A stretch of 64,000 nucleotides of DNA from Octopus sinensis (lineage: Eukaryota). Below are positions 1 to 64,000 of this stretch, one piece after another. Numbering within the stretch: the first letter of the stretch is position 1; each line of letters opens with the position of its first letter. The stretch covers positions 70,432,001 through 70,496,000 of the forward strand of contig NC_043006.1 of assembly GCF_006345805.1 (NCBI RefSeq). The letters are read 5' to 3'. The notes below the pieces were generated by a model. The model was given only the letters and a program-made list of their open reading frames with translations. It was not told the origin of the DNA and made no database searches. The translations under genes were made by a program, and so were the position numbers.

Positions 1-1540
1 TTTGCGCTGCTTTACTGCATTCATTTAAAAGATTGTTAATGATTTTGTTTCCATTTCTAGAGATTCTGTATTTGCTCTCTGACTGAATTCTATCAATCTT
101 TATAAAATTCATTCCAATGGCTTGTTCTTGAGCAGTTAGTGATTCAGATTCATGTATTCATCAGTCAGCCATAACCAGCATTCTTTACTTCCGACATCCT
201 TGTTTTGTTGCAGGATTTGATCATGTAATTTCTTCTCTTTCCAGCTACTTACCCTATCATTCTTCACTTCATACAACATAGTCTTGTAAACCCAATATTT
301 CGGTTTTAATGGTATATTCTGCATTTAACAAGCCTCTGTCCCTTCCTTCCTTTGTAGGTGGAATCTTGTCAATTTTACTTTTAGGATAGTGCACATTGTG
401 AGAAAGGAGAAACTCTTTGGAAACTTTCTCATTACTTTTTCTATTACCCTATTGTTCTGCAGCACTGCTAGGTGCTTGTACACCTCATTTTTTCTTAGCA
501 ATTTAATATAATCTTGTCACAATCTTACACTATTAGATTTAATTTTTCAGCTTTCCTTCATAATTAAAACTGCACTCTTATTAACCCCCAAACTGCATAC
601 CAATATCCTTGTTAAATATTCTTACTGGTCAGAAAATCTAGGTATTTTTTAATTTTTTGTATATAGTTTGAGGTCATTCAAATATATAGCTGTTGATGTA
701 TTTTCACCTTCAGTTTGGCAAACTTATAAGCAGGCTTGGATTTTGTCACTATGCTTGTCAATGGGATTAACACGATGACAAAAAGCAATGGAGATAGCAA
801 GTCTCCCTGGAATATCCCCCTCCATATTTTCATGTTTCCTAATGGTTTATTTCTACATTTTAGCTATATTTCTCAAGATCACATTGCTTTTCTAAAGAAA
901 CTTAATCTTGTTCCCAAATGTCCTCAGGTACTTCAAGAGTCAACAATGTGCAACATTGTTGAAGATTTTTTTGTAGTCTATCCAATCAGCAGCTAATTTC
1001 TTCTTACTTGTTATACCTCACTTAATATCTTGCTTTCAATATAAAATAGATCAACAGCTCCCCCTGACTTCCTTCTGCATCCCTTTTGCTCCTTTGGCAA
1101 TAGATTCTCCTTCTACTGAAAATTATATAATTCATTTGTTATGAAGCCAGTTTATAATTTCCAGTGTAATGGTGAGCATGTAATAAGTCTATAATTACTG
1201 ACTTCCTGCCTCTTCCCTTTGTCCTGTATTAGCACTGTTTTTTTAAAATTTTTACTATCCATGCTGGTGTTCCATTTTCTGTACAGTCAGTAAGAAATGG
1301 CTGTACATATCTGAAGGATTTTTAAAAGTCAGATTCCCTAAACACGATTTGGTCCAGGAGTTTTCAAATTTGGTCTTTTCTTAAGTATTTCTTTCACTTT
1401 CTCATCTGTAATATTTAATATGTATATTTTCTTGTTTTGATCTATTTTCTATTTTACTTTTAAATTTTTGTAACCATTCTGCTTCATTGTTATGCTAAAC
1501 ATCTTTGCTCCAAAAACTCCAGCATCTGGCAATTGATTTT
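1..1540 (-). mobile_element. Degenerate R4/Dong-clade non-LTR retrotransposon, reverse transcriptase region
   Basis: Minus-strand translation gives RT motifs with stops/frameshifts: FWSK..HNNEAEW (~1480-1520), PNLKTPGP (~1350), ADWIDYKK (~975), GIFQGDLLSPLLFV (~790-820), LYLNDLK (~675), and C-terminal WKEKKLHDQ..KECWLWL (ORF 136-324), matching the W-K-x-K-x-L-H-G-Q pattern of R4/Dong elements. Confidence 0.8.
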
Positions 1541-1589
1541 AAGCAAGCACTCCCCATAAAGTCTTTTAGAGAGGCTTTTTGGCACTCCC

Positions 1590-2215
1590 TAAAGCTCTTC
1601 TTTTAGCCCTTCCTTTTGCAGCATGCTCTCCTTTACAGAGTGTGTTATAGAAGAGCTGCTTTAAGACGCAGTCATACAGTATGCACCTGACATATCCAGC
1701 CATCTCACTTGGGCCTTCTGCATGGTGTACAGTATTGGCTTATTAAAGCACTTTAGTGTCAGGGGGACCAGTGGATGTGTGACACACTATATATACATCT
1801 CACCTGGAAACGGTAGAGTTGTTTCACAACTCTCTTATAATCCTGGGCTTACTTGCCCAAGACTAGAATCTTGGAATACTTTGGCTTGCAGGAAGGTTGT
1901 GAGAACAATTGCACAGTAGACTAGCTTAGTTATGAAGTTGATTTACCTGCATTCTCATATATCTATTTGAAGTCTGGTGAAGGTAGTATTGGTTTTTGAG
2001 ATCCTGCTATTAATCTCTTCATAGATGTTTACTGCTCTTGAGATTATGCTGCCGATGTAGGTGAACCTGTCAACTATATGTAGTCATTATTCATTTACAG
2101 TACCCCGAGGTTCCCAGTTTCCTGGGACAAGCTACTGCTTGCTTAACATCAGTCTATGTTTACTGTGAGGTCACAGATTGTCTAGGACCTCTCCATATCA
2201 TAGTGCATCTCCTGC
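1590..2215 (-). mobile_element. Degenerate RTE-clade LINE, RT C-terminal fragment
   Basis: Minus strand reads VDRFTYIGSIISRAVNIYEEINSRISKT (~1990-2080), AQVRW (~1705) and KQLFYN (~1650), typical of the RTE/BovB RT thumb region. Confidence 0.75.
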
Positions 2216-2225
2216 TCACTATGAG

Positions 2226-2228
<3 letters not shown>

Positions 2229-2282
<54 letters not shown>
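2229..2282. repeat. (GA)n microsatellite
   Basis: Directly visible. Confidence 0.98.
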
Positions 2283-2331
2283 CAGATATAGGTCGAGAGG
2301 AAGTCCGTGAGAACAACCCCCTTTTTTTCAC

Positions 2332-2425
2332 TTAGATGGCAAGTATTGTACAATTTGCCGTCGGCACGGTACTTGATGTAGCTATCTGGGGTGCTGCTAG
2401 TGAAAGCATCGGGTGGTCAGCATTG
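2332..2425 (-). CDS. Possible terminal coding exon of an unidentified minus-strand gene (xNADHPMLSLAAPQIATSSTVPTANCTILAI*)
   Basis: Minus-strand acceptor ctctttaacatattttcag followed by a 94-nt open frame ending TAA, in non-repetitive CpG-retaining sequence. No homolog recognised. Confidence 0.25.
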
Positions 2426-3176
2426 CTGAAAATATGTTAAAGAGCGGGATGGAGTATGATGTTTATGTGTGTGTGTGTGTGTGTGTGTATGTCGAAGCTG
2501 GCAGCGTCACGTGTTGTCATGACAATATTCGTTAAGTTGACATGTGGAGGTGTGTAAATTGGTGGTGAATAAGTGAATGCATAGTTAGATATATTGATAA
2601 GTAGATGGATGATTGGATAGATAAAAGGCATGTGCGGGCTGTAGATAGTCAAATAGGTAGATAAATGTGTTGGCGCGCGCTGTGTGTAGGTGCGTGTGAT
2701 GGAAACTGGGTTAATTGACAGAGATAGATAGATAGACAGACAGATAGATAAAATGATGGAAAGAATAATAGATAAATATACAACAGAAGGACTGATATAT
2801 GCTATTATATATATATGGAAAGAGAGGTAAGCTGATAGACTGTTCGATTGGTATGTAAAGGTAAAGCTATCAGAGAGAAAGAAAGTAGATAAACACAGCA
2901 TGTCGTCTGCCATTGAGATCGGAGGACAGACGTTTTTGTGTTGTCTGTAAATCTCAACACTCTTCTATAAATTTGCCTGACATCTTTATTTTATTCAATT
3001 CACTGAGATTTCCTGTTTATCACCCGTTTTCTCTCTGCCTTTTCACTTTTTCACTGAATCGACCGACATTCTTCTTCACACATGTTTATTTATTCATCCA
3101 TCTTCTCCCCCGCCTTCCCTCCCGACATTGTCTGTAACCGCCATTTATCTCCTTTCTTCTTCCTTCCTTTTCCTCG

Positions 3177-3207
<31 letters not shown>

Positions 3208-3266
3208 AGGCATATTGTTTCCCACCACTCCACCCTCTCTTTCTCCATCTTTCCGCTTTTGCTTTG

Positions 3267-3268
3267 TG

Positions 3269-3351
<83 letters not shown>

Positions 3352-3354
3352 ATA

Positions 3355-3408
<54 letters not shown>

Positions 3409-3450
3409 CCTACCTACCTACCTACCTACCCACCTACCTACCCACCCACC
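3267..3450. repeat. (TATC)n grading into (TACC)n microsatellite within a pyrimidine-rich block
   Basis: Directly visible; explains the YLSI/IYLS ORFs. Confidence 0.97.
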
Positions 3451-4154
3451 CACCCGATTTCACTTTGGATTTCTCTCTTTCTGCTTTCGCTTTGTGTCTC
3501 TTTCCCTCTCCCCCTCTTTTTTCTATCTTTCTGTGTTTGCTTTGTCTGTCTATCTGTCTGTCTCTCTCTCGTTCTCTCTCTTTCACTATTAATATTCCTT
3601 TATCTTTCTGCTTTCACATTGTCTCTGTTTCTCTCTTTCCTTTCTCTGCTTCTCTCTCTCTCTCTTTTCTTCTCCCTTTCTATTTCACATATAAATATTC
3701 GAATCTATAGACAACAGGAAAAAGGACTCAATACAGAAAAAAGTCTAGTGAAATTATTAATTGCAATACTGAGGGATATTTCTTACTCTCTGCTATAAGT
3801 TTCGCGTGTTTTGCTCATCACATAACTCTCTCTTTCTCTTTTTCTTTCTCTTTACGCGTGTGCGTGAAGAATGATAGAAGCTGCTTAATGTGATCACTTT
3901 CTCGATAACGAATATCCTGTGTGTATTTGTATTTGGGACCCCAATAATTTCGATTATAATAACCGCTTGCTATCATTATCTGCGAATGTAACAGCAACCA
4001 GCAGCTTCCAGTGTATACAGACATACACCCTTCTATCATCACCCCACCCTGTCTGTGTCTGACCAGACTCTCTTATATCGGCCAGACATGGTGACACAGT
4101 GATATGGAGATGTCTAGCTCTTCACAGTTCTCCATTGAGTTTCTTTGTATTATT

Positions 4155-4585
4155 GTTGTATCATCATCGTCATCACCATTATCGTCATTATTAGCACTAT
4201 TATCATCGTCGTCATCATCATCGTTGTTGTTGTTGTCATCATCGGCCTCCTCCTAATCATCATCATCACTTTATTATCATCACTGTTATAAGCATCATTA
4301 TCATCTTCACCACCACCATCACTACTAGCATCATCATCACACGTACACCATCTATCACTGTTATCATCATCAGCATCTCATCACTATCATCATCACTTAT
4401 ATCATTACGACTACTACTACTACTACTACCACCATCACTAACATTACAACTATCATCATCAGTATCACCATCACCACCACCACTAGCATTACCACTATCA
4501 TCATTATCATCAGTACCACCATCACCATCACTATCATCATTACTACTACTACTACCACCACCACCACCACCATCATCATCACTCT
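4155..4585. repeat. Degenerate (CAT/CAC/TAC)n trinucleotide tract; similar tracts at 5055-5350, 12810-13025 and 59440-60010
   Basis: Directly visible; explains poly-I/T/H/M/V ORFs. Confidence 0.95.
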
Positions 4586-5420
4586 AGTCCCCCACCATTA
4601 CCATTAGCACTCCTTAAATTGACAGCTATTTTAACTGCAAGAAATTTCAGAGTTCCAGGAAAATTTGGTGGGGTTCCACTGGGAAAAACTCTTAATCATT
4701 ATCACTTTTTTTTTTTGTTGTTTTAGATTTATTTTCAAGATGTTCCATGTTTGAATTAACATAAAGTTGTTGTTAATGACATGTTGTACATGGTACCAGG
4801 GTTTTTTTTCCTGTTATATGTGGAGAAGATGAGAATGAATTAAAAGGGAGGAATATTAGGGGACAAGATTAAGAAACGGTGACTTTAAATAAACCTCAGC
4901 ACTAGAGAGTTTCTATCCTGGAAAAAAAAAAAGACCCAAGAAATAGCAGCTACATTTCTTTTAAAATGTTGGGATGATTATGGCCGGAATTCATTTCGAT
5001 CATGGGTCTGACTGCTCAGGCAAGCTGACCAGGTACTAAACTACAATGGCAATATTTTTCATCATCGTCATTATCATCATCACCATCATCATCGCTATCA
5101 TCTTCATCTTCACTATCATCATCATCACAAGCAGCACTAACATCATCATCATTACCACCACCATCATCGTCACCATCATCATCATCAACATCATCTTCAC
5201 CATCACTATCAACATTATCATTTTTACCATCACTATCATCATCATCATCACTATCATTATCACCATCATCACTATCATTAACATCATTGTCGTCATCATC
5301 TTCAGTTTTATTACTCTAACCTTTAAAGTCAACACCAATACCATCCCCACCATGGGGTGCTGTCCAAATAGCTGTGAGATAGAGACTATAGTGAAGTATA
5401 GTCTAGCTTAGCTATAAATA

Positions 5421-5797
5421 GGTACCACAGTGAGGTACAGTCTACCTAGATGTGAATGGGTACCACAGTGAGGTACTGTCTACCTGCATGTGAATGGGTA
5501 CCACAGTGAGGTACTGTCTACCTGCATGTGAATGGGTACCACAGTGAGGTACAGTCTACCTAGATGTGAATGGGTACCACAGTGAGGTACAGTCTACCTA
5601 GATGTGAATGGGTACCACAGTAAGGTACAGCCTACCTAGATGTGAATGGGTACCACAGGGAGGTACAGTCTACCTAGATGTGAATGGGTGCCGCAGTTAG
5701 GTACAGTCTACCTAGATGTGAATGGGTACTGCAGTGAGGTACAGCCTACCTATATGTGAATGGGTACCACAGTGAGGTACAGCCTACCTAGATGTGA
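5421..5797. repeat. 38-bp minisatellite, about 10 copies (GGTACCACAGTGAGGTACAGTCTACCTAGATGTGAATG)
   Basis: GGTACC recurs at 5421, 5459 and 5497 (period 38). Confidence 0.95.
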
Positions 5798-6173
5798 ATA
5801 AATATCACAACACAGTACGATTTATGGTGATTATATTATGAAATGACGGTAGTGATAAGTGTGGTTATGGTAGTGATAATAGTATAGATACTGCAGTTGA
5901 TGTAATGATGATAAGCTATCATGAAATATTTTGTTGAGGACATCTCACAGGTCATAGTGCTACCCAATCAATGATGAAAATGTATGGTAGCATCATCATC
6001 ATCATCAGCAGCAGCAGGGAGTAGACATTATGGTGTTGGGTGGTTGAAGTTGAGATTAACTAAGGAGTGAGGTCCCTCAGGTATGTCTGTATCTAATCAT
6101 CATGAGACAGCACTTGGCAAAGAATTACATCAGTCTGTTGGAAACTCACCCAAAATAAACCAATACCTTTGAG

Positions 6174-6205
<32 letters not shown>

Positions 6206-6269
6206 TGAATGTTTTCAGAGGGGACGGGGGAAGAGGAAGAATATTTTACTAATATTGTTGTTGTAGTTG

Positions 6270-6480
6270 TCATTTACTTCCAGGTAAGCACCATCATCAA
6301 GCAACACATCTGTCACCAATAATGTTCCAGCCATGACCATCCCATCTTTTCAGATACAGTGTTTCATAGACTATATTATTTGATGTGTCTTTTGCTTTTT
6401 TTTGTTATATTTTTAGGCTGTAAAGTGTGACTTGAGGGAGATTTGGTTACTATTTCCAGAAGGTCCAGTGACTGCAGAGA
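6270..6480 (+). mobile_element. Old dispersed repeat ('family G', about 200-250 bp); other decayed copies near 4870-5040(-), 27700-27900, 38500-38640, 43560-43740, 49890-50080(-), 50120-50290, 56520-56700, 60540-60615(-)
   Basis: Shared blocks ttccagc(c/t)(a/g)tgaccatcccatc and gtgtgatttgagggagatttgg.tgctatttc. Confidence 0.6.
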
Positions 6481-6774
6481 CAAGCTGATTGTCTTGTATA
6501 TCTAGTACTCTTTTACTCTTTTATTTGTTTCAGTCATTTGACTACGGCTATGCTGGAGCACTGCCTTTAAAATATATAGTGTATAGAAGGGGCTCCAATC
6601 CAAGCTGTGTCTATTTTTAAATCTTAGGTTGATGAATTACAGATAGGAGATCCCACTCATATTTTCTTTGTCTTTTTTGTCTTTTATTTTTTTACTTGTT
6701 TCAGTCATTAGACTGTGGCCATGCTGGAGCACCGCCTCAAATTTTTAGTCAAATGAATCAAAATCCAGTATTAT

Positions 6775-7050
6775 TACTCTCTTTTACTTGTTTCAGTCAT
6801 TTGGCTGTGGCCATGCTGGAGCACCGCCTTTAGTCGAGCAAATCGACCCCGGGACTTATTCTTTGTAAGCCCGGTACTTATTTTATCGGTCTCTTTTGCC
6901 GAACCGCTAAGTGACGGGGACATAAACACACCAGCATCGGTTGTCAAGCAATGCTAGGGGGACAAACACAAACATACACGCACACACACACACATATACA
7001 TATATATATATACATATATACGACGGGCTTCTTTCAGTTTCCGTCTACCA
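6775..7050 (-). mobile_element. SINE family A (tRNA-derived, octopus-type), 3' part
   Basis: Reverse complement of the consensus tail ...gcggtgctccagcatggcc.cag.caaatgactgaaacaagtaaaagag; nearly identical to the 42620-43025 copy. Confidence 0.9.
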
Positions 7051-7344
7051 AATCCACTCACATTATAATTTTTTTGTTATATTTTGTAGCTCCTATTCTG
7101 TAATGAAACATGTGTAACATGGAATTACAAATATATCAAATTTTCCAGCCTTTGTTTTAGTATCTTTGTTTTTCTATCTCGTTTGCAAGATTCTTTATGT
7201 GAATTTGTGTGTTGAAACAATTTTTGTTGTGTCTGGCAAGAGTCATACTGCCTTAATATCTTGAACTGGTGAATGTGTTAAATATAAAAGCAGCATGTCT
7301 TTCCCCAGACACAACAAAATATATATATATATGTATGTATGACT

Positions 7345-7630
7345 GATGCCAGTGCCACCTGACTGGCACCTGTGCAGGTGGCACATAAAAAGCACCATTC
7401 ATGCATGGCTGATGCCATGCTGCCTGACTGGCTCCTGTGCTGGTGGCATGTAAAAGCACCCACTACACTCACCGAGTGGTTGGCATTAGGAAAGACATCC
7501 AGCTGTAGAAACCTTGCCAAATCAGATTGGCACCTGGTGCAGCCTCCTGGCTTGGCAGTCCTCGGTCAAACCTTCCAACCCATGCCAGCATGGAAAGCGG
7601 GCATTAAGCCACAAAGATGATGATAATGAT
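7345..7630 (+). mobile_element. RTE LINE 3' UTR fragment ('family B') with (GAT)n tail
   Basis: aaagcacccactacactc..ggttggcattagga..catccagctgtagaaac..ccaacccatgccagcatggaaa + gatgat; the same sequence is contiguous with RTE coding remnant at 22730-23480. Confidence 0.85.
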
Positions 7631-7637
7631 AAGCACA

Positions 7638-7794
7638 GGAGTGGCTGTGTGGTAAGTAGGTTGCTCAACAACCACATGGTTCCAGGTTCAGTCCCACTGC
7701 ATTACACCTTGGGCAAGTGTCTTCTACGATAGCCTCGGGCCGACCAAAACCTTGTGAATGGATTTGGTAGACGGAAACTGAAAGATGCCCGTTG

Positions 7795-7855
<61 letters not shown>

Positions 7856-7874
7856 ATTTATATATATATATATT

Positions 7875-7910
<36 letters not shown>

Positions 7911-7990
7911 ATATATATTATATATATATATATGTATATGTTTGTGTGTCTATGTTTGTCCCCCCAACATTGCTTCACCTCTATGTGCCA
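7638..7990 (+). mobile_element. SINE family A with internal (TA)n expansion
   Basis: Head ggagtggctgtgtggtaag... with B-box-like ggttcagtccc. Confidence 0.9.
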
Positions 7991-8399
7991 TTTTTACCTC
8001 CACCTTTGCTAAGGTATTGTTTTTAGTCATGTTTGTTTGTTTGTTTGTCCATTGACAAGATATCTCAAAAACTGCTGGATGGATTTGGATGAAACTTTCA
8101 AGCATGTTTGGCCTCGTGACTGACATGAACTGATTAAATTGATCTAGCACCAGACAAGGATTTTGGATTATTTTTCCAGTTTATTTACTTAATTTTTGAG
8201 AGTGTTGGGTTCATTTTTAGTATTATCGTTTGTGAGAGCAGTCGAGTTTATTTCAGATATTCTCATTTAAAAAATCGTCTTTGGCTAATCGTTGAGAGGA
8301 TGTTGTTGTTGCCTTGGCAGAGGTTAACGCTTTCTGAGTGCTCTTGCTATTTTATAATATCTAGTATAATTTGTATATAGGGCAAGCATGGTTTATAGG

Positions 8400-9240
8400 C
8401 ACAGGTGTTGCTGTGTGGTTGAGAAGTTTGCCTCCCAACTTCATGGTTTTGGGTTCAATCCCACTGCATGGCATTTTGGGTGAGTGTCTTCTATTATAGC
8501 CCCAGGCCAACCCAAGTCTTGTGAGTGGATTTGGTAGATGGAAACTGTAAGAAGATATTTCATGAGTATATCTTTATAAATAAAAGTCAAGTTGTGTGTC
8601 TGTCTCCTACGATTTAGATTCCTAACTACTCCCACATTTTGCGGTGCAGTTTAACCAAAACCGGGTATTTTATAGTCGTGATTCATATCGAGCCCTTCTG
8701 GGTATTAGCGCGCGTCTACGATGAGTCTACGATTTAAAAAAAAATTTACCATCATTTTTTCCCATTTTAATGAATTTTTTCGCTATTATATAAGGGAAGT
8801 AACTCTCTAAAAATGTCTATGATGAGTCAACGATTTAAAAAAAAATTTACCATAATTTTTTTTCCATTTTTAATGCATTTTTTGCTATTATTTGGCTATA
8901 ACTCTCTAAAAATGCTTATATAGTTATTTCCCTTACAAACCCGAGCAACGCCGGGTGATACTGCTAGTATATATATATATATATGAGTGTGTATGTTTGT
9001 ATCTCCTTGTCTGAACACCATGTGATAGTTGTAAATGATTGTCACTGTCAAGCAAGCAGTGTCATTCTTTCCCAATATAGTGCAAGTACATGTTTGGCCA
9101 TGGGGTGTTATTTACCTTGCTTGGAAAAGGGTGAGGGTTGGTGACAGGAAGAGCATCCAGTCATAGGAAAATCTTTCAATAAATTCCCGCTAACCCATGT
9201 AAGCATGCAAAAGTGGATGGTAAAATAATGATGTATGCTT
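8400..9240 (+). mobile_element. SINE family A variant (head A plus RTE-like tail), interrupted by a Helitron; similar variants at 33260-33890(-) and 43800-44150(-)
   Basis: Head at 8400-8560; tail with ggttggtgacaggaagagcatccag and aacccatgtaagcatgcaaaagtggatg. Confidence 0.7.
8571..8967 (+). mobile_element. Complete non-autonomous Helitron (397 bp)
   Basis: 5' TC preceded by A (8570); 3' hairpin CCCGAGCAACGCCGGG then TGATACTGCTAG; followed by T (8968), i.e. A|T insertion with no TSD. Confidence 0.9.
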
Positions 9241-9570
9241 TTTAATATTGGCATTAGGTGAGCGGCTTTGAGGAGAGGGGGCTTGTTAATACCATCAACT
9301 CCAGTACTTGAATGGCACCTTGTTTTATGGCATTCTGTCCAGTGCTGTAACAATTCTGCCATAATAATTTCTAGCACAAACAGAGAGCCACTATTTGTAG
9401 CAAACTGGTTTAGCTGATAGTTTTTACTGATATATATTACTGGTATTTTATGAAGTGCAGAGACATGAATGGCAAATTGAAATCCATCATAATAATTCTT
9501 TCTACTATAGATTCAAAGCCTGAAATTTGAGCAGGGGGTAGTTAATTACATGGCCCCAAAGCTCAGCTGG

Positions 9571-9850
9571 TGGAGGCGCAATGGCCCAGTGGTTAGGGCA
9601 GCAGACTCGCGGTCGGATTCCCAGACTGGGTGTTGTGTGTGTTTATTGAGCGAAAACACCTAAAAGCTCCACGAGGCTCCAGCAGAGGGTGGTGGCAACC
9701 CCTGTTGTACTCTTTCGCCACAACTTTCTCTCACTCTCCCTGTTTCTTGAGTAACGCTGCGATGGACTGGCATCCCGTCCAGCTGGGAGGAACACATAAG
9801 CCACAGAAACTGGGAAACCGGGCCCATGATCCTGGCTAGGCTTGAAGAGG
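9571..9850 (+). mobile_element. SINE family D (tRNA-like head ggaggcgcaatggcccagtggttagggcagc); second copy 63089-63445, tail fragment 29490-29590
   Basis: A-box-like tggcccagtgg and shared body tttattgagcgaaaacacctaaaagctccacgaggctcc. Confidence 0.8.
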
Positions 9851-10812
9851 GTGCAGAAAAGAAGACAGCTCAGATGGTACTTATTTTATCAAGCCCCAAA
9901 AGGACAAAAAAAAAAAAAACAAAGTTGACCTTGGTGGAATTTGAACTCAGAATATAATGCAAGAAAATGCATTAAGCATGTTTTTGTCCAGTATGCTAGT
10001 AATTCTACCAGCTTGCCATCTTTTAATAATGCTGTAGTAATTATCCAAGTTATCCAGCTGTAGTTAAAGATAAGGCCATGTTGACTTTGTTACCTTCTTT
10101 TAATTGAAAACAGAATAGTTTTACATAGGAACACTGAAATCCACTGAAATTCTTGTGGTTGTTTTTTTCAAATGTGTGTTAAATTTAGTTTACTAGAACA
10201 TCTACACTCTGTGTGTGCATCCACTCACACACACATACAAATTGCTATCTTGAAGTGAGTGCTTAAAACAAAATATGTGTGTGTGTGTGTGTATTCATGT
10301 TTGTAGATATATGTGTGTTTATGTGAACTGATGTATGTACGTAACTGTGTAATTAAATCCAGCGTATGGTATTACACAGGTATCTGAGTGGGCGGATAAC
10401 AGCAATCCTCGGTGGATATGAAACAGCACACTTATATACACATACATGTATGTATGTATGTCACACACGCACATACATGGCGTGTATTTATGTGCATATG
10501 TGTTTGTATATATGAAATATATCAAGCTCTCTGGTGCCAGTGGCATGATAAAATTACCAAATACATTCCATGAAATGGTTGGTGATAGGAAGGGCAGCCA
10601 TCCATAGAAACTACACCAGAAAATGGAATGTGTGAATGATATGTGTACTCTGCAAGACACATTACAGGTTCCCTGTCTTGGAGAGCAGTAAGTCCAAATA
10701 AAAACTAATGCAGGATAGATGAGACTCTTTAATCCTCCTCACATGAAATGATATCCCTAGGGGAAATTTCGAACCTGGGTTCTCGTTCCTAAGGTATTTT
10801 TCGATGTTATTA

Positions 10813-11006
10813 GATTCCAAGATCGATTCCAGGTAGTAACCTGAATAATAACAATAATAATAACATCGAAAAATACCTTAGGAATGAGAACCCAGGTTCA
10901 AAATTTCCCCAAGACACCTGATGAAAACTGGAGGGTATATCAGCTGAAACGTTGTGTTAGCAACAAACAAGATGAAGACAAATATCCGTCAAATGTAAAT
11001 AATGTA
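10813..11006 (+). mobile_element. 5'-truncated copy of a tRNA-headed SINE carrying a hammerhead module, with inverted duplication at 10760-10812
   Basis: Matches the reverse complement of 41914-42153; arms 10760-10812 and 10858-10910 are inverted copies. Confidence 0.85.
10913..10958 (+). ncRNA. Minimal type I hammerhead ribozyme motif (Penelope-like)
   Basis: Stem I GACAC/GTGTT; core CTGATGA 10918-10924 plus extra A; stem II AACTG/CAGCT (one mismatch); GAAA 10946-10949; palindromic stem III ACGT; GUU triplet with predicted cut after 10953. Confidence 0.7.
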
Positions 11007-11039
11007 ATGTACTTCATTTCATGTTGCTCCAGTCTACTC

Positions 11040-11215
11040 AGTGTAGCTTAGTGGTTAGGGATGTTGGACTCATGATTGTAAGATTGTGGTTTCAATTCCT
11101 GGACCAGATAACGCGTTGTGTTCTTGAGCCCTTATGAGTTGACATGACTTAAAAAGGTACCTTCATTTTACATTGCTCCAGTCTACTCAGCTGGCAAAAA
11201 TGAGTAACCCTACAT
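11040..11215 (+). mobile_element. SINE family E (tRNA-like head tagcttagtggttaggg); other copies 15375-15665(-), 17955-18245(-), 50400-50525(+)
   Basis: A/B-box-like head; shared cttcatttcacgttgctccagtc.actcag. Confidence 0.75.
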
Positions 11216-11355
11216 CCTGTCAAGGTGGGGAACTTATACACTGTGGAAATTGGGGAACTGGTGCTTAGAAGTTGGCATGTCTTGAGAAAGTAACTTTACC
11301 TTTACCTGTCCCTAGTTCTAGTGATTTGATAAAATACAAGAGTGATACACACAGC

Positions 11356-11776
11356 TAGTGCTGGATTAACCATTAAGCAAAATAAGCTCATGCTTAGGGC
11401 ATCAAGGGAAGGAGGGGACACCACAGAAATGGCAAATGGTTTACGGCACAAAAGAAATCACTTTAAACTTACTAAAATAATATTCAGGATGCCTTTATCT
11501 CTACTAATTATAGATGCAGATGTGTTACCTAAGATTAATTTTGAGGATCTGATCAAAGACTTTGCAATTCAAAAAAGTAGGAGGAAACTTTTCTAATATA
11601 AATAAAATGGAAGTATACAAAAATAAACATTATTTTCCCTCCAACGGTTTTGTTTTGAAAAATGAAAATTCATTTTATGGTTTGTTATTGTTTATATTTA
11701 GAATTACATAATCTTTTATGGGGGCACCAAAATCTTTCAAGTGCTTAGGGCCTCAATGGGTCTTAATCCGGCCCTG
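11356..11776 (+). mobile_element. hAT transposon internal-deletion derivative (421 bp)
   Basis: TIRs TAGTGCTGGATTAA / revcomp CAGGGCCGGATTAA; 8-bp TSD CACACAGC at 11348-11355 and 11777-11784; retains transposase C-terminus ..LSLLIIDADVLPKINFEDLIKDFAIQKSRRKLF*. Confidence 0.88.
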
Positions 11777-12341
11777 CACACAGCAGCACCAAAGGTAAGC
11801 TGTGTTATCTGTTGCTGTGTAAGCACGATGAAGCAGACAGTAACATATGACAAGAGGTTTCAATGGAGCAGTGATTTCAACACAAAACCATATTCTGAAT
11901 GGCATGCATATTCCTCCACCTCACTTGCCCACGGCACAGTCCTCATGGTCAAGTTCTCCCCTAGAAGTTTAGATTCTCAGTCATATTTGAAGCTATTGAA
12001 GCTGTTCTACTGTACCAACTCAGGCTGCAGCATTTTTGCAACTTGTATTATGGGCAACCGCAGCAATGATAATAGTTGATCAGCACACAGCAGGATGCTG
12101 ATAGTGGACATAAACAGATGATGATGATGGTGGTGGTGGTGGCAGCAGCAGTGATGATGATAATGATGATGACTTGGTATTCACAATCTGTGATACTAAG
12201 TCATTCCTCAGAGAAGAATGTTCCACTCAGCATAGTTTACTAATCAATGTCTACAGTATAAGAGCTGGACCTTCTGGTATGTCGATGTGGTTATACACCA
12301 CGACATACCAGAATTTCGCTGTTTGTGATGTTTTATCTTAT

Positions 12342-12556
12342 GGATCCATATCAGGACAATTACCCCCCCTCCCATAGGACAATTCCCCTTAATGACAACT
12401 ACCCCTCTAGGACAATTACCCACCTTGGTTGAATACCCCCTCTTCAATATATTAAGAAGTTTTAAATCATCATCTGTTGTCCTCAAGGTTAATTAATTGT
12501 CCGTGAGGGGTCAGTTATTTCCATGAGGGGGTAAATATTCAAGACTCTGTGGATCT
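12342..12556. mobile_element. MITE-like insertion with GGATC..ATT(T)ACCCCC-type inverted termini, inside an unclassified repeat also present at 23485-23680
   Basis: TGGATC at 12341-12346 and 12550-12555; the paralog has a single TGGATC at 23517-23522 with otherwise collinear flanks. Confidence 0.7.
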
Positions 12557-13430
12557 CTTATGTCTCATTTGCATCGTGAACAATAGTTGAGTTTCCTGTT
12601 AAACACAGCGCACTCAACTACGTTCCAAGTGCAGCTACATGTTAACGCTAACCAAAGGATGTTCTTCTGCACTCATATTTATATTTCTGAAGCAAAATAC
12701 CTAATGCACACCCATTAGAATTACACATACAGATCACCAGATCCAATAATTAGTGAGATTACCAAACTGCTATAGACATCAAACACTATCAACAAAGCAG
12801 CAAAGTGTTGGACATTATCATCATTTTGGTGACAATCACAACCACCATTACCACCACCATCATCATCATTCATCATTATCATTTTTGTCAAAACTACCAT
12901 CATTTTCTCACCATTACACTATTATCATCATCATCATCGTCATCATCATTATCATCACCACCATCATCATCTTCATAACCACCACCATCACCACTATATA
13001 ATCTTCATCATCATCATCATCAATGGTGGTAAGTCAGAGTTTTGCACTGGCATATATTTTTATAGTATGCTAATGGAATGAGGTCACCACCTATGTGTCA
13101 CTCCCTGGGCATGGTATGGATGCTTTTATATATATATATATTATATATATATATATATATATATGAGAGAGGGAGGGAGAGAGAGAAATGTGGATGATGA
13201 GTGGGTGTAGGAAAAAATGTCGGTGACTGTATGTAAATAGGTGCATGTGTATAATTTGGTGTGTGTGTATGTGGATGTTCGCATTTAATATACACACATA
13301 GATATATATATATCAAAGCATGCACACACAAACACACTGCAACTTACTATATCCAAAACCCCCTTTTCTACTTTCCTGTGTGGTCTTACCCCCTCCCTTC
13401 TCTCCCTCTCTCCCCCTGTGTGTGTGTGTG

Positions 13431-13464
<34 letters not shown>

Positions 13465-13870
13465 CTTTAGTTAAATATATTCAATGAGAATATTATTTAC
13501 TGAATTTATATTGAGTGCTCTATTGTATCAAAGTATTTATATATTTAATACGAGCGATTATTTATATATATATCTTTTTTTTGTAATGATATATTATTAT
13601 TGATATTAGGATATTAAATACTTAATTCAAAACTTTTAAACTGTCATATACATTATATATTTATACTTATACTTATTTACATATATTTTTATACATATTT
13701 ATATTTATTTATTTATATATTTTTAATACAACAATTATTTTTCACATGCGTATGTTTTTCTGAGGAGTTTTCTGATACTGATTTCCTAATATTAATAGTA
13801 ATATATTATAAAAAAAAACCAAAATATATATATATCTATACACATACACACACTCTCTCCTCTCTCTTTA

Positions 13871-13931
<61 letters not shown>

Positions 13932-13939
13932 TCATCATC

Positions 13940-14790
13940 ATTGTTTAACATCTGCTTTCCATGCAGGCATGGGTTTGACGGTTTGACTGAGGGCTGGCAA
14001 GCCAAAAGGCTGCACCAGGATCCAATCCGATCTGGCAAAGTTGGATGCCATCCCTAATGCCAACCACTCTGAGAGTGTAGTGGGTGCTTTTTATGTGCCA
14101 CCGGCACGGGGACCAGTCAGGCGGTACTGGCATTGACCACACTCAAATGGTGCTTTTTACGTGCTACTGGCACAGGAGCCAGTCAGGCAGCACCAGCAAC
14201 AATCACACTCGAATGGACTTATTTACATGCCACCGGCACGGGACCAGTCAGGCGGCACTGGCATCAATTACACTCAAATAAATGTATATATATATATATT
14301 CACAGATAGACATATGTGTATTAAATATATGTGTGTGTATGATAGGTGAGTGTTGGATGAGAATTTTAGTGATTGCATCTAAATAGGTGCAATAATGTAT
14401 CATTCACCATGTGTGTGTGTGTAAATGTGTGTGTGTTTGTGTTCATTTTACATATGCATACATGTATTAACACACAAATTGTAACATACTACATCTGACA
14501 TATCCTGCCTCTCTGCATCCATCTGCATCACATACACACATCATCATCGTTTAATGTCCGTTTTCCATGCTAGCATGTGTTGGATGGTTCGACCGGGATC
14601 TGGGAAGCCAGGAGGCTGCACCAGGCTCCGGTCTGATCTGGCAGTATTTCTACAGCTGGATGCCCTTCCTAACGCCAACCACTCCGTGAGTGTATTGGGT
14701 ATTTTTTACATGCCAGGCGAGGCTGGCAACAGCCGTGATCGGATGGTGCTTTTTATGTGCCACCGGCACAGAAGCCTGTTAAGGCAGCGC
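13940..14790 (-). mobile_element. Two RTE LINE 3' UTR fragments (13940-14280 and 14540-14790)
   Basis: catcatc..gtttaa..tccg.tttccatgc..gcatggg start and internal gccagtcaggcggtactggc units. Confidence 0.85.
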
Positions 14791-15019
14791 ACATGCATAT
14801 ATATATATATATATATATATACATACATACATGTTTGTGTGTGTGGAAGCTGGAAAGTTCACTGTCTGTTGCAATGAGTTTCGCATTTTTCGAAAACTCA
14901 GAATACCACTTAGTGAAATGTTCAGCTTTCAAACACACACACTCATATGTGCATGCATATGTATTTGTATATATGTACGTACGTAAACATGTGTGTCTAT
15001 GCATGTATATATATATATA

Positions 15020-15894
15020 TAGGTGCAGGATTGGCTGTGTGGTAAGCAGCTTGCTTACCAACGACATGGGTTCCTGCGTGGCACCTTGGGTAAGTGTCTT
15101 CTACTATAGCCTCGGGATGACCAAAGCCTTGTGAGTGGATTTGGTAAATGGAAACTGAAAGAAGCTCGTCGTATATAAATGTGTGTGCATGTGTATGTTT
15201 GTCTATGTTTACCCTGCCCACCATCGCTTGACAACCAATGTTGGTGTGTTTACATCCCCCGTAACTTAGCGGTTCGGCAAAAGAGACTGATAGAATAAGT
15301 ACTAAGCTTACAAAGAATAAGTCCTTGGGTCGATTTGTTCAACTAAAAGAATATATATATATATATATATATGATGGGCTCTCCCATTGTTAGATAACAT
15401 ATAGGGGTTTGACAATTTTTACCAAACAACCACACAGATGATTTGATTATAGTGATCAAATGTTTGTGTACACATAGCTCCCTCACTCCATCAGATCGAC
15501 ATTACCTGCACAGGTGCAATGGGTTCCACATGTTAGATGACAAATGATTGCAGAGCAACGTGAAATGAAGTGCTTTGCTCAAGAACACAATGCAAGGCCC
15601 AATCAAGGAATTAAACCCATGATCTCACAATTGTGAGTGCAACTCCTTAACCACTAAGCCATGTGCTTTCACACACATATATATACACACATACATATAT
15701 GTGTCTATGTATATATATATATATATATATACACATACCTGTGTGTTTATACATGTTTATTTGTGGCTGTGTGGTAAGTAGCTTGCTTATCAACCACATG
15801 GTTCCTGGTTCCAAATGTCTTCTACTATAGCCTCGGACCAACCAAATCCTTGTGAGTGGATTTGGTAGACGGAAACTGAAAGAAGCCCATCATC

Positions 15895-15947
<53 letters not shown>

Positions 15948-17655
15948 ATATGTTTGAGTGTCTGTGTTTGTCCCCCCCCAACATCGCTTGACAACTGATG
16001 GTGGTGTGTCTATCTCCCTGTAACTTAGCAGTTCAGCAAAAGAGACTGATAGAATAAGTACTAAGCTTACAAAGAATAAGTCCTGGGGTCGATTTGCTTG
16101 ACTAAAGGCAGTGCTCCAGCATGGCCGCTGTCAAATGACTGAAACAAGTAAAAGAGTAAAAAAGAGTATATATACGTATATGTGTGTATATATATATATA
16201 TACATATATGTGCGTGTGTATATAAATATATAATAGAACTCTACATCATGTATTGAGTACTGTTTTCTTCTCCCCATTTGTAGAGTGTGCTAAAAACATA
16301 TGCACACAGAAGCTCAGTCATGAGCAGTCATGCATTTAACGCATGCACATACTAAGGCCAACATAAACTTAAACACACATGCACACACATATACACACAC
16401 AAACAAGTGCACTTAAAAAAACTGGTGTAAGTTATGCAAACACACAGCTGACTTACTAATACCTATACTATTATATAAGCCAACTTAAACACACGCCTAT
16501 ACCCAGACACACGTCATTAATTACTTCCTCTCTGTTTCCTTATATTCTTCTCTGTGTGTGTACACACACACACATACACATGCACACACTCATTAATTAC
16601 TTCCTCTCTCTTTCAGCCTCACTTTTTCACATACATAACACACACACACATACATATATATCCATGCATACCTATACACACATACACTCGTGCACATACA
16701 CACATACATACACACACACAAAACATTTTACATATACACACCCACATAGCAACAAGAATCACACATTTCCTATCTTCATGTCTCTTTCTTACTTCCTAGA
16801 AAATTCTTTCCAATTTGCTGTCTGTGGATAGGAACAGGGGAAAATATCAGGATGGGGGGTGGGTATAAGAATGCGTGAGAGACGAATGTATGAGAAGGTG
16901 TGTGTGTTTATGAGAGTGAGAATGAGAGAGAGAGAAAGAGAGAGGGAGAGAGATGTGTGTGATATAGTGAGAGGGAGGTAGATGTCTTTTGGTTGATCTG
17001 ACCTGTACTGTACATTCACCTGCAACACTCCCACCACCATGAAAGTTGTGGGGGTGTTGGGATTGACCATTCTGTCTTCCTTAGTGTATCTGGGACTACA
17101 TCTAAAGTAGGTTGTCAATGGTAGCATTTTGGTGGTGGCAATAGTAGTGTGTGTGTGTGTGTGTGTGTGTAGGTGGTTGTGTGTGGGAGGATGGTGTTTG
17201 TAGGTGGCAGTGGTCATGTACATGTAGTAGTAGTAGTTAAAGTAGTGGTGGTGGTGGTGTTGTGTTTGGAGTGGTTCTGTTATCAGTGGTATGTATGCAG
17301 TAGTGAAATAAGCAAATATGGCTGGAGTGCTACAGATGTGGATTTTTGAAATGATGGTTGTTAGACTTAATCCTACCTCTTCAAACAGATGAAAGACATT
17401 TCTCTAAACTCCTTGCATCTACATCCATGCTTATTTCTTTTAGAGCAGTTTGTATGCATATATACACTTGTGTGTGTGTGTAGGAGTGGTTGTGTGGTAA
17501 TTAGCTTGCTTACTAACCACATGGTTCCAGGTTCAGTTCCACTGCATGGCACCTTGGGCAGGTGCCTTCTACTATAGCCTCAGGCCGACCAAAGACTTGT
17601 GAGTGGATTTGGTAGATGGAAACTGAAAGAAGCCCATCGTTTATGTGTATATATG

Positions 17656-17694
<39 letters not shown>

Positions 17695-19049
17695 ATATGT
17701 ATATATGTGTGTGTGTGTGTGTATATGTATATATATATATATATATGTGTATGTTTGTGTGTCTGTGTTTGTCCACCCAACATCGCTCGTGTGTTTACAT
17801 CCCCGTAACTTAGTGGTTCGGCAAAAGAGACCGATAAAATAAGTACTAGGCTTACAAAGAATAAGTCCTGGAATTGATTTGCTCCAGCATGGCCACATTC
17901 AAATGACTGAAATGAGTAAAAGAGAGTAAAGAGTATATCATATATCATATATAATGATGGACTCTCTCCTCGGCAGATGACTATGAGGGCTTGAATATTT
18001 CTTACTGAACTACCACACAGATGGTTTGTTTATAATGATCAAATGTTTGTGTACACATAAGCTCACTCCCTCCATTGCATCGAATTTACCTGTACAGGTG
18101 CAACAGGTACCACATGTCAGATGAAGAAATGATCGCAGAGCAACGTGAAATGAAGTGCTTTGCTCAAGAAGCACAACACCCGGTCTGGGAATCGAACCCA
18201 TGATCTCGCAATTGTGAGTGCATCACCCTAACCACTAAGCCATAGATAGATAGATAGATATAGGTACATTGCCTAGTGGTTACACCACCACTGCCACCTA
18301 CAAACACTATCCTCCCCCTCCCACATACACACACTACTATTACCACCACCAAAATGCCATCATTGATAACTTAAGTTAATTTTTTGACTCAAAAAGCAAA
18401 AAGCAAAGCCATGTAGGGGGACATGGAGTTATGTACAGGGGTGTTCATGCAAAGAGTTCAGGCCATTTCTGGTCAAGAGAGACTTTGAACCGAGTGGTCG
18501 TCGGCATCTTCACTATCTCGTCCGGCAGCTTATTCCACGGATCCGCAACCCTTCGATTGAGATGTAGTCCCAGATACACTAAGAAAGACAGAATGGTCAA
18601 TCCCAACACCCCCCACAACTTTCATGGTGGTGGGAGTGTTGGAGATGAATGTGTAGTACAAGAGCACAATGCAACACCTGGTCTGGGAATCGAACCCATG
18701 ATCTCACAGTCATGAATGCAACACCCTAACCACTAAACCATAGATAGCTAGATATAGTGTGCATGACCTAGTGGTTAAGGTCATGGTGTCAATTCCTGGA
18801 CTGAACAGCATGTTGTGTTCTTGATAAAAACATTTCATCTCGCTTTGCTCTGCAATTGATGTCAATTTGATGGAGAAAGTGAACTATAGGTGCAGGAGTG
18901 ACTGTGTGGTAAGTAGCTTGCTTACCAACCACATGGTCCTGGGTTCAGTCCCACTGCATGGCACCTTGGGCAAGTGTCTTCTACTATAGCCTTGGGCCGA
19001 CCAATGCCTTGTGAGTGGATTTGGTAGACAGAAACTGAAAGAAGCCTGT

Positions 19050-19098
<49 letters not shown>

Positions 19099-19310
19099 AT
19101 GTTTGTGTGTCTGTGTTTGTCCCCCTAGCATTGCTTGACAACCGATGCTTGTGTGTTTACGTCCCCGTAACTTAGTGGTTCGGCAAAAAGAGAAGACCGA
19201 TAGAATAAGTACTAGGCTTACAAAGAATAAGTCCTGGGGTCGATTTGGTCGACTAAAGGCGGTGCTCCAGCATGGCCGCAGTCAAATGACTGAAACGAGT
19301 AAAAGAGTAA
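15020..19310 (+). mobile_element. Cluster of four + strand SINE-A copies (15020-15345, 15760-16165, 17480-17930, 18890-19310)
   Basis: Repeated head/body/tail consensus with internal TA/TG microsatellite. Confidence 0.9.
18395..18555 (-). mobile_element. CR1-type LINE 3' end
   Basis: Minus strand RRVADPWNKLPDEIVKMPTTTRFKVSLD, the characteristic CR1 ORF2 C-terminus. Confidence 0.75.
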
Positions 19311-19704
19311 TGCAGAACACAAACTTTTCGATCATTATAGACAAATCATCTGTGCAGGATGTACAGCAAGATTTGCAAAGCCCTTATCTGTTGTCAGCGA
19401 CAGGGAAGTCCACAATATAATCACGAGGTGGAAACAGCTGGGTAAAACAAGCTGTTGGGAAGTATCCTTTTATTTTTTTTACTTCTTTCAGTCATTTGAC
19501 TGTGGCCATACTGGAGTACCACCTTTAATCGAGCAAGTCGACCCCAGGACTTATTCTTTGTAAGCCTAGTACTTATTCCAACGGGTCTCTTTTACCGAAC
19601 TGCTAAGTTATGGGAACATAAACATACTAACATCGGTTGTCAAGCAATTGTGGGACAAACACGGGGACACAAATACGTACATACATCATACATACACACA
19701 CACA

Positions 19705-21135
19705 CTAGCAGAGGCGCCCGGTGTTGTCCGGGATTGAAATTTTTCCTTATATATAAGAAAACAGCAAAACATGTTGTATAGAAATTTGTTATTGTAAATT
19801 CAATTTATTCAGTTTGGATACAATTTATTCTTTAATTGGGAAATCAATTATGAATTCATAATACAAAATAATAATAATAATAATAACAATAATAATAATA
19901 ATAAACGGAAATACAAAATTTACCACTTTTATGAAAGGAGATAATTTCTACCACATGTTGCAGGAAACTATGTAGGGGCTATTGAGTAAACGACATTCTT
20001 TCGTTTTCTGGTTTGGAGCATAGACAAATAAGTCTTGCAAATTACCTACCCTGGAGCAACCACCAAAGTTGACCATGAGAAAAGCAAGCCAGTAGATTTC
20101 AAAGACTAACCTTGACCTTTATGAATAGACATTGCAAAGTGAAGTCGCACTGGGAATTGTGTTCGTTTGAACTGAAAGGGCATATCTGTTGATTTGATTG
20201 TTATTCTTGGAACAAAAGCTTCTTCCCCAGAGGCAAATCCAGTGATGATGGTAGCTTCTGTCACATTAGGGATAATGTCTTCTCAATAACCCTGTCCTAT
20301 CGCATAATTGAAGAGGATCTAAATTTCTTAGAAGTATTATTGAGACTCTTACCTTCAGAAAAACTTTATGTGGTGGAATTGCAGGTGGCTCCAGAGAATT
20401 AATGAACTCTGTTGGGTAATGGACAGCTTGATTTTCATCAAGGACTGAATCAACTGATTTGTACTTCTTAATGACTGTTGGAATCTTATTTATTCATGGT
20501 TAATTCTTACTACTGTGTCATTTTTTGGAGTAAGAATTGCCCTTTCACACAACCATTTATGTGAATTATAATTATTACTTAAGTCTGGCAATACCCTGTA
20601 CTTCAATTCAGCTGGAGAATTCACCATGATAGCAATATGAAGCAAACTGATATCACCATTCCCATCAAATGGTACTTTGCCATTTCATAATTGGAAGAGC
20701 CAGATTGAAAACTGTTTCACACATCAATCCCCATGTAATGAATCTCATACGTTAGTATTGAAGGAGAATTTCATTACTTTATTCCATAGGTGTGAAGACT
20801 TAATGCATGATTTTATTTTATCAGATCTTGTTCATGTCAGAATGACTGGTAATGTCTGTCTGAAGTCACTTGATAAAGCAAATGTAACTCCTCTCATAAA
20901 TTTATTGTTGCCTCTGATGACCTGTAAGATCTTACAAAGAACTTTCATTTGCACCTCTGTTACTTGGTGCATTCATCCCAAATGATCATGTGGCATTGGC
21001 ACAACACTTCTGCTGAACCTGAATCTTTGCTTATGTTACAAATTAGACTGTCACTTGTGACCAGGTTTAGTGGTAATTTAAAAGCAGAATGAGCTGTTCA
21101 TCCTACTGAAATAAACCTTATGGGCAATCCACAAA
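19705..21135 (-). mobile_element. Helitron RepHel remnant (PIF1-like helicase half) with intact 3' end
   Basis: Minus-strand motifs TAHSAFKLPLN, IIWDECT, YPTEFINSLEPPAIPPHKVFLKV..ILLRNLDP, FKRTQFPVRLHFAMSIHKGQG, GCSRVG; 3' hairpin CCCGG..CCGGG (19717-19732) and CTAG|T at 19705-19708. Confidence 0.92.
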
Positions 21136-22477
21136 TATATGACAACACACCCCCTCATTCACTCACACAGACACACACATCATACGTAAATGTATATAAA
21201 CGTACATACAAAAACACGTGAGCATGTGTGATTCACTAGAAATACATAGAGCTGAACACAGCATGAAAAAGAAAATATATGAATGAATTTTACGTAAAAT
21301 AACCAAGTGTGCAAGTACCAGCAAAATAATGCCCATATTTTTTGACACCCCATGTTGAATTGCAAAATTTTAACGTGATATTTGTGTAATAAAGAAATCA
21401 AACCTGGAGTGTGTGTGTGAGACAGAGATAGAGATAGAGAGAGAGAGAGAACTTTGCAAATAATGAATGAGATGGACATGGAATGAAAAAATTTGTATAA
21501 ATAGAAACACGTTGAAAATTATCTTGTACCGAATATTTAAATTTGTAAACTTGGTAAATAATTCTTTCAATAATTTATCGTAGTTGTTTACAAATAACGA
21601 ATTAAAACTTTAAAAGAAAATATTAAAAATTAGACAGGGTCAGACTTCGCCAGTTTTATGTCAATACTGGAAGTAGACATTGAAAAAAAACCTTTTTGAA
21701 AGAAGTAATAATATTCGAAGGTATATTTGTAGTGAATTTCATTAAAAAAATATCCATTTTCTTGAAAGTGGAGACAAATTAAAGTAGACTCCGATGAGAT
21801 TTCAGAAATTCCTGAACCCCTCCTAACCCCCCCACCCCCACAAAAAAGAATTGAATATGTTTGAAATGAACACGTATTCGTAGAAAATTTTATTAAAAAA
21901 TATCCATTTTTCTGAAAGTTATGATCATTGAAATTTGGTGGAGGGGTCAGAAATCTATAGTTATGCTGACAAATTTGACATTTTCTTTCTATGCATGGTT
22001 ATATTGTGTATACAGAAATACAGGAGTGCAGAAGATAGTAAACAATGACAATAACTTGATGACGTAAATTATGTTTCTTAATACGACGGGCAGAAAGTAG
22101 ATAAGAAATTTTAATGGAAAATAAAGAATTGTACGGGTTAAAGTGAAATTTGTTACTCAGTGAACCAAAGAGCCAATATCGAAGGAACCAGAAAGAAACC
22201 ATCGACAACAGAAAAACACATAGCAGTACGGATTGAAGTGAAATTAATGAAGATACTTATGTCAGTAAATTATGAAATTACGTACATCAGTAATTGTGAA
22301 CTTCTTTCTGTCAGTAATTTGTCCTTTGTTTGTGAATAGCGATTCAAAACTTAGACTTAAAGTGAAAACAATGACATAGAAGTGAAACAATGGTGTATGA
22401 ATATTGTTAATGAAAGAATAGTGTCTGAAAAATGAAACTGAAAACAAGAGATATAGAGAAATAGATAGAGAGATATG

Positions 22478-22550
22478 TTACGTCACTGACGGTAGGAAAC
22501 CGGAAGTAATTATTTAAAAACCATTGACAGTCGTGAATGTTATATAAAAA
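22478..22550 (+). promoter_or_regulatory. Candidate promoter/enhancer: CRE-like TTACGTCA, ETS ACCGGAAGT and TATA-like TATATAAAAA
   Basis: Motifs at 22478-22485, 22499-22507 and 22541-22550, inside about 600 bp of non-repetitive CpG-retaining DNA; another TGACGTAA at 22060-22067. Confidence 0.4.
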
Positions 22551-22729
22551 GCAAAATTTTTATTTTTAATAATTTTTAGTAAAAAAAAATCAAATGAAGA
22601 CCTTATTATATGTCCGATGTCAAATTATTCATGCATCAGAAGTATGGAAGTAATTGGTAAAGCCGTTTTCGCATTAAAAGTGAATACGTACACATCTCTA
22701 TTTTATATATTAGATATATCATCATTATC

Positions 22730-23480
22730 ATTGTCGTCATCGTTTAACATCCGTTTTCCATGCGGGCATGGGTCGGATGGTTTGACTGGGGACTGGCAAG
22801 CCAGTAGGGTGCACCAGGCTCCAATCTGACCTGGCAAGCTTTCTACAGCTGGATGTCCTTCCTAACGCCAACCACTCTGAAAGTGTAGTGGGTACTTTTT
22901 ACATGCCACCAGCATAGGAGCCAGTCAGGCTGTACTGGCATCGACCATGTTTGGATGGCACTTTTTATATGCCACCGGCACTGAGAGCCAATCAGGTGTC
23001 ACTGGCATCAACCCACGCTTGAATGGTGCTTATTACATGTCACCAACAGTCAGGTGGTACTGACAATGGCAACAACTACAATTTCCATTTTGATTTCGAT
23101 CTTGATTTGCTTTAGATTTTGATTTTTGATTTTGTTTGACTCAATAGGTCTTCTCAAGCACAGCATATCGCCCGATAATTCCAAGGGACTTTTAAAATAG
23201 GATTATGCGAAACTGGCACAAGCTACAGCTGTGATCTCACTTTACTTGCCAGGTTTTCTCGATCACAGCATATCTCCAAAGGTCTCTTGTCATTGCCTCT
23301 GTGAGGCCCAACGTTTGAAGGTCATGCTTCACCACATCATCCCATGTCTTCCTGGATCTCCTTCCACTGTTAGGGTGTGATACTTCTTCACACAGCTCTC
23401 CTCATCTATATGCAGCACATAACCATGCCAGCGCAGTCGTCTCTCTTGTACACTATATCTGATGCTTCTTATGTCCAACG
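22730..23480 (-). mobile_element. 5'-truncated RTE LINE: RT C-terminus, 3' UTR and (GAT)n tail
   Basis: Minus strand VQERRLRWHGYVLHIDEESCVKK..TWDDVVKHDLQTLGLTEAMTRDLWRYAV runs directly into the family-B sequence. Confidence 0.88.
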
Positions 23481-23974
23481 TTTCTTATATTTCGCTGTTT
23501 GTGATGTTTTATCTTATGGATCTCCTATGTCTCACTTGCATCATGAACAATAGTTGAGTTTCCTGTCAAACACAGCTCACTCAACTATGTTCCAAGTTCA
23601 GCTACATGTTAACCCTGACCAAAGGATGTTCTTCTGCACTCACATTTATATTTCTGAAGCAAAATACCAAATGCTTGCTTCATCAACATCATTATCATTA
23701 TTTAATATCTGCTTTCTATGCTAGCATGGGTTGGATGGTTTGACTGGAACTGGTAGGCTGGAGAACTGCACCAGGTTCCAGTTTGATTTGGCATGGTTTT
23801 CTACAGCTGGATGCCCTTCCTAATGCCAACCACTCCAAGAGTGAAATGGGTGCTTTTAATTCCTACCAGTACGGGTGCCATTTGCATGACACTGGTATCT
23901 GCCATGGACGACAGGAGAAGCTAGAATGGTATGGAAGCTGAAAGAACTTTGATATTTCCTGGTAGTCTCAGTGT

Positions 23975-24358
23975 TACTCTTTTACTTGTTTCAGTCATTT
24001 GATTGTGGCCATGCTGGAGCACCGCCTTTAGTCGAGCAAATCGACCCGAGGACTTATTTTTTGTAAGCCTAGTACTTATTCTATTGGTCTCTTTCGCCGA
24101 ATCGCTAAATTACAGCTACAGCATTGGTTGTCAAGCAATGTCAGGGGAACAAACACAAACACACACAGACATACACATATATATATTTATATACATATGA
24201 TGGGCTTCTTTCAGTTTCCGTCTACTAAATCCACTCACAAGGCTTTGGTTGGCCCGAGGCTACAGTAGAGGACACCCGCCCAAGTTGCCATGCAATGGGA
24301 CTGAACCCCAAACCATATGGTTGGTAAGCAACCTACTTATCACACAGCCACTCCTGCA
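23975..24358 (-). mobile_element. SINE-A, full length; further minus-strand copies 19475-19680, 25955-26345, 33040-33450, 39820-40160, 42620-43025
   Basis: Reverse complement of the SINE-A consensus. Confidence 0.9.
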
Positions 24359-24489
24359 ACTCTTGGCATTGATGGAAGAAGCAATAATGTGAATCTCCAA
24401 AAGTGATCCTCCAGTTGACAACTGATGAAGGGAATGCCCTACACTGCAAATTAGATTTTAAAATATGATATATGCATATATATATATAT

Positions 24490-24632
24490 ATTTATTTTAT
24501 AGAAGGAGCTTCTACAGGACTAGAACTGTTTCATTCAAAAGAAATCATCAGGAAGCTCATGGTGAGCTTCCTGATGATTTCTTTTGAATGAAACAGTTCT
24601 AGTCCTGTAGAAGCTCCTTCTATAAAATAAAT
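24490..24632. repeat. Perfect palindrome: 70-bp arms, 3-nt loop (TGG)
   Basis: 24490-24559 is the exact reverse complement of 24563-24632 (checked base by base). Confidence 0.97.
24564..24616 (+). ncRNA. Type I hammerhead ribozyme motif in the right arm of the palindrome (mirrored on the minus strand in the left arm)
   Basis: Stem I GAGCTTC/GAAGCTC; CTGATGA 24571-24577; weak stem II TTC/GAA with U.U closing; GAAA 24590-24593; stem III ACAG/CTGT; GUA triplet with cut after 24609. Confidence 0.7.
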
Positions 24633-25239
24633 TAATTTACTCTATGTATTGAGTACCTTATTTACTGTGGTTAACCCCGACTCAACCCGGGACCTACATA
24701 TATATATATATATTATATATATATATGTGTGTGTGTATACACTTGTGAGAGATTGTATGTATGTTATATATATAAATTTAAGTATATAAACAAGTCATCT
24801 ATTCTCAACAAATACAGGAGTTTATTAATTTATGTGAAGTTAAGATTTACAAATTTATTCTGTCTTCATGTATAAACACATAAATATATTCTTACATTCA
24901 CACGCACACATACACACATTACTTGGATTTTGTATACACCCACATGTTTATGTAATATACCACAGAACATATGAGTTAATTAAAGCTGTATATGAAAGTG
25001 TGTGTGTGTATGTATGTGCGTGCGTGCGTTTGTGGTGTGATTCTAAAAATAATTTTTAGGTTAAAATAACTGTTGTTTGAGGGGAGGAACCTGTGGAGGG
25101 TGACTTGACATGAAAAATATTGTCATCTGTTAACCCAGTTGAACCTCAATGTGTTTTTTAAGAAGCTATTATCAAAAAATACATTTGTATATACACACAC
25201 GTGTATGTAAATGTGTGTCTGTGACCGACCTCTAGCCAC

Positions 25240-25410
25240 TAAAGCTTTTTTTATTCTCTCTTTCTGTTTATTTTCTCATGTTCCTTTCTGTTGAAGAGCG
25301 TAGGCTTGAAACGTAAAAGACTTTTTCACCTTCCCAAGCGTTAAACTAATACACCTGTTTGTTGTTTATACACCTTTCATTGTTTTTTGTTTTTTGTATA
25401 TTCCAACTAT
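25240..25410 (+). mobile_element. Penelope-like terminal repeat with variant hammerhead core (CTGTTGA); inverted sister copy at 25785-25925
   Basis: CTTT-CTGTTGA-A-GAGCgtagGCTT-GAAA-CGTA-AAAG at 25284-25319; minus copy CTTT-CTGTAGA-A-GAGCaaagGCTC-GAAA-CATA-AAAG at 25871-25906. Confidence 0.55.
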
Positions 25411-25419
25411 ATGTATATA

Positions 25420-25780
25420 TCATCATCATCATCATCATCGTTTAACGTCCGTTCTCCATGCTAGCATGGGTTGGACGGTTCGACCGGGGTTCTGGGAAGC
25501 CAGAAGGCTGCACCAGGCTCCAGTCTAATCTGGCAATGTTTCTACAGCTGGATGCCCTTCCTAACGCCAACCACTCCGTGAGTGTAGTGGGTGCTTTTTA
25601 CGTGCCACCTGCACAGGTGCCAGGCGAGGCTGGCAACGGCCACGGTCAGATTGGTGTATTTTATGTGCCACCGGCACGGAAGCCAGTCGTACCGGATATA
25701 TATATATATACATATATATATGTCCAACCCATGCTAGCATGGAGAACAGACGTTAAACAATGATGATGATGATGATGATC
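25420..25780. mobile_element. RTE 3' UTR with inverted second 3' end (two outward-facing tails)
   Basis: Minus-strand tail at 25420-25700 and plus-strand tail gtccaacccatgctagcatggagaacagacgttaaac(gat)n at 25720-25780. Confidence 0.8.
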
Positions 25781-26787
25781 GGGAGAGTTTACGAAAAAAA
25801 CTAAAGACGAAGACAAGTGGTGTACAAAACAAACAGATGTATTAGTATAACGCTCAGGAATAGAAAAAGTCTTTTATGTTTCGAGCCTTTGCTCTTCTAC
25901 AGAAAGGGACACAGAAAAAAACAAGGAGAGAAATATATATATATATATATACTCTCTCTTTTACTTGTTTCAGTCATTTGACTGCTGCCATGCTGGAGCA
26001 CCGCCTTTATTCGAGCAAATCAACCCCAGGACTTATTCTTTGTAAGCCTAGTACTTATTCTATCGGTCTCTTTTGCCGAACCACTAAGTTATGGGGACGT
26101 AAACACACTAGCATTGGTTGTCAAGCAATGCTGGGGGGATAAACACAGACACACAAACACACACGCACACATATATACATATATATGATGGGATTCTTTC
26201 AGTTTCCTTCTACCAAATTCACTCACAAGCCTTTGGTCAGCCTGAGGCTATAGTAGAAGACACTTGTCCAAGGTGCCACACATTGGGACTGAATCCGGAA
26301 CCATGTAGTTGGCAAGGCTACTTACCACACAGCCACTCTTACATATGTACATACATATATACATACACTGTATTTTTTCGCTTACAAGTTGAATTTTTTA
26401 CACTAAAATTTACAGTAAAAAAATGGGTAGGTTGACTTATACACCAAGACAACTTCGGAGAACCAAAATTTCCATGTGAATTGCAGCAGGATTTGGAAAT
26501 GCTTGAGTGTTTACACTACAAACTGTCAGTTTGCATGCCAGAAAATGCTGCATGTAAATTCATATACTACATGGTCTGCTGTACTGATTCTGTTGCTTGT
26601 CCATTGTCCAAATTATTTCTGTAGGTCCATGGGGTTTTAGGAGTAGATCATTATGATATTGGATGAAATACTTAGCAGTATTTGTTTGGCTACTTTATGT
26701 TCTGCATTCAAAACCTGCTACGGTCAATTAGGTACTGGGGTCCATTCAATGAAACACACATCACGAGCTGGAGTCCCTCAAGCAGTC

Positions 26788-27012
26788 TAACCCTTTAAGC
26801 ATTCAGATTACTCTGTCAAATGTAATGCTTATTTATTCTCTTTGTTTTGAATTAATCATGTATTATCTCATAACTTTGAGATTTTAATGAAGTGATTGTT
26901 TATTTTTAGAAGGTAATTGTAGGGTAGGTGTGAGAAGCTGGATCTGGCTAGTTTGAGCATAGAACAGGTAAAGTATTTGGGTTGGATATGGCCTGTTTAA
27001 ATGTTAAATGTT
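26788..27012. mobile_element. Decayed piggyBac-type MITE (end fragment also at 48925-48965)
   Basis: Begins taaccctttaagcatt and ends in a degenerate aatgttaaatgttag. Confidence 0.5.
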
Positions 27013-28843
27013 AGTGTTGTCTTTCATCTTTATTCTGGCGCTCCTGCAATAGCACTAATACTAAGAGGTGTTGGCCTTTGTCTGTCCATCCTTTGGACAT
27101 CATTGGTTGTAAGGTGAGGGGCGACCTGTTGCATGAGGTGCAACTTCTGGTCCTCTATTTAACCTTTGAGAGGACATTTGGAGGGAAATAGCAGCTTGCA
27201 CCAGCACTAGTCTGATACACATTTTTAGCAGATTGGATGGAGCAATGTGAAATGATGTATCCTGTTCAAGAATAGTGTACCACTTTATGATTGTAACCCT
27301 AACACTTTCACCCACCAGGCCATGCATCTTCGCATATAATGTTTACATGTTGTGTGTGTGTTGGTTTGACTGGGGCTTTGAGTTAGGATTTCTGCAGCTT
27401 AATCTACCAGTGATCCAAATATAGAACTTGTAAATATTTATGTAAGGAAACCACATAAATGGATTGCAGATAGTGTTGATTGATATATGTGAAAAGATAC
27501 AGGAGAAATATCTATTGCATCTTGATCATAATTGGTCTATTAAGCTGTAAAAATAACAAAATTGACCATTTATATATGATGTGACCAGATACATCACACG
27601 ATGATAATATTAACCTTAACCATAGATAAAGCCTGTTAGCCGCCCTGATCAGGCAGGCTGTTCATTTTTTTTTTGACATACAGACAGACATAATAACTAG
27701 GGTTTTCTTGTTGTTGTTCAGCCCTAGGTCAAATATATGATTAAATATATTCCAATCATTATCATCCTGTGTTTTTAGGAACGTGTAGCAGGAGAGCATT
27801 ATCTAGTGTCTTCTTGCCTTTCTCAAGTCGCTGAGAGGTGGTTTGAGAGAGATTTGGTTGTTATTGTTAGCAGACTGAGCAACCACATAGTGTCTTTCCT
27901 TGTTGATGATTGGTAGTAATTACTGGTGTGAGTGAGGGACACACGGACAACTGTTAACATTTAACGAACATACTGACTGTGATGTCACCACTTCTCTGGT
28001 TAATGATGTATGAATGTGTGTATGTGTGTGTTAGCTTAGCATATATGTATGTGTGTGTGTGTGTGTTTCAGTGTGGATGTGAATGCATTAGGGTATGTGT
28101 CTTTATAATGTGTGTGTATGTGTGTGTATATGTATTTGTTAGTAGAGGATGTATGTACTAGCATATGTGTGCCTGGGGGGATGTCACCAAGTCTCTGTTT
28201 AATGATGTATACATATGTGTGTGTATAGAGTATACATGTATGTGTGTGTGTGTGTGTGAACTTAGTGTGCATATGTATGCTTGTGTTTAAGTCAAACTGT
28301 ACTGGTGTGTGTATGTGGTCTGGTACCAACTAAATGTTTCCTTGCATTAGTATGTGTATGTATGTATATATGTATGGATATATGTATGTATCTTGAGGTT
28401 ATTTGTGTGTATGTAATCTAGTATTTCTATGTGTGTGTGTATATGTATATATATATATATTTTTTTGTAGGTATATATGTGCCTAAGTGTTTGTATGTGT
28501 GTGTATATGTGTGTATATATATACGTGTATGTGTGTGTGCATATGTATGTGTCCGTGTGTCATAGCAGTCCGTCTCAGACATGAAGGAAATCACTCAATG
28601 CTGTTCTCTTCCTTCAATCTCGTTTTGTCCTCTCTCTCATTGATATTTCGACTGAAGCTGAGGTTTGATCCTACTGTCTTTATGTTTGTAGACCTCTGAC
28701 ACAACCAACTTCACCTTTCGTAGGCAGTGTTTACAACTCTCAGCTAAGTTTTTATACTCTTGTTGTTGTTATTGTTGTTGTAACTGCCATGTTTTGCTGG
28801 TGAGGGCCATTTTCACTGTGCTTTCCTTCTTTCTTTCTTTCAG

Positions 28844-28852
28844 TTCCTACTG
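28844..28852 (+). CDS. 9-nt microexon TTCCTACTG of an unidentified host gene
   Basis: Very strong acceptor ctttccttctttctttctttcag, donor G|GTCAGT, frame-preserving length, TGC at 28819-28821. Confidence 0.7.
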
Positions 28853-29849
28853 GTCAGTATATATTAACTGTGTCTATTTGTGTGTGTGTGTGTGTATGTG
28901 TGTGTTTATATCTGGTGTATGTGTGTGAGCTTTTGTCTTTGGTGTGTGTATTAGTTTCGATGTGTGTCTCTGTGTGTGAGCTTTTGTTTTTGGGGTGTGT
29001 ATTTATGTTTCAATGTATGTGTGTATGAAAATTTGTGTGTGTGAGTTTTTGTGTTTGGGGGTGTGTATTTATGTTTTGATATGTGTGCGTATAAGAATTT
29101 GTGTGTGTATTTATATATTTAGTGTGTGTGTGTGTGTAAAAGAGAGACTATGATATTTGTGTATGTATGTGTGCATGTATGTTTGTATATGTGTATGTAT
29201 GAGAGTTTGTGTATGTATTTTGATGTTTGGTGTGTGTGTGTGTGTGAGCTTTTGTCTTTGGTGTGTGTTCATGTTTCAGTGTGTGTGTGTGTGTGTGTAT
29301 TTAAATATTTACTGTGTATGTAAGAAAGAGACACTGTTTTTATGTTTGGTGTATATAACTGTTTTGATATGTGTGTGTGTGTGTGAGAGAGAGTTTGTGT
29401 ATGTATGTTTATGTTTGGTGTGTGTGTGTGTATTTGACTGGTTTCTGCACAATTTCAGTTTGCTAAATTCTGCTCACAAGGAATTGGTCAGTTTGTCTGT
29501 GGAGTGCTCAGCCACTTGCATGTTAATTTCACGAGCAGGCTGTTCCGTTGATCGGATCAACTGGAACCCTCGTAGTAACTGACGGAGTGCCTTTCATATA
29601 TATAAATGATGGTCACTCTCATTGATTTCAAAGTATGAATGTTTGAAGGAAAGTATTAAAAACAAAAACAAAAAAAGATTAAAAAAAAAGCTGCATCTAT
29701 TTTTGATGAATGTGTGAATGTAATTTGCATCCAGATTTCAAAGTCACATTGGGGACAATGAGGATTTTGATTTTGCTTAGAATTGGACGAATGCATCTGT
29801 TGATTGCAGGATATAATTTTTTTTATTAATGTTAAAATATCTAAGGCTA

Positions 29850-29972
29850 CAAGTTCATGGGATGAACACCGTGTCAGTTTGAAAACTTAGATAAGAGTAT
29901 ACAGATCTTGTATTTTGAGCACACTTTTGTATGGGGCAGAAGCATGGGCTCCCTACTACAAACATGTATGTA
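29850..29972 (+). mobile_element. RTE LINE RT fragment
   Basis: Reads IRVYRSCILSTLLYGAEAWAPYYKH. Confidence 0.7.
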
Positions 29973-30574
29973 ATCATCATCATCTACTGTATATATATTT
30001 ATGTTAGTGTGTGTGTGTTTTAGAGAAATTTGACCAAATAAACATGAAACCTAAATATTTTTGTTTCTTTTCTTCCAATGAAGTCTTTGATGTTTTTATT
30101 TTTTTTCTTAACATTCTAATGATTTGGAGATTTATATCAGTTTTCTGAGAAACAGCAAATATTCTAAAAATTCACGTCTTCTGCATAGTATATAACATAG
30201 TTTAACACTTGTATGTTGCTGAACGATATATATCACCATCATCATCATCATCATCATCACCATTTAACATCTGTTGTCTGTGCTGGCATGGGTTAAGAAC
30301 ATTCTTTATGCAAACACCATACCAAGAACCTTCCCTATGTTAGATCTGGAACTTTCATTGGATCTTGAGCCTGCATGCCTGTATGCATATGTATATATTT
30401 ACATTTATATGTATAAATGTAGGTGTATGGATATGTCTGTATATGCACACGTATGTATGGATGTATTTGTATGTGATATATATACACATATATGCCAAAC
30501 TTGACCTTCTCTTGATGTCGTGAATGTTAAAATACTTTGATTCAAATGAAACCTATAAATAATTATATATATAT

Positions 30575-30975
30575 ATATATCGCTGACGTGGCTGATCATA
30601 GTACCACCTGATTGGCACTCGTGCCAGTGGAACATTAAAAGCACATCCGAACGTGGGGTGTAACCAGCCCACTTATGATTACCTCTCATTCATTGGACAA
30701 TGAACTTTGCTTGCGAAGACCTATTGAGGCAAGTGTAAACAAATCAAAATCGCTGACGTGGCCAATGACAGTACCGCCTGATTGGTACCCATGCCAGTGG
30801 CATGTAAAAAGCACCCACTACACTCTCAGAGTGGTTGGCATTTGGAAGGGCATCCAGCCGTAGAAACTTTGCCAGATCAGATTGAACCTGGTGCAGCTTC
30901 TGGCTCACCAGTCCTCAGTCAAACCATCCAACCCATGCCAGCATGGAAAGCGGATGTTAAAATGATGATGATGTT
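30575..30975 (+). mobile_element. RTE LINE 3' UTR; further copies at 31880-32090, 40205-40405(-), 48970-49215(-), 62545-62745, 63670-64000
   Basis: Same family-B sequence, including gaagacctattgag. Confidence 0.85.
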
Positions 30976-30989
30976 ATATATATATATAT

Positions 30990-31866
30990 ATCAAAATGCT
31001 TCAGGACTAGTCTTGTAGCATGACAACAGATGGCAACACATAGTTATGTGTGCAGTGAGAGCTAGCAGTGACCTTCATGAGGCAATGTGCCAAACGACAT
31101 CGCTGTGTTTCCTTCGCAAGTTGTGAAATTTGTGGTTTTGTGATCATGTGTATACGAATTTTGCCACAGACTGGAGGTTGGAACAAATAGCAAACGTGAA
31201 ATTTTGCATTAAACTTAGGAAGTCTGCTGCGGAGATATCAGGCATGCTTCAACAAGCTTACAGTGACGAGGTAATGCATTGTATGCAATGTTTGAAGTGG
31301 CATGGGCAGAACGTCCCTGGAAGATGTGTGATATGGAAGACCTACCATAAGCGTCACCTCTAGAAATGTGGAGAAAATTCATCGGCTTGTGTATGAGGAT
31401 CATCAGAGGACAATCAACAATGCTTTGAAGTATTCAAGGGAGGGCATTTGGTGAAAGCAACTCAATCTGTGGAACATGAAGAATTAGGTTCTTCATGCTG
31501 ACAATACACCCTGTCACTGAGCTTTCCTCACTTATGAGTTTCTCGCCAAAATCATAATATCACTTCTGCATCCACCCTATTTGACAGATTTAGCACCTGT
31601 GGACTTCCGTCTCTTGCCCCAGATGAAAATGCAGCTCAAAAGTTGCTGTTTTAACATCATTGTTAAAATCCAAAACGAATTGTAGATGGTCTGACTTGGT
31701 TACAGAAAACCACTTCCAGGTCAGATTCCAAAAGTGGCAGGGACACTGGGCCAGTGTATTGCTGCGCAAGTTGACTATTTTGAAGGAGATGATGTTAAAA
31801 TCTAGGTAAATGAGTTATTTTTTTAATAAACATAACTAGTCCAGGAACTCTTTGATACCACCTCAT
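30990..31866 (+). mobile_element. Degenerate mariner (DD34D-type) transposon with internal deletion
   Basis: EQIANVKFCIKLRKSAAEISGMLQQAYSDE; HADNTPCH; HPPYLTDLAPVDF; TIR remnants tcaaaatgcttcaggactagt / actagtccaggaactctttgataccacctca followed by TA. Confidence 0.85.
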
Positions 31867-33662
31867 ATATATATATATATAGATGCCAGTGCTGCCTTTA
31901 TTGGCTTCCGTGCTTGTGACACGTAAAAAGCACCATCCGGTTTTGGTTGATGCCAGCCTCCTCTATCCCCTGTGCCGGTGGCACCCACTACACTCTCGGA
32001 CCCTGGTGCAGCTTCCTGGCTTCCCAGACCCCAGTCAAACTGTCCAACCCATGCCAGCATGGAAAACGGACGTTAAATGATGATGATGATGATGTATATT
32101 AAAATATATTAAAATATATATATAAACCATGGTTTATCTAGTTACCTTGCAGTTGAATATTAATTGTAATATTCAATACTTTTTAAATAGGTAACTAACC
32201 AGTATTTTCATTGGATTTTATTATCCTTTAATCAGGTTTATAACCTTTATTTGAACTTATATATATATAATATAAACCCTGTGTTTACAGTTTTATAATT
32301 AAATTTTCTCTTCCCTTTCCAACTTCTGCCAGCATAGACAAATGGATTTTATGATGTGGTGATGGTGGCAGTTATAGTGGTAAGAATAACCTGATGATGG
32401 TAGGGGTGATGATGGTGATGGTTATGGTGCTGATAGTAAGGGTGATGATAATAATGGCAATGGTGGTGGTTGTAATGATATTGATGTCAATATTTTAGTT
32501 GTTGCTGTTGTCTTCTTCAGACTGCACCATGAAAATATTGTGTTAGTTATTGATCCCAGATGAAGGAAGAGGAGGAGGAGGAAGAGGAGTTGGTCATTGT
32601 GGTGATGGGTGGAGGTTATTTTGATAACGTTTGTAATGTTTTTAATTACACTAGTGTGTAAGAGTCTTTCTTTCATCTTCTATTTGTTTGTCACTGGACT
32701 GTGGCCAAACTGTAGCACTACCTTGAAGGGTTTCGTGAAACAAATTTACCCCAGTATTATTTCTGAGCCACTTGGTTACAGGAACATAAACAAACCAACA
32801 CCAGTTATCAAGATGTGGTGGGAGACAAATATAACACACACACATACACACACAAGGATACATGTGGCTGTGTGGTTAAGAAGCTTACTTCCCAACCATG
32901 TGGTCTTAGGTTCAGTCCCACTGTGTGGTACCTTGGACAAGTATCTTCAACTATAGCCCTGGAACAACTAAAGTTTATGAATGGACTTGGTAGATAGATA
33001 CTGAAAAAAAAAACCCTTCTGTGTTTGTGTGTGTGTATCTTTTATCTTTTCCTTGTTTCAGTCAGTTAGACTGTGGCCATGCTGGGGCACCATCTTGAAG
33101 AATTTTTAGTTGAAAGCATCAACCCTGGAATTTAGTTTAAGCCTAGTACTTGTTCTGTTGGTCTCTTTTGCCAAACTGCTAAGTTATGGAGACATACACA
33201 CAAGTGGCGGTGGGAGACAAACACAGACACACACATACATACATGTATGTAAATGTGTGTGTGTGTGTGTGTTTATACATGTACACACCATGGGGTTCCT
33301 TAACTTTCCATCTGCCAAATGCACTCACAAGGCTTTGGTTGGCCCAAGGTTATAATAGAAGACACTTGTCCAAGGTGTCAGGAAGTGGGGCTGAACCTGG
33401 AACCATGTGGGAGGGAAGCAAACTTCTTTACCACACAGCCAACTGATATATAAGTGTGGGTGTGTGTATATACATATGTATGTGCGCATGTTTGTGTGTG
33501 TGTTGCTGTATCTTTCCCCTGACATTGCATGACAGTTGGCTACATCATATTAGCTCTGTCCTTCATTCCTAATCTTCTGTGAAAATATCTGGTCATGAGG
33601 ATATTACATTTCTTGGGAATTGGTGAGGGTTGGCAAGAGGAAGGACATCTTGCTGTAGATTC

Positions 33663-33817
33663 ACTAGCGTAGCTGGGGATGGGGGTAGGGTCGGTCCACT
33701 CCGGACGACACTTTTGGGTCTGCCGTAGGCAATATGAATCTTTTGTGGGGTCTGAGGTGGATGGGTGTGGCAAACGGAAGGGCCACCCTGAGCAGCACAC
33801 ACTCCGGCTACGCTAGT
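33663..33817. mobile_element. MITE with ACTAGCGTAGC TIRs; older copy at 54051-54216
   Basis: TIRs at 33663-33673 and 33807-33817; shared core acacttttgggtctg..gtaggcaatatg. No clear TSD. Confidence 0.75.
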
Positions 33818-33948
33818 AGATTATCACCTCAAGAAACTCTGTCTGACCAATGTGGGCATGGAAAAGTGAACAGTAATGATGATGATGTTTGTGTGTGTGT
33901 GTGTGTGTATTTGTCAATTTATTGATACTATTTATCTTTCTATTACAG

Positions 33949-34023
33949 GTAAGCCTTGCTGTTATGATATTTTGGGATATTTACCTTTTCATGTATTGAC
34001 CGAGCACCTGTCTTCATATCCAG
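33949..34023 (+). CDS. 75-nt phase-1/phase-1 exon (GKPCCYDILGYLPFHVLTEHLSSYP) of an unidentified host gene; starts with GTAAGC
   Basis: Acceptor tttatctttctattacag, donor CAG|GTAAGA; only the phase-1 frame is open, compatible with the upstream microexon. Confidence 0.65.
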
Positions 34024-34074
34024 GTAAGAACTTCTCTTTGTTGTTGTTGTTGTGAATGTTGACAATTATGTAAC

Positions 34075-34290
34075 TGCGAATCATGGTGATGTAAATGCTG
34101 TGAATAACTGTTTCTAATTTTGGCACAAGGCCAGCAATTTTAGGGGTCGGGGATTAGTCAATGTCATCTACCCTGGCACTCAACTGGTTCTTTATTTTAT
34201 CAACCTAGAGAGATGGAAGGCAAAGTCGATCTCAGTGAGATTTGAACTCGGAATGTAATGAGCCAGAAGAAATACTGCAAGACATTCCCC
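34075..34290 (-). mobile_element. SINE family C (tRNA head plus central gactttgcctttcatcc...gataaa..agtaccag domain); other copies 9870-10020(-), 37125-37312(-), 43280-43480(-), 44980-45130(+), 51170-51365(+)
   Basis: Conserved central block resembling, from memory, the Meta-SINE/Sauria-SINE core. Confidence 0.8.
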
Positions 34291-35060
34291 TTTTGGGGGG
34301 TGGGGTCTTCACTGCCTCCATCTTTCCCTCCGAAAGAGGAGGTGGAGGTTTTTCCATCACTTACTGTTCCAGGACCTTACCTTGGTCCTGGGGACAGTTT
34401 TTTTTAATGTTGCCTGGTTCCAGGCACAGGTGACACTAGGGTGGAGAAGGTGTCCCGCAAGAATCACCGGATACCTAGAACTGGCTATTTTAAGAAAATC
34501 TGAAAACACCAGGTTCTTGGCTGATTGGGTTCACAGGGTCAAAACCGCTTTTGACCCCACCCAATTAGCCGCATGCAAAATTTTGACATTGAGGACCTTG
34601 GCTCCACTGCCACCCAGACCCCAGCAGATAGTGTCTTCTATCCACTCAGGTTCTATCCCGTGTGGCAACCTGCAGACCCAAGCCCTTGTCAACTATTTCC
34701 CACAATACATGGAAAGAAACAATATCTCTTCGCCCTCTAAGGGCTGACTTGCAAAATTGCGAGCCTCTTCAGGGGTGTCAAATAGCAACCACACCGTCGC
34801 ATATTTGACACACCTGCAAATAAATTTTATAGTTGGCATTTATTCTGTCAACTCTCTCTCTCTATATCAATCTTTTTGAAGAGGGCAATGGTGCTGAGCA
34901 ACTTGGAGTACATCCGCAGCACCACCGTCCTCTCCTCAAGACTTTTTATCCACTGTTTGGGTGGGGCAATTTCCCACTCCGACACCTTATCAGCTTTCTT
35001 TGCCATGTTTTTGAGTCCAAAAAAAGTCAAACACAAGTTCAAAAAAAGAAGAAAAAACAA
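34280..35060 (-). pseudogene. Decayed gag-like/ORF1-like coding remnant of a retroelement
   Basis: Long nearly open minus-strand frame (..TVVLRMYSKL..ATVWLLFDTPEEARNFASQPL..RLPHGIEPEWIE..PVILAGHLLHPSVTCAWNQATLKKTVP) ending in what looks like an eroded zinc knuckle. Confidence 0.45.
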
Positions 35061-35539
35061 AAAAGAAGAAAGAGGGAAGACAGTTCAAAACAGCAGAATT
35101 CAATAAAGCACAATTCCAGCCGACAGTACTCCTGGCCTAGGGTAATCCACCAGCAGGAACAGAGCTCCACAAATTAGTACAATTCCATGAATTTCACAAC
35201 TTTTTGGTAAAATCCACAATTTTTGGTAAAATTCTACAAATTTTACAACTTTTTTGGAGGTGAAACAATAATGCTCAACTGCAAGCTGACAAATGTCTAG
35301 AATCCAGTGAGGACTTCTTGCCTGGGAAAAAATATTACACACCAAACCCTCAGTGGACCTAAAAAACAAAAGCTTTACCTTACAGTTGAGCTCTTTTTGT
35401 TAATAATTCACAGCTACAAAATAGCATGCAACTTCCTTAGTGCCAAGAACAACACTAACAATAGTGTATGCGTGTAAGCAGTAAGCAAGCTACTTACCAT
35501 ACAGCCACTTCTGTACTTACCACACAGACAAGCTACTTA

Positions 35540-36230
35540 ACACACAGACATGCCTGCGCGTGATCATGATTCTGAATGTTTTTCTACTGGTAAAGTGTTC
35601 AATTGACCCAAATAAGTGAAAATCTGACAGTCCTAAATTTGATGAATAGGAGGGGTGAGATAGAGCTTCGCAATTAAATGAATTTATCTTTTCTTGGGTT
35701 ATCTTGTTGAACACACTGCATTATTCTTGATGGTCAACTCATGAGATTCAAACTTCCCTTCACTATAGACTTTTTAATCTGCTTGAGATGATTTTGTACA
35801 ATGGACCACAGTTTATTATGCTCCTGGGTTACTTCCCCAATACTTTGTTGGGGATCCTCTTCAGTTGCTGTTTTTATGGCATCGTTAATGAGAACAGTTG
35901 GTCTTCCTAATCAATACCCATCCAAAAGATTGAAATCACCATTTTTTAATTTGGTAAACCACTTTTGGCATTTCCGAATACTCACACAATCAGGATAGAC
36001 AATGCATTTGAGGAGGTTCTGAGAAGTTCCTAACTTTAGGTAAAAGAAAATACAGGAGGATCAGTTAATTATGGTCTTATTCAACATATTCTCCTTTCAG
36101 ATTGACACAATTATTGCAGCAGTCCTTCAGTTTTTCTAAGCCCTGTGAAAGAACACTGAAGGTGGGGCCTCCAACCAGGCCTTTCGTGATACCCTTAAAG
36201 CCAGGAACTTTTCAGCACCTTCTTGTATGT
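35540..36230 (-). mobile_element. Degenerate mariner remnant
   Basis: ALSHPSYSSNLGLSDFHLFGSIEHF (HPPYSPDLAPSDF motif); GRPTVL..EEDP; TIR-like tacaagaaggtgctgaaaagttcctggcttt near 36200-36230. Confidence 0.75.
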
Positions 36231-37454
36231 TTTCGCTTGCATTGTTGCCATTATGAAATTTGTAAAGCAAGCAATGCTGAATAGAGCTCACTAAAGTCCT
36301 CATCTTCACTGGCCAGTCAGATAGAACATACACACGCACAGCATATGTCCACGTTAATGTTTGGTCGTAAACTCTATGCTGATGAGTTGATTGCAAAGGG
36401 ACCTTTTATTAGCTTGTAAACTATTTCTATTACGACGTCAGACTACTTACTTTGAAAATACAACATTACTTTTTGGTACACTTAATATCAAATGGATGTC
36501 TTATAAAACTGTTCTGCACATACAATAACAGCCATGCCAACATCCAACATACCTCCATCATCAGCTGCCTTATGGACATCACTATGGTTTTGACACCCGG
36601 GCAGTACCATTCAATCCGGCAGTGTGAACAACACTAAAATAAGTGCTGTTTGGAAACAAACATACCATAGATATCACTACATTCATTCAATCTTAATTCT
36701 AGGAAGAATTAAACACTAACATCATTAATTAACCTATAACAAAGAAACACATTTACCCTATGTACAAAAACAGCATCTGTAAATTAATTCAATAAGTAAA
36801 CCTATAATTAACTCCTAAATTATCTAACTAAATAGTGACCTAGCCCTTGAAGTCCATGCAGATAATATTCCCACCAGTCTTCCATAGTTATTGATATAAA
36901 AGTGAAAGCTTTATATTCTAGTCTTTCCAAAACAAAACAAATTCGATTGAACTTAACTAATAACTAATTCTAATTACACTATTTCGTAACCCAAATAATT
37001 AGAACACTCCATACGTATTAAATATTCGTTATCCTAACATGTTTTAATGTTAAACTTATACCTGTAATTTAATAGATAATACTAAAATATCCTTATTAAA
37101 TCATATATATTAGTTTCAAATTTTGACACAAGGCCATCGAATTCGTAGGAGGGGGTTGAGTCAATTGCATCGACCCCAGTGTTCAACTGGTACTTATTTT
37201 ATCGACCTCGAAAAGATGCAAAGTGAAGTCAACGGAATTTGAACTGAGAACGTAAAGACAGACGAAACATCACAAAGCATTTTGTCCAGTATGCTAACAA
37301 TTCTGCCAGCTTCCCTAATATATTTCCAGTCATCTACTAAGTTTGATTTAAGCAACTTAACCCATTCCATTACATCTTATATCTGTGGGCTCTCTCTTAA
37401 ATGTGATTAATCATTTTTATATAGTTTTGTGAGAAAAATAGAGATCATTTTACA

Positions 37455-37560
37455 TTTGATTCTCTCCAGCATAACGAAGCTGCATTTGAATCAAGAAGAA
37501 TGTGGTGTAGGCGAGCATGAAATCCCACACAGTCATGTGTCTGTGTTTGTTTATACGGGT
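37455..37560 (-). mobile_element. Possible LINE APE-endonuclease fragment; a similar one at 52290-52480(-)
   Basis: GDFNA-like motifs (GFHAR.. ; IGHFTAKSRSF) with frameshifts. Confidence 0.35.
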
Positions 37561-37706
37561 TGTTTTTGCTTCACACACATCACTGTCAGTATTGGGTCCT
37601 CTTCTGTATCCCTGCCACTTAAGAAGATGCCTGCCTGTTGTGAGGTTAACAGGTTTGAACCGACAGGTCAAGCAACGTTGATGAGAGGCTGATTCACTTT
37701 CTCCAG

Positions 37707-37753
37707 GGATGACATACAACTGTCTTCTTTCTTTCTTTCTTTCTTTCTTTCCT

Positions 37754-37823
<70 letters not shown>

Positions 37824-37905
37824 TTCTTTCTTTCTTTCTCTCTTTCTTTCTTTCTTTCTTTCTTTCTTTCCTTCTTTCCTTCTTTCTTTCTTTCTTTCTT
37901 TCTTA
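37707..37905. repeat. (CTTT)n microsatellite
   Basis: Directly visible. Confidence 0.98.
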
Positions 37906-38101
37906 ATCTCTCTCTCTCTCTCCTCCCTCTATCTTTCTTCTGCCTCTTTCTCTCTCTCCCTTACGCGTTCTATCTCTCCTTCTTCCTCTACACACACACA
38001 CACACACACACTCCCTCTCTCTCCACATGCATAAATGCAAACATGCACAAACACATAACATTCTCTCTCTCTCTCAATCCCTCCTTGCATTATATTCTGT
38101 T

Positions 38102-38143
<42 letters not shown>

Positions 38144-39788
38144 GTGTATGTTTGCATAATATGTTTGTATGTGTGTGTGTGTGTGTGTGTGTGTGCCCAT
38201 AAACTTTGTCTTTCAGTCCCTGCTAAAGCACCAATGATGAGAGGCGGTGAGAGGTGGTGAATGAACTGTGGAGGGAGCCTTCGGTGAGACGGGGATGGCG
38301 GTGGAGGTGACCATGTTTGTTAGTTAAGCAGATAATTCAATTACACAGTCTCAAATTCGATTCCCTGAACAAGCCACTCATATAGACGTAAACATGACTC
38401 AAGCCTGCTTAACCTCTGCATATATTAAAAAAAAAATTAGGGACTAGTAGGGGTAGTGCCCTCTGTGTGTGTGTGTGCTTTCCGCCAAAGCCAGAAATAA
38501 TCTTTTGGCAATGTTGTGTTATTGTTTAGATCTAGGTCAGTTCTGATCCAGCAGAGCTTATCATCAAAGACATTCCAGCTGTGACCATCCCATCTTTTGT
38601 TCAGGCGTTGTGTGTTTATGACTGCATTACCTGAAGTAGGTTTTTTTTTAACACACCCCACCAATGAATAATGTGTGTGCATGTACATGTATATAACTTC
38701 AATTAGTACATGTAGTATGTATATATGTATGCATATATATGTGTGTATGTGTATATCTACATTTGTCTGCATATATGTGTATTCATATGTACAAGTGTAT
38801 GTGTACACATGTGTGTATATGTATGTGTGTGTATACATGTGTACACATGTGTGTATATGTATGTGTGTTTATACATATATACAAGTGTATGCATGTGCAT
38901 ATATGTGTGTGTGTGTATGTATGCATATATGCATGAGTGTATGTATGTGTATTTATATGTGTGTATATGTTATATTTGTGCGGGTGTGTGTCTTTGTGAT
39001 AGTGTTTTTTTAAGACACAAAGGTGTGATTTGGAGAAGATTTGGCAGGTGGAGCATCCCACGTACACATAGAGGCCTCCTAGTGGCTGGTTGGTTGGTTG
39101 GCTGGCTGGCTAGTGTGGCACGGTGTGTTGATGTTTTTATGTGGTGTATATAGGCAGATAGGTAGGTCGGTGTGTGTGTGTGTGAAGTGCTATTTGATAG
39201 GCTGCATTGAGGTGTGGCTTGAGGTGAATCAGCAGAAGTACTTTTATTCTTCACCCAACATCCAAACACTGCAACCGCGATGGGCACTCATTCACCCACC
39301 CACCATAACCATCACACCCAGTCACCCCACTATTTGTCCCCTTGCACCCACTACTTCCACCAACTCCATACATCCCCATCCTTCTCCTCTACTCCGCTTA
39401 CATGCAGTGGCTGTTTATATATTTATATGTATTTGTGTATTCTGCAAGGATGAGTCACTCATTCAAGTATAGTCCTGCCTCCAAACACTGTTTAACGAAC
39501 ATTGAGCAACACTCAAACTTTTAGTGCTTTTAGTCGAGTCTGAGTGTAACACCCACCCTGGTTCTTTGGTTCCCTGGTTCTAATGCTGTGGTTTATTGAT
39601 CTGGGGTACAGGATGTAGTCAAGTGTAGAGGGCAGACATACTATTACTCATCGAGAAGAGGGCTTGGATTGGGGCACTTGAGATGTGTGTGTGTGTGTAT
39701 GTGTGTGTGTGTGTGTGGATATACAAATATGACGTGTTAGTCTTTTAATATACATATGCCCACACACATCTCTCTCTCATTCTCCCCC

Positions 39789-39821
<33 letters not shown>

Positions 39822-40177
39822 TCTTTTACTTGTTTCAGCCATTTGACTGTGGCCATTAGTTGAACAAATCAACCCCAGGACTTATTCTTTGTAAACCTAG
39901 TACTTATTCGATTGGTCTCTTTTGCCGAACCGCTAAGTTACGGGCACTTAAACACACCAATATCGGTTGTCAAGTGATGGTGGTGGGGAACAAACATATA
40001 TATGACGGGCTTCTTTCAGTTTCCGTTCACGAAATCCACTCACAAGGCTTTGGTCAGCCCGAGGTTGTAGTACAAGAAGCTTGCTCAAGGTGCAATGCAG
40101 TGGGACTGAACCTAGAACATTGTGGTTGGGAAGCAAGTTTCCTACCACACAGCCACACCAACACAGACACACTCATG

Positions 40178-40214
<37 letters not shown>

Positions 40215-40639
40215 TCATCATCGTTTAACATCCGCTTTCCATGCTGGCATGGGCGATTTGACTGAAGACTGGCAAACCAGATGTCTGCACCAGGCTCTAA
40301 TCTGATCTGGCAGAGTTTCTACAGCTTGATGCCCTTCCTAATGCCAACCACTCTGAGAGTGTAGTGGGTGCTTTTACATGCTACCAGCATGAAGGCCAGT
40401 CAGTATGAATATATATATATAAAATACAAAATGGGACAAGAACGCAAAACATCCATACAGTTAGGTAATACAAAAATGAGATAACAAAACATCCAGATAG
40501 ACAATACAAAGAAAACAAGGACGGATCATTCAAAGTTTTCTTTCCTTAGTCGAGTACCAGATTATCTTTGCAATTTCAGCTGATTATACTTGAGATTGCT
40601 CCAATCTGGCCAGCCCCAAGGAAAAACTAAGCTAAGAGC

Positions 40640-40682
<43 letters not shown>

Positions 40683-41089
40683 GTTGCATTGCTGTAAACA
40701 TGGCGTTTAGATTTGTTTCTGTGATATTTTTGGCAATAGTCTGTTTATTTCACTCTAGTTTTTTATTGAACCAAATCTGATAGACTAAAATCATGCATAC
40801 AAACACAAACACATGAATATATTCAAGAAAGTAGAATAGAATCTTCAGTATATATATTGAAATCTTTTTTGCATTGTCTGGAATATATACAATACAGAAA
40901 AGAGCTGAAAAATGTGTCAGAAGAATAAAAAAAAAAAACTTTTCTTAGTCCATAGAATCCCTCCATGTTGTAAGAAATCTTAACAAAAACAACTTGAATT
41001 AACAGTAAAGCAATTTAAAATCAACATGATGGTAAAATTAATATTGAAATAGACTCCTTAGAATAAGGAGAAATATTTCATATGTATAG

Positions 41090-41460
41090 GTGCATGCATA
41101 ACTGTGGTAAGAAGCTTGCTTCCCAACCACATGGTTCTAGGTTCAGTCCCATTGCATGGCACCTTAGGTGTTTTCCATTATAGCCTCAGACCAACCAAAG
41201 CCTTGTGAGTGGATTTGGTTGATGGAAACTGAAAGAAGCTCATTGTGTGTGTGTTTGTCTGTCACCGTCATTTGTTAGTTACTATTGGTGTATTTACATT
41301 GCCATAATTTAGTGGTTCGGTAAAAGAGACTGATAGAATAAGTATCAAGTTTACAAAAAAAAGTAAAATAAGTCCTGGGGTTGGTTCATTTGACTAAACA
41401 TTCTTGAAAGTGGTGCCCCAGCATGACCACACTCTAATGAGTGAAACAAGTAAAAGATAC
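41090..41460 (+). mobile_element. SINE-A; further plus-strand pieces 41620-41780, 50540-50760 and full copy 61257-61745
   Basis: SINE-A consensus. Confidence 0.88.
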
Positions 41461-41776
41461 AGATTTGGAAAGAATTCAATGCAAAAAAACAAAAAAAAAA
41501 AAAAACAGAATTCTAGGGCATAGACGATGCATGGGTGTCAGATGCACTCCAATTCAACAGCACATATGCAAGGAAAGAGGTTTTTAATGCATTAAAGCAT
41601 GTAATATTGAAAGCAACTACAGGCTTAGCTGTGTGGTAAGAACCTTGCTTCCTAACCACGTGGTTCTAGGTTCAGTTCTACTGCATGGCACCTTGGGCAA
41701 GTGTCTTCTACTATAGCCTCAGGCCAACCAAAGCCTTGTAAGTAGATCTGGTTGAAGGAAAATGAAAGAAGCCTGT

Positions 41777-41834
<58 letters not shown>

Positions 41835-41913
41835 CATACACACATACATACATACATATATATAATTGTTCAAGAGGACAACAAACATTAAGGCAAGGCA
41901 AACATCTCATTTT

Positions 41914-42153
41914 GTACATTATTTACATTTGATGGATATTTGTCCTCATCTCATTTGTTGTTACCACAATGTTTCAGCTGATATACCCTCCAGCTTTCAT
42001 CAGGTGTCTTGGGGAAATTTCGAACCTGGGTTCTCATTCCTAAGGTATTTTTCGATGTTATTATTATTATTATTATTATTATTCAGGTCACTGCCTGGAA
42101 TCGAACTCGGAATCGTGGGGTTAGTAGCCCGCGCTCTTAACTACTACGCCATA
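41914..42153 (-). mobile_element. Full-length tRNA-headed SINE with (AAT)n linker and hammerhead-bearing Penelope-like tail
   Basis: Minus strand: A-box TGGCGTAGTAG (42141-42151), B-box AGTTCGATTCC (42097-42107), (AAT)n, then GACAC-CTGATGA-A-AGCTG..CAGCT-GAAAC-ATT-GTGGT (41963-42008). Confidence 0.85.
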
Positions 42154-43082
42154 TGACTGTATTGCAAGTCCTATTTGAGATGTTTGCCTTGCTTTATGTT
42201 TGTTGTCCTCTTTGACAATTGTGTATCTGCTGCATTGGAAATCTGCAATGGCTCCATAACTACCATCTCGGCTATAACCTTGGAGCCCTAGTGATCTGTT
42301 ACAGCACTTATCTAGTGTATCTAATCGCTTAGATTACCCGTGATCTAAACTACCATACTTTGTACACACACACATTTATATTTATCTGTGTGTCTTTGTG
42401 TCTGTTTGTCCCCCACCACAGCTTGGCATCTGGTGTTGGTATGTTTACATCCCCAAAACATAACAGTTCAGCAAAAGAGACCAACAAATTGAGTTTCAGG
42501 CATATAAAAAAAATAGTACAGTGGTCGATATTGTCCAACTAAACCCTTCGAAGCAGTGCCCTGGCATGGCCACAGTCCTAAAATGAAAGCAAGCAAAAGA
42601 TAAAGAATTCATTAGAATACTCTTTTACTCTTTTACTTGTTTCAGTCATTTGACTGCAGCCATGCTGGAGCACCGCCTTTAGTCGAGCAAATCGACCCCG
42701 GGACTTATTCTTTGTAAGCCCAGTACTTATTCTATCGGTCTCTTTTGCCGAACCGCTAAGTGACGGGGACGTAAACACACCAGCATCGGTTGTCAAGCAA
42801 TGCTAGAGGGACAAACACAGACACACAAACATATACATACACATACATACATATATATACATATATACGACAGGCTTCTTTCAGTTTCCATCTACAAAAT
42901 CTACTCAAGGCATTGGTCGACCCGAGGCTATAGCAGAAGACACTTGCCCAAGATGCCACGCAGTGGGACTGAACCCAGAACCATGTGGTTGGTAGGCAAG
43001 CTACTTACCACACAGCCACTCTTGCGTCTATAGGAACTTTACTGAAATATTTCGTGACAGGCCTTGATTCTTCAAGGCCTCA

Positions 43083-43115
<33 letters not shown>

Positions 43116-43966
43116 GCAAAAATAGTGTTATCAAGAAAAGTCACATAATCAATTTAAAGACAAAGTCTTCAGCAATGCAATAATGTTAATACCTAGTCAT
43201 AGATACGAGCCCCAGCAAACATTGTACAGTCCCAAACCACAACTAACAAGTTAAACCCCACTCAGTAATATTTTTTCTACTCTACGCACAAGGCCAAAAA
43301 GTTTTGGGGGAGGGGGCCAGTCAATTAGATCGACTCCAGTGCACAACTGGTACTTAATTTATCAACCCGAAAGTATGAAAGGCAATGTCGACCATGGTGG
43401 AATTTGTACTTAGAATGTAAAGACAGATGAAATACTGCTAAGTATTTCGCCCAGTGTGCTAACGATTCTGCCAGCTTGCTGCTTTGCTCCACCCCCACTC
43501 AGTAATTTAACAACATTGAATTGTCTTTTGGCTGACCCTGCAATGATCATAAATTTTGACTGTTATTTAGCCCTAGGTCATTACCAAATCCGACAGACTT
43601 AAGACTAAAAATATTCCAGCTGTGACCATCTAGTCAGATATAATATACTTCAGGCTTACATTTTGCAATGTCATTCTTTTTAAAATACTCTTTTATATGG
43701 TTGGAAGATGATTTGGTTGCTGTTTTTAGCAGGTCAAAAGTCTATATTGTGGCCCTTTCTCTCCCATTAGCTCAAGTATAAATCATCATCATCATCATCA
43801 CCATCATTTAATATCCGCTTTTTCATGCTTGCATGGGTTGGATAGAATTTATTGAGGCAGATTTTTTTATGGCTTGATGCCTTTCTTGTTGCCAACCCTC
43901 ACCTATTTCCAAGCAAAGCATTATTTCCCTATAGCCAGACATGTTTATCACTGAGACTGGAAATGG

Positions 43967-44002
<36 letters not shown>

Positions 44003-45635
44003 CACACACACACAGTGGGCTTTCACACAGCTTCTGTCTCCAAATCCATTCACAAGGCTTTGATCGGCCCAGGGCTATAGTAGAAGACACTTGCCCAAGG
44101 TACGATGCAATGGGACTGAATCCCAGGCTGCATGGTTGGGAAAGCCATGCCTTGCAGAATGTTATTGTTTTGTTTTATCCCAAAGTTTGCTTTAATCCAG
44201 CAGATCCATGAAATAATTTATTATGGTAGCAGGGTGTAATTTCAATCCATGGAAAAAAATACAACATTAAATGGTGACAATGATGATGATGATCATGATG
44301 ATTTAGCTGTTATTTTTAGAAGGCTGAGTGGCTGTATAACTTCTCTTTCACTTGAACTCATTACTATATTATTGTTGTTGTTGTTCTGACCATGTGTGTT
44401 TTAGATGTTGTTGTTGTTATCATCAACACGCTACATCCAACGGTTGAGTCATTCTCTTTTATGATCAATGAAATTATTATTATCCTCCACCTATAGACAA
44501 CATCTATCCCAAAGTCATTCACACCTTCCACTCTGTGATATAACACAGCGGGTGGGGTGTAATATCTCAGAGATTTCCCTTGGATAGGGTTGGAAATGAT
44601 TAAAACAAAGATATTTCTATTGTGAAGTCATGTTTAATACATCATCCCTCCGCTCACACAACACACACACACGCATACACAATTATACACAAACTCACAC
44701 ACGCACACATGTGCACACACACACGCATGCACACATACGCACAAACTCACACATACACACACAAAGAAACACTCCTCCCTTTTTTTGTACCTGCCTACTC
44801 GTTACTTACTACCTTGTCATTCACCTTCTCGCCCGCCCCTCCCCGCAATGCTTGTATGTGTATATAAATCTGTGTATTTAAGTGTGTTTATATGTACTTA
44901 TATGTCTGTGTATCCTGGTGAGTGTATGAATGTATGTGTGTATATTCGTTTACATAATTAACCTATATTTGATATCAATTTAAGGCAGTGAGCTGGCCGA
45001 ATCGTTAGCACATTGGACAAAATGCTTAGCAGCATTTCTTCCAGCTCTCTAAGTTCTGAGTTCAAATTCTGCCAAGGTCAACTTTGTCTTTCATCTCTTT
45101 CGAGGGCCAATAAAACAAAGTACTTGTCCCCTCCCTCAAAACCTTGCAATGGACCAGCATCCTGTTCAGAGGATTGTTGTGTTTTTGGTCACTTACATCA
45201 TGGAAATTAGGTAACTGTCCTTCTGAGTCTTCTCTCTACCACACTACACATGATTCCTCTTATAGTCAGTTTTTCCCTCAATTCACTCGTGTTCTATCAA
45301 TCATGAAGATTAACATTACACATCCAGTTGTGCACTTCATTTCTTTCCTGCTTTTGTAAATTTTCCACATTCTTGTCATCTAGCATAAAGTTACCTCCTT
45401 CTGTACTGTAGCCCTACTCAGTAGATCTTTAGTCTTACAAGATAATGAATGGTGACCTCACTTGTGCTGGTGTCACAAGGAAAGTACCCAGTACAAACTG
45501 TTAAGTGGTTGGCATTAGAAACGGTGTCCAGCTGTATAAACCATGCAAAGTGAATTTCTGAGCATGACACAGTCCTTCAGCACATCAGATTCTGTCCAAT
45601 CATCCAACGCCTGTTTTCTATGCTGACATGGAGAA

Positions 45636-45800
45636 CATGTTAGATATAGATTTATGTCCATATCCACAACAAACAAATCAACATGTGACTGCTGATGCAT
45701 GGTGCTAATGATCAAAAGAACTGATGCAAATGTTAAGATATGGATTTATGTCCATATCCACAACAAACAAATCATGGTGCTAATGATCAAAAGAGCTGAC
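45636..45800. repeat. Local tandem duplication (about 95-bp unit, second copy internally deleted)
   Basis: atttatgtccatatccacaacaaacaaatca and atggtgctaatgatcaaaaga each occur twice. Confidence 0.9.
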
Positions 45801-46324
45801 TTGCACGTAATCAGTGTATAAGAAGCAATACAAATATATTCGCTTCAATTCCTGATAATGAGGCTGTGAAGGTCTAGAAATGTCATGGATTTAAGAAATA
45901 CTTTTCCAAACCATTTGTAAAACACTAATAAAAAATATAAAGAATATAAAAAAGATAAAACTTGAGCATATTTGCATATTTACTGAAATACATATGTATG
46001 CAAGTATAAATATATATATGTCAGTGTATATACATGTATATAAATATGTGTGTGTATGTGTATGTATAGGATATTGTTTGTATGAGCGAGGTTTACAAAA
46101 ACAAAGTAAATACTATGTATTGTATTCTTTATTAATTAATATGTTGACAAAATTTAATTCTAGTTTGATTCTAGGGCAAACCTGGGCCCAAGATATATAA
46201 TTAAAAATACACTTTAAGTACAGGATATCACCAACGAGTGAAAAATACGTAATACACAGAGATAAGTACAAGACAAAATACCAAAGGAAGATAACTCCTC
46301 TTTAGTTGTCGAATATATATACAT

Positions 46325-46357
<33 letters not shown>

Positions 46358-46369
46358 TATAATTATATA

Positions 46370-47246
46370 CAGGGTACAGTGAATAAACTGTCATCTAAAT
46401 TACGCAAAAATGAAAATAACACTAACATTTCATTGATGTTATATAGCAGATGTATTTAACAAAATTACATAAACAATATCTGGAAATACGAAATAGTAAA
46501 TTTATTCAATAAAATCGTCATTGGCTTCAATTACAGCTTCCAGATGACTTCAGAGCCTCCTACAACTTTTCTGGATGGTCTCCATATTTAAGTTGGTGAA
46601 TGCTGCCATAATCCTTGCCTTCAGTTCATCTTTGGTGTTACAAGGAGTTTTGTTGGCCTCTTGCTCAACTGTGCCCCACACGTAATAATCAAGGAAGCTG
46701 CAGTCTGGGGAGTTAGGTGGCTAGATGTTAAAGGTGATGTGGAAATTGTCTGACAGCCATGACTAGGTTCTCCTGCTTGTGTGGCATGGTGCAGAATCCT
46801 GTTGCTAGACATAGGGTGTTCCAGCAGCCACCCTCTTGACACAGGGCAGCATTACCACCTCCAGGCACTTGATGTAGGCCTCTGTGTTGAGTCTGAGGCT
46901 GTGTGGGAAGATGAATGGAGGCATAACATCACCATCACTAGTGATTACTCCAAACATCACGATGTTGACTGGATGTTTGATTTTTATCAAACATCCAGTA
47001 CATATCCTCAAATTGACACCCAAACACTCTGAAATGTTGGTATTGGAACTTCTGGTATGATGCCAAGCAGTACATCATGTCATTTCCAAATTTCTGACAG
47101 TGTGGATTGCGTCATGGTGCTGTTCTTCTTACAGACAGTGCCCAACTGACCCTACTATACTGTGTAGTTGACAAAATCAAAAACAAACAATGTGCGTGTG
47201 TGAAAGTAAAAATATAAAATGGTGACAATTTACCCATCGCAACCTA
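46370..47246 (-). mobile_element. Degenerate maT (DD37D-type) Tc1/mariner transposon
   Basis: TA-flanked imperfect TIRs; minus strand VMFGVITSDGDVMPPFIF..YV*QQDSAPCHTS..I*PPNSPDCSFLDYYVW. The D-D gap is 35 residues here, presumably after a 2-codon deletion. Confidence 0.8.
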
Positions 47247-50200
47247 TATATAATATGAATTTAATGTTTGCATGGTTGTATGTCTGTTTTTCATTACAAA
47301 TTATCCAAGCTATCCCATAATTCCGTCTATCCTTTGTCTATAATTTAATACCTATCTCTATTATTCCCACTGTTCACAGACCATACTAACAAACTGCTAC
47401 ACTGATATATTTATTTGGCCATTGTCATTCAACTGGACATATTTATGTTGGTTTTGTCTTTGGACTGCTTTAAGGCCAGATTCATTATTAGAGTGGTAAC
47501 AGTGCAGCATCTCTCTCTCTCTCTCTCTCACGCACACATACACACACATGCACAAAGGCATACAGTCATACACCTTTCACAGTATGTCTGTCTTGTCTTC
47601 TCTCTGCTTATCTCTCCTCTGTATATCCAACCGTTTGTTTTTCTGACTTTCTACCTATCTATCATATCTGTTGTATATCTCGTTATCTCTCTCCATATGT
47701 CTTTCTATCTCTGTCTGTGTTCATCTGTTTCTGTATTTGTCTGGATGTTTGTCTGCCCAGCTATTTGTCTACTTCTCTCACACTTTCCTCCTCTATCACC
47801 CTCACATCTATCTGTGTGTGTGTTTGTGTGTGTGTATATATATATATATATATACATACATATATATATAGGTGAGAGAGTTGGTATGTGAAAGACTTGG
47901 TATATATATATATATATATATACTTATGTATGTATGTAGAGAATCATGTGTTATATTGAAACCATGAATCAGATCACGAACATGAATGGATTGAGAAATA
48001 AAATAGTTCTGAGAGGGGAAAGTTAAGACTGATTGTTTTAATAAGGAGACACAAGGTGTGTGGTGTGTGTGGGGGTGCGGTTGAGCTTTATAAATGTCGG
48101 ACAAAAGATCTTTTCTCCAATTTCATCTCAAGAAACACTTTTGTGTATACAAAATATTGTTTATATAATATATATATATATACACGCACACACACACACA
48201 TATATATATCCAGCTTACAGATATATATATATATATACGTATATATCAACATCTGTCTATCTATCTATTTATCTGTTTGTCAGTACATGCATGTGTGTGT
48301 GTTTGTATGTGTGTTCATTTGTTTGTTTCATGTCTTTTTCTATCCTGGCATGGATTAAGTAGATATTATTGCAGTATTATCTTTTACAACTGGATGTCCT
48401 CCTTGTCCACTGATCCTCACCTGCGCATACACACTACCCTGTCCACTCCTACACTACAGCCCTTCTGCACACCTTGCTGTCAAATATCTACCAACATGGA
48501 AACACACACATACTCTCACTTTCTTTCTCTCTCTCTCTCTCTTTCTTACCACTCCCCACACATATAAAAGAAATGTATATATCACCAACCACACTGTCAA
48601 AGGTACACATGTGAGCTAATGTGTGTGCCTCTCTCTGGGTGCGTGAGCTATTAGAAACAGTAGCCAAATCTTCCTCAAATCATGCCCTGTCTACAAAATC
48701 AAACATGGCCACATTGGATAACATCACTGATCTGCAGATGTTGTGCTTGATTCTTGTAGAAACACAGTGATTCCAATGAAGCAGTTGTCCAGGCTCATCT
48801 TTTCTCTGTTGAGCTTCCATTTAGTCATAGGTCCTTTTATTCTAGTAATTTCTTCCTTCAAACTGATCTCTAAAACTCATTACCATCATCTTGTTTTCCT
48901 CTGGTCTACGGTATTCAAACCTTTAACCCTTTAGCAATTAAACCAGCCATATCTGACCTAAATAGTCATCATCATCATCATTGTCGTTCAACTGACTGGG
49001 GGCTGGCAAGCCAGAAGGCTGCACCAGGCTCCAATCCGATCTGGTAAAGTTTCTACAGCTAGATGTCCTTTTTAACACCAACCACTCCAGGAGTGTAGTG
49101 GGTGCTTTTTACATGTCACTGGCATGAGGGCCATAGAGGTGGTACTGGCATCGGCCATGCTTGAATGGTGCTTTTTACTTGCCACCAGCACGGGACCAGT
49201 CAGCCGGCACAATGTTCAAACTAGCCAGGTATGGCCTCTCATACCTACCCTACGATCTCATTCTAATCATAAACAATCACATCATCAAAATCCCAAAGTT
49301 ACAAGCTAATCCATGGTAAATCTAAGACAGGGGCCTAAAATGCTGCTGAAACAGCCCTGTGTATGGGCTTGTGGTTGGAGAGAAGATCTCTGATGTTTGA
49401 GGTGAGGTAACATTGGCCAAGGGAAATATAAAAGGGGATGGTACATGAATAGGTCACAGATGTCCCTAAACAAGAGGCTGGTCTAGATGCTTGCAACAAA
49501 CGAACTTTGCTAAAAGTGCCCAAGGGCCAAGTGGTGATATTAAACTGGGCAATGTGGTGCACTGAGCACTAAAAAAAAAATAAAAAAATTGGAAGATACC
49601 CTAGAAGGGGGCTACATTAGATGTTAGAAACAGCAACAGAAAAATGAGGGGGAAAAGTAAAAATAAACTGAAATAATTATAGTTGGAACACCTTTCTGTT
49701 ATCTTGGAGTTCAACAACTCACAGACACATGAAAGGTCAAAATGTAAGTGGTACTCTTAAGAAAACAGTAAATCAGAAGTCCTCTCCATGGTCAGTGTCA
49801 GTACCTGAACAGAACTGTTGTTTTAATTACAGAAGTAATTAACAACAGCTCCGTAATTATATATTATATTATCGTCTTACAATCGGTGTTATTGTTTAGC
49901 TTCAATTTAGTCCTGATCCAGCTATCCTTGGGTCAAATGTGTCCAACCTGCAACCATCCCATCTAGTTTTAGGTACTGTATATCTAGGGCTACACTTATT
50001 GATATGTACTTCCCTTTTTAAGTTAGTGATGTGTGATTTGAAGGAGATTTGGCTGTTATTTCTAGCAGGCTGAGTGACCACCATAGAAGCTCATTTGCTG
50101 TCTCATCAACCTAGAATACTATTGTTGTTTAACCCCAGAGCTTTCCTAATGAAGTAGATTTATGATCAAATACAATCCATCTATGACCGTCCCATCTATT

Positions 50201-53061
50201 TTGTATTTCAGGGATGATATAGTCCTATATTTTTTATCAAAATGGTAGGTTGCGATTTGGCTGCTATTTCTAACTGGCAAAACTATTGCATAGAAATTCC
50301 TACAGTTTCACTGGAATTTAGTGTGTAGTGGTGGTGGCAGTGGTGATGGAGTAGTCTAGTGGTATTGGTGTGGCATATTGATGATGGAGTAGTAGAGTAG
50401 TGCGAAGGCGCATAGCTCAGTGGTTAGAGTGTTGGGCTCACAATCATGAGATAGTGAGTTCATTTACCGGGCTGGGCTGTGTGTTTATTTCACTTTATTT
50501 CATGTTGCTCCAGTTCACTCAGTTCATATATATATATGTACATGTGTGTGTATATGTTTGTGTGTCTATGTTTGTCCCCCCAACATCACTTGACAACCGA
50601 TGCTGGTGTGTTTACGTCCCCCGTAACTTAGCGGTTCGGCAAAAAGAGACCAATAGAATAAGTACTAGGCTTACAAAGAATAAGTCCTGTGGTTGATTTG
50701 CTCGACTAAAGGCGGTGCTCCAGCATGGCCACAGTCAAATGACTGAAACAAGTAAAAGAGAGTATAAGGTTTAATGTTTGGTTTGTCATAGCTGGGATGT
50801 CATATAAATGCATAGCTTAGTGGATTAGAGCATTGAACTTCTGCTTGCAATAAATATGAGTTCAGTCTCAGATTAAACATAAGCAGATATACATGGCATC
50901 AGATGTTTTACAGAAACTAAATAGTTCTATATATATTGTGTTATACTAGAGAAAAAAAGAAAAATACTTCCTTCTATAAACAACCAAATTTTTTTTTTAA
51001 TTGGTAAAAATTTTAGCTTTCAATGATATTAGGAAGGGCATCCAGCCATAGAAACCATGTCAGAGAAGACAGTGGAGCTTGGTGCAGTCTTCTGGCTCAT
51101 CACCTCTTGTCAAAACCATCCAACCCATGCCGGATCAGATGTTAAATGGTGATGATGATGATAGTGATTGACGAGTACACCAGACAAAATGCTTAGTGTA
51201 TTTCATTTGCCTTTATGTTCTGGGTTCAAATTCTGCTGAGATCAACTTTGCCTTTCATCCTTTCAGGATTGATAAATTAAGTACCAGTGTTTCACTGGGG
51301 TCAATGTAATCGACTAGTCCTCTCCTGCCAAAATTTCAGGCCTTGTACCTTTAGTAGAAAGGATTATTATTATTATTATTATTGAATGATCCTTCATGAT
51401 GACCTGATGAATACACCGTTGCTAAAACTGAATTTCAAAGAGTAGGAAACCTGCTTTTAGTACCACAAAACTAAAGATACTTCAGCTCTGGTCAATCACT
51501 GATCCTCTTCAAACTTCAAGGAAGTACAGGCATACTTCAATTTACATTGTTTTGAATTGCATCTTTTTAGATTTTTTTTAAAGAAATTAATGGAAAGAAT
51601 AAACCTTAATTTTAGTTGATTTATCTGACTCAAAAAGAACATATTTAAAAGCATAAAAATTATTTTAGAAAAAAACCCATGTAAACACCAATATTGAAGA
51701 GAAAATCAAATTAAATACATGTGAAAATATACACAAAGTATTTATTAAAATAGATATGTTAATTAATTTTCGTGTTTTTTCATGTTACTTTGTTTTTCAA
51801 ATTGAGTTGCATGTTTTGGAACCAATTACCATATCTGGGCTAGTGCTGCTACACACATGCACACACACATCCTAGATTATATCCAAAAGACCACATGACT
51901 GATTAACAAAGATTAACTCACCAACACACAACTACTGTATCAGACAGGCTGTTTTTTTCTGTTTTCTACTATTATTACTACTACTATTTTCGCCGCCACC
52001 ACCACCACCACCACTACTACTATACAGTCTCAGTTCCTAAGATCTAGCTAACTAAATACTTTTCTTCTCATCATCCTTCACAATCTCCCCCCACCCGCCC
52101 ACTCCTATACCAGATCCTAAACTAAGCACGATGTCCCATTTTCCCTGCAGACACTGACCTACAAATATGCTAAAACAGAACATCACCCGTCCATTTCATC
52201 ATCAGTCCGATCAGCCTAAGAGGGTCAGAAGAGGCTATGGACACAGCTCCCCTCTGAATAACAAATCAATCTTTAACATTTAGGCATTTGTCTATTCTAC
52301 TTTGCAAGCCATTATGAAGGTCAACAGTTGGTCAAAATCTCCAGACCGAACCAGCAGTAGACAGGAATGACCTGGATTTTGCAGTGAAATGACCAATTGC
52401 TTATCTACAATAATTCTATGAAAGATAACAAAGCAATGAGTTAATAGCAATAGTAGCAGACTGACCAAACCAATATGAATGGACATTAAATTATCTTATC
52501 TCTGTCTGTCCAGTTTTAGCAAAGATAGAATATAATTGCAGGCATCATTGAATAATGATTCTACCATTTAGGGCAATGTGCCAACAGTTACAAACCAAAA
52601 TATTAGGTTAAGGACTATATTTATTTCCTACTACCCTCCACCTCATTAACCATTCCAAAACACAATGTACTCCACTGTTTTCTGGCACATAATGTACTCT
52701 AATGTTTTCCAGTACGCAATATACTCTGTTTCCATTACACAATGTACTCTAAAGCATCCAGCACACAATGTACTCCACTATATCCAAGTGCACAATAAAC
52801 TTCAATGTTTTCCAGGACATTTATCTACTGTTTTATCCAACATTAAACTAAAAGTTAATGGGAGAACACAAGAACATTCTCTTCATATGTAGTCTATATT
52901 TTTTACTACTCACTATTTATAGACACTAGTATTCACTACAATCCTTTCTACTATAGACACAAGGCCTTAAATCTGTGGGGGAGGGGCACTATAATCAATA
53001 ATACTAACAACTATAGTCATATAGCTGTCATGAATGCTAACTACTATAGCTAACACGAATA

Positions 53062-53767
53062 TTAACCATTTCATTACTGTATTTATTTTGAGATGCTCTG
53101 TGTTTCTTTCAATTACTTTAAATATAACAAAGAATTAGTAAAATAACTTAGTTATCATTCAGCTAGTGTTAGGAACATAAATTGTGACTAAGGTTTGGTG
53201 GAAGATTTCAATTCAGAACTTATGAAAACAAGACATTTGTACTCAGAGCCAGAGCTGGTTTCAGCTGGGTTCGTATCAAAAGGGTTAAATTAATCATTTG
53301 TTAACCCTTTTGTTACCATATTTCTGTTGAGATGTTCAGTGTTTCCTTCAATTAATTTTAAATATAACAAAGAATTTAGTAAAATAACTTAGCTGTCATT
53401 CAGCTAGTGTCAGAAACATAAATTGTGACTAAGGTTTGGTGGAAGATTTTAATTCAAAACTTTCGAAAACAAGACATTTGTACTACAGAGCCAGAGGCAG
53501 TTTCAGCCAGGTTGGTATCAAAAGGGTTAAATTAATAAGTTGTTAACCCTTTTGTTACCATATTTCTGTTGAGGTGTTCTGTATTTCTTTCAATTAATTT
53601 TACATATAACAAAGAATTTAGTAAAATAACTTAGTTATCATTTAGCTAGTGTTACGAACATAGTGACAAAGGTTTGGTGGAAGATTTTAATTCAAAACTT
53701 ATGGAAACAAGACATTTGTACTGAGAGCCAGAGCCAGTTTCAGCTGAGTTGGTAACAAAAGGGTTAA
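53062..53767. mobile_element. Three tandem piggyBac-type MITEs (about 220 bp each, TTAA-flanked, CCCTTT TIRs) separated by 12-bp spacers
   Basis: TTAA at 53062, 53285, 53301, 53527, 53543, 53764; spacers ATTAATCATTTG and ATTAATAAGTTG. Confidence 0.9.
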
Positions 53768-54050
53768 TACTATAACTATCACCTATACTAACTGCTATGC
53801 CCATTGATACTAACTACTATAGCTGTCACCAATTCTAACTACTATAGCTGTCACCAATTCTAACTACTATAGCTGTCACCAATTCTAACTACTATAGCCG
53901 TCACCAATTCTAACTAATGTAGCTGTTGATACTAACTACTGTAACCATCAATTCTAACTACTGTAACCATCAATACTAACTATTCTAGCTATCACCAATA
54001 CTGACTATTACATCATCAATACTAACTATTATAGCTGTCACCAATACGTA
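53768..54050. repeat. 25-bp minisatellite (CTAACTACTATAGCTGTCACCAATT); degenerate units also left of the MITE array (52985-53060)
   Basis: AGCTGTCACC at 53821, 53846 and 53871. Confidence 0.92.
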
Positions 54051-55214
54051 CACTAGCATAGCTAGGGTGGGGCGGTAGGGGTGATCCACCCCAGGCAGCA
54101 CTTTTAAAGGGGCAACACTTTTGGGTCTGTTGTAGGCAATATGTATTTTTTGTGGAGTCTGGGGGTGGTAAACGGAGGGGTAGCCCCAGGCGGCACATGC
54201 TCTGGCTAAGCTAATGCTAACATAAAAGAGGATGTGGTGCATTATGTAAATTCTAGATGCAAACTAGTAAAGAAAAAGATGTGTTCAAATCCATAACCAA
54301 GTTCCCCAAATCTTAGATACAACATACAAACAATGGCACTTGCAAGTACCATATGTGTTTTATGTTGAGTATACCATGTAGCTTACATGGTATAAGCCCA
54401 CAGCCCTGCTAGACACTGCAGGTATATACTATGTAGAGTGTACTAAGGCCCACACAAATACACATAGCATGCATAAGTAAACTCTATTGACATATATAAC
54501 ATAAAGCAAGGGGCCCCAACCACCAGCCTACGGTTCATTTGGTACTCATTCACACAGAAAGAATACATTAGGTTTTGTTTTTTTCTGTTTTATCAAATAT
54601 TGCAGTCTGAAGGACGTTTTTGCACAATCTAATATTATAAATGTGAATATCAATGTGTCACACTTTTTCAACTTTACTCCTAGAAGCCACAGCCCAACAT
54701 GTCATATCATTTTGGAATCAGGCTGGTTCCTTGAGTAAATTAAAAACATTCTGGGTGGAATCCAGATCTGCAATCCTGAAGTTTTGGATTCCCAAAATTG
54801 CTATTGTTTTCGGCAATTTGTTTTTCATGACTTTTTGCGACAATTTTTCTAACTTGGAAATAAATTTTGGGATTAATCGAAATTAATTGCGTAATCCAGT
54901 GATTATTTTCGATGATTTTCTTTTTTGACTATTTGCTACGAATATGATCGTCATTGGGATATAACTCTGGAGAAAGCAATTGCCACAAATTCTCCAAAAC
55001 AAGTCAGAGTTCTGTTTGCAGATCTTCCCATTCAGGATCAGTTGCTTAAAAGCTATATACTAGCTTAAAATCTGCCCAATAGAGTAGCTTTTAAGCTAGT
55101 ATATATAATATATATGCTGACTACTTACCCTAAATTTAAAACCTTGTGCCTATAGCAGAAAGGTTTATCCTCCTCATCATCATCATCATAAGGGTAGTAG
55201 TTTAGTAGAATCGT

Positions 55215-56020
55215 TAAAGCAAGGCAGTGAGCTGGCAGAATCGTTAACACACCAGGTGAAATGCTTAGCGGTATTTCGCCTGCCATTACATTCTGAGTTC
55301 AAATTCTGCCATGGTTGACTTTGCCTTTCATCCTTTTGGGGTCAATAAATTAAGTACTAGTTGCGCACTGGGGTCGATGTAATTGACTTATTCCCTTTGT
55401 CTGTCCTTGTTTATCCCCTCTATGTTTAGCCCCTTGTGGGCAATAAAGAAATAAGAATTGTTAAAGCATTGGACAAAACTGCCTTACTGTATTTGTCCTG
55501 GTTCTTTATGTTCAATACTCTCTGAGGTTAATTTTGTTTACCATTCGTCTGGGGGTTGAAGGCCTATAAAATAAAATACCAGTCATGTATTGACATTGGC
55601 ATAATTAACTGCCCCTCCCCTCAAAATTTCTGGCTTTGTTCCTGTGTTAGAAACAATTATCATCGTCATTGTCATCATTGCCATCATCAAGGCAGCGAGC
55701 TAGCAGAATCATTAGCACAGCATTTCATCCCATCTTTACGTTCTGGGTTCAAATTCCGCTGAGGTCAACTTTGCCTTTCATCCGTTCAGAGTCAATAAAT
55801 TAAGTAACAGCAAAACACTGGGCTTGATTTACCCCCTCCCCACAAATTTCAGGCCTTGTGCATTTAGTAGAAAGGATTATTTTTATTATTATTATTATTA
55901 TTATTATTAACAGGCAGTGAGCTGGCAGAATCGTTAGCACGCTGGATGAAACACAGCAGTATTTCACCCATTGCTACATTCTGAGTTCAAATTCTGCTAA
56001 TGTTGACTTTGCCTTTCATC
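55215..56020 (+). mobile_element. Three + strand SINE-C copies (55215-55460, 55690-55880, 55910-56020)
   Basis: ggcagtgagctggcagaatcgttag heads. Confidence 0.88.
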
Positions 56021-56414
56021 CAAGGCTCACCCAGAGACCTCAAGAGACAACAAGTTAGAAGTTCAATGTTGGTGTTATGCCTAGGGTGCCATATATTTGG
56101 TTTTGCACATAGTGTTGTTTTAGAGAATGTTTAAGGAACCATAAGAAAATTATAAGTTTGTTTTAACATTTGAGATTACATGGACAGTATTTTACGCAGG
56201 CAATGGCAGTTCCCATGAGCACTATCTTTTGAATTTCTGCCATTTTTGGGTTTCCTTGTTATCATTCCCTGGGCATCTATGACAACAGGTATTGTTTTAG
56301 TCTACAGGTTCTACATTTTGCTAATTTCTATTTTTTTTTATTATTATAATAATAATAATAATAATAATAATATTACTGCTATTACTAATACTGCTACTTA
56401 TAACAAAACATTAT

Positions 56415-56491
56415 AATAATTTTCTGTTTCTTTATTTCAGGTAAGTGTTTGGTTTGTCCTTCCAAAAATATATTGAATCTTTACTGTGAGT
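56415..56491 (+). other. Recursive splice site (ratchet point) TTTCAG|GTAAGT with a putative 45-nt cryptic exon 56441-56485
   Basis: tttctgtttctttatttcag immediately followed by GTAAGT; a second donor ACT|GTGAGT at 56486. Confidence 0.65.
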
Positions 56492-57257
56492 ATTGTCTGA
56501 CTTGCTTTCCTTACACTGTTCTTGCTTAACCCTGAGCCAGCCTTGATCAAGACTAATGATTAAAGCAATTTCAACTAAGACCACCACTTCAGACACAATT
56601 CATCTACTACTACATAAAATGAACTTCCTTTTCTTTTTAAGAGAGTAGGATGTGATTTGAGGGAGGTGTTGCTACTATAGCTAGCATATTAAATGACTGC
56701 ATATAGGCTCCTTAGTTCACTGTGAGATGTGTCTATTTATGTTTGTGTTTAGACACATAACTATTATACTCCCACACACACACACAGAGGTCTTGTTTTA
56801 CAAATAAGGTTTTACAATATATGTTTGTATATATGTGTGTGGGTGTACATGCATGTGTTTCACTCAAGTGTGAGTGGGCATATGCATATATAGCATGTGC
56901 ATATTTTAGACGCGTATTTGAATATAATTATGCACGTATAGGTATGTGCACATGTGTGTGTGCATGCATGTGTGCAGATATGTATATGTGTATATGTATG
57001 GTTGCATATATATGTGCATACATAGGCATATGTATGTGTGTGCATGTATGCGTTTCATGTGAGCATGCATGTGTATGTGTGTATATGTGCGCATAAGCAA
57101 TTTCTATGAGCATTTTTACTTTTTTTACTTTCTCCTCTTCAATTTTTTCCCCTTATTTAATGACCATTCTAATAGCTCTTTTGTCTTAATAACGGTCAAT
57201 TACATAGGAATTTCCCTTTGTTTAACGGTCACTTTCATAGCATCTTTTAGATTGTCT

Positions 57258-57320
57258 TGATAACTGATGAGATGCTGGAGCAGATTTCCGCCCCGACATC
57301 CAAAACTCGGAGTTTTATTA
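57258..57320 (+). ncRNA. Decayed type I hammerhead motif (G12 to A)
   Basis: Stem I TGATAA/TTATTA; CTGATGA 57264-57270; long eroded stem II GATG..CATC; C-AAAA-C in place of C-GAAA-C; stem III ACTC/GAGT; GUU. Confidence 0.5.
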
Positions 57321-57350
57321 TGGCAACCGAATAATTGTCACATATATTAC

Positions 57351-57386
<36 letters not shown>

Positions 57387-57403
57387 ATACATACACACAT
57401 ATG

Positions 57404-57443
<40 letters not shown>

Positions 57444-57588
57444 CACCTGCCTTCGTCTTTTGTTTATTTCCGTAAACCTGCCTTCGTCTTTTGTCTATTT
57501 TCATAAAGCTTCCCGTTATATATATATACACACATACACATATGTATATATATATATGTATATATCTATCTATCTATATATATATATA

Positions 57589-57953
57589 CTAGCAGTATCG
57601 CCCGGCGTTGCTCAGGTTTGTAAGGGAAATAACTATAAAGCATTTTTAGAGAGTTATAGCCAAAAAATGGAAAAAAAATGATGGTAAATTTTTTTTTTAG
57701 TTAAAAAGGTCGAGTTGCGTCCCCTAGACAGTCTGTGGTTTGTGTTTCTGATTCTCGACCCCATGTTGAATTTATCGATTTTTTTCAGAACTGGGGGAAC
57801 TTTTCAAAATTTTCGGTGCGTTAGTTTTGAATTATGACATTGGGCTATGTGTGTGTCAAGTTTCATCAGAATCGGTTGAAAGCCGTGGTCAGGGTGAGGG
57901 TACAACCTGACAGACACACAGAAACACACACAGACAAACTGCCGTTTATATAT

Positions 57954-57958
<5 letters not shown>
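57589..57958 (-). mobile_element. Complete non-autonomous Helitron (370 bp)
   Basis: Minus strand A|TC start at 57958 and hairpin + GATACTGCTAG|T end at 57589; inserted in a TA microsatellite. Confidence 0.9.
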
Positions 57959-57996
<38 letters not shown>

Positions 57997-59025
57997 TACA
58001 TACACACACACACATATATATATATATATACATATACATACATATATGTGTATATATATATACACATACATATATATATCTATATATATATATATACATA
58101 CATATATATATATACACATACATATATATATATATATATATATCTATATATATATATATATATACATACATACATATATATATATTATATATATATATAT
58201 ATAATATATATATATATGCATGCACTTGTAAACAACAGTTTAGATTGATTGTGATAACAATCCCCACTACAAGAATTGGACAACTAACCTCTTTCTAACA
58301 CAGTCAAATACTGGCTGACAAGGAAAGAAAATGTGTGAATGTAGTTAATTGCAATAAGAAAAAGATATTACTAAAATTTCAGAAAGTGGTTATTTATTGG
58401 GGAATAGAAGAAAAGCAAATTGTGTGTTGTGTTGTACAGGAGTCACAATAGTAATTTCTTGATAAGGAGCCTCTGTTCAAAACATCGATGATTTTCTTTT
58501 CCTCAAGGTAAATTACATTTAGTTTTAATAACTACATTTTCTTTCGATATCATGCTATTTCCAATACAGATACACATTCAGTTTCTGTGATTCAAAATTT
58601 TGCTTTACTGGGTTATTATTAATACCCCACCTTTTCCTTCAGTCTTTCGTTTGACATCTCTCTTTCTCTTGCTCTCTCTCTTGTCTAATTTCCTCCCTGC
58701 TTTCTTCTGTTATTAGAGAAAAGACAACGGAAGGGGGAAGTCAGAGGAGATCATGTGAAGGTGGCAATGACCATCCTGTCATTTTGTGAATATGTAACAC
58801 TACATTATCTAATGTGTTCTTATTCAATGCTATGCTGAACTATCAAATATAACTATAGATTTTAGCCATCACTATTTATGATAGCCAAGTTGCTTCCAGC
58901 TGTTCATATATCAGTATTTTATCAATTGAACTAGCTGCCAAGAATGCATTATATATGCAAATAGGTCTACAAAATTCAAGCTCTCACTAATAGTGGTTTT
59001 ATAAGCAATGTCTCTAGGGATAGTT

Positions 59026-59093
59026 AAAGAGAGTACTCACTTGCTGATGAAGTCCCAATGCATGACTGAAACTAGTCCAGCTGATCTCTCTTT
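59026..59093 (+). ncRNA. Canonical minimal type I hammerhead ribozyme
   Basis: CTGATGA 59044-59050; stem II AGTC/GACT; GAAA 59068-59071; palindromic stem III ACTAGT; GUC triplet (cut after 59077); stem I TCACTTG/CAGCTGA plus distal AAAGAGAG/CTCTCTTT. Confidence 0.8.
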
Positions 59094-60639
59094 TTCTTTC
59101 CACAAAGATATTGTATGTAATATAAAGACATGATGTTTATATCTGTCTATACATACAATGTCAGTTAAAAATCTATAGATATATTCTGTACAAAATAACA
59201 TTGAAAAAAAATGCAGTTAATAAACCAGTAATATTCACAGTTAAAACAGTGGGATATGTTTTGAGTGAGATTTGACTGCTATTTCTTGCAGCTCACACTA
59301 ACCAATCACATTGTTGATTCTTCATTAGTTGTATGTTAGAAATTGCAATAGTAACCATAGTGGAATGGTGGCAATGATGATCATAGGTCTTCTGGGTAAG
59401 GGCTTACCCAGGGCTAAACAGCATTCGCGACAACTAGCACTACCACTATTACCAGGAATACAACCACCACAACTGCAATTACTACAATGATTACTGTTGC
59501 CACCACCAACACCACTGCTATTACCACAATTGTACCTCAGATTATATAACTGTTGATAATGAGTGCATCGTCCGAAATGTCAAGATCTCCCCCTCACACA
59601 TCTGTCACAGCAGTACTATCTCTACTACCCACCATCACAGCACCACTATGTACATAATTACTACTACCACCACCACTTCTACTATCACTGTTTCCATCGT
59701 CATCATCATAGTCATCATCATCATTACAGCTATAATTAACCCTACCACCATCACCAAAAATCACCTCCTCCTCCTTCACCGCCACCACCGATACCATCAT
59801 CCACGATTAACTACTTCATCATCACTACCGACATCACCTTTATCACCACACTGCTTCCATTACCACCACCATCATCACCACTACAAGCATCACCACCACC
59901 AACATCACTCCCATCACCACTACGACCAACATCATCACCACTATCAACATCATCATCACCACCACCATTACTAACATCATCTCTGCCACCACCACCACCA
60001 CGTCCAGTGTCCATAGCCCCACTCTAGTCTAATTAAATATAATTATTTTCCCAGACAGCTGGGGTTTTAATAATGTGGTTTCAACTGATGTTGGTATTGT
60101 TGTTGTTGTTGTTAGTGGTGGTGGTGTCTGTAACAACAGTGGGGGAGGTTGCATGGAGTTTGATTACATGGAGGTAGCGGTGTTGTATGGTGATATCTGT
60201 TACAGCAGCAGCATTATCAGTATTGGTGGTGGCGGTGGTGGTTGCAAGATTGTGTTAGCTTGGGTAATTAGTGCATGTGTGTGTGTGTGTGTGTGGCTGC
60301 TTGACATTTGAAGATCCTGTAATTATTCTCAAATAATGAGAATTCTTTCACTTTTCACTTTGGCTTAGCCTTTCTTCAGTGTTGCTCACACCAAAGTTTT
60401 GCAACAACAGCAGGCCTCTGTGAAGTCGGTCACCATGCCAGAAGTAGTAACCAAACACCCCTCTCTCTCTCTCATTGTTCTTACCCCCCCACCCCGTCTT
60501 AAACATCAAACACATTTCATGATGTTGTCCTAGATATATACAGAGCTATGGCTAGAATGTCTTTGATTAACATAGGTCTACTGGGTCAGGGACTGACCTG
60601 GGGCTAAACAACAATATTAAAGGTAATAATGATTTAAAA

Positions 60640-61504
60640 TTTTGGCACAAGGCCAGCAATTTCAGAGGAGGGGGCCTAAGTCAATGACATCAACCACAGT
60701 GCTCAACTGGTACTTATTTTATTGACCCTGGAAGGCAAAGTCAACCTTGGCAGAATTTGAACTCGGAACGTAAAGATGGACGAAATGCTGCTAAGCATTT
60801 CATCCAGCATGCTAACAATTCTGCTAGTTTAATAATAATAATAATAATAATAATAATATTCTTTTCTACTAAAGGCACAAGGCCTGAAAGTTTGCCGGAG
60901 GGGACTAATCAATTATATTGACCCCAGTGCGTAACTGGTACTTGATTTATCGACCCTGAAAAGATGAAAGGCAAAGTTAACTTTGGCAGAATTTGAATTC
61001 AGAACATAGCGACGGGCGAAATACCACTAAGCATTTTGTCCAGTGTCCTAACGATTCTGCCAGCTCGCCATCTTAGTAATGACGATAATAACGCTTTCTT
61101 TATTAACCACAAGTGTTGACAAAAAGGTCAAGGACAGTGCAGGACAATACAGAGTGGGTTTGCTTAAGAAGTGTCTATAAATATTAAAAAAAAAAGATGT
61201 AGCAAAAATATTCAGTGGTTTTTAGAAAAGGTACAAATTTATATAATGTTGATGGCGTAGGAGTGGCTGTGTGGTAAGTAGCTTGCTTACTAACCACATG
61301 GTTCCAGGTTCAGTCCCACTGCATGGTACCTTGGGCAAGTGTCTTCTACTATAGCCTCGGGCTGACCAATGCCTTGTGAGTGGATTTGATAGACGAAAAC
61401 TGAAAAGAAGCCCGTCGTATATATGTATATATATGTATGTATATATATATGTATGTGTTTTCCACCTGCCTTCGTCTTTTGTCTATTTTCATAAAGCTTC
61501 CCGT

Positions 61505-61541
<37 letters not shown>

Positions 61542-62315
61542 GTTTGTGTGTTTGTCCCCCAACATCGCTTGACAACTGATCCTGGTGTATTTACGTTCCC
61601 GTAACTTAGCGATTCGGCAAAAGAGACCGATAGAATAAGTACTAGGCTTACAAAGAATAAGTCCTGGGGTTGATTTGCTCAACTAAAGGCGGTGCTCCAG
61701 CATGGCCACAGTCAAATGACTGAAACAAGTGAAAAAGTAAAAGAGAGTAAAGAGAGAGAGGTGGCATTTATATTTATAATGTTGTTGTTGTTGTTGTTGG
61801 TGGTGGTGGTTGTGGTATTTCCAAAATGTTAAGAGAGGGTTTATAGAATGTTGACTGTTGTGTCAACGTTATATATAAATATTGGTTTCAAATGTTGTCA
61901 CAAGGGGAGAAAGTTCAGGAGAAGGGGTAAGTTGATTACATTGGCCCCAGTACACAACTGGTACTTATTTTGTCAACCCTCAAAAGGATAAAATACAAAG
62001 TTGACCTCGGTGGAATTTGAACTCAGAACTTAAAGATGAACAAAATGCCAATAAGCATTTTGCGCAGTATGCTTACAATTCTGTCAGCTTGCTGTCTTTG
62101 ACTTCAAATTTTGGTACAAGGCCAGGAATTCCTGGGGGAAGGGGAAGTTGATTACATCAACCTCAGTACTTGACTGGTACTTTATTTTAATGACCCAAAA
62201 GGTATGAATAGCAAAGTTGATCTCAATGGTATTTGAACTTGGAATATAAAGAGCTGGAAAAACTACCATTAAGCATTTTGTCCAACATGCTAATGGTTCT
62301 GCCAGCTCACCACTA
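60640..62315 (-). mobile_element. Four minus-strand SINE-C copies (60640-60830, 60855-61075, 61890-62090, 62100-62315)
   Basis: Reverse complement of the SINE-C consensus. Confidence 0.88.
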
Positions 62316-63012
62316 TAAACTGGTTTCTGATTTGTGCACAATGCCAGCAATTAGCTGATACTGTTGACCCCCAGAGGAAGATGGCTTTCCCCAATCCTCT
62401 CAGCCTTGTCTACTGCATGACCTCTTTCCCCATAGACACTACACAGAAGAATACCACTTGCCCTGCTTTGTTAAGGGAAGGTGGTCAGGCATTTCTCACA
62501 ATGGATTTGGCTTAGAGCTGAATTCATTCAAGCAAGGTCATTGCCAGTGCTGCACGACTGGTCCTTGTGCTGGTGGCACATAAAAGCACCCACTACACTC
62601 TCGGAGTGGTTGGCGTTATGAAGGGCATCCAGCTTTAGAAACTCTGCCAGATCAGATTGGAGCCTGGTGCAGCTATCTGGTTCGCCAGTCCTCAGTCAAA
62701 TCATCCAACCCATGCTAGCATGGAAAACGGACGTTAAACGATGCCGCTGCTGACGACCTATAGTAATCACTGATCCAAAAGCCCTCTGAAACAGGCTGGC
62801 TCGTTCATCATCATCAATGTCTAAAGTTACCTCAAGAATGTCCTTATTCTCACCATCAATAGATCTCTATTTTTTGCTCATATAGAACCTCCACTGAACA
62901 TATTGCTCTACTGATAGAAGGCAGTGAGCTTTTTACTTTAAATGTGACTGTTGTCTTTATCAAAGCCAGTGACCGTGTACGGCTTCCTGTATTGACTTGT
63001 GTGCATGCATGC

Positions 63013-63044
<32 letters not shown>

Positions 63045-64000
63045 ATGTGCACACATGTGTGATATAATGAATGTATTGTGTAGTGTGTGGAGGCACAATG
63101 GCCCAGAGGTTAGGGCAGTGGACTCGCAGTCATAGGATTGCAGTTTCAATTCCCAGACCGGGCGTCGTGAGTGTTTATTGAGTGAAAACACTTAAAGCTC
63201 CATGAGGCTCTGGCAGGGGGTGTTGGCGAACACTGCTGTACTCTTTCACCACGACTTTCTCACTCTTACTTCCTGTTTCTGTTGTACCTGTAATTCAAAG
63301 GGCCAGCCTTGTCACACTCTGTGTCACGCTGAATCCCCTCGAGAACTATGTTAAGGGTACACATGTCTGTGGAGTGCTCAGCTACTTGCATGTTAATTTC
63401 ACAAACAGGCTGTTCTGTTGATTGGATCAAATGGAACCTTCGTCATGTAGCGTGATATGATGTGATATAATATATTTTGTGGTGGGATAATAAGTTTGCC
63501 TTGTGTTGTGACAGCTGATATATTTTGTGTGTATATGATGTAATGAAATGCAATGCATGTGTATCTGATCTAAGTTGTATGGGTGTGTATATGTTGTGTT
63601 GTGATGCAATGTGTTGTATTTGTGTAATATAGTGTTGCAATGTAGTAACTGTATGGAAATTGCAGTTAAGATACCTGTGCCAGTGACATGTAAAAAGCAC
63701 TGTCCGAACGTGGCAGATGCCAGCGCTGCCTGATTGGCGTCCATGTCAGTGACATGTAAAAGCACCAACCGATTGTGGCCATTTGCCAGCCTCCCCTGGC
63801 CCCTGTGCTGGTGGCATGTAAAAAGCACCCACTACACTCATGGAGTTGTTGGCGTTAGGATGGGCATCCTGCTGTAGAAACACTGCCAGAGCAGACTGCA
63901 ACCTGGTGCAGCCTCCTGGCTTCCCAGACCCTGGTCGAACTGTCCAACCCATGCTAGCATGGAAAACGGACGTTAAATGATGATGATGATGATGATGATA

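What the first reader, a model, noticed from the sequence alone, without database searches (positions are those of the whole stretch)
33931..34029. In-frame exon that begins with a 5' splice site: candidate recursive (RS) exon coupled to the microexon
The acceptor at 33948 is followed by GTAAGC. Joining the microexon gives ACTG|GTAAGC, regenerating a strong donor, so the 75-nt exon can be removed by recursive splicing or kept through the donor at 34024 to add GKPCCYDILGYLPFHVLTEHLSSYP (with a CC motif). The upstream exon chosen sets the strength of the rebuilt donor, the logic known for vertebrate RS-exons and Drosophila ratchet points. I am not aware of this being described in molluscs.
Basis: partly seen in the sequence, partly recalled or inferred. 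Interest (0 to 1): 0.8.

Follow-up and report, generated by a model that had tools for sequence, protein, structure and literature searches.

The report
Octopus exon starting with a splice donor
A 75-base stretch is an annotated exon of a huge, probably non-coding Octopus vulgaris gene and begins with a splice-donor sequence, so it could be removed stepwise ("recursively"), but nothing here shows that this happens, and the proposed microexon link and added peptide are not supported.

Summary
The sequence is as described: ...ttacAG|GTAAGC at 33948|33949, a 75-nt open frame, and CAG|GTAAGA at 34023|34024.

- **Exon use.** A search of 1.84 billion proteins found one real match, CAI9727689.1, a 73-aa "hypothetical predicted protein" of Octopus vulgaris. 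It contains the 25 residues exactly and departs from the genome at both proposed boundaries. So an annotated model uses the exon.
- **Host gene.** The gene spans 239 kb. Its product has no domain and no relatives, and the partner exons lie outside the window. It is probably non-coding.
- **Microexon.** The microexon at 28844-28852 is incompatible with that model and sits between simple repeats.
- **Strength of the rebuilt donor.** It is about median, weaker than the exon's own donor. This predicts mostly inclusion.
- **Second site.** 56441 (+) reads tttctgtttctttatttCAG|GTAAGT, with a weak GTGAGT donor 45 nt downstream. That is the anatomy of a fly ratchet point. About 0.003-0.04 such sites are expected per strand of the window.
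- **Strand bias.** All four CAGGTAAG in the window are on the + strand, each behind a pyrimidine-rich stretch.

Recursive splicing is plausible here but untested. Exons of this kind make up a few percent of annotated human exons. I rate it a new member of a known kind, of modest interest.

The parts
33919..33948 (+). 3' splice site of the exon: T-rich pyrimidine tract (tattgatactatttatctttctattacAG). yTnAy branch-point candidates lie 14-27 nt upstream, and the 73 nt before the AG contain no other AG.
   Evidence: acceptor score 12.1, top 6 of 3396; pyrimidine-tract score in the top 1.6% of all window positions.
33949..34023 (+). 75-nt internal exon, phase 1 to phase 1. It encodes residues 18-42 of the O. 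vulgaris hypothetical protein CAI9727689.1. It is single-copy within the window and lies between repeats.
   Evidence: 25/25 identity; the protein's flanks differ from the genomic flanks exactly at both ends.
33949..33954 (+). GTAAGC at the first six bases of the exon. This is the core of a 5' splice site that would be rebuilt once the exon is joined to an upstream exon (candidate RS-5'ss).
   Evidence: score 11.9 in genomic context; 8.8-9.4 with the upstream exon end G-Y-G deduced from P0001; about the median of consensus-model donors.
34024..34029 (+). The exon's own 5' splice site, CAG|GTAAGA.
   Evidence: score 11.1, top 6 of 4290; the protein leaves the genomic frame here.
56420..56446 (+). 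Ratchet-point-like site in the intron downstream of the exon: ttttctgtttctttatttCAG|GTAAGT, preceded by 131 nt with no AG. Joining the exon (which ends ...CAG) here would rebuild CAG|GTAAGT.
   Evidence: best juxtaposed site in the window; 0.003-0.04 expected per strand; score 12.6; pyrimidine-tract tail 0.0115.
56441..56491 (+). Candidate cryptic RS-exon of 45 nt (56441-56485) ending at a weak donor, ACT|GTGAGT (56486-56491). It has stop codons in two of three frames.
   Evidence: (donor score 6.8).
6262..6289 (+). Weaker juxtaposed site, tagttgtcatttacttCCAG|GTAAGC, in the intron upstream of the exon. No donor scoring 5 or more lies within 400 nt downstream.
   Evidence: pyrimidine-tract tail 0.07; AG-free zone only 15 nt.

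Best explanation
Bases 33949-34023 form a genuine internal exon of a + strand Octopus vulgaris transcription unit of about 239 kb. The gene model gives CAI9727689.1, a 73-aa product. Its open reading frame is probably meaningless, so the RNA is most likely long non-coding or mis-called.

The exon sits between introns of at least 34 kb and 30 kb.

Likely mechanism:
1. The exon is recognised by exon definition: a strong pyrimidine tract and AG at 33948, plus the strong donor at 34024.
2. It is ligated to the upstream exon.
3. Because it begins with GTAAGC, that ligation rebuilds a 5' splice site (G-Y-G|GTAAGC) of about median strength.
4. This site competes with the stronger CAG|GTAAGA 75 nt downstream.
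5. The exon is therefore mostly kept, as in the annotated model. Removal through the rebuilt donor would be a minority or regulated outcome.
6. The downstream intron is probably removed in at least two steps through the fly-type ratchet point at 56441. There the rebuilt CAG|GTAAGT (12.6) far outscores the cryptic donor 45 nt downstream (6.8).

Shown here: the sequence anatomy, use of both exon boundaries in an annotated model, gene size, and absence of protein relatives.

Inferred: transcription of the whole window on the + strand, competition between the donors, and any recursive step.

My sub-probabilities:
- The exon is real: 0.8.
- The rebuilt donor at 33949 is ever used: about 0.3.
- 56441 is a working ratchet point: about 0.4-0.45.
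For: - Sequence features are as described.
- P0001 matches the exon 25/25 and departs from the genome exactly at 33949 and 34023.
- P0001 is CAI9727689.1 of O. vulgaris, on a 119-Mb chromosome.
- The gene range is 239,016 bp, with no other gene called in the 259-kb locus.
- No 6-residue word of P0001's flanking peptides is encoded in the window, so the partner exons lie outside it.
- The annotation pipeline drew on RNA-seq and Iso-Seq. Its median intron is 2,467 bp (PMC10700109).
- Splice-site ranks.
- Juxtaposed strong acceptor/donor sites occur at 33949 and 56441 on the + strand only, against 0.003-0.04 expected.
- All four CAGGTAAG octamers are on the + strand. Their upstream pyrimidine scores are in the top 1-10% of window positions, with Fisher p = 7e-4 for all four and 0.0065 for the two intronic ones.
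- Donor competition scores.
- The anatomy matches the published definitions of RS-exons and ratchet points (PMC8605326; PMC6224609).
Against: - No RNA data could be examined.
- The bare octamer count (4) equals the chance expectation (3.7).
- Pseudo-exons this good occur in 1.5-7.5% of simulated strands.
- Exons that rebuild a donor are a few percent of annotated exons in humans, and most are simply included.
- No skipping isoform protein is in the database.
- The weight matrix is generic, not trained on octopus.
- Conservation in other cephalopods could not be tested.
- 6284 lacks a downstream donor.
- The motif-based p-values are post hoc.
Confidence: 0.5

Rival explanations
1. This is an ordinary, constitutively included exon. 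The exon is real, but GTAAGC at its start is a coincidence. The rebuilt donor is never used, because it is outcompeted by the stronger downstream donor or masked as in vertebrates. The site at 56441 is a chance match.
For: - The exon is included in the only annotated model, and no skipped isoform was found.
- The exon's own donor (11.1) outscores the rebuilt donor (8.8-9.4).
- Putative RS-exons are 1.7-4.9% of human annotated exons and are mostly constitutive.
- The CAGGTAAG count is at chance level.
Against: - A second, textbook juxtaposed site lies on the same strand in the next intron, against about 0.02 expected.
- All four octamers are on the + strand with pyrimidine-rich upstream sequence.
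- The flanking introns are at least about 12 times the annotation's median intron length. That is the setting where recursion is known.
Confidence: 0.3
2. This is an annotation artefact. No stable spliced RNA uses this segment. A gene predictor chained chance splice-like signals and short open frames across a gene desert, giving a meaningless 73-aa model.
For: - The product is 73 aa from a 239-kb gene, has a low-complexity C-terminus, no Pfam domain and no relatives.
- Augustus and GeneMark-ES were part of the pipeline.
- Pseudo-exons this good arise in 1.5-7.5% of random strands.
Against: - Ab initio prediction was run on the repeat-masked assembly. The pipeline also added transcript-based PASA updates. 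A three-piece model with introns over 30 kb is not a typical ab initio output; that is my inference.
- It is the best exon-like pair in the window on either strand.
- An independent ratchet-like site lies on the same strand.
Confidence: 0.15
3. This is the reader's full version: a protein-coding cassette exon whose recursive removal is set by the 9-nt microexon at 28844-28852, and which adds a functional Cys-Cys peptide to a protein.
For: - The frame is open and 75 nt is a multiple of three.
- The microexon has a strong acceptor (13.5) and would rebuild CTG|GTAAGC (9.8).
Against: - P0001's junction (...SHC|G) excludes the microexon.
- The microexon's signals are parts of simple repeats. Its donor is weak (7.2), and similar tiny AG..GT pairs are common in the window.
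- No domain and no homologue exist for the peptide. The three other hits are a satellite-like tandem-repeat translation, an ankyrin repeat protein and a bacterial repeat protein.
Confidence: 0.03

Closest known systems
Annotated (expressed) RS-exons of vertebrates (Sibley et al. 2015; Blazquez et al. 2018, PMC6224609)
   Same: [quoted passage not shown]
- Its own downstream donor competes with that site.
- It sits in a very long gene with long introns.
- Inclusion is predicted when the exon's own donor is the stronger.
   Different: - The host is a mollusc gene model of doubtful coding value.
- No MaxEntScan threshold for octopus was available.
- There are no data on exon-junction-complex dependence, lariats or skipping.
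Drosophila intronic ratchet points with cryptic RS-exons (Hatton 1998; Burnette 2005; Duff 2015; Joseph 2018/2021, PMC8605326)
   Same: - The site at 56441 has the full (Y)nCAG|GTAAGT motif.
- It lies inside an intron of at least 30 kb, on the gene's strand.
- A weaker donor follows 45 nt downstream; fly cryptic RS-exons are about 50 nt.
- The rebuilt donor is much stronger than the cryptic one.
- The Ubx m1/m2 microexons are the closest analogue of an expressed RS-exon like 33949-34023.
   Different: - Fly ratchet points are defined by sawtooth RNA-seq, recursive intermediates and ultraconservation. None of these could be examined here.
- The lineage (Lophotrochozoa) has no reported case in the library searched.
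Chance pseudo-exons in long introns
   Same: It is short, lies between transposon-derived repeats, and has an open frame without protein homology.
   Different: - The splice-site scores are the best in the window.
- Both boundaries are used in an annotated model.
- Pseudo-exons are not normally in annotated coding models.

Membership tests
Putative RS-exon (definition of Blazquez et al. 2018) | The segment is an exon of an annotated or expressed transcript. | tested here: met
   CAI9727689.1 contains the 25 residues and leaves the genomic frame at both boundaries. Whether the model rests on transcripts is unknown.
Putative RS-exon (definition of Blazquez et al. 2018) | The junction with the preceding exon rebuilds a 5' splice site at or above the score reached by 90% of the species' canonical donors. 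| tested here: inconclusive
   With the upstream exon end G-Y-G deduced from ...SHC|G, the rebuilt site scores 8.8-9.4. That is about the median of donors drawn from a generic consensus matrix and within the top 0.8% of GT sites in the window. No MaxEntScan and no octopus donor set were available, so the species threshold itself was not computed.
Recursively spliced exon (validated) | The rebuilt donor is used: RS lariats, spliceosome footprints, or skipping that depends on the GT at the exon start. | not testable with these tools
   No RNA reads are accessible. The only indirect result is that no skipped-isoform protein is in the database.
Recursively spliced exon (validated) | A long upstream intron that is removed before the downstream one. 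| tested here: inconclusive
   The upstream intron is at least 33.9 kb, because P0001's N-terminal peptide is not encoded in the window. The order of removal cannot be tested.
Drosophila-type intronic ratchet point (applied to 56441) | Juxtaposed acceptor and donor consensus, (Y)nNCAG|GTAAGT. | tested here: met
   tttctgtttctttatttCAG|GTAAGT. Acceptor score 12.9, donor score 12.6, the best in the window, against 0.003-0.04 expected per strand.
Drosophila-type intronic ratchet point (applied to 56441) | Location inside a long intron, on the sense strand of the host gene. | tested here: met
   The site is 22.4 kb downstream of the exon, on the same strand. The next coding piece of P0001 is not in the remaining window. 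This rests on the gene model being right.
Drosophila-type intronic ratchet point (applied to 56441) | A short cryptic RS-exon with a weaker downstream donor. | tested here: met
   ACT|GTGAGT lies 45 nt downstream and scores 6.8, against 12.6 for the rebuilt donor.
Drosophila-type intronic ratchet point (applied to 56441) | Sawtooth intronic RNA-seq profile and recursive intermediates; strong conservation of the motif. | not testable with these tools
   No RNA-seq data and no second cephalopod genome were reachable.
Alternatively spliced microexon (applied to 28844-28852) | Inclusion in a transcript, between the flanking exons claimed. | tested here: not met
   It is absent from P0001 and incompatible with its junction codons. 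It lies between a (CTTT)n-like tract and a (TG)n microsatellite.
   No Pfam family. There are no relatives of 40-128 aa. Among 1.84 billion representatives, the only other hits are unrelated repeat proteins.

The most novel reading that the evidence does not exclude
Octopus removes its very long introns by fly-style recursive splicing. On this reading the window shows one 239-kb gene carrying an expressed RS-exon (33949-34023) and one or two zero-length ratchet points (56441, perhaps 6284) on the same strand. That would be the first case in a mollusc or any lophotrochozoan. It would suggest that recursive splicing is ancestral to bilaterians or recurs wherever introns grow long.
Probability: 0.3. 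Interest if true: 0.55.

Novelty: new member of a known kind. Interest (0 to 1): 0.35.

Why it matters
Recursive splicing has been documented in flies and vertebrates. No paper in the library searched mentions it for molluscs, cephalopods, octopus or lophotrochozoans.

Cephalopods have large genomes. This annotation contains genes with introns of tens of kilobases.

A concrete locus with an expressed RS-type exon and a textbook ratchet-like site gives cheap, specific tests: junction and lariat reads, and RT-PCR of intermediates. These would show whether the mechanism operates in a third major animal lineage.

By itself, an exon that starts with a donor-like sequence is a common pattern and says little.

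Tried and rejected
1. **Other host-gene exons in the window.** I looked through stop-free segments, composition ranking and splice-pair ranking. Nothing convincing turned up. The protein-like segments are transposon remnants; one is confirmed as a Pif1 2B domain.
2. **The other three protein hits to the peptide (P0002-P0004).** They are a tandem-repeat translation, an ankyrin repeat protein from a metagenome and a repeat protein of a Dehalococcoidia MAG. I rejected them as chance matches to repeated short motifs.
3. **Relatives or a skipped isoform of P0001.** The search returned only P0001 itself.
4. **Fetching the whole gene around P0001.** No DNA was served because the range is over 100 kb. 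The partner exons and their exact ends therefore remain unknown.
5. **The exon or the three juxtaposed sites as copies of one repeat.** The exon is single-copy in the window, and the sites are no more alike than shuffled sequence.
6. **Rfam scan of the window.** No family was found.
7. **Bare motif enrichment.** CAGGTAAG occurs 4 times against 3.7 expected, so it is not enriched. Only the strand and the upstream pyrimidine context stand out.
8. **X-padded searches for longer proteins containing the peptide.** I did not run them. The all-against-all HMMER search had already seen every representative, and the expected gain was small.

Full report
**What is in the sequence.**
The window looks like cephalopod DNA: GC is about 0.38 and 42% of it is repeated within the window. 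The described features are present to the base:
- ...ctttctattacAG|GTAAGCCTTGC... with the AG at 33947-33948.
- A 75-nt segment, 33949-34023, open in only one of three frames.
- ...TATCCAG|GTAAGA with the GT at 34024-34025.

The exon is therefore phase 1 at both ends. The 9-nt TTCCTACTG at 28844-28852, flanked by tttcag and gtcagt, also exists.

**Is it more than chance?**
I used a generic consensus weight matrix written from textbook metazoan frequencies. It is not MaxEntScan and was not trained on octopus.
- The acceptor scores 12.1, among the 6 best of 3396 AG sites on the + strand.
- The donor at 34024 scores 11.1, among the 6 best of 4290 GT sites.
- The donor-like sequence at 33949 scores 11.9.
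- The pair is the best exon-like pair on either strand.
- An open pseudo-exon of this quality still appears in 1.5-7.5% of Markov-simulated 64-kb strands.
- A site combining an acceptor and a donor this strong at the same phosphodiester bond is expected only 0.003-0.04 times per strand of the window.

The exon is single-copy in the window. It lies between a (TG)n microsatellite with an upstream repeat and a SINE-like repeat at about 34110-34290.

**External evidence that the exon is used.**
I ran a full HMMER search of a 33-residue translation around the exon against 1.84 billion representative proteins. It returned one strong hit, P0001 (73 aa, E = 1.4e-10).

Its sequence is MVIEQSQEKKGAKASHC-GKPCCYDILGYLPFHVLTEHLSSYP-EWMRMTIKVPAMWRLTVIMMIMMLNMNWAIG. 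The middle 25 residues equal the exon. The genomic frame reads ...YLSIT before the exon and GKNFSLL... after it. The protein therefore leaves the genome exactly at 33949 and at 34023.

P0001 is CAI9727689.1 / A0AA36B4Z0, "Hypothetical predicted protein [Octopus vulgaris]", on a 119.3-Mb chromosome of GCA_951406725.2. The window is therefore most likely from that locus; this is my inference from the 25/25 identity.

**The host gene.**
- It spans 239,016 bp, yet the product has 73 residues.
- No other gene is called in the 259-kb locus.
- No 6-residue word from either flank of P0001 is encoded anywhere in the window. The neighbouring coding exons are therefore more than 33.9 kb upstream and more than 30 kb downstream. 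The annotation's median intron is 2,467 bp (PMC10700109).
- P0001 has no Pfam domain and no relatives of 40-128 aa in 5.8 billion clusters. Its C-terminus is low-complexity.

I therefore read the ORF as probably meaningless. The transcription unit is likely non-coding or mis-called.

The annotation pipeline combined StringTie/TACO/PASA assemblies from RNA-seq and Iso-Seq, TransDecoder, Augustus and GeneMark-ES on the masked genome, EVM and PASA updates. I cannot tell whether this particular model rests on transcripts.

**The microexon and the peptide.**
P0001 reads ...S-H-C|G across the upstream junction. Its upstream exon therefore ends TG(T/C)G, not ...ACTG, and the microexon is not part of the only model.
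- The microexon's "acceptor" is the end of a (CTTT)n-like tract, similar to the microsatellite at 37.7-37.9 kb.
- Its "donor" (gtcagt, score 7.2) is followed about 20 nt further on by a (TG)n run.
- Tiny AG..GT pairs of this quality are common in the window.

The three other protein hits to the peptide are unrelated and are chance matches to repeated motifs. They are a satellite-like translation, an ankyrin repeat protein and a bacterial repeat protein. Nothing supports a functional Cys-Cys peptide.

**The recursive-splicing reading.**
[quoted passage not shown] Such exons are 1.7-4.9% of annotated human exons and are mostly constitutive. They are about two-fold rarer in flies (PMC6224609).

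Scores for this exon:

| Site | Score |
|---|---|
| Rebuilt donor with P0001's upstream exon (G-Y-G\|GTAAGC) | 8.8-9.4 |
| The exon's own donor (CAG\|GTAAGA) | 11.1 |

The rebuilt donor is about the median of donors drawn from the consensus matrix. The exon's own donor is at about the 79th percentile. Under the donor-competition rule established in flies and mammals (PMC8605326), this predicts mostly inclusion. That agrees with the annotated model and with the absence of a skipped-isoform protein. The exon has RS-exon anatomy, but recursion at this exon is not favoured by its own numbers.

**A stronger candidate nearby.**
It is 56441 on the same strand: ttttctgtttctttatttCAG|GTAAGT, with acceptor score 12.9 and donor score 12.6.
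- It is preceded by 131 nt without an AG, partly because of an (ATA)n run.
- It is followed 45 nt later by a weak donor, ACT|GTGAGT (6.8).
- The 75-nt exon ends in CAG. Splicing it to 56441 would rebuild a perfect CAG|GTAAGT (12.6) that far outscores the cryptic donor.

That is the configuration of Drosophila intronic ratchet points with cryptic RS-exons of about 50 nt.

A weaker site lies at 6284 (cttCCAG|GTAAGC, acceptor score 9.6). It has no downstream donor within 400 nt.

All four CAGGTAAG octamers of the window (6284, 33949, 34024, 56441) are on the + strand. The count itself, 4, equals the chance expectation of 3.7. What stands out is their upstream pyrimidine content. The empirical tails are 0.07, 0.016, 0.10 and 0.0115. 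Fisher's combined p is 7e-4 for all four and 0.0065 for the two intronic sites. These p-values are post hoc.

The three sites are not copies of one repeat. The + strand also has about 5% more T than A in 7 of 8 bins. From my own knowledge of transcription-associated strand asymmetry, this fits its being the sense strand, but it is weak evidence.

**Verdict.**
- The exon is very probably real.
- The microexon coupling and the coding significance are not supported.
- Recursive splicing is a reasonable but unproven mechanism. It is more likely for the intron downstream (via 56441) than for removal of the 75-nt exon itself.

No paper in the held library links recursive splicing to molluscs, cephalopods, octopus or lophotrochozoans. 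A confirmed case would extend a known mechanism to a new lineage. I class it as a new member of a known kind, with modest interest (0.35). The decisive data are junction, lariat and sawtooth evidence from existing O. vulgaris RNA data, and conservation in other octopus genomes. None of these were reachable with the tools.

Noticed in passing
window 56420-56491 (+): A textbook ratchet-point-like site, tttctgtttctttatttCAG|GTAAGT, with a weak GTGAGT donor 45 nt downstream.
   Followed up: partly
window 6262-6289 (+): A third, weaker juxtaposed site, cttCCAG|GTAAGC, with no downstream donor within 400 nt. It lies in the presumed upstream intron.
   Followed up: partly
window 6281, 33946, 34021, 56438 (+): All four CAGGTAAG octamers of the window are on the + strand and all follow pyrimidine-rich sequence, although the count itself is at chance level. 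The exon's own donor at 34024 also looks like an acceptor (score 8.9) because the 3' end of the exon is pyrimidine-rich.
   Followed up: yes
window 20109-20684 (-): Three adjoining stop-free segments resemble a Pif1-type helicase. One of them matches the Pfam Pif1 2B domain at E = 2.9e-7. By my reading this is a decayed Helitron-like transposon remnant.
   Followed up: partly
window 31127-31360 (+), 35520-35910 (-), 46553-46720 (-), 23240-23484 (-): Short open segments look by eye like mariner/Mos1 transposase pieces and a LINE reverse-transcriptase tail. Only a sub-threshold Mos1 HTH match (E = 0.009) was obtained; the others gave no Pfam hit.
   Followed up: partly
window 37450-38140 (both strands): A long (TTTC/GAAA)-type simple repeat gives 'KERKKERKK' or 'FFLSFFLS' pseudo-ORFs of up to 150 codons.
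   Followed up: no
whole window: The + strand has about 5% more T than A (AT skew -0.05) in 7 of 8 eight-kb bins, including the non-repeat fraction. GC skew is about zero. This fits the + strand being the sense strand of a long transcription unit, but only weakly.
   Followed up: partly
window 33000-33450 and about a dozen other places: A SINE-like repeat family is present in 12-15 copies, in both orientations. Altogether 42% of the window matches another part of the window.
   Followed up: no

What the first reader, a model, noticed from the sequence alone, without database searches (positions are those of the whole stretch)
56415..56491. Textbook ratchet point with a 45-nt cryptic exon
A 20-nt polypyrimidine acceptor abuts a perfect GTAAGT, and a second donor (GTGAGT) lies 45 nt later, the short cryptic-exon architecture of Drosophila ratchet points. 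The 45 nt are also open in phase 1 (GKCLVCPSKNILNLY), the same phase as the other two exons. It lies 22.5 kb after the 33948 site, a plausible subdivision of a giant intron, and is not within a recognisable repeat.
Basis: partly seen in the sequence, partly recalled or inferred. Interest (0 to 1): 0.8.

Follow-up and report, generated by a model that had tools for sequence, protein, structure and literature searches.

The report
Unproven recursive splice-site motif, octopus intron
A textbook-looking "splice in, then splice out again" signal really does sit deep inside a giant intron of an uncharacterised Octopus vulgaris gene model, but nothing available here shows the cell uses it, so it remains a reasonable yet unproven candidate of an already known kind.

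Summary
The sequence is as described. A T/C-rich tract (17 of 20) runs into CAG|GTAAGT at 56440|56441, a GTGAGT follows 45 nt later, and the 45 nt are open in one frame.

The context also fits. The 75-nt piece at 33949-34023 is an annotated coding exon of a + strand, 239-kb Octopus vulgaris gene model (73 aa, "hypothetical predicted protein"). Its other coding exons lie outside the window. The site is therefore 22.4 kb into an annotated intron of at least 30 kb.

The regenerated donor pairs with U1 far better than the +45 donor, which is the fly "cryptic RS-exon is skipped" arrangement. Similar Y-tract+AG|GTAAG sites occur three times on + (6282, 33947, 56439) and never on -. The nominal P is 0.002-0.005, with thresholds chosen after the fact.

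Three points weigh against it:
- The host protein is an orphan with no homologue and no domain.
- The "same phase" argument fails, because inclusion would create a stop codon at the next junction.
- Roughly 1,000 such motifs are expected by chance per genome.

Conservation, junction reads and lariats could not be tested. My estimates are about 50% unselected motif with little or no use, about 30% genuine recursive site, and about 10% occasional poison exon.

The parts
33949..34023 (+). Upstream annotated coding exon (75 nt) of the host gene model. It begins GTAAGC right after a pyrimidine tract plus CAG, and it ends CAG|GTAAGA.
   Evidence: phmmer hit P0001, residues 19-43, identical over the exon. 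tblastn places it at 33948-34022 on + at 100% identity. P0001 is the Octopus vulgaris hypothetical protein encoded by a 239-kb gene.
34024..64000 (+). Part of the annotated intron that follows the 75-nt exon (at least 29,977 nt inside the window); the candidate site lies 22.4 kb into it.
   Evidence: The next coding exon of P0001 (EWMRMTIKVPAMW...) is not in the window. The gene range is 239,016 bp.
56385..56401 (+). Candidate branch points: CTAAT (A at 56388, 52 nt upstream of the AG) and CTTAT (A at 56400, 40 nt upstream). There is no other AG in the last 80 nt.
   Evidence: Pattern scan. Read from sequence only; branch-point use is inferred.
56420..56440 (+). 3' splice-site-like element: T/C-rich tract plus CAG, with TT at -5/-6.
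   Evidence: TT at -5/-6 is a stated feature of fly ratchet points (10.1101/006163).
56441..56446 (+). GTAAGT. After joining to an upstream exon ending in CAG it regenerates CAG|GTAAGT, a full 9/9 match to the U1 5' end.
   Evidence: duplex -11.8 kcal/mol.
56441..56485 (+). 45-nt putative cryptic RS-exon. It is not part of the annotated protein, and inclusion would create a stop at the next junction.
   Evidence: and the sequence of P0001. No isoform containing it was found.
56486..56491 (+). Second, weaker donor ACT|GTGAGT that could define the cryptic exon.
   Evidence: U1 duplex -5.2 kcal/mol.
6263..6289 (+). Weaker site of the same kind on the same strand (Y 14/20, CAG|GTAAGC, AG at 6282-83), 27.7 kb upstream of the 33948 site. 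It has an AG inside its tract and no strong donor just downstream.

Best explanation
This is a splicing-competent composite of a 3' splice site and a perfect 5' splice site. It lies in the sense orientation, 22.4 kb into an intron of at least 30 kb, in a 239-kb Octopus vulgaris transcript model that encodes only an orphan 73-aa ORF. It is not a coding exon. Most likely it is an unselected by-product of T-rich, microsatellite-flanked intron sequence and is used little or not at all. If the spliceosome does pick it up, the sequence predicts the path. The 75-nt exon (ending CAG) would join to 56441, with the GTGAGT at +45 providing exon definition. The regenerated CAG|GTAAGT donor would then outcompete the weaker donor, so the 45 nt would be removed with the rest of the intron and leave no trace in the mRNA. 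Shown here: the motif, the strand, the intron context and the relative donor strength. Inferred: everything about actual use.
For: - The octamer alone is at chance frequency. The full motif is expected 0.003-0.13 times per 64 kb, which is hundreds to about a thousand per 2.8-Gb genome.
- The acceptor tract directly follows an (ATA)9 / A+T-rich low-complexity stretch. On the + strand 2% of all 20-mers already have at least 17 pyrimidines.
- The host is an orphan. P0001 matches only itself among 5.8 billion clusters, has no Pfam domain, and is a single annotated product in the 239-kb range. Known ratchet points sit in conserved genes and are themselves ultraconserved (PMC8605326; 10.1101/006163).
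- No annotated product contains the 45 nt.
- The open frame is expected 39% of the time, and inclusion would end in a stop codon.
Against: - Every sequence criterion of a fly ratchet point that could be tested is met.
- The site lies in sense orientation in a giant intron, 22.4 kb from the upstream exon; fly recursive segments average about 18 kb.
- Y-tract+AG|GTAAG sites occur 3 times on + and 0 times on -, against 0.2-0.25 expected per strand (nominal P 0.002-0.005).
- One of those three sites is a used, annotated exon boundary.
Confidence: 0.5

Rival explanations
1. This is a genuine intronic recursive splice site (ratchet point). The giant intron would be removed in at least two steps through 56441. 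The 45-nt cryptic RS-exon would be defined by GTGAGT at 56486 and always skipped, because the regenerated CAG|GTAAGT donor wins. The sites at 6283 and 33949 may belong to the same stepwise scheme.
For: - The motif is complete: Y 17/20, TT at -5/-6, CAG|GTAAGT, an 80-nt AG-free zone and yUnAy candidates.
- The cryptic exon is 45 nt; fly cryptic RS-exons are about 50 nt (PMC8605326).
- U1 pairing is -11.8 versus -5.2 kcal/mol in favour of the ratchet-point donor.
- The site is in sense orientation in an intron of at least 30 kb of a 239-kb gene.
- The 22.4-kb segment is within the fly range, which averages 17,953 bp.
- There is a strand-specific excess of similar sites, one of them an annotated exon start.
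- The 45 nt are absent from the annotated product, as expected for a zero-nucleotide exon.
Against: - There are no junction, sawtooth, lariat or conservation data.
- The host model is an orphan with no homologue.
- Chance instances in the genome probably equal or outnumber real sites.
- The enrichment thresholds were chosen after seeing the data.
- Fly cryptic RS-exons are generally out of frame, whereas this one is a multiple of three. This is a minor point.
Confidence: 0.3
2. This is an occasionally included cassette or poison micro-exon. The acceptor at 56440 and the donor at 56486 would be used, and the 45 nt would appear in a minor isoform, truncating the ORF or marking the RNA for decay.
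For: The 45-nt piece has usable sites at both ends. Its length is a multiple of three and one frame is open. Inclusion gives a stop at the next junction, a property of vertebrate RS-exons and poison exons (deduced; PMC8605326).
Against: No annotated isoform or related protein of 40-128 aa contains it. The perfect donor at its own first base should outcompete the weak ACT|GTGAGT donor (donor-competition rule in PMC8605326).
Confidence: 0.1
3. The motif is carried by an old or low-copy transposable element whose other copies lie outside this window, so many identical pseudo-sites would exist in the genome.
For: About 42% of the window matches other parts of the window. A SINE-like copy ends at 56021, and TE protein fossils lie on both strands. 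A preprint reports about 66% repeats in this genome (abstract of 10.64898/2026.03.03.709284).
Against: No second copy of 56022-56800 is in the window. No TE-like ORF is seen there.
Confidence: 0.08

Closest known systems
Drosophila intronic ratchet points with cryptic RS-exons (Ubx RP, kuz, Bx, luna; Duff et al. 2015; Joseph et al. 2018, 2021)
   Same: It shares the juxtaposed (Y)nCAG|GTAAGT with TT at -5/-6. It has a short downstream-donor-delimited cryptic exon (45 nt, against about 50 nt in flies). The ratchet-point donor is stronger than the cryptic-exon donor. It lies deep in a long intron, and the segment length is about 20 kb.
   Different: There is no evidence of use and no conservation data. 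The host is an orphan 73-aa model rather than a conserved long gene. The cryptic exon is a multiple of three. The organism is a cephalopod, for which the full-text search found no report of recursive splicing.
Vertebrate RS-exons in long neuronal genes (Sibley et al. 2015; Blazquez et al. 2018; cited from PMC8605326 and from my own knowledge)
   Same: The exon begins with a reconstituted 5' splice site, depends on a downstream donor for definition, and introduces a premature stop if included.
   Different: Vertebrate cases were defined by junction reads and sawtooth profiles, and are conserved. Neither property was testable here.
Expressed RS micro-exons such as Ubx mI/mII (51 nt each)
   Same: It is a short exon whose length is a multiple of three and which starts with a 5' splice-site sequence. 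The annotated 75-nt exon at 33949-34023 (starting GTAAGC) fits this class better than the 45-nt piece does.
   Different: The 45 nt are absent from the annotated product and would end the ORF. No conserved peptide exists.
Deep-intronic pseudoexons of giant introns (for example DMD; PMC7175933)
   Same: It is a good acceptor/donor pair deep in a very long intron with no known role.
   Different: Ordinary pseudoexons do not begin with a perfect GTAAGT immediately after the acceptor.

Membership tests
Intronic recursive splice site (ratchet point) with cryptic RS-exon | Juxtaposed 3' and 5' splice-site consensus, (Y)n NCAG|GTAAGT | tested here: met
   Y 17/20, CAG|GTAAGT at 56438-46, TT at -5/-6 (motif definition).
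Intronic recursive splice site (ratchet point) with cryptic RS-exon | Lies in sense orientation inside a long intron of a transcribed gene | tested here: met
   The upstream exon 33949-34023 belongs to P0001 on the + strand. The flanking coding exons lie outside the window, and the gene range is 239 kb. Caveat: this rests on one orphan gene model whose transcript support I could not inspect.
Intronic recursive splice site (ratchet point) with cryptic RS-exon | Downstream 5' splice site delimiting a short cryptic exon (about 50 nt) | tested here: met
   GTGAGT at 56486-91, 45 nt downstream.
Intronic recursive splice site (ratchet point) with cryptic RS-exon | Regenerated ratchet-point donor stronger than the cryptic-exon donor, so the exon is skipped | tested here: met
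   U1 5'-end duplex energies are -11.8 versus -5.2 kcal/mol. This is a proxy, not a splicing assay.
Intronic recursive splice site (ratchet point) with cryptic RS-exon | Strong evolutionary conservation of the AG|GT core relative to its flanks | not testable with these tools
   No cephalopod genomic DNA was reachable. Window ORFs are not in the protein collection and the metagenome scan was empty.
Intronic recursive splice site (ratchet point) with cryptic RS-exon | Exon-to-ratchet-point junction reads, sawtooth coverage and recursive lariats | not testable with these tools
Expressed coding cassette micro-exon | Present in an annotated or predicted protein isoform | tested here: not met
   P0001 continues ...SSYP|E..., not ...SSYP|GKCLV.... 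The search with P0001 found no other protein of 40-128 aa.
Expressed coding cassette micro-exon | Keeps the reading frame open into the next exon | tested here: not met
   The 45 nt end in T, and the next exon must start with AA or AG (Glu codon split G|AA or G|AG). The result is TAA or TAG (deduced).

The most novel reading that the evidence does not exclude
A 239-kb Octopus vulgaris transcription unit would be spliced stepwise through regularly spaced CAG|GTAAG sites at 6283, 33949 and 56441, spaced 27.7 and 22.5 kb apart. The middle site would be retained often enough to be annotated as a 'coding' exon. This would be the first documented recursive splicing in a mollusc, and it would suggest that the repeat-expanded introns of cephalopods rely on ratchet points as fly and vertebrate long genes do.
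Probability: 0.25. Interest if true: 0.55.

Novelty: new member of a known kind. Interest (0 to 1): 0.3.

Why it matters
Recursive splicing has been documented in flies and vertebrates. A full-text search found no paper reporting it in cephalopods; the only paper holding both terms is on fly and mammalian neuronal microexons and was not opened. Octopus genomes have very long, repeat-filled introns. A confirmed ratchet point would therefore show that the same solution is used in a third major animal lineage, and it would give a concrete locus for testing it.

The mechanism itself would not be new, and the host here is an uncharacterised orphan transcript. The gain is therefore modest. The practical value of this check is that it turns the claim into a cheap test on RNA data sets that are already public.

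Tried and rejected
1. The reading of the 45 nt as a coding exon in phase with its neighbours is rejected. The annotated protein skips it, inclusion gives a stop, and the open frame is expected 39% of the time.
2. The host gene being on the minus strand is rejected.
3. Membership of a repeat family present in the window is rejected. A self-BLAST shows no second copy of 56022-56800.
4. I tried to reach orthologous DNA through ORFs over or near the site. The homologue search with the minus-strand ORF 56435-56599 found nothing. Exact look-up of 10 window ORFs found none in the collection. An exact 29-mer scan of metagenome contigs gave 0 hits. Conservation therefore stays untested.
5. I searched for relatives or isoforms of the host protein and found only the protein itself. 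It has no Pfam family.
6. I looked for structured RNAs or tRNA-derived elements that could explain the site. There were 0 Rfam hits and 0 tRNAs.
7. One search failed because a search term was too short; it was repeated.
8. My by-eye reading of fragments at 681-863, 23332-23484, 35520-35720 and 46553-47074 as TE protein fossils got no Pfam support at E<=0.01. Only the Pif1 2B domain passed its threshold, and HTH_48 stayed below its cut-off.

Full report
**What is in the sequence.**
Reading 56100-56800 and indexing it confirms the description. The tract TTTTCTGTTTCTTTATTT (56420-37) is followed by CAG, with the AG at 56439-40. GTAAGT follows immediately at 56441-46, and GTGAGT lies at 56486-91, so the enclosed piece is 45 nt. 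The 20 nt before the AG hold 17 pyrimidines, not 20. Only one frame of the 45 nt is open, giving KCLVCPSKNILNLY. Upstream there is no other AG for 80 nt. Two yUnAy branch-point candidates lie 40 and 52 nt from the AG, and positions -5/-6 are TT. TT at those positions is reported to be enriched at fly ratchet points (10.1101/006163). The tract sits just after an (ATA)9 microsatellite and A+T-rich low-complexity sequence.

**Is it more than chance?**
- AGGTAAGT occurs once on both strands of the window, against about 2.3 expected, so the octamer alone means nothing.
- Requiring at least 15-17 pyrimidines of 20 brings the expectation to 0.003-0.07 per window in block-wise dinucleotide shuffles.
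- Using the window's own count of acceptor-like tracts gives 0.02-0.13.
- A GTRAGT within about 100 nt downstream adds roughly a factor of 0.04.

The site is thus unusual for one 64-kb window. For a genome of about 2.8 Gb, however, this implies several hundred to about a thousand chance instances. The open frame is expected 39% of the time.

**What surrounds it.**
The window is A+T-rich eukaryotic DNA (GC 0.33-0.45). It is full of microsatellites and interspersed repeats, and 42% of it matches other parts of itself. It also carries a Pif1/Helitron-type helicase fossil (Pif1 2B domain, E 3e-7) and a weak mariner HTH match. There are no Rfam families and no tRNAs. The stretch 56022-56800 has no second copy in the window, and a SINE-like copy ends at 56021.

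**The host gene.**
I joined the 75-nt piece at 33949-34023 to the 45-nt piece in silico and searched the 39-aa peptide against 1.84 billion representative proteins. The only meaningful hit was P0001 (73 aa). It matches query residues 1-25 at 96% identity (24 of 25), and tblastn puts its residues 18-42 at window 33948-34022 at 100%. It continues with E, not with GKCLV. A second, weak hit to a zinc-finger repeat protein is irrelevant.
- tblastn places only that exon in the window, on the + strand.
- P0001 is encoded on a 119-Mb NCBI contig of assembly GCA_951406725.2, in a gene spanning 239,016 bp. No other called gene is listed in that range.
- Its sources name it "Hypothetical predicted protein [Octopus vulgaris]". 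It matches nothing but itself among 5.8 billion clusters and has no Pfam domain.
- The assembly is the chromosome-level O. vulgaris genome. Its models combine Iso-Seq and RNA-seq assemblies (PASA, TransDecoder), protein alignments and ab initio predictions. The median intron there is 2,467 bp (PMC10700109).

The candidate site lies 22.4 kb into an annotated intron of at least 29,977 nt, in sense orientation.

The strand and giant-intron conditions are met. The phase argument is not. The codon after the 75-nt exon is Glu, split G|AA or G|AG. The 45 nt end in T, so inclusion would give TAA or TAG at the junction. The frame itself belongs to an orphan ORF that may not be translated at all. No isoform containing the 45 nt was found. 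That absence fits both "always skipped" and "never used".

**How it would work if used.**
After the 75-nt exon (ending CAG) is joined to 56441, the junction reads CAG|GTAAGT, a 9/9 match to the U1 5' end (-11.8 kcal/mol). The donor at +45 is ACT|GTGAGT (-5.2 kcal/mol). In flies the cryptic RS-exon is about 50 nt and its donor is needed for recognition. The stronger ratchet-point donor then wins, so the exon never reaches the mRNA (PMC8605326). Fly recursive segments average 17,953 bp. On sequence, this site fits that scheme in every testable respect.

**An unexpected hint.**
I relaxed the motif to Y of at least 14 of 20 plus AG|GTAAG. The + strand then has three sites (6282, 33947, 56439), each preceded by C, and the - strand has none. 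The expectation is 0.2-0.25 per strand. Three or more on one strand occurred in 0.2-0.5% of composition-preserving shuffles. I chose the thresholds after seeing the data, so this is a lead, not a result. One of the three is the annotated exon, which itself starts with GTAAGC, an "RS-exon"-like start. The site at 6282 is poorer: it has an AG inside its tract and no strong donor just downstream.

**What could not be done.**
Conservation and RNA evidence are the defining tests. No cephalopod DNA or reads were reachable. ORFs of this window are not in the protein collections, and an exact 29-mer scan of metagenome contigs was empty. A full-text search found no paper reporting recursive splicing in cephalopods; the single paper holding both terms was not opened.

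**Verdict.**
Set against that are three things: the chance background at genome scale, the low-complexity origin of the tract, and an orphan host with no homologue. Known ratchet points are ultraconserved elements of conserved genes. My estimates are:
- about 0.5 that the site is an unselected motif with little or no use;
- about 0.3 that it is a real recursive site;
- about 0.1 that it is an occasionally included poison micro-exon;
- a small remainder that it is TE-borne.

If real, it is a new member of a known kind. Mapping RNA data that are already public would settle it.

Noticed in passing
window 33949-34023 (+): The annotated 75-nt coding exon of the O. vulgaris hypothetical protein P0001 itself begins with GTAAGC directly after a pyrimidine tract plus CAG, and ends CAG|GTAAGA. 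It therefore has the architecture of an 'expressed RS-exon'. The protein is an orphan (73 aa from a 239-kb gene), so the ORF may be spurious and the transcript non-coding.
   Followed up: partly
window 6263-6289 (+), with 33947 and 56439: Three Y-tract+CAG|GTAAG sites lie on the + strand at spacings of 27.7 and 22.5 kb, and none on the - strand. The nominal P is 0.002-0.005 in shuffles, with thresholds chosen after the fact.
   Followed up: partly
window 20109-20684 (-): This is a fossil of a Pif1/Helitron-type helicase. Pfam Pif1_2B_dom matches 20269-20493 at E 2.9e-7, and neighbouring open frames look like further helicase pieces by eye.
   Followed up: partly
window 31127-31682 (+) and 35520-36029 (-): These fragments look like mariner-type transposase (CQKWF-like and SDFHLF-like motifs by eye). 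Only a sub-threshold HTH_48 match (E 0.009) was obtained for 31127-31360.
   Followed up: partly
window 681-863 (-), 23240-23484 (-), 46553-47074 (-): By eye these open frames resemble a reverse-transcriptase motif (FQGDLLSPLLF), a non-LTR element C-terminal region, and a DDE transposase C-terminus. None reached Pfam E<=0.01, so this is an impression only.
   Followed up: partly
window 7637-7899, 17482-17744, 18894-19156, 41621-41883, 61259-61521 and inverted copies (e.g. 24149-24361, 39994-40189): This is an abundant interspersed repeat family of about 260 nt (76-91% identity between copies), present in both orientations and often followed by TA/TG microsatellites. ARAGORN finds no tRNA-like head.
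   Followed up: no
window 5390-5799; 53062-53767; 53768-54045: There are three tandem arrays: a 38-nt minisatellite (10.8 copies, 91% matches), a 242-nt repeat (3 copies, 88%), and an adjacent 25/50-nt array.
   Followed up: no
window 28001-30000: There is a strong local GC skew (+0.39) and AT skew (-0.30), caused by TG-rich degenerate micro- and minisatellites (periods 51-108 nt).
   Followed up: no
P0001 residues 45-66 versus window 30914-30976, 22746-22781, 25444-25479: The C-terminal part of the host protein (…KVPAMWRLTVIMMIMM…) resembles translations of the tail of a repeat family in the window (…QPMPAWKADVKMMMM…). This suggests that the last coding exon is repeat-derived. The similarity is weak (33% over 21 aa) and was not tested further.
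   Followed up: no
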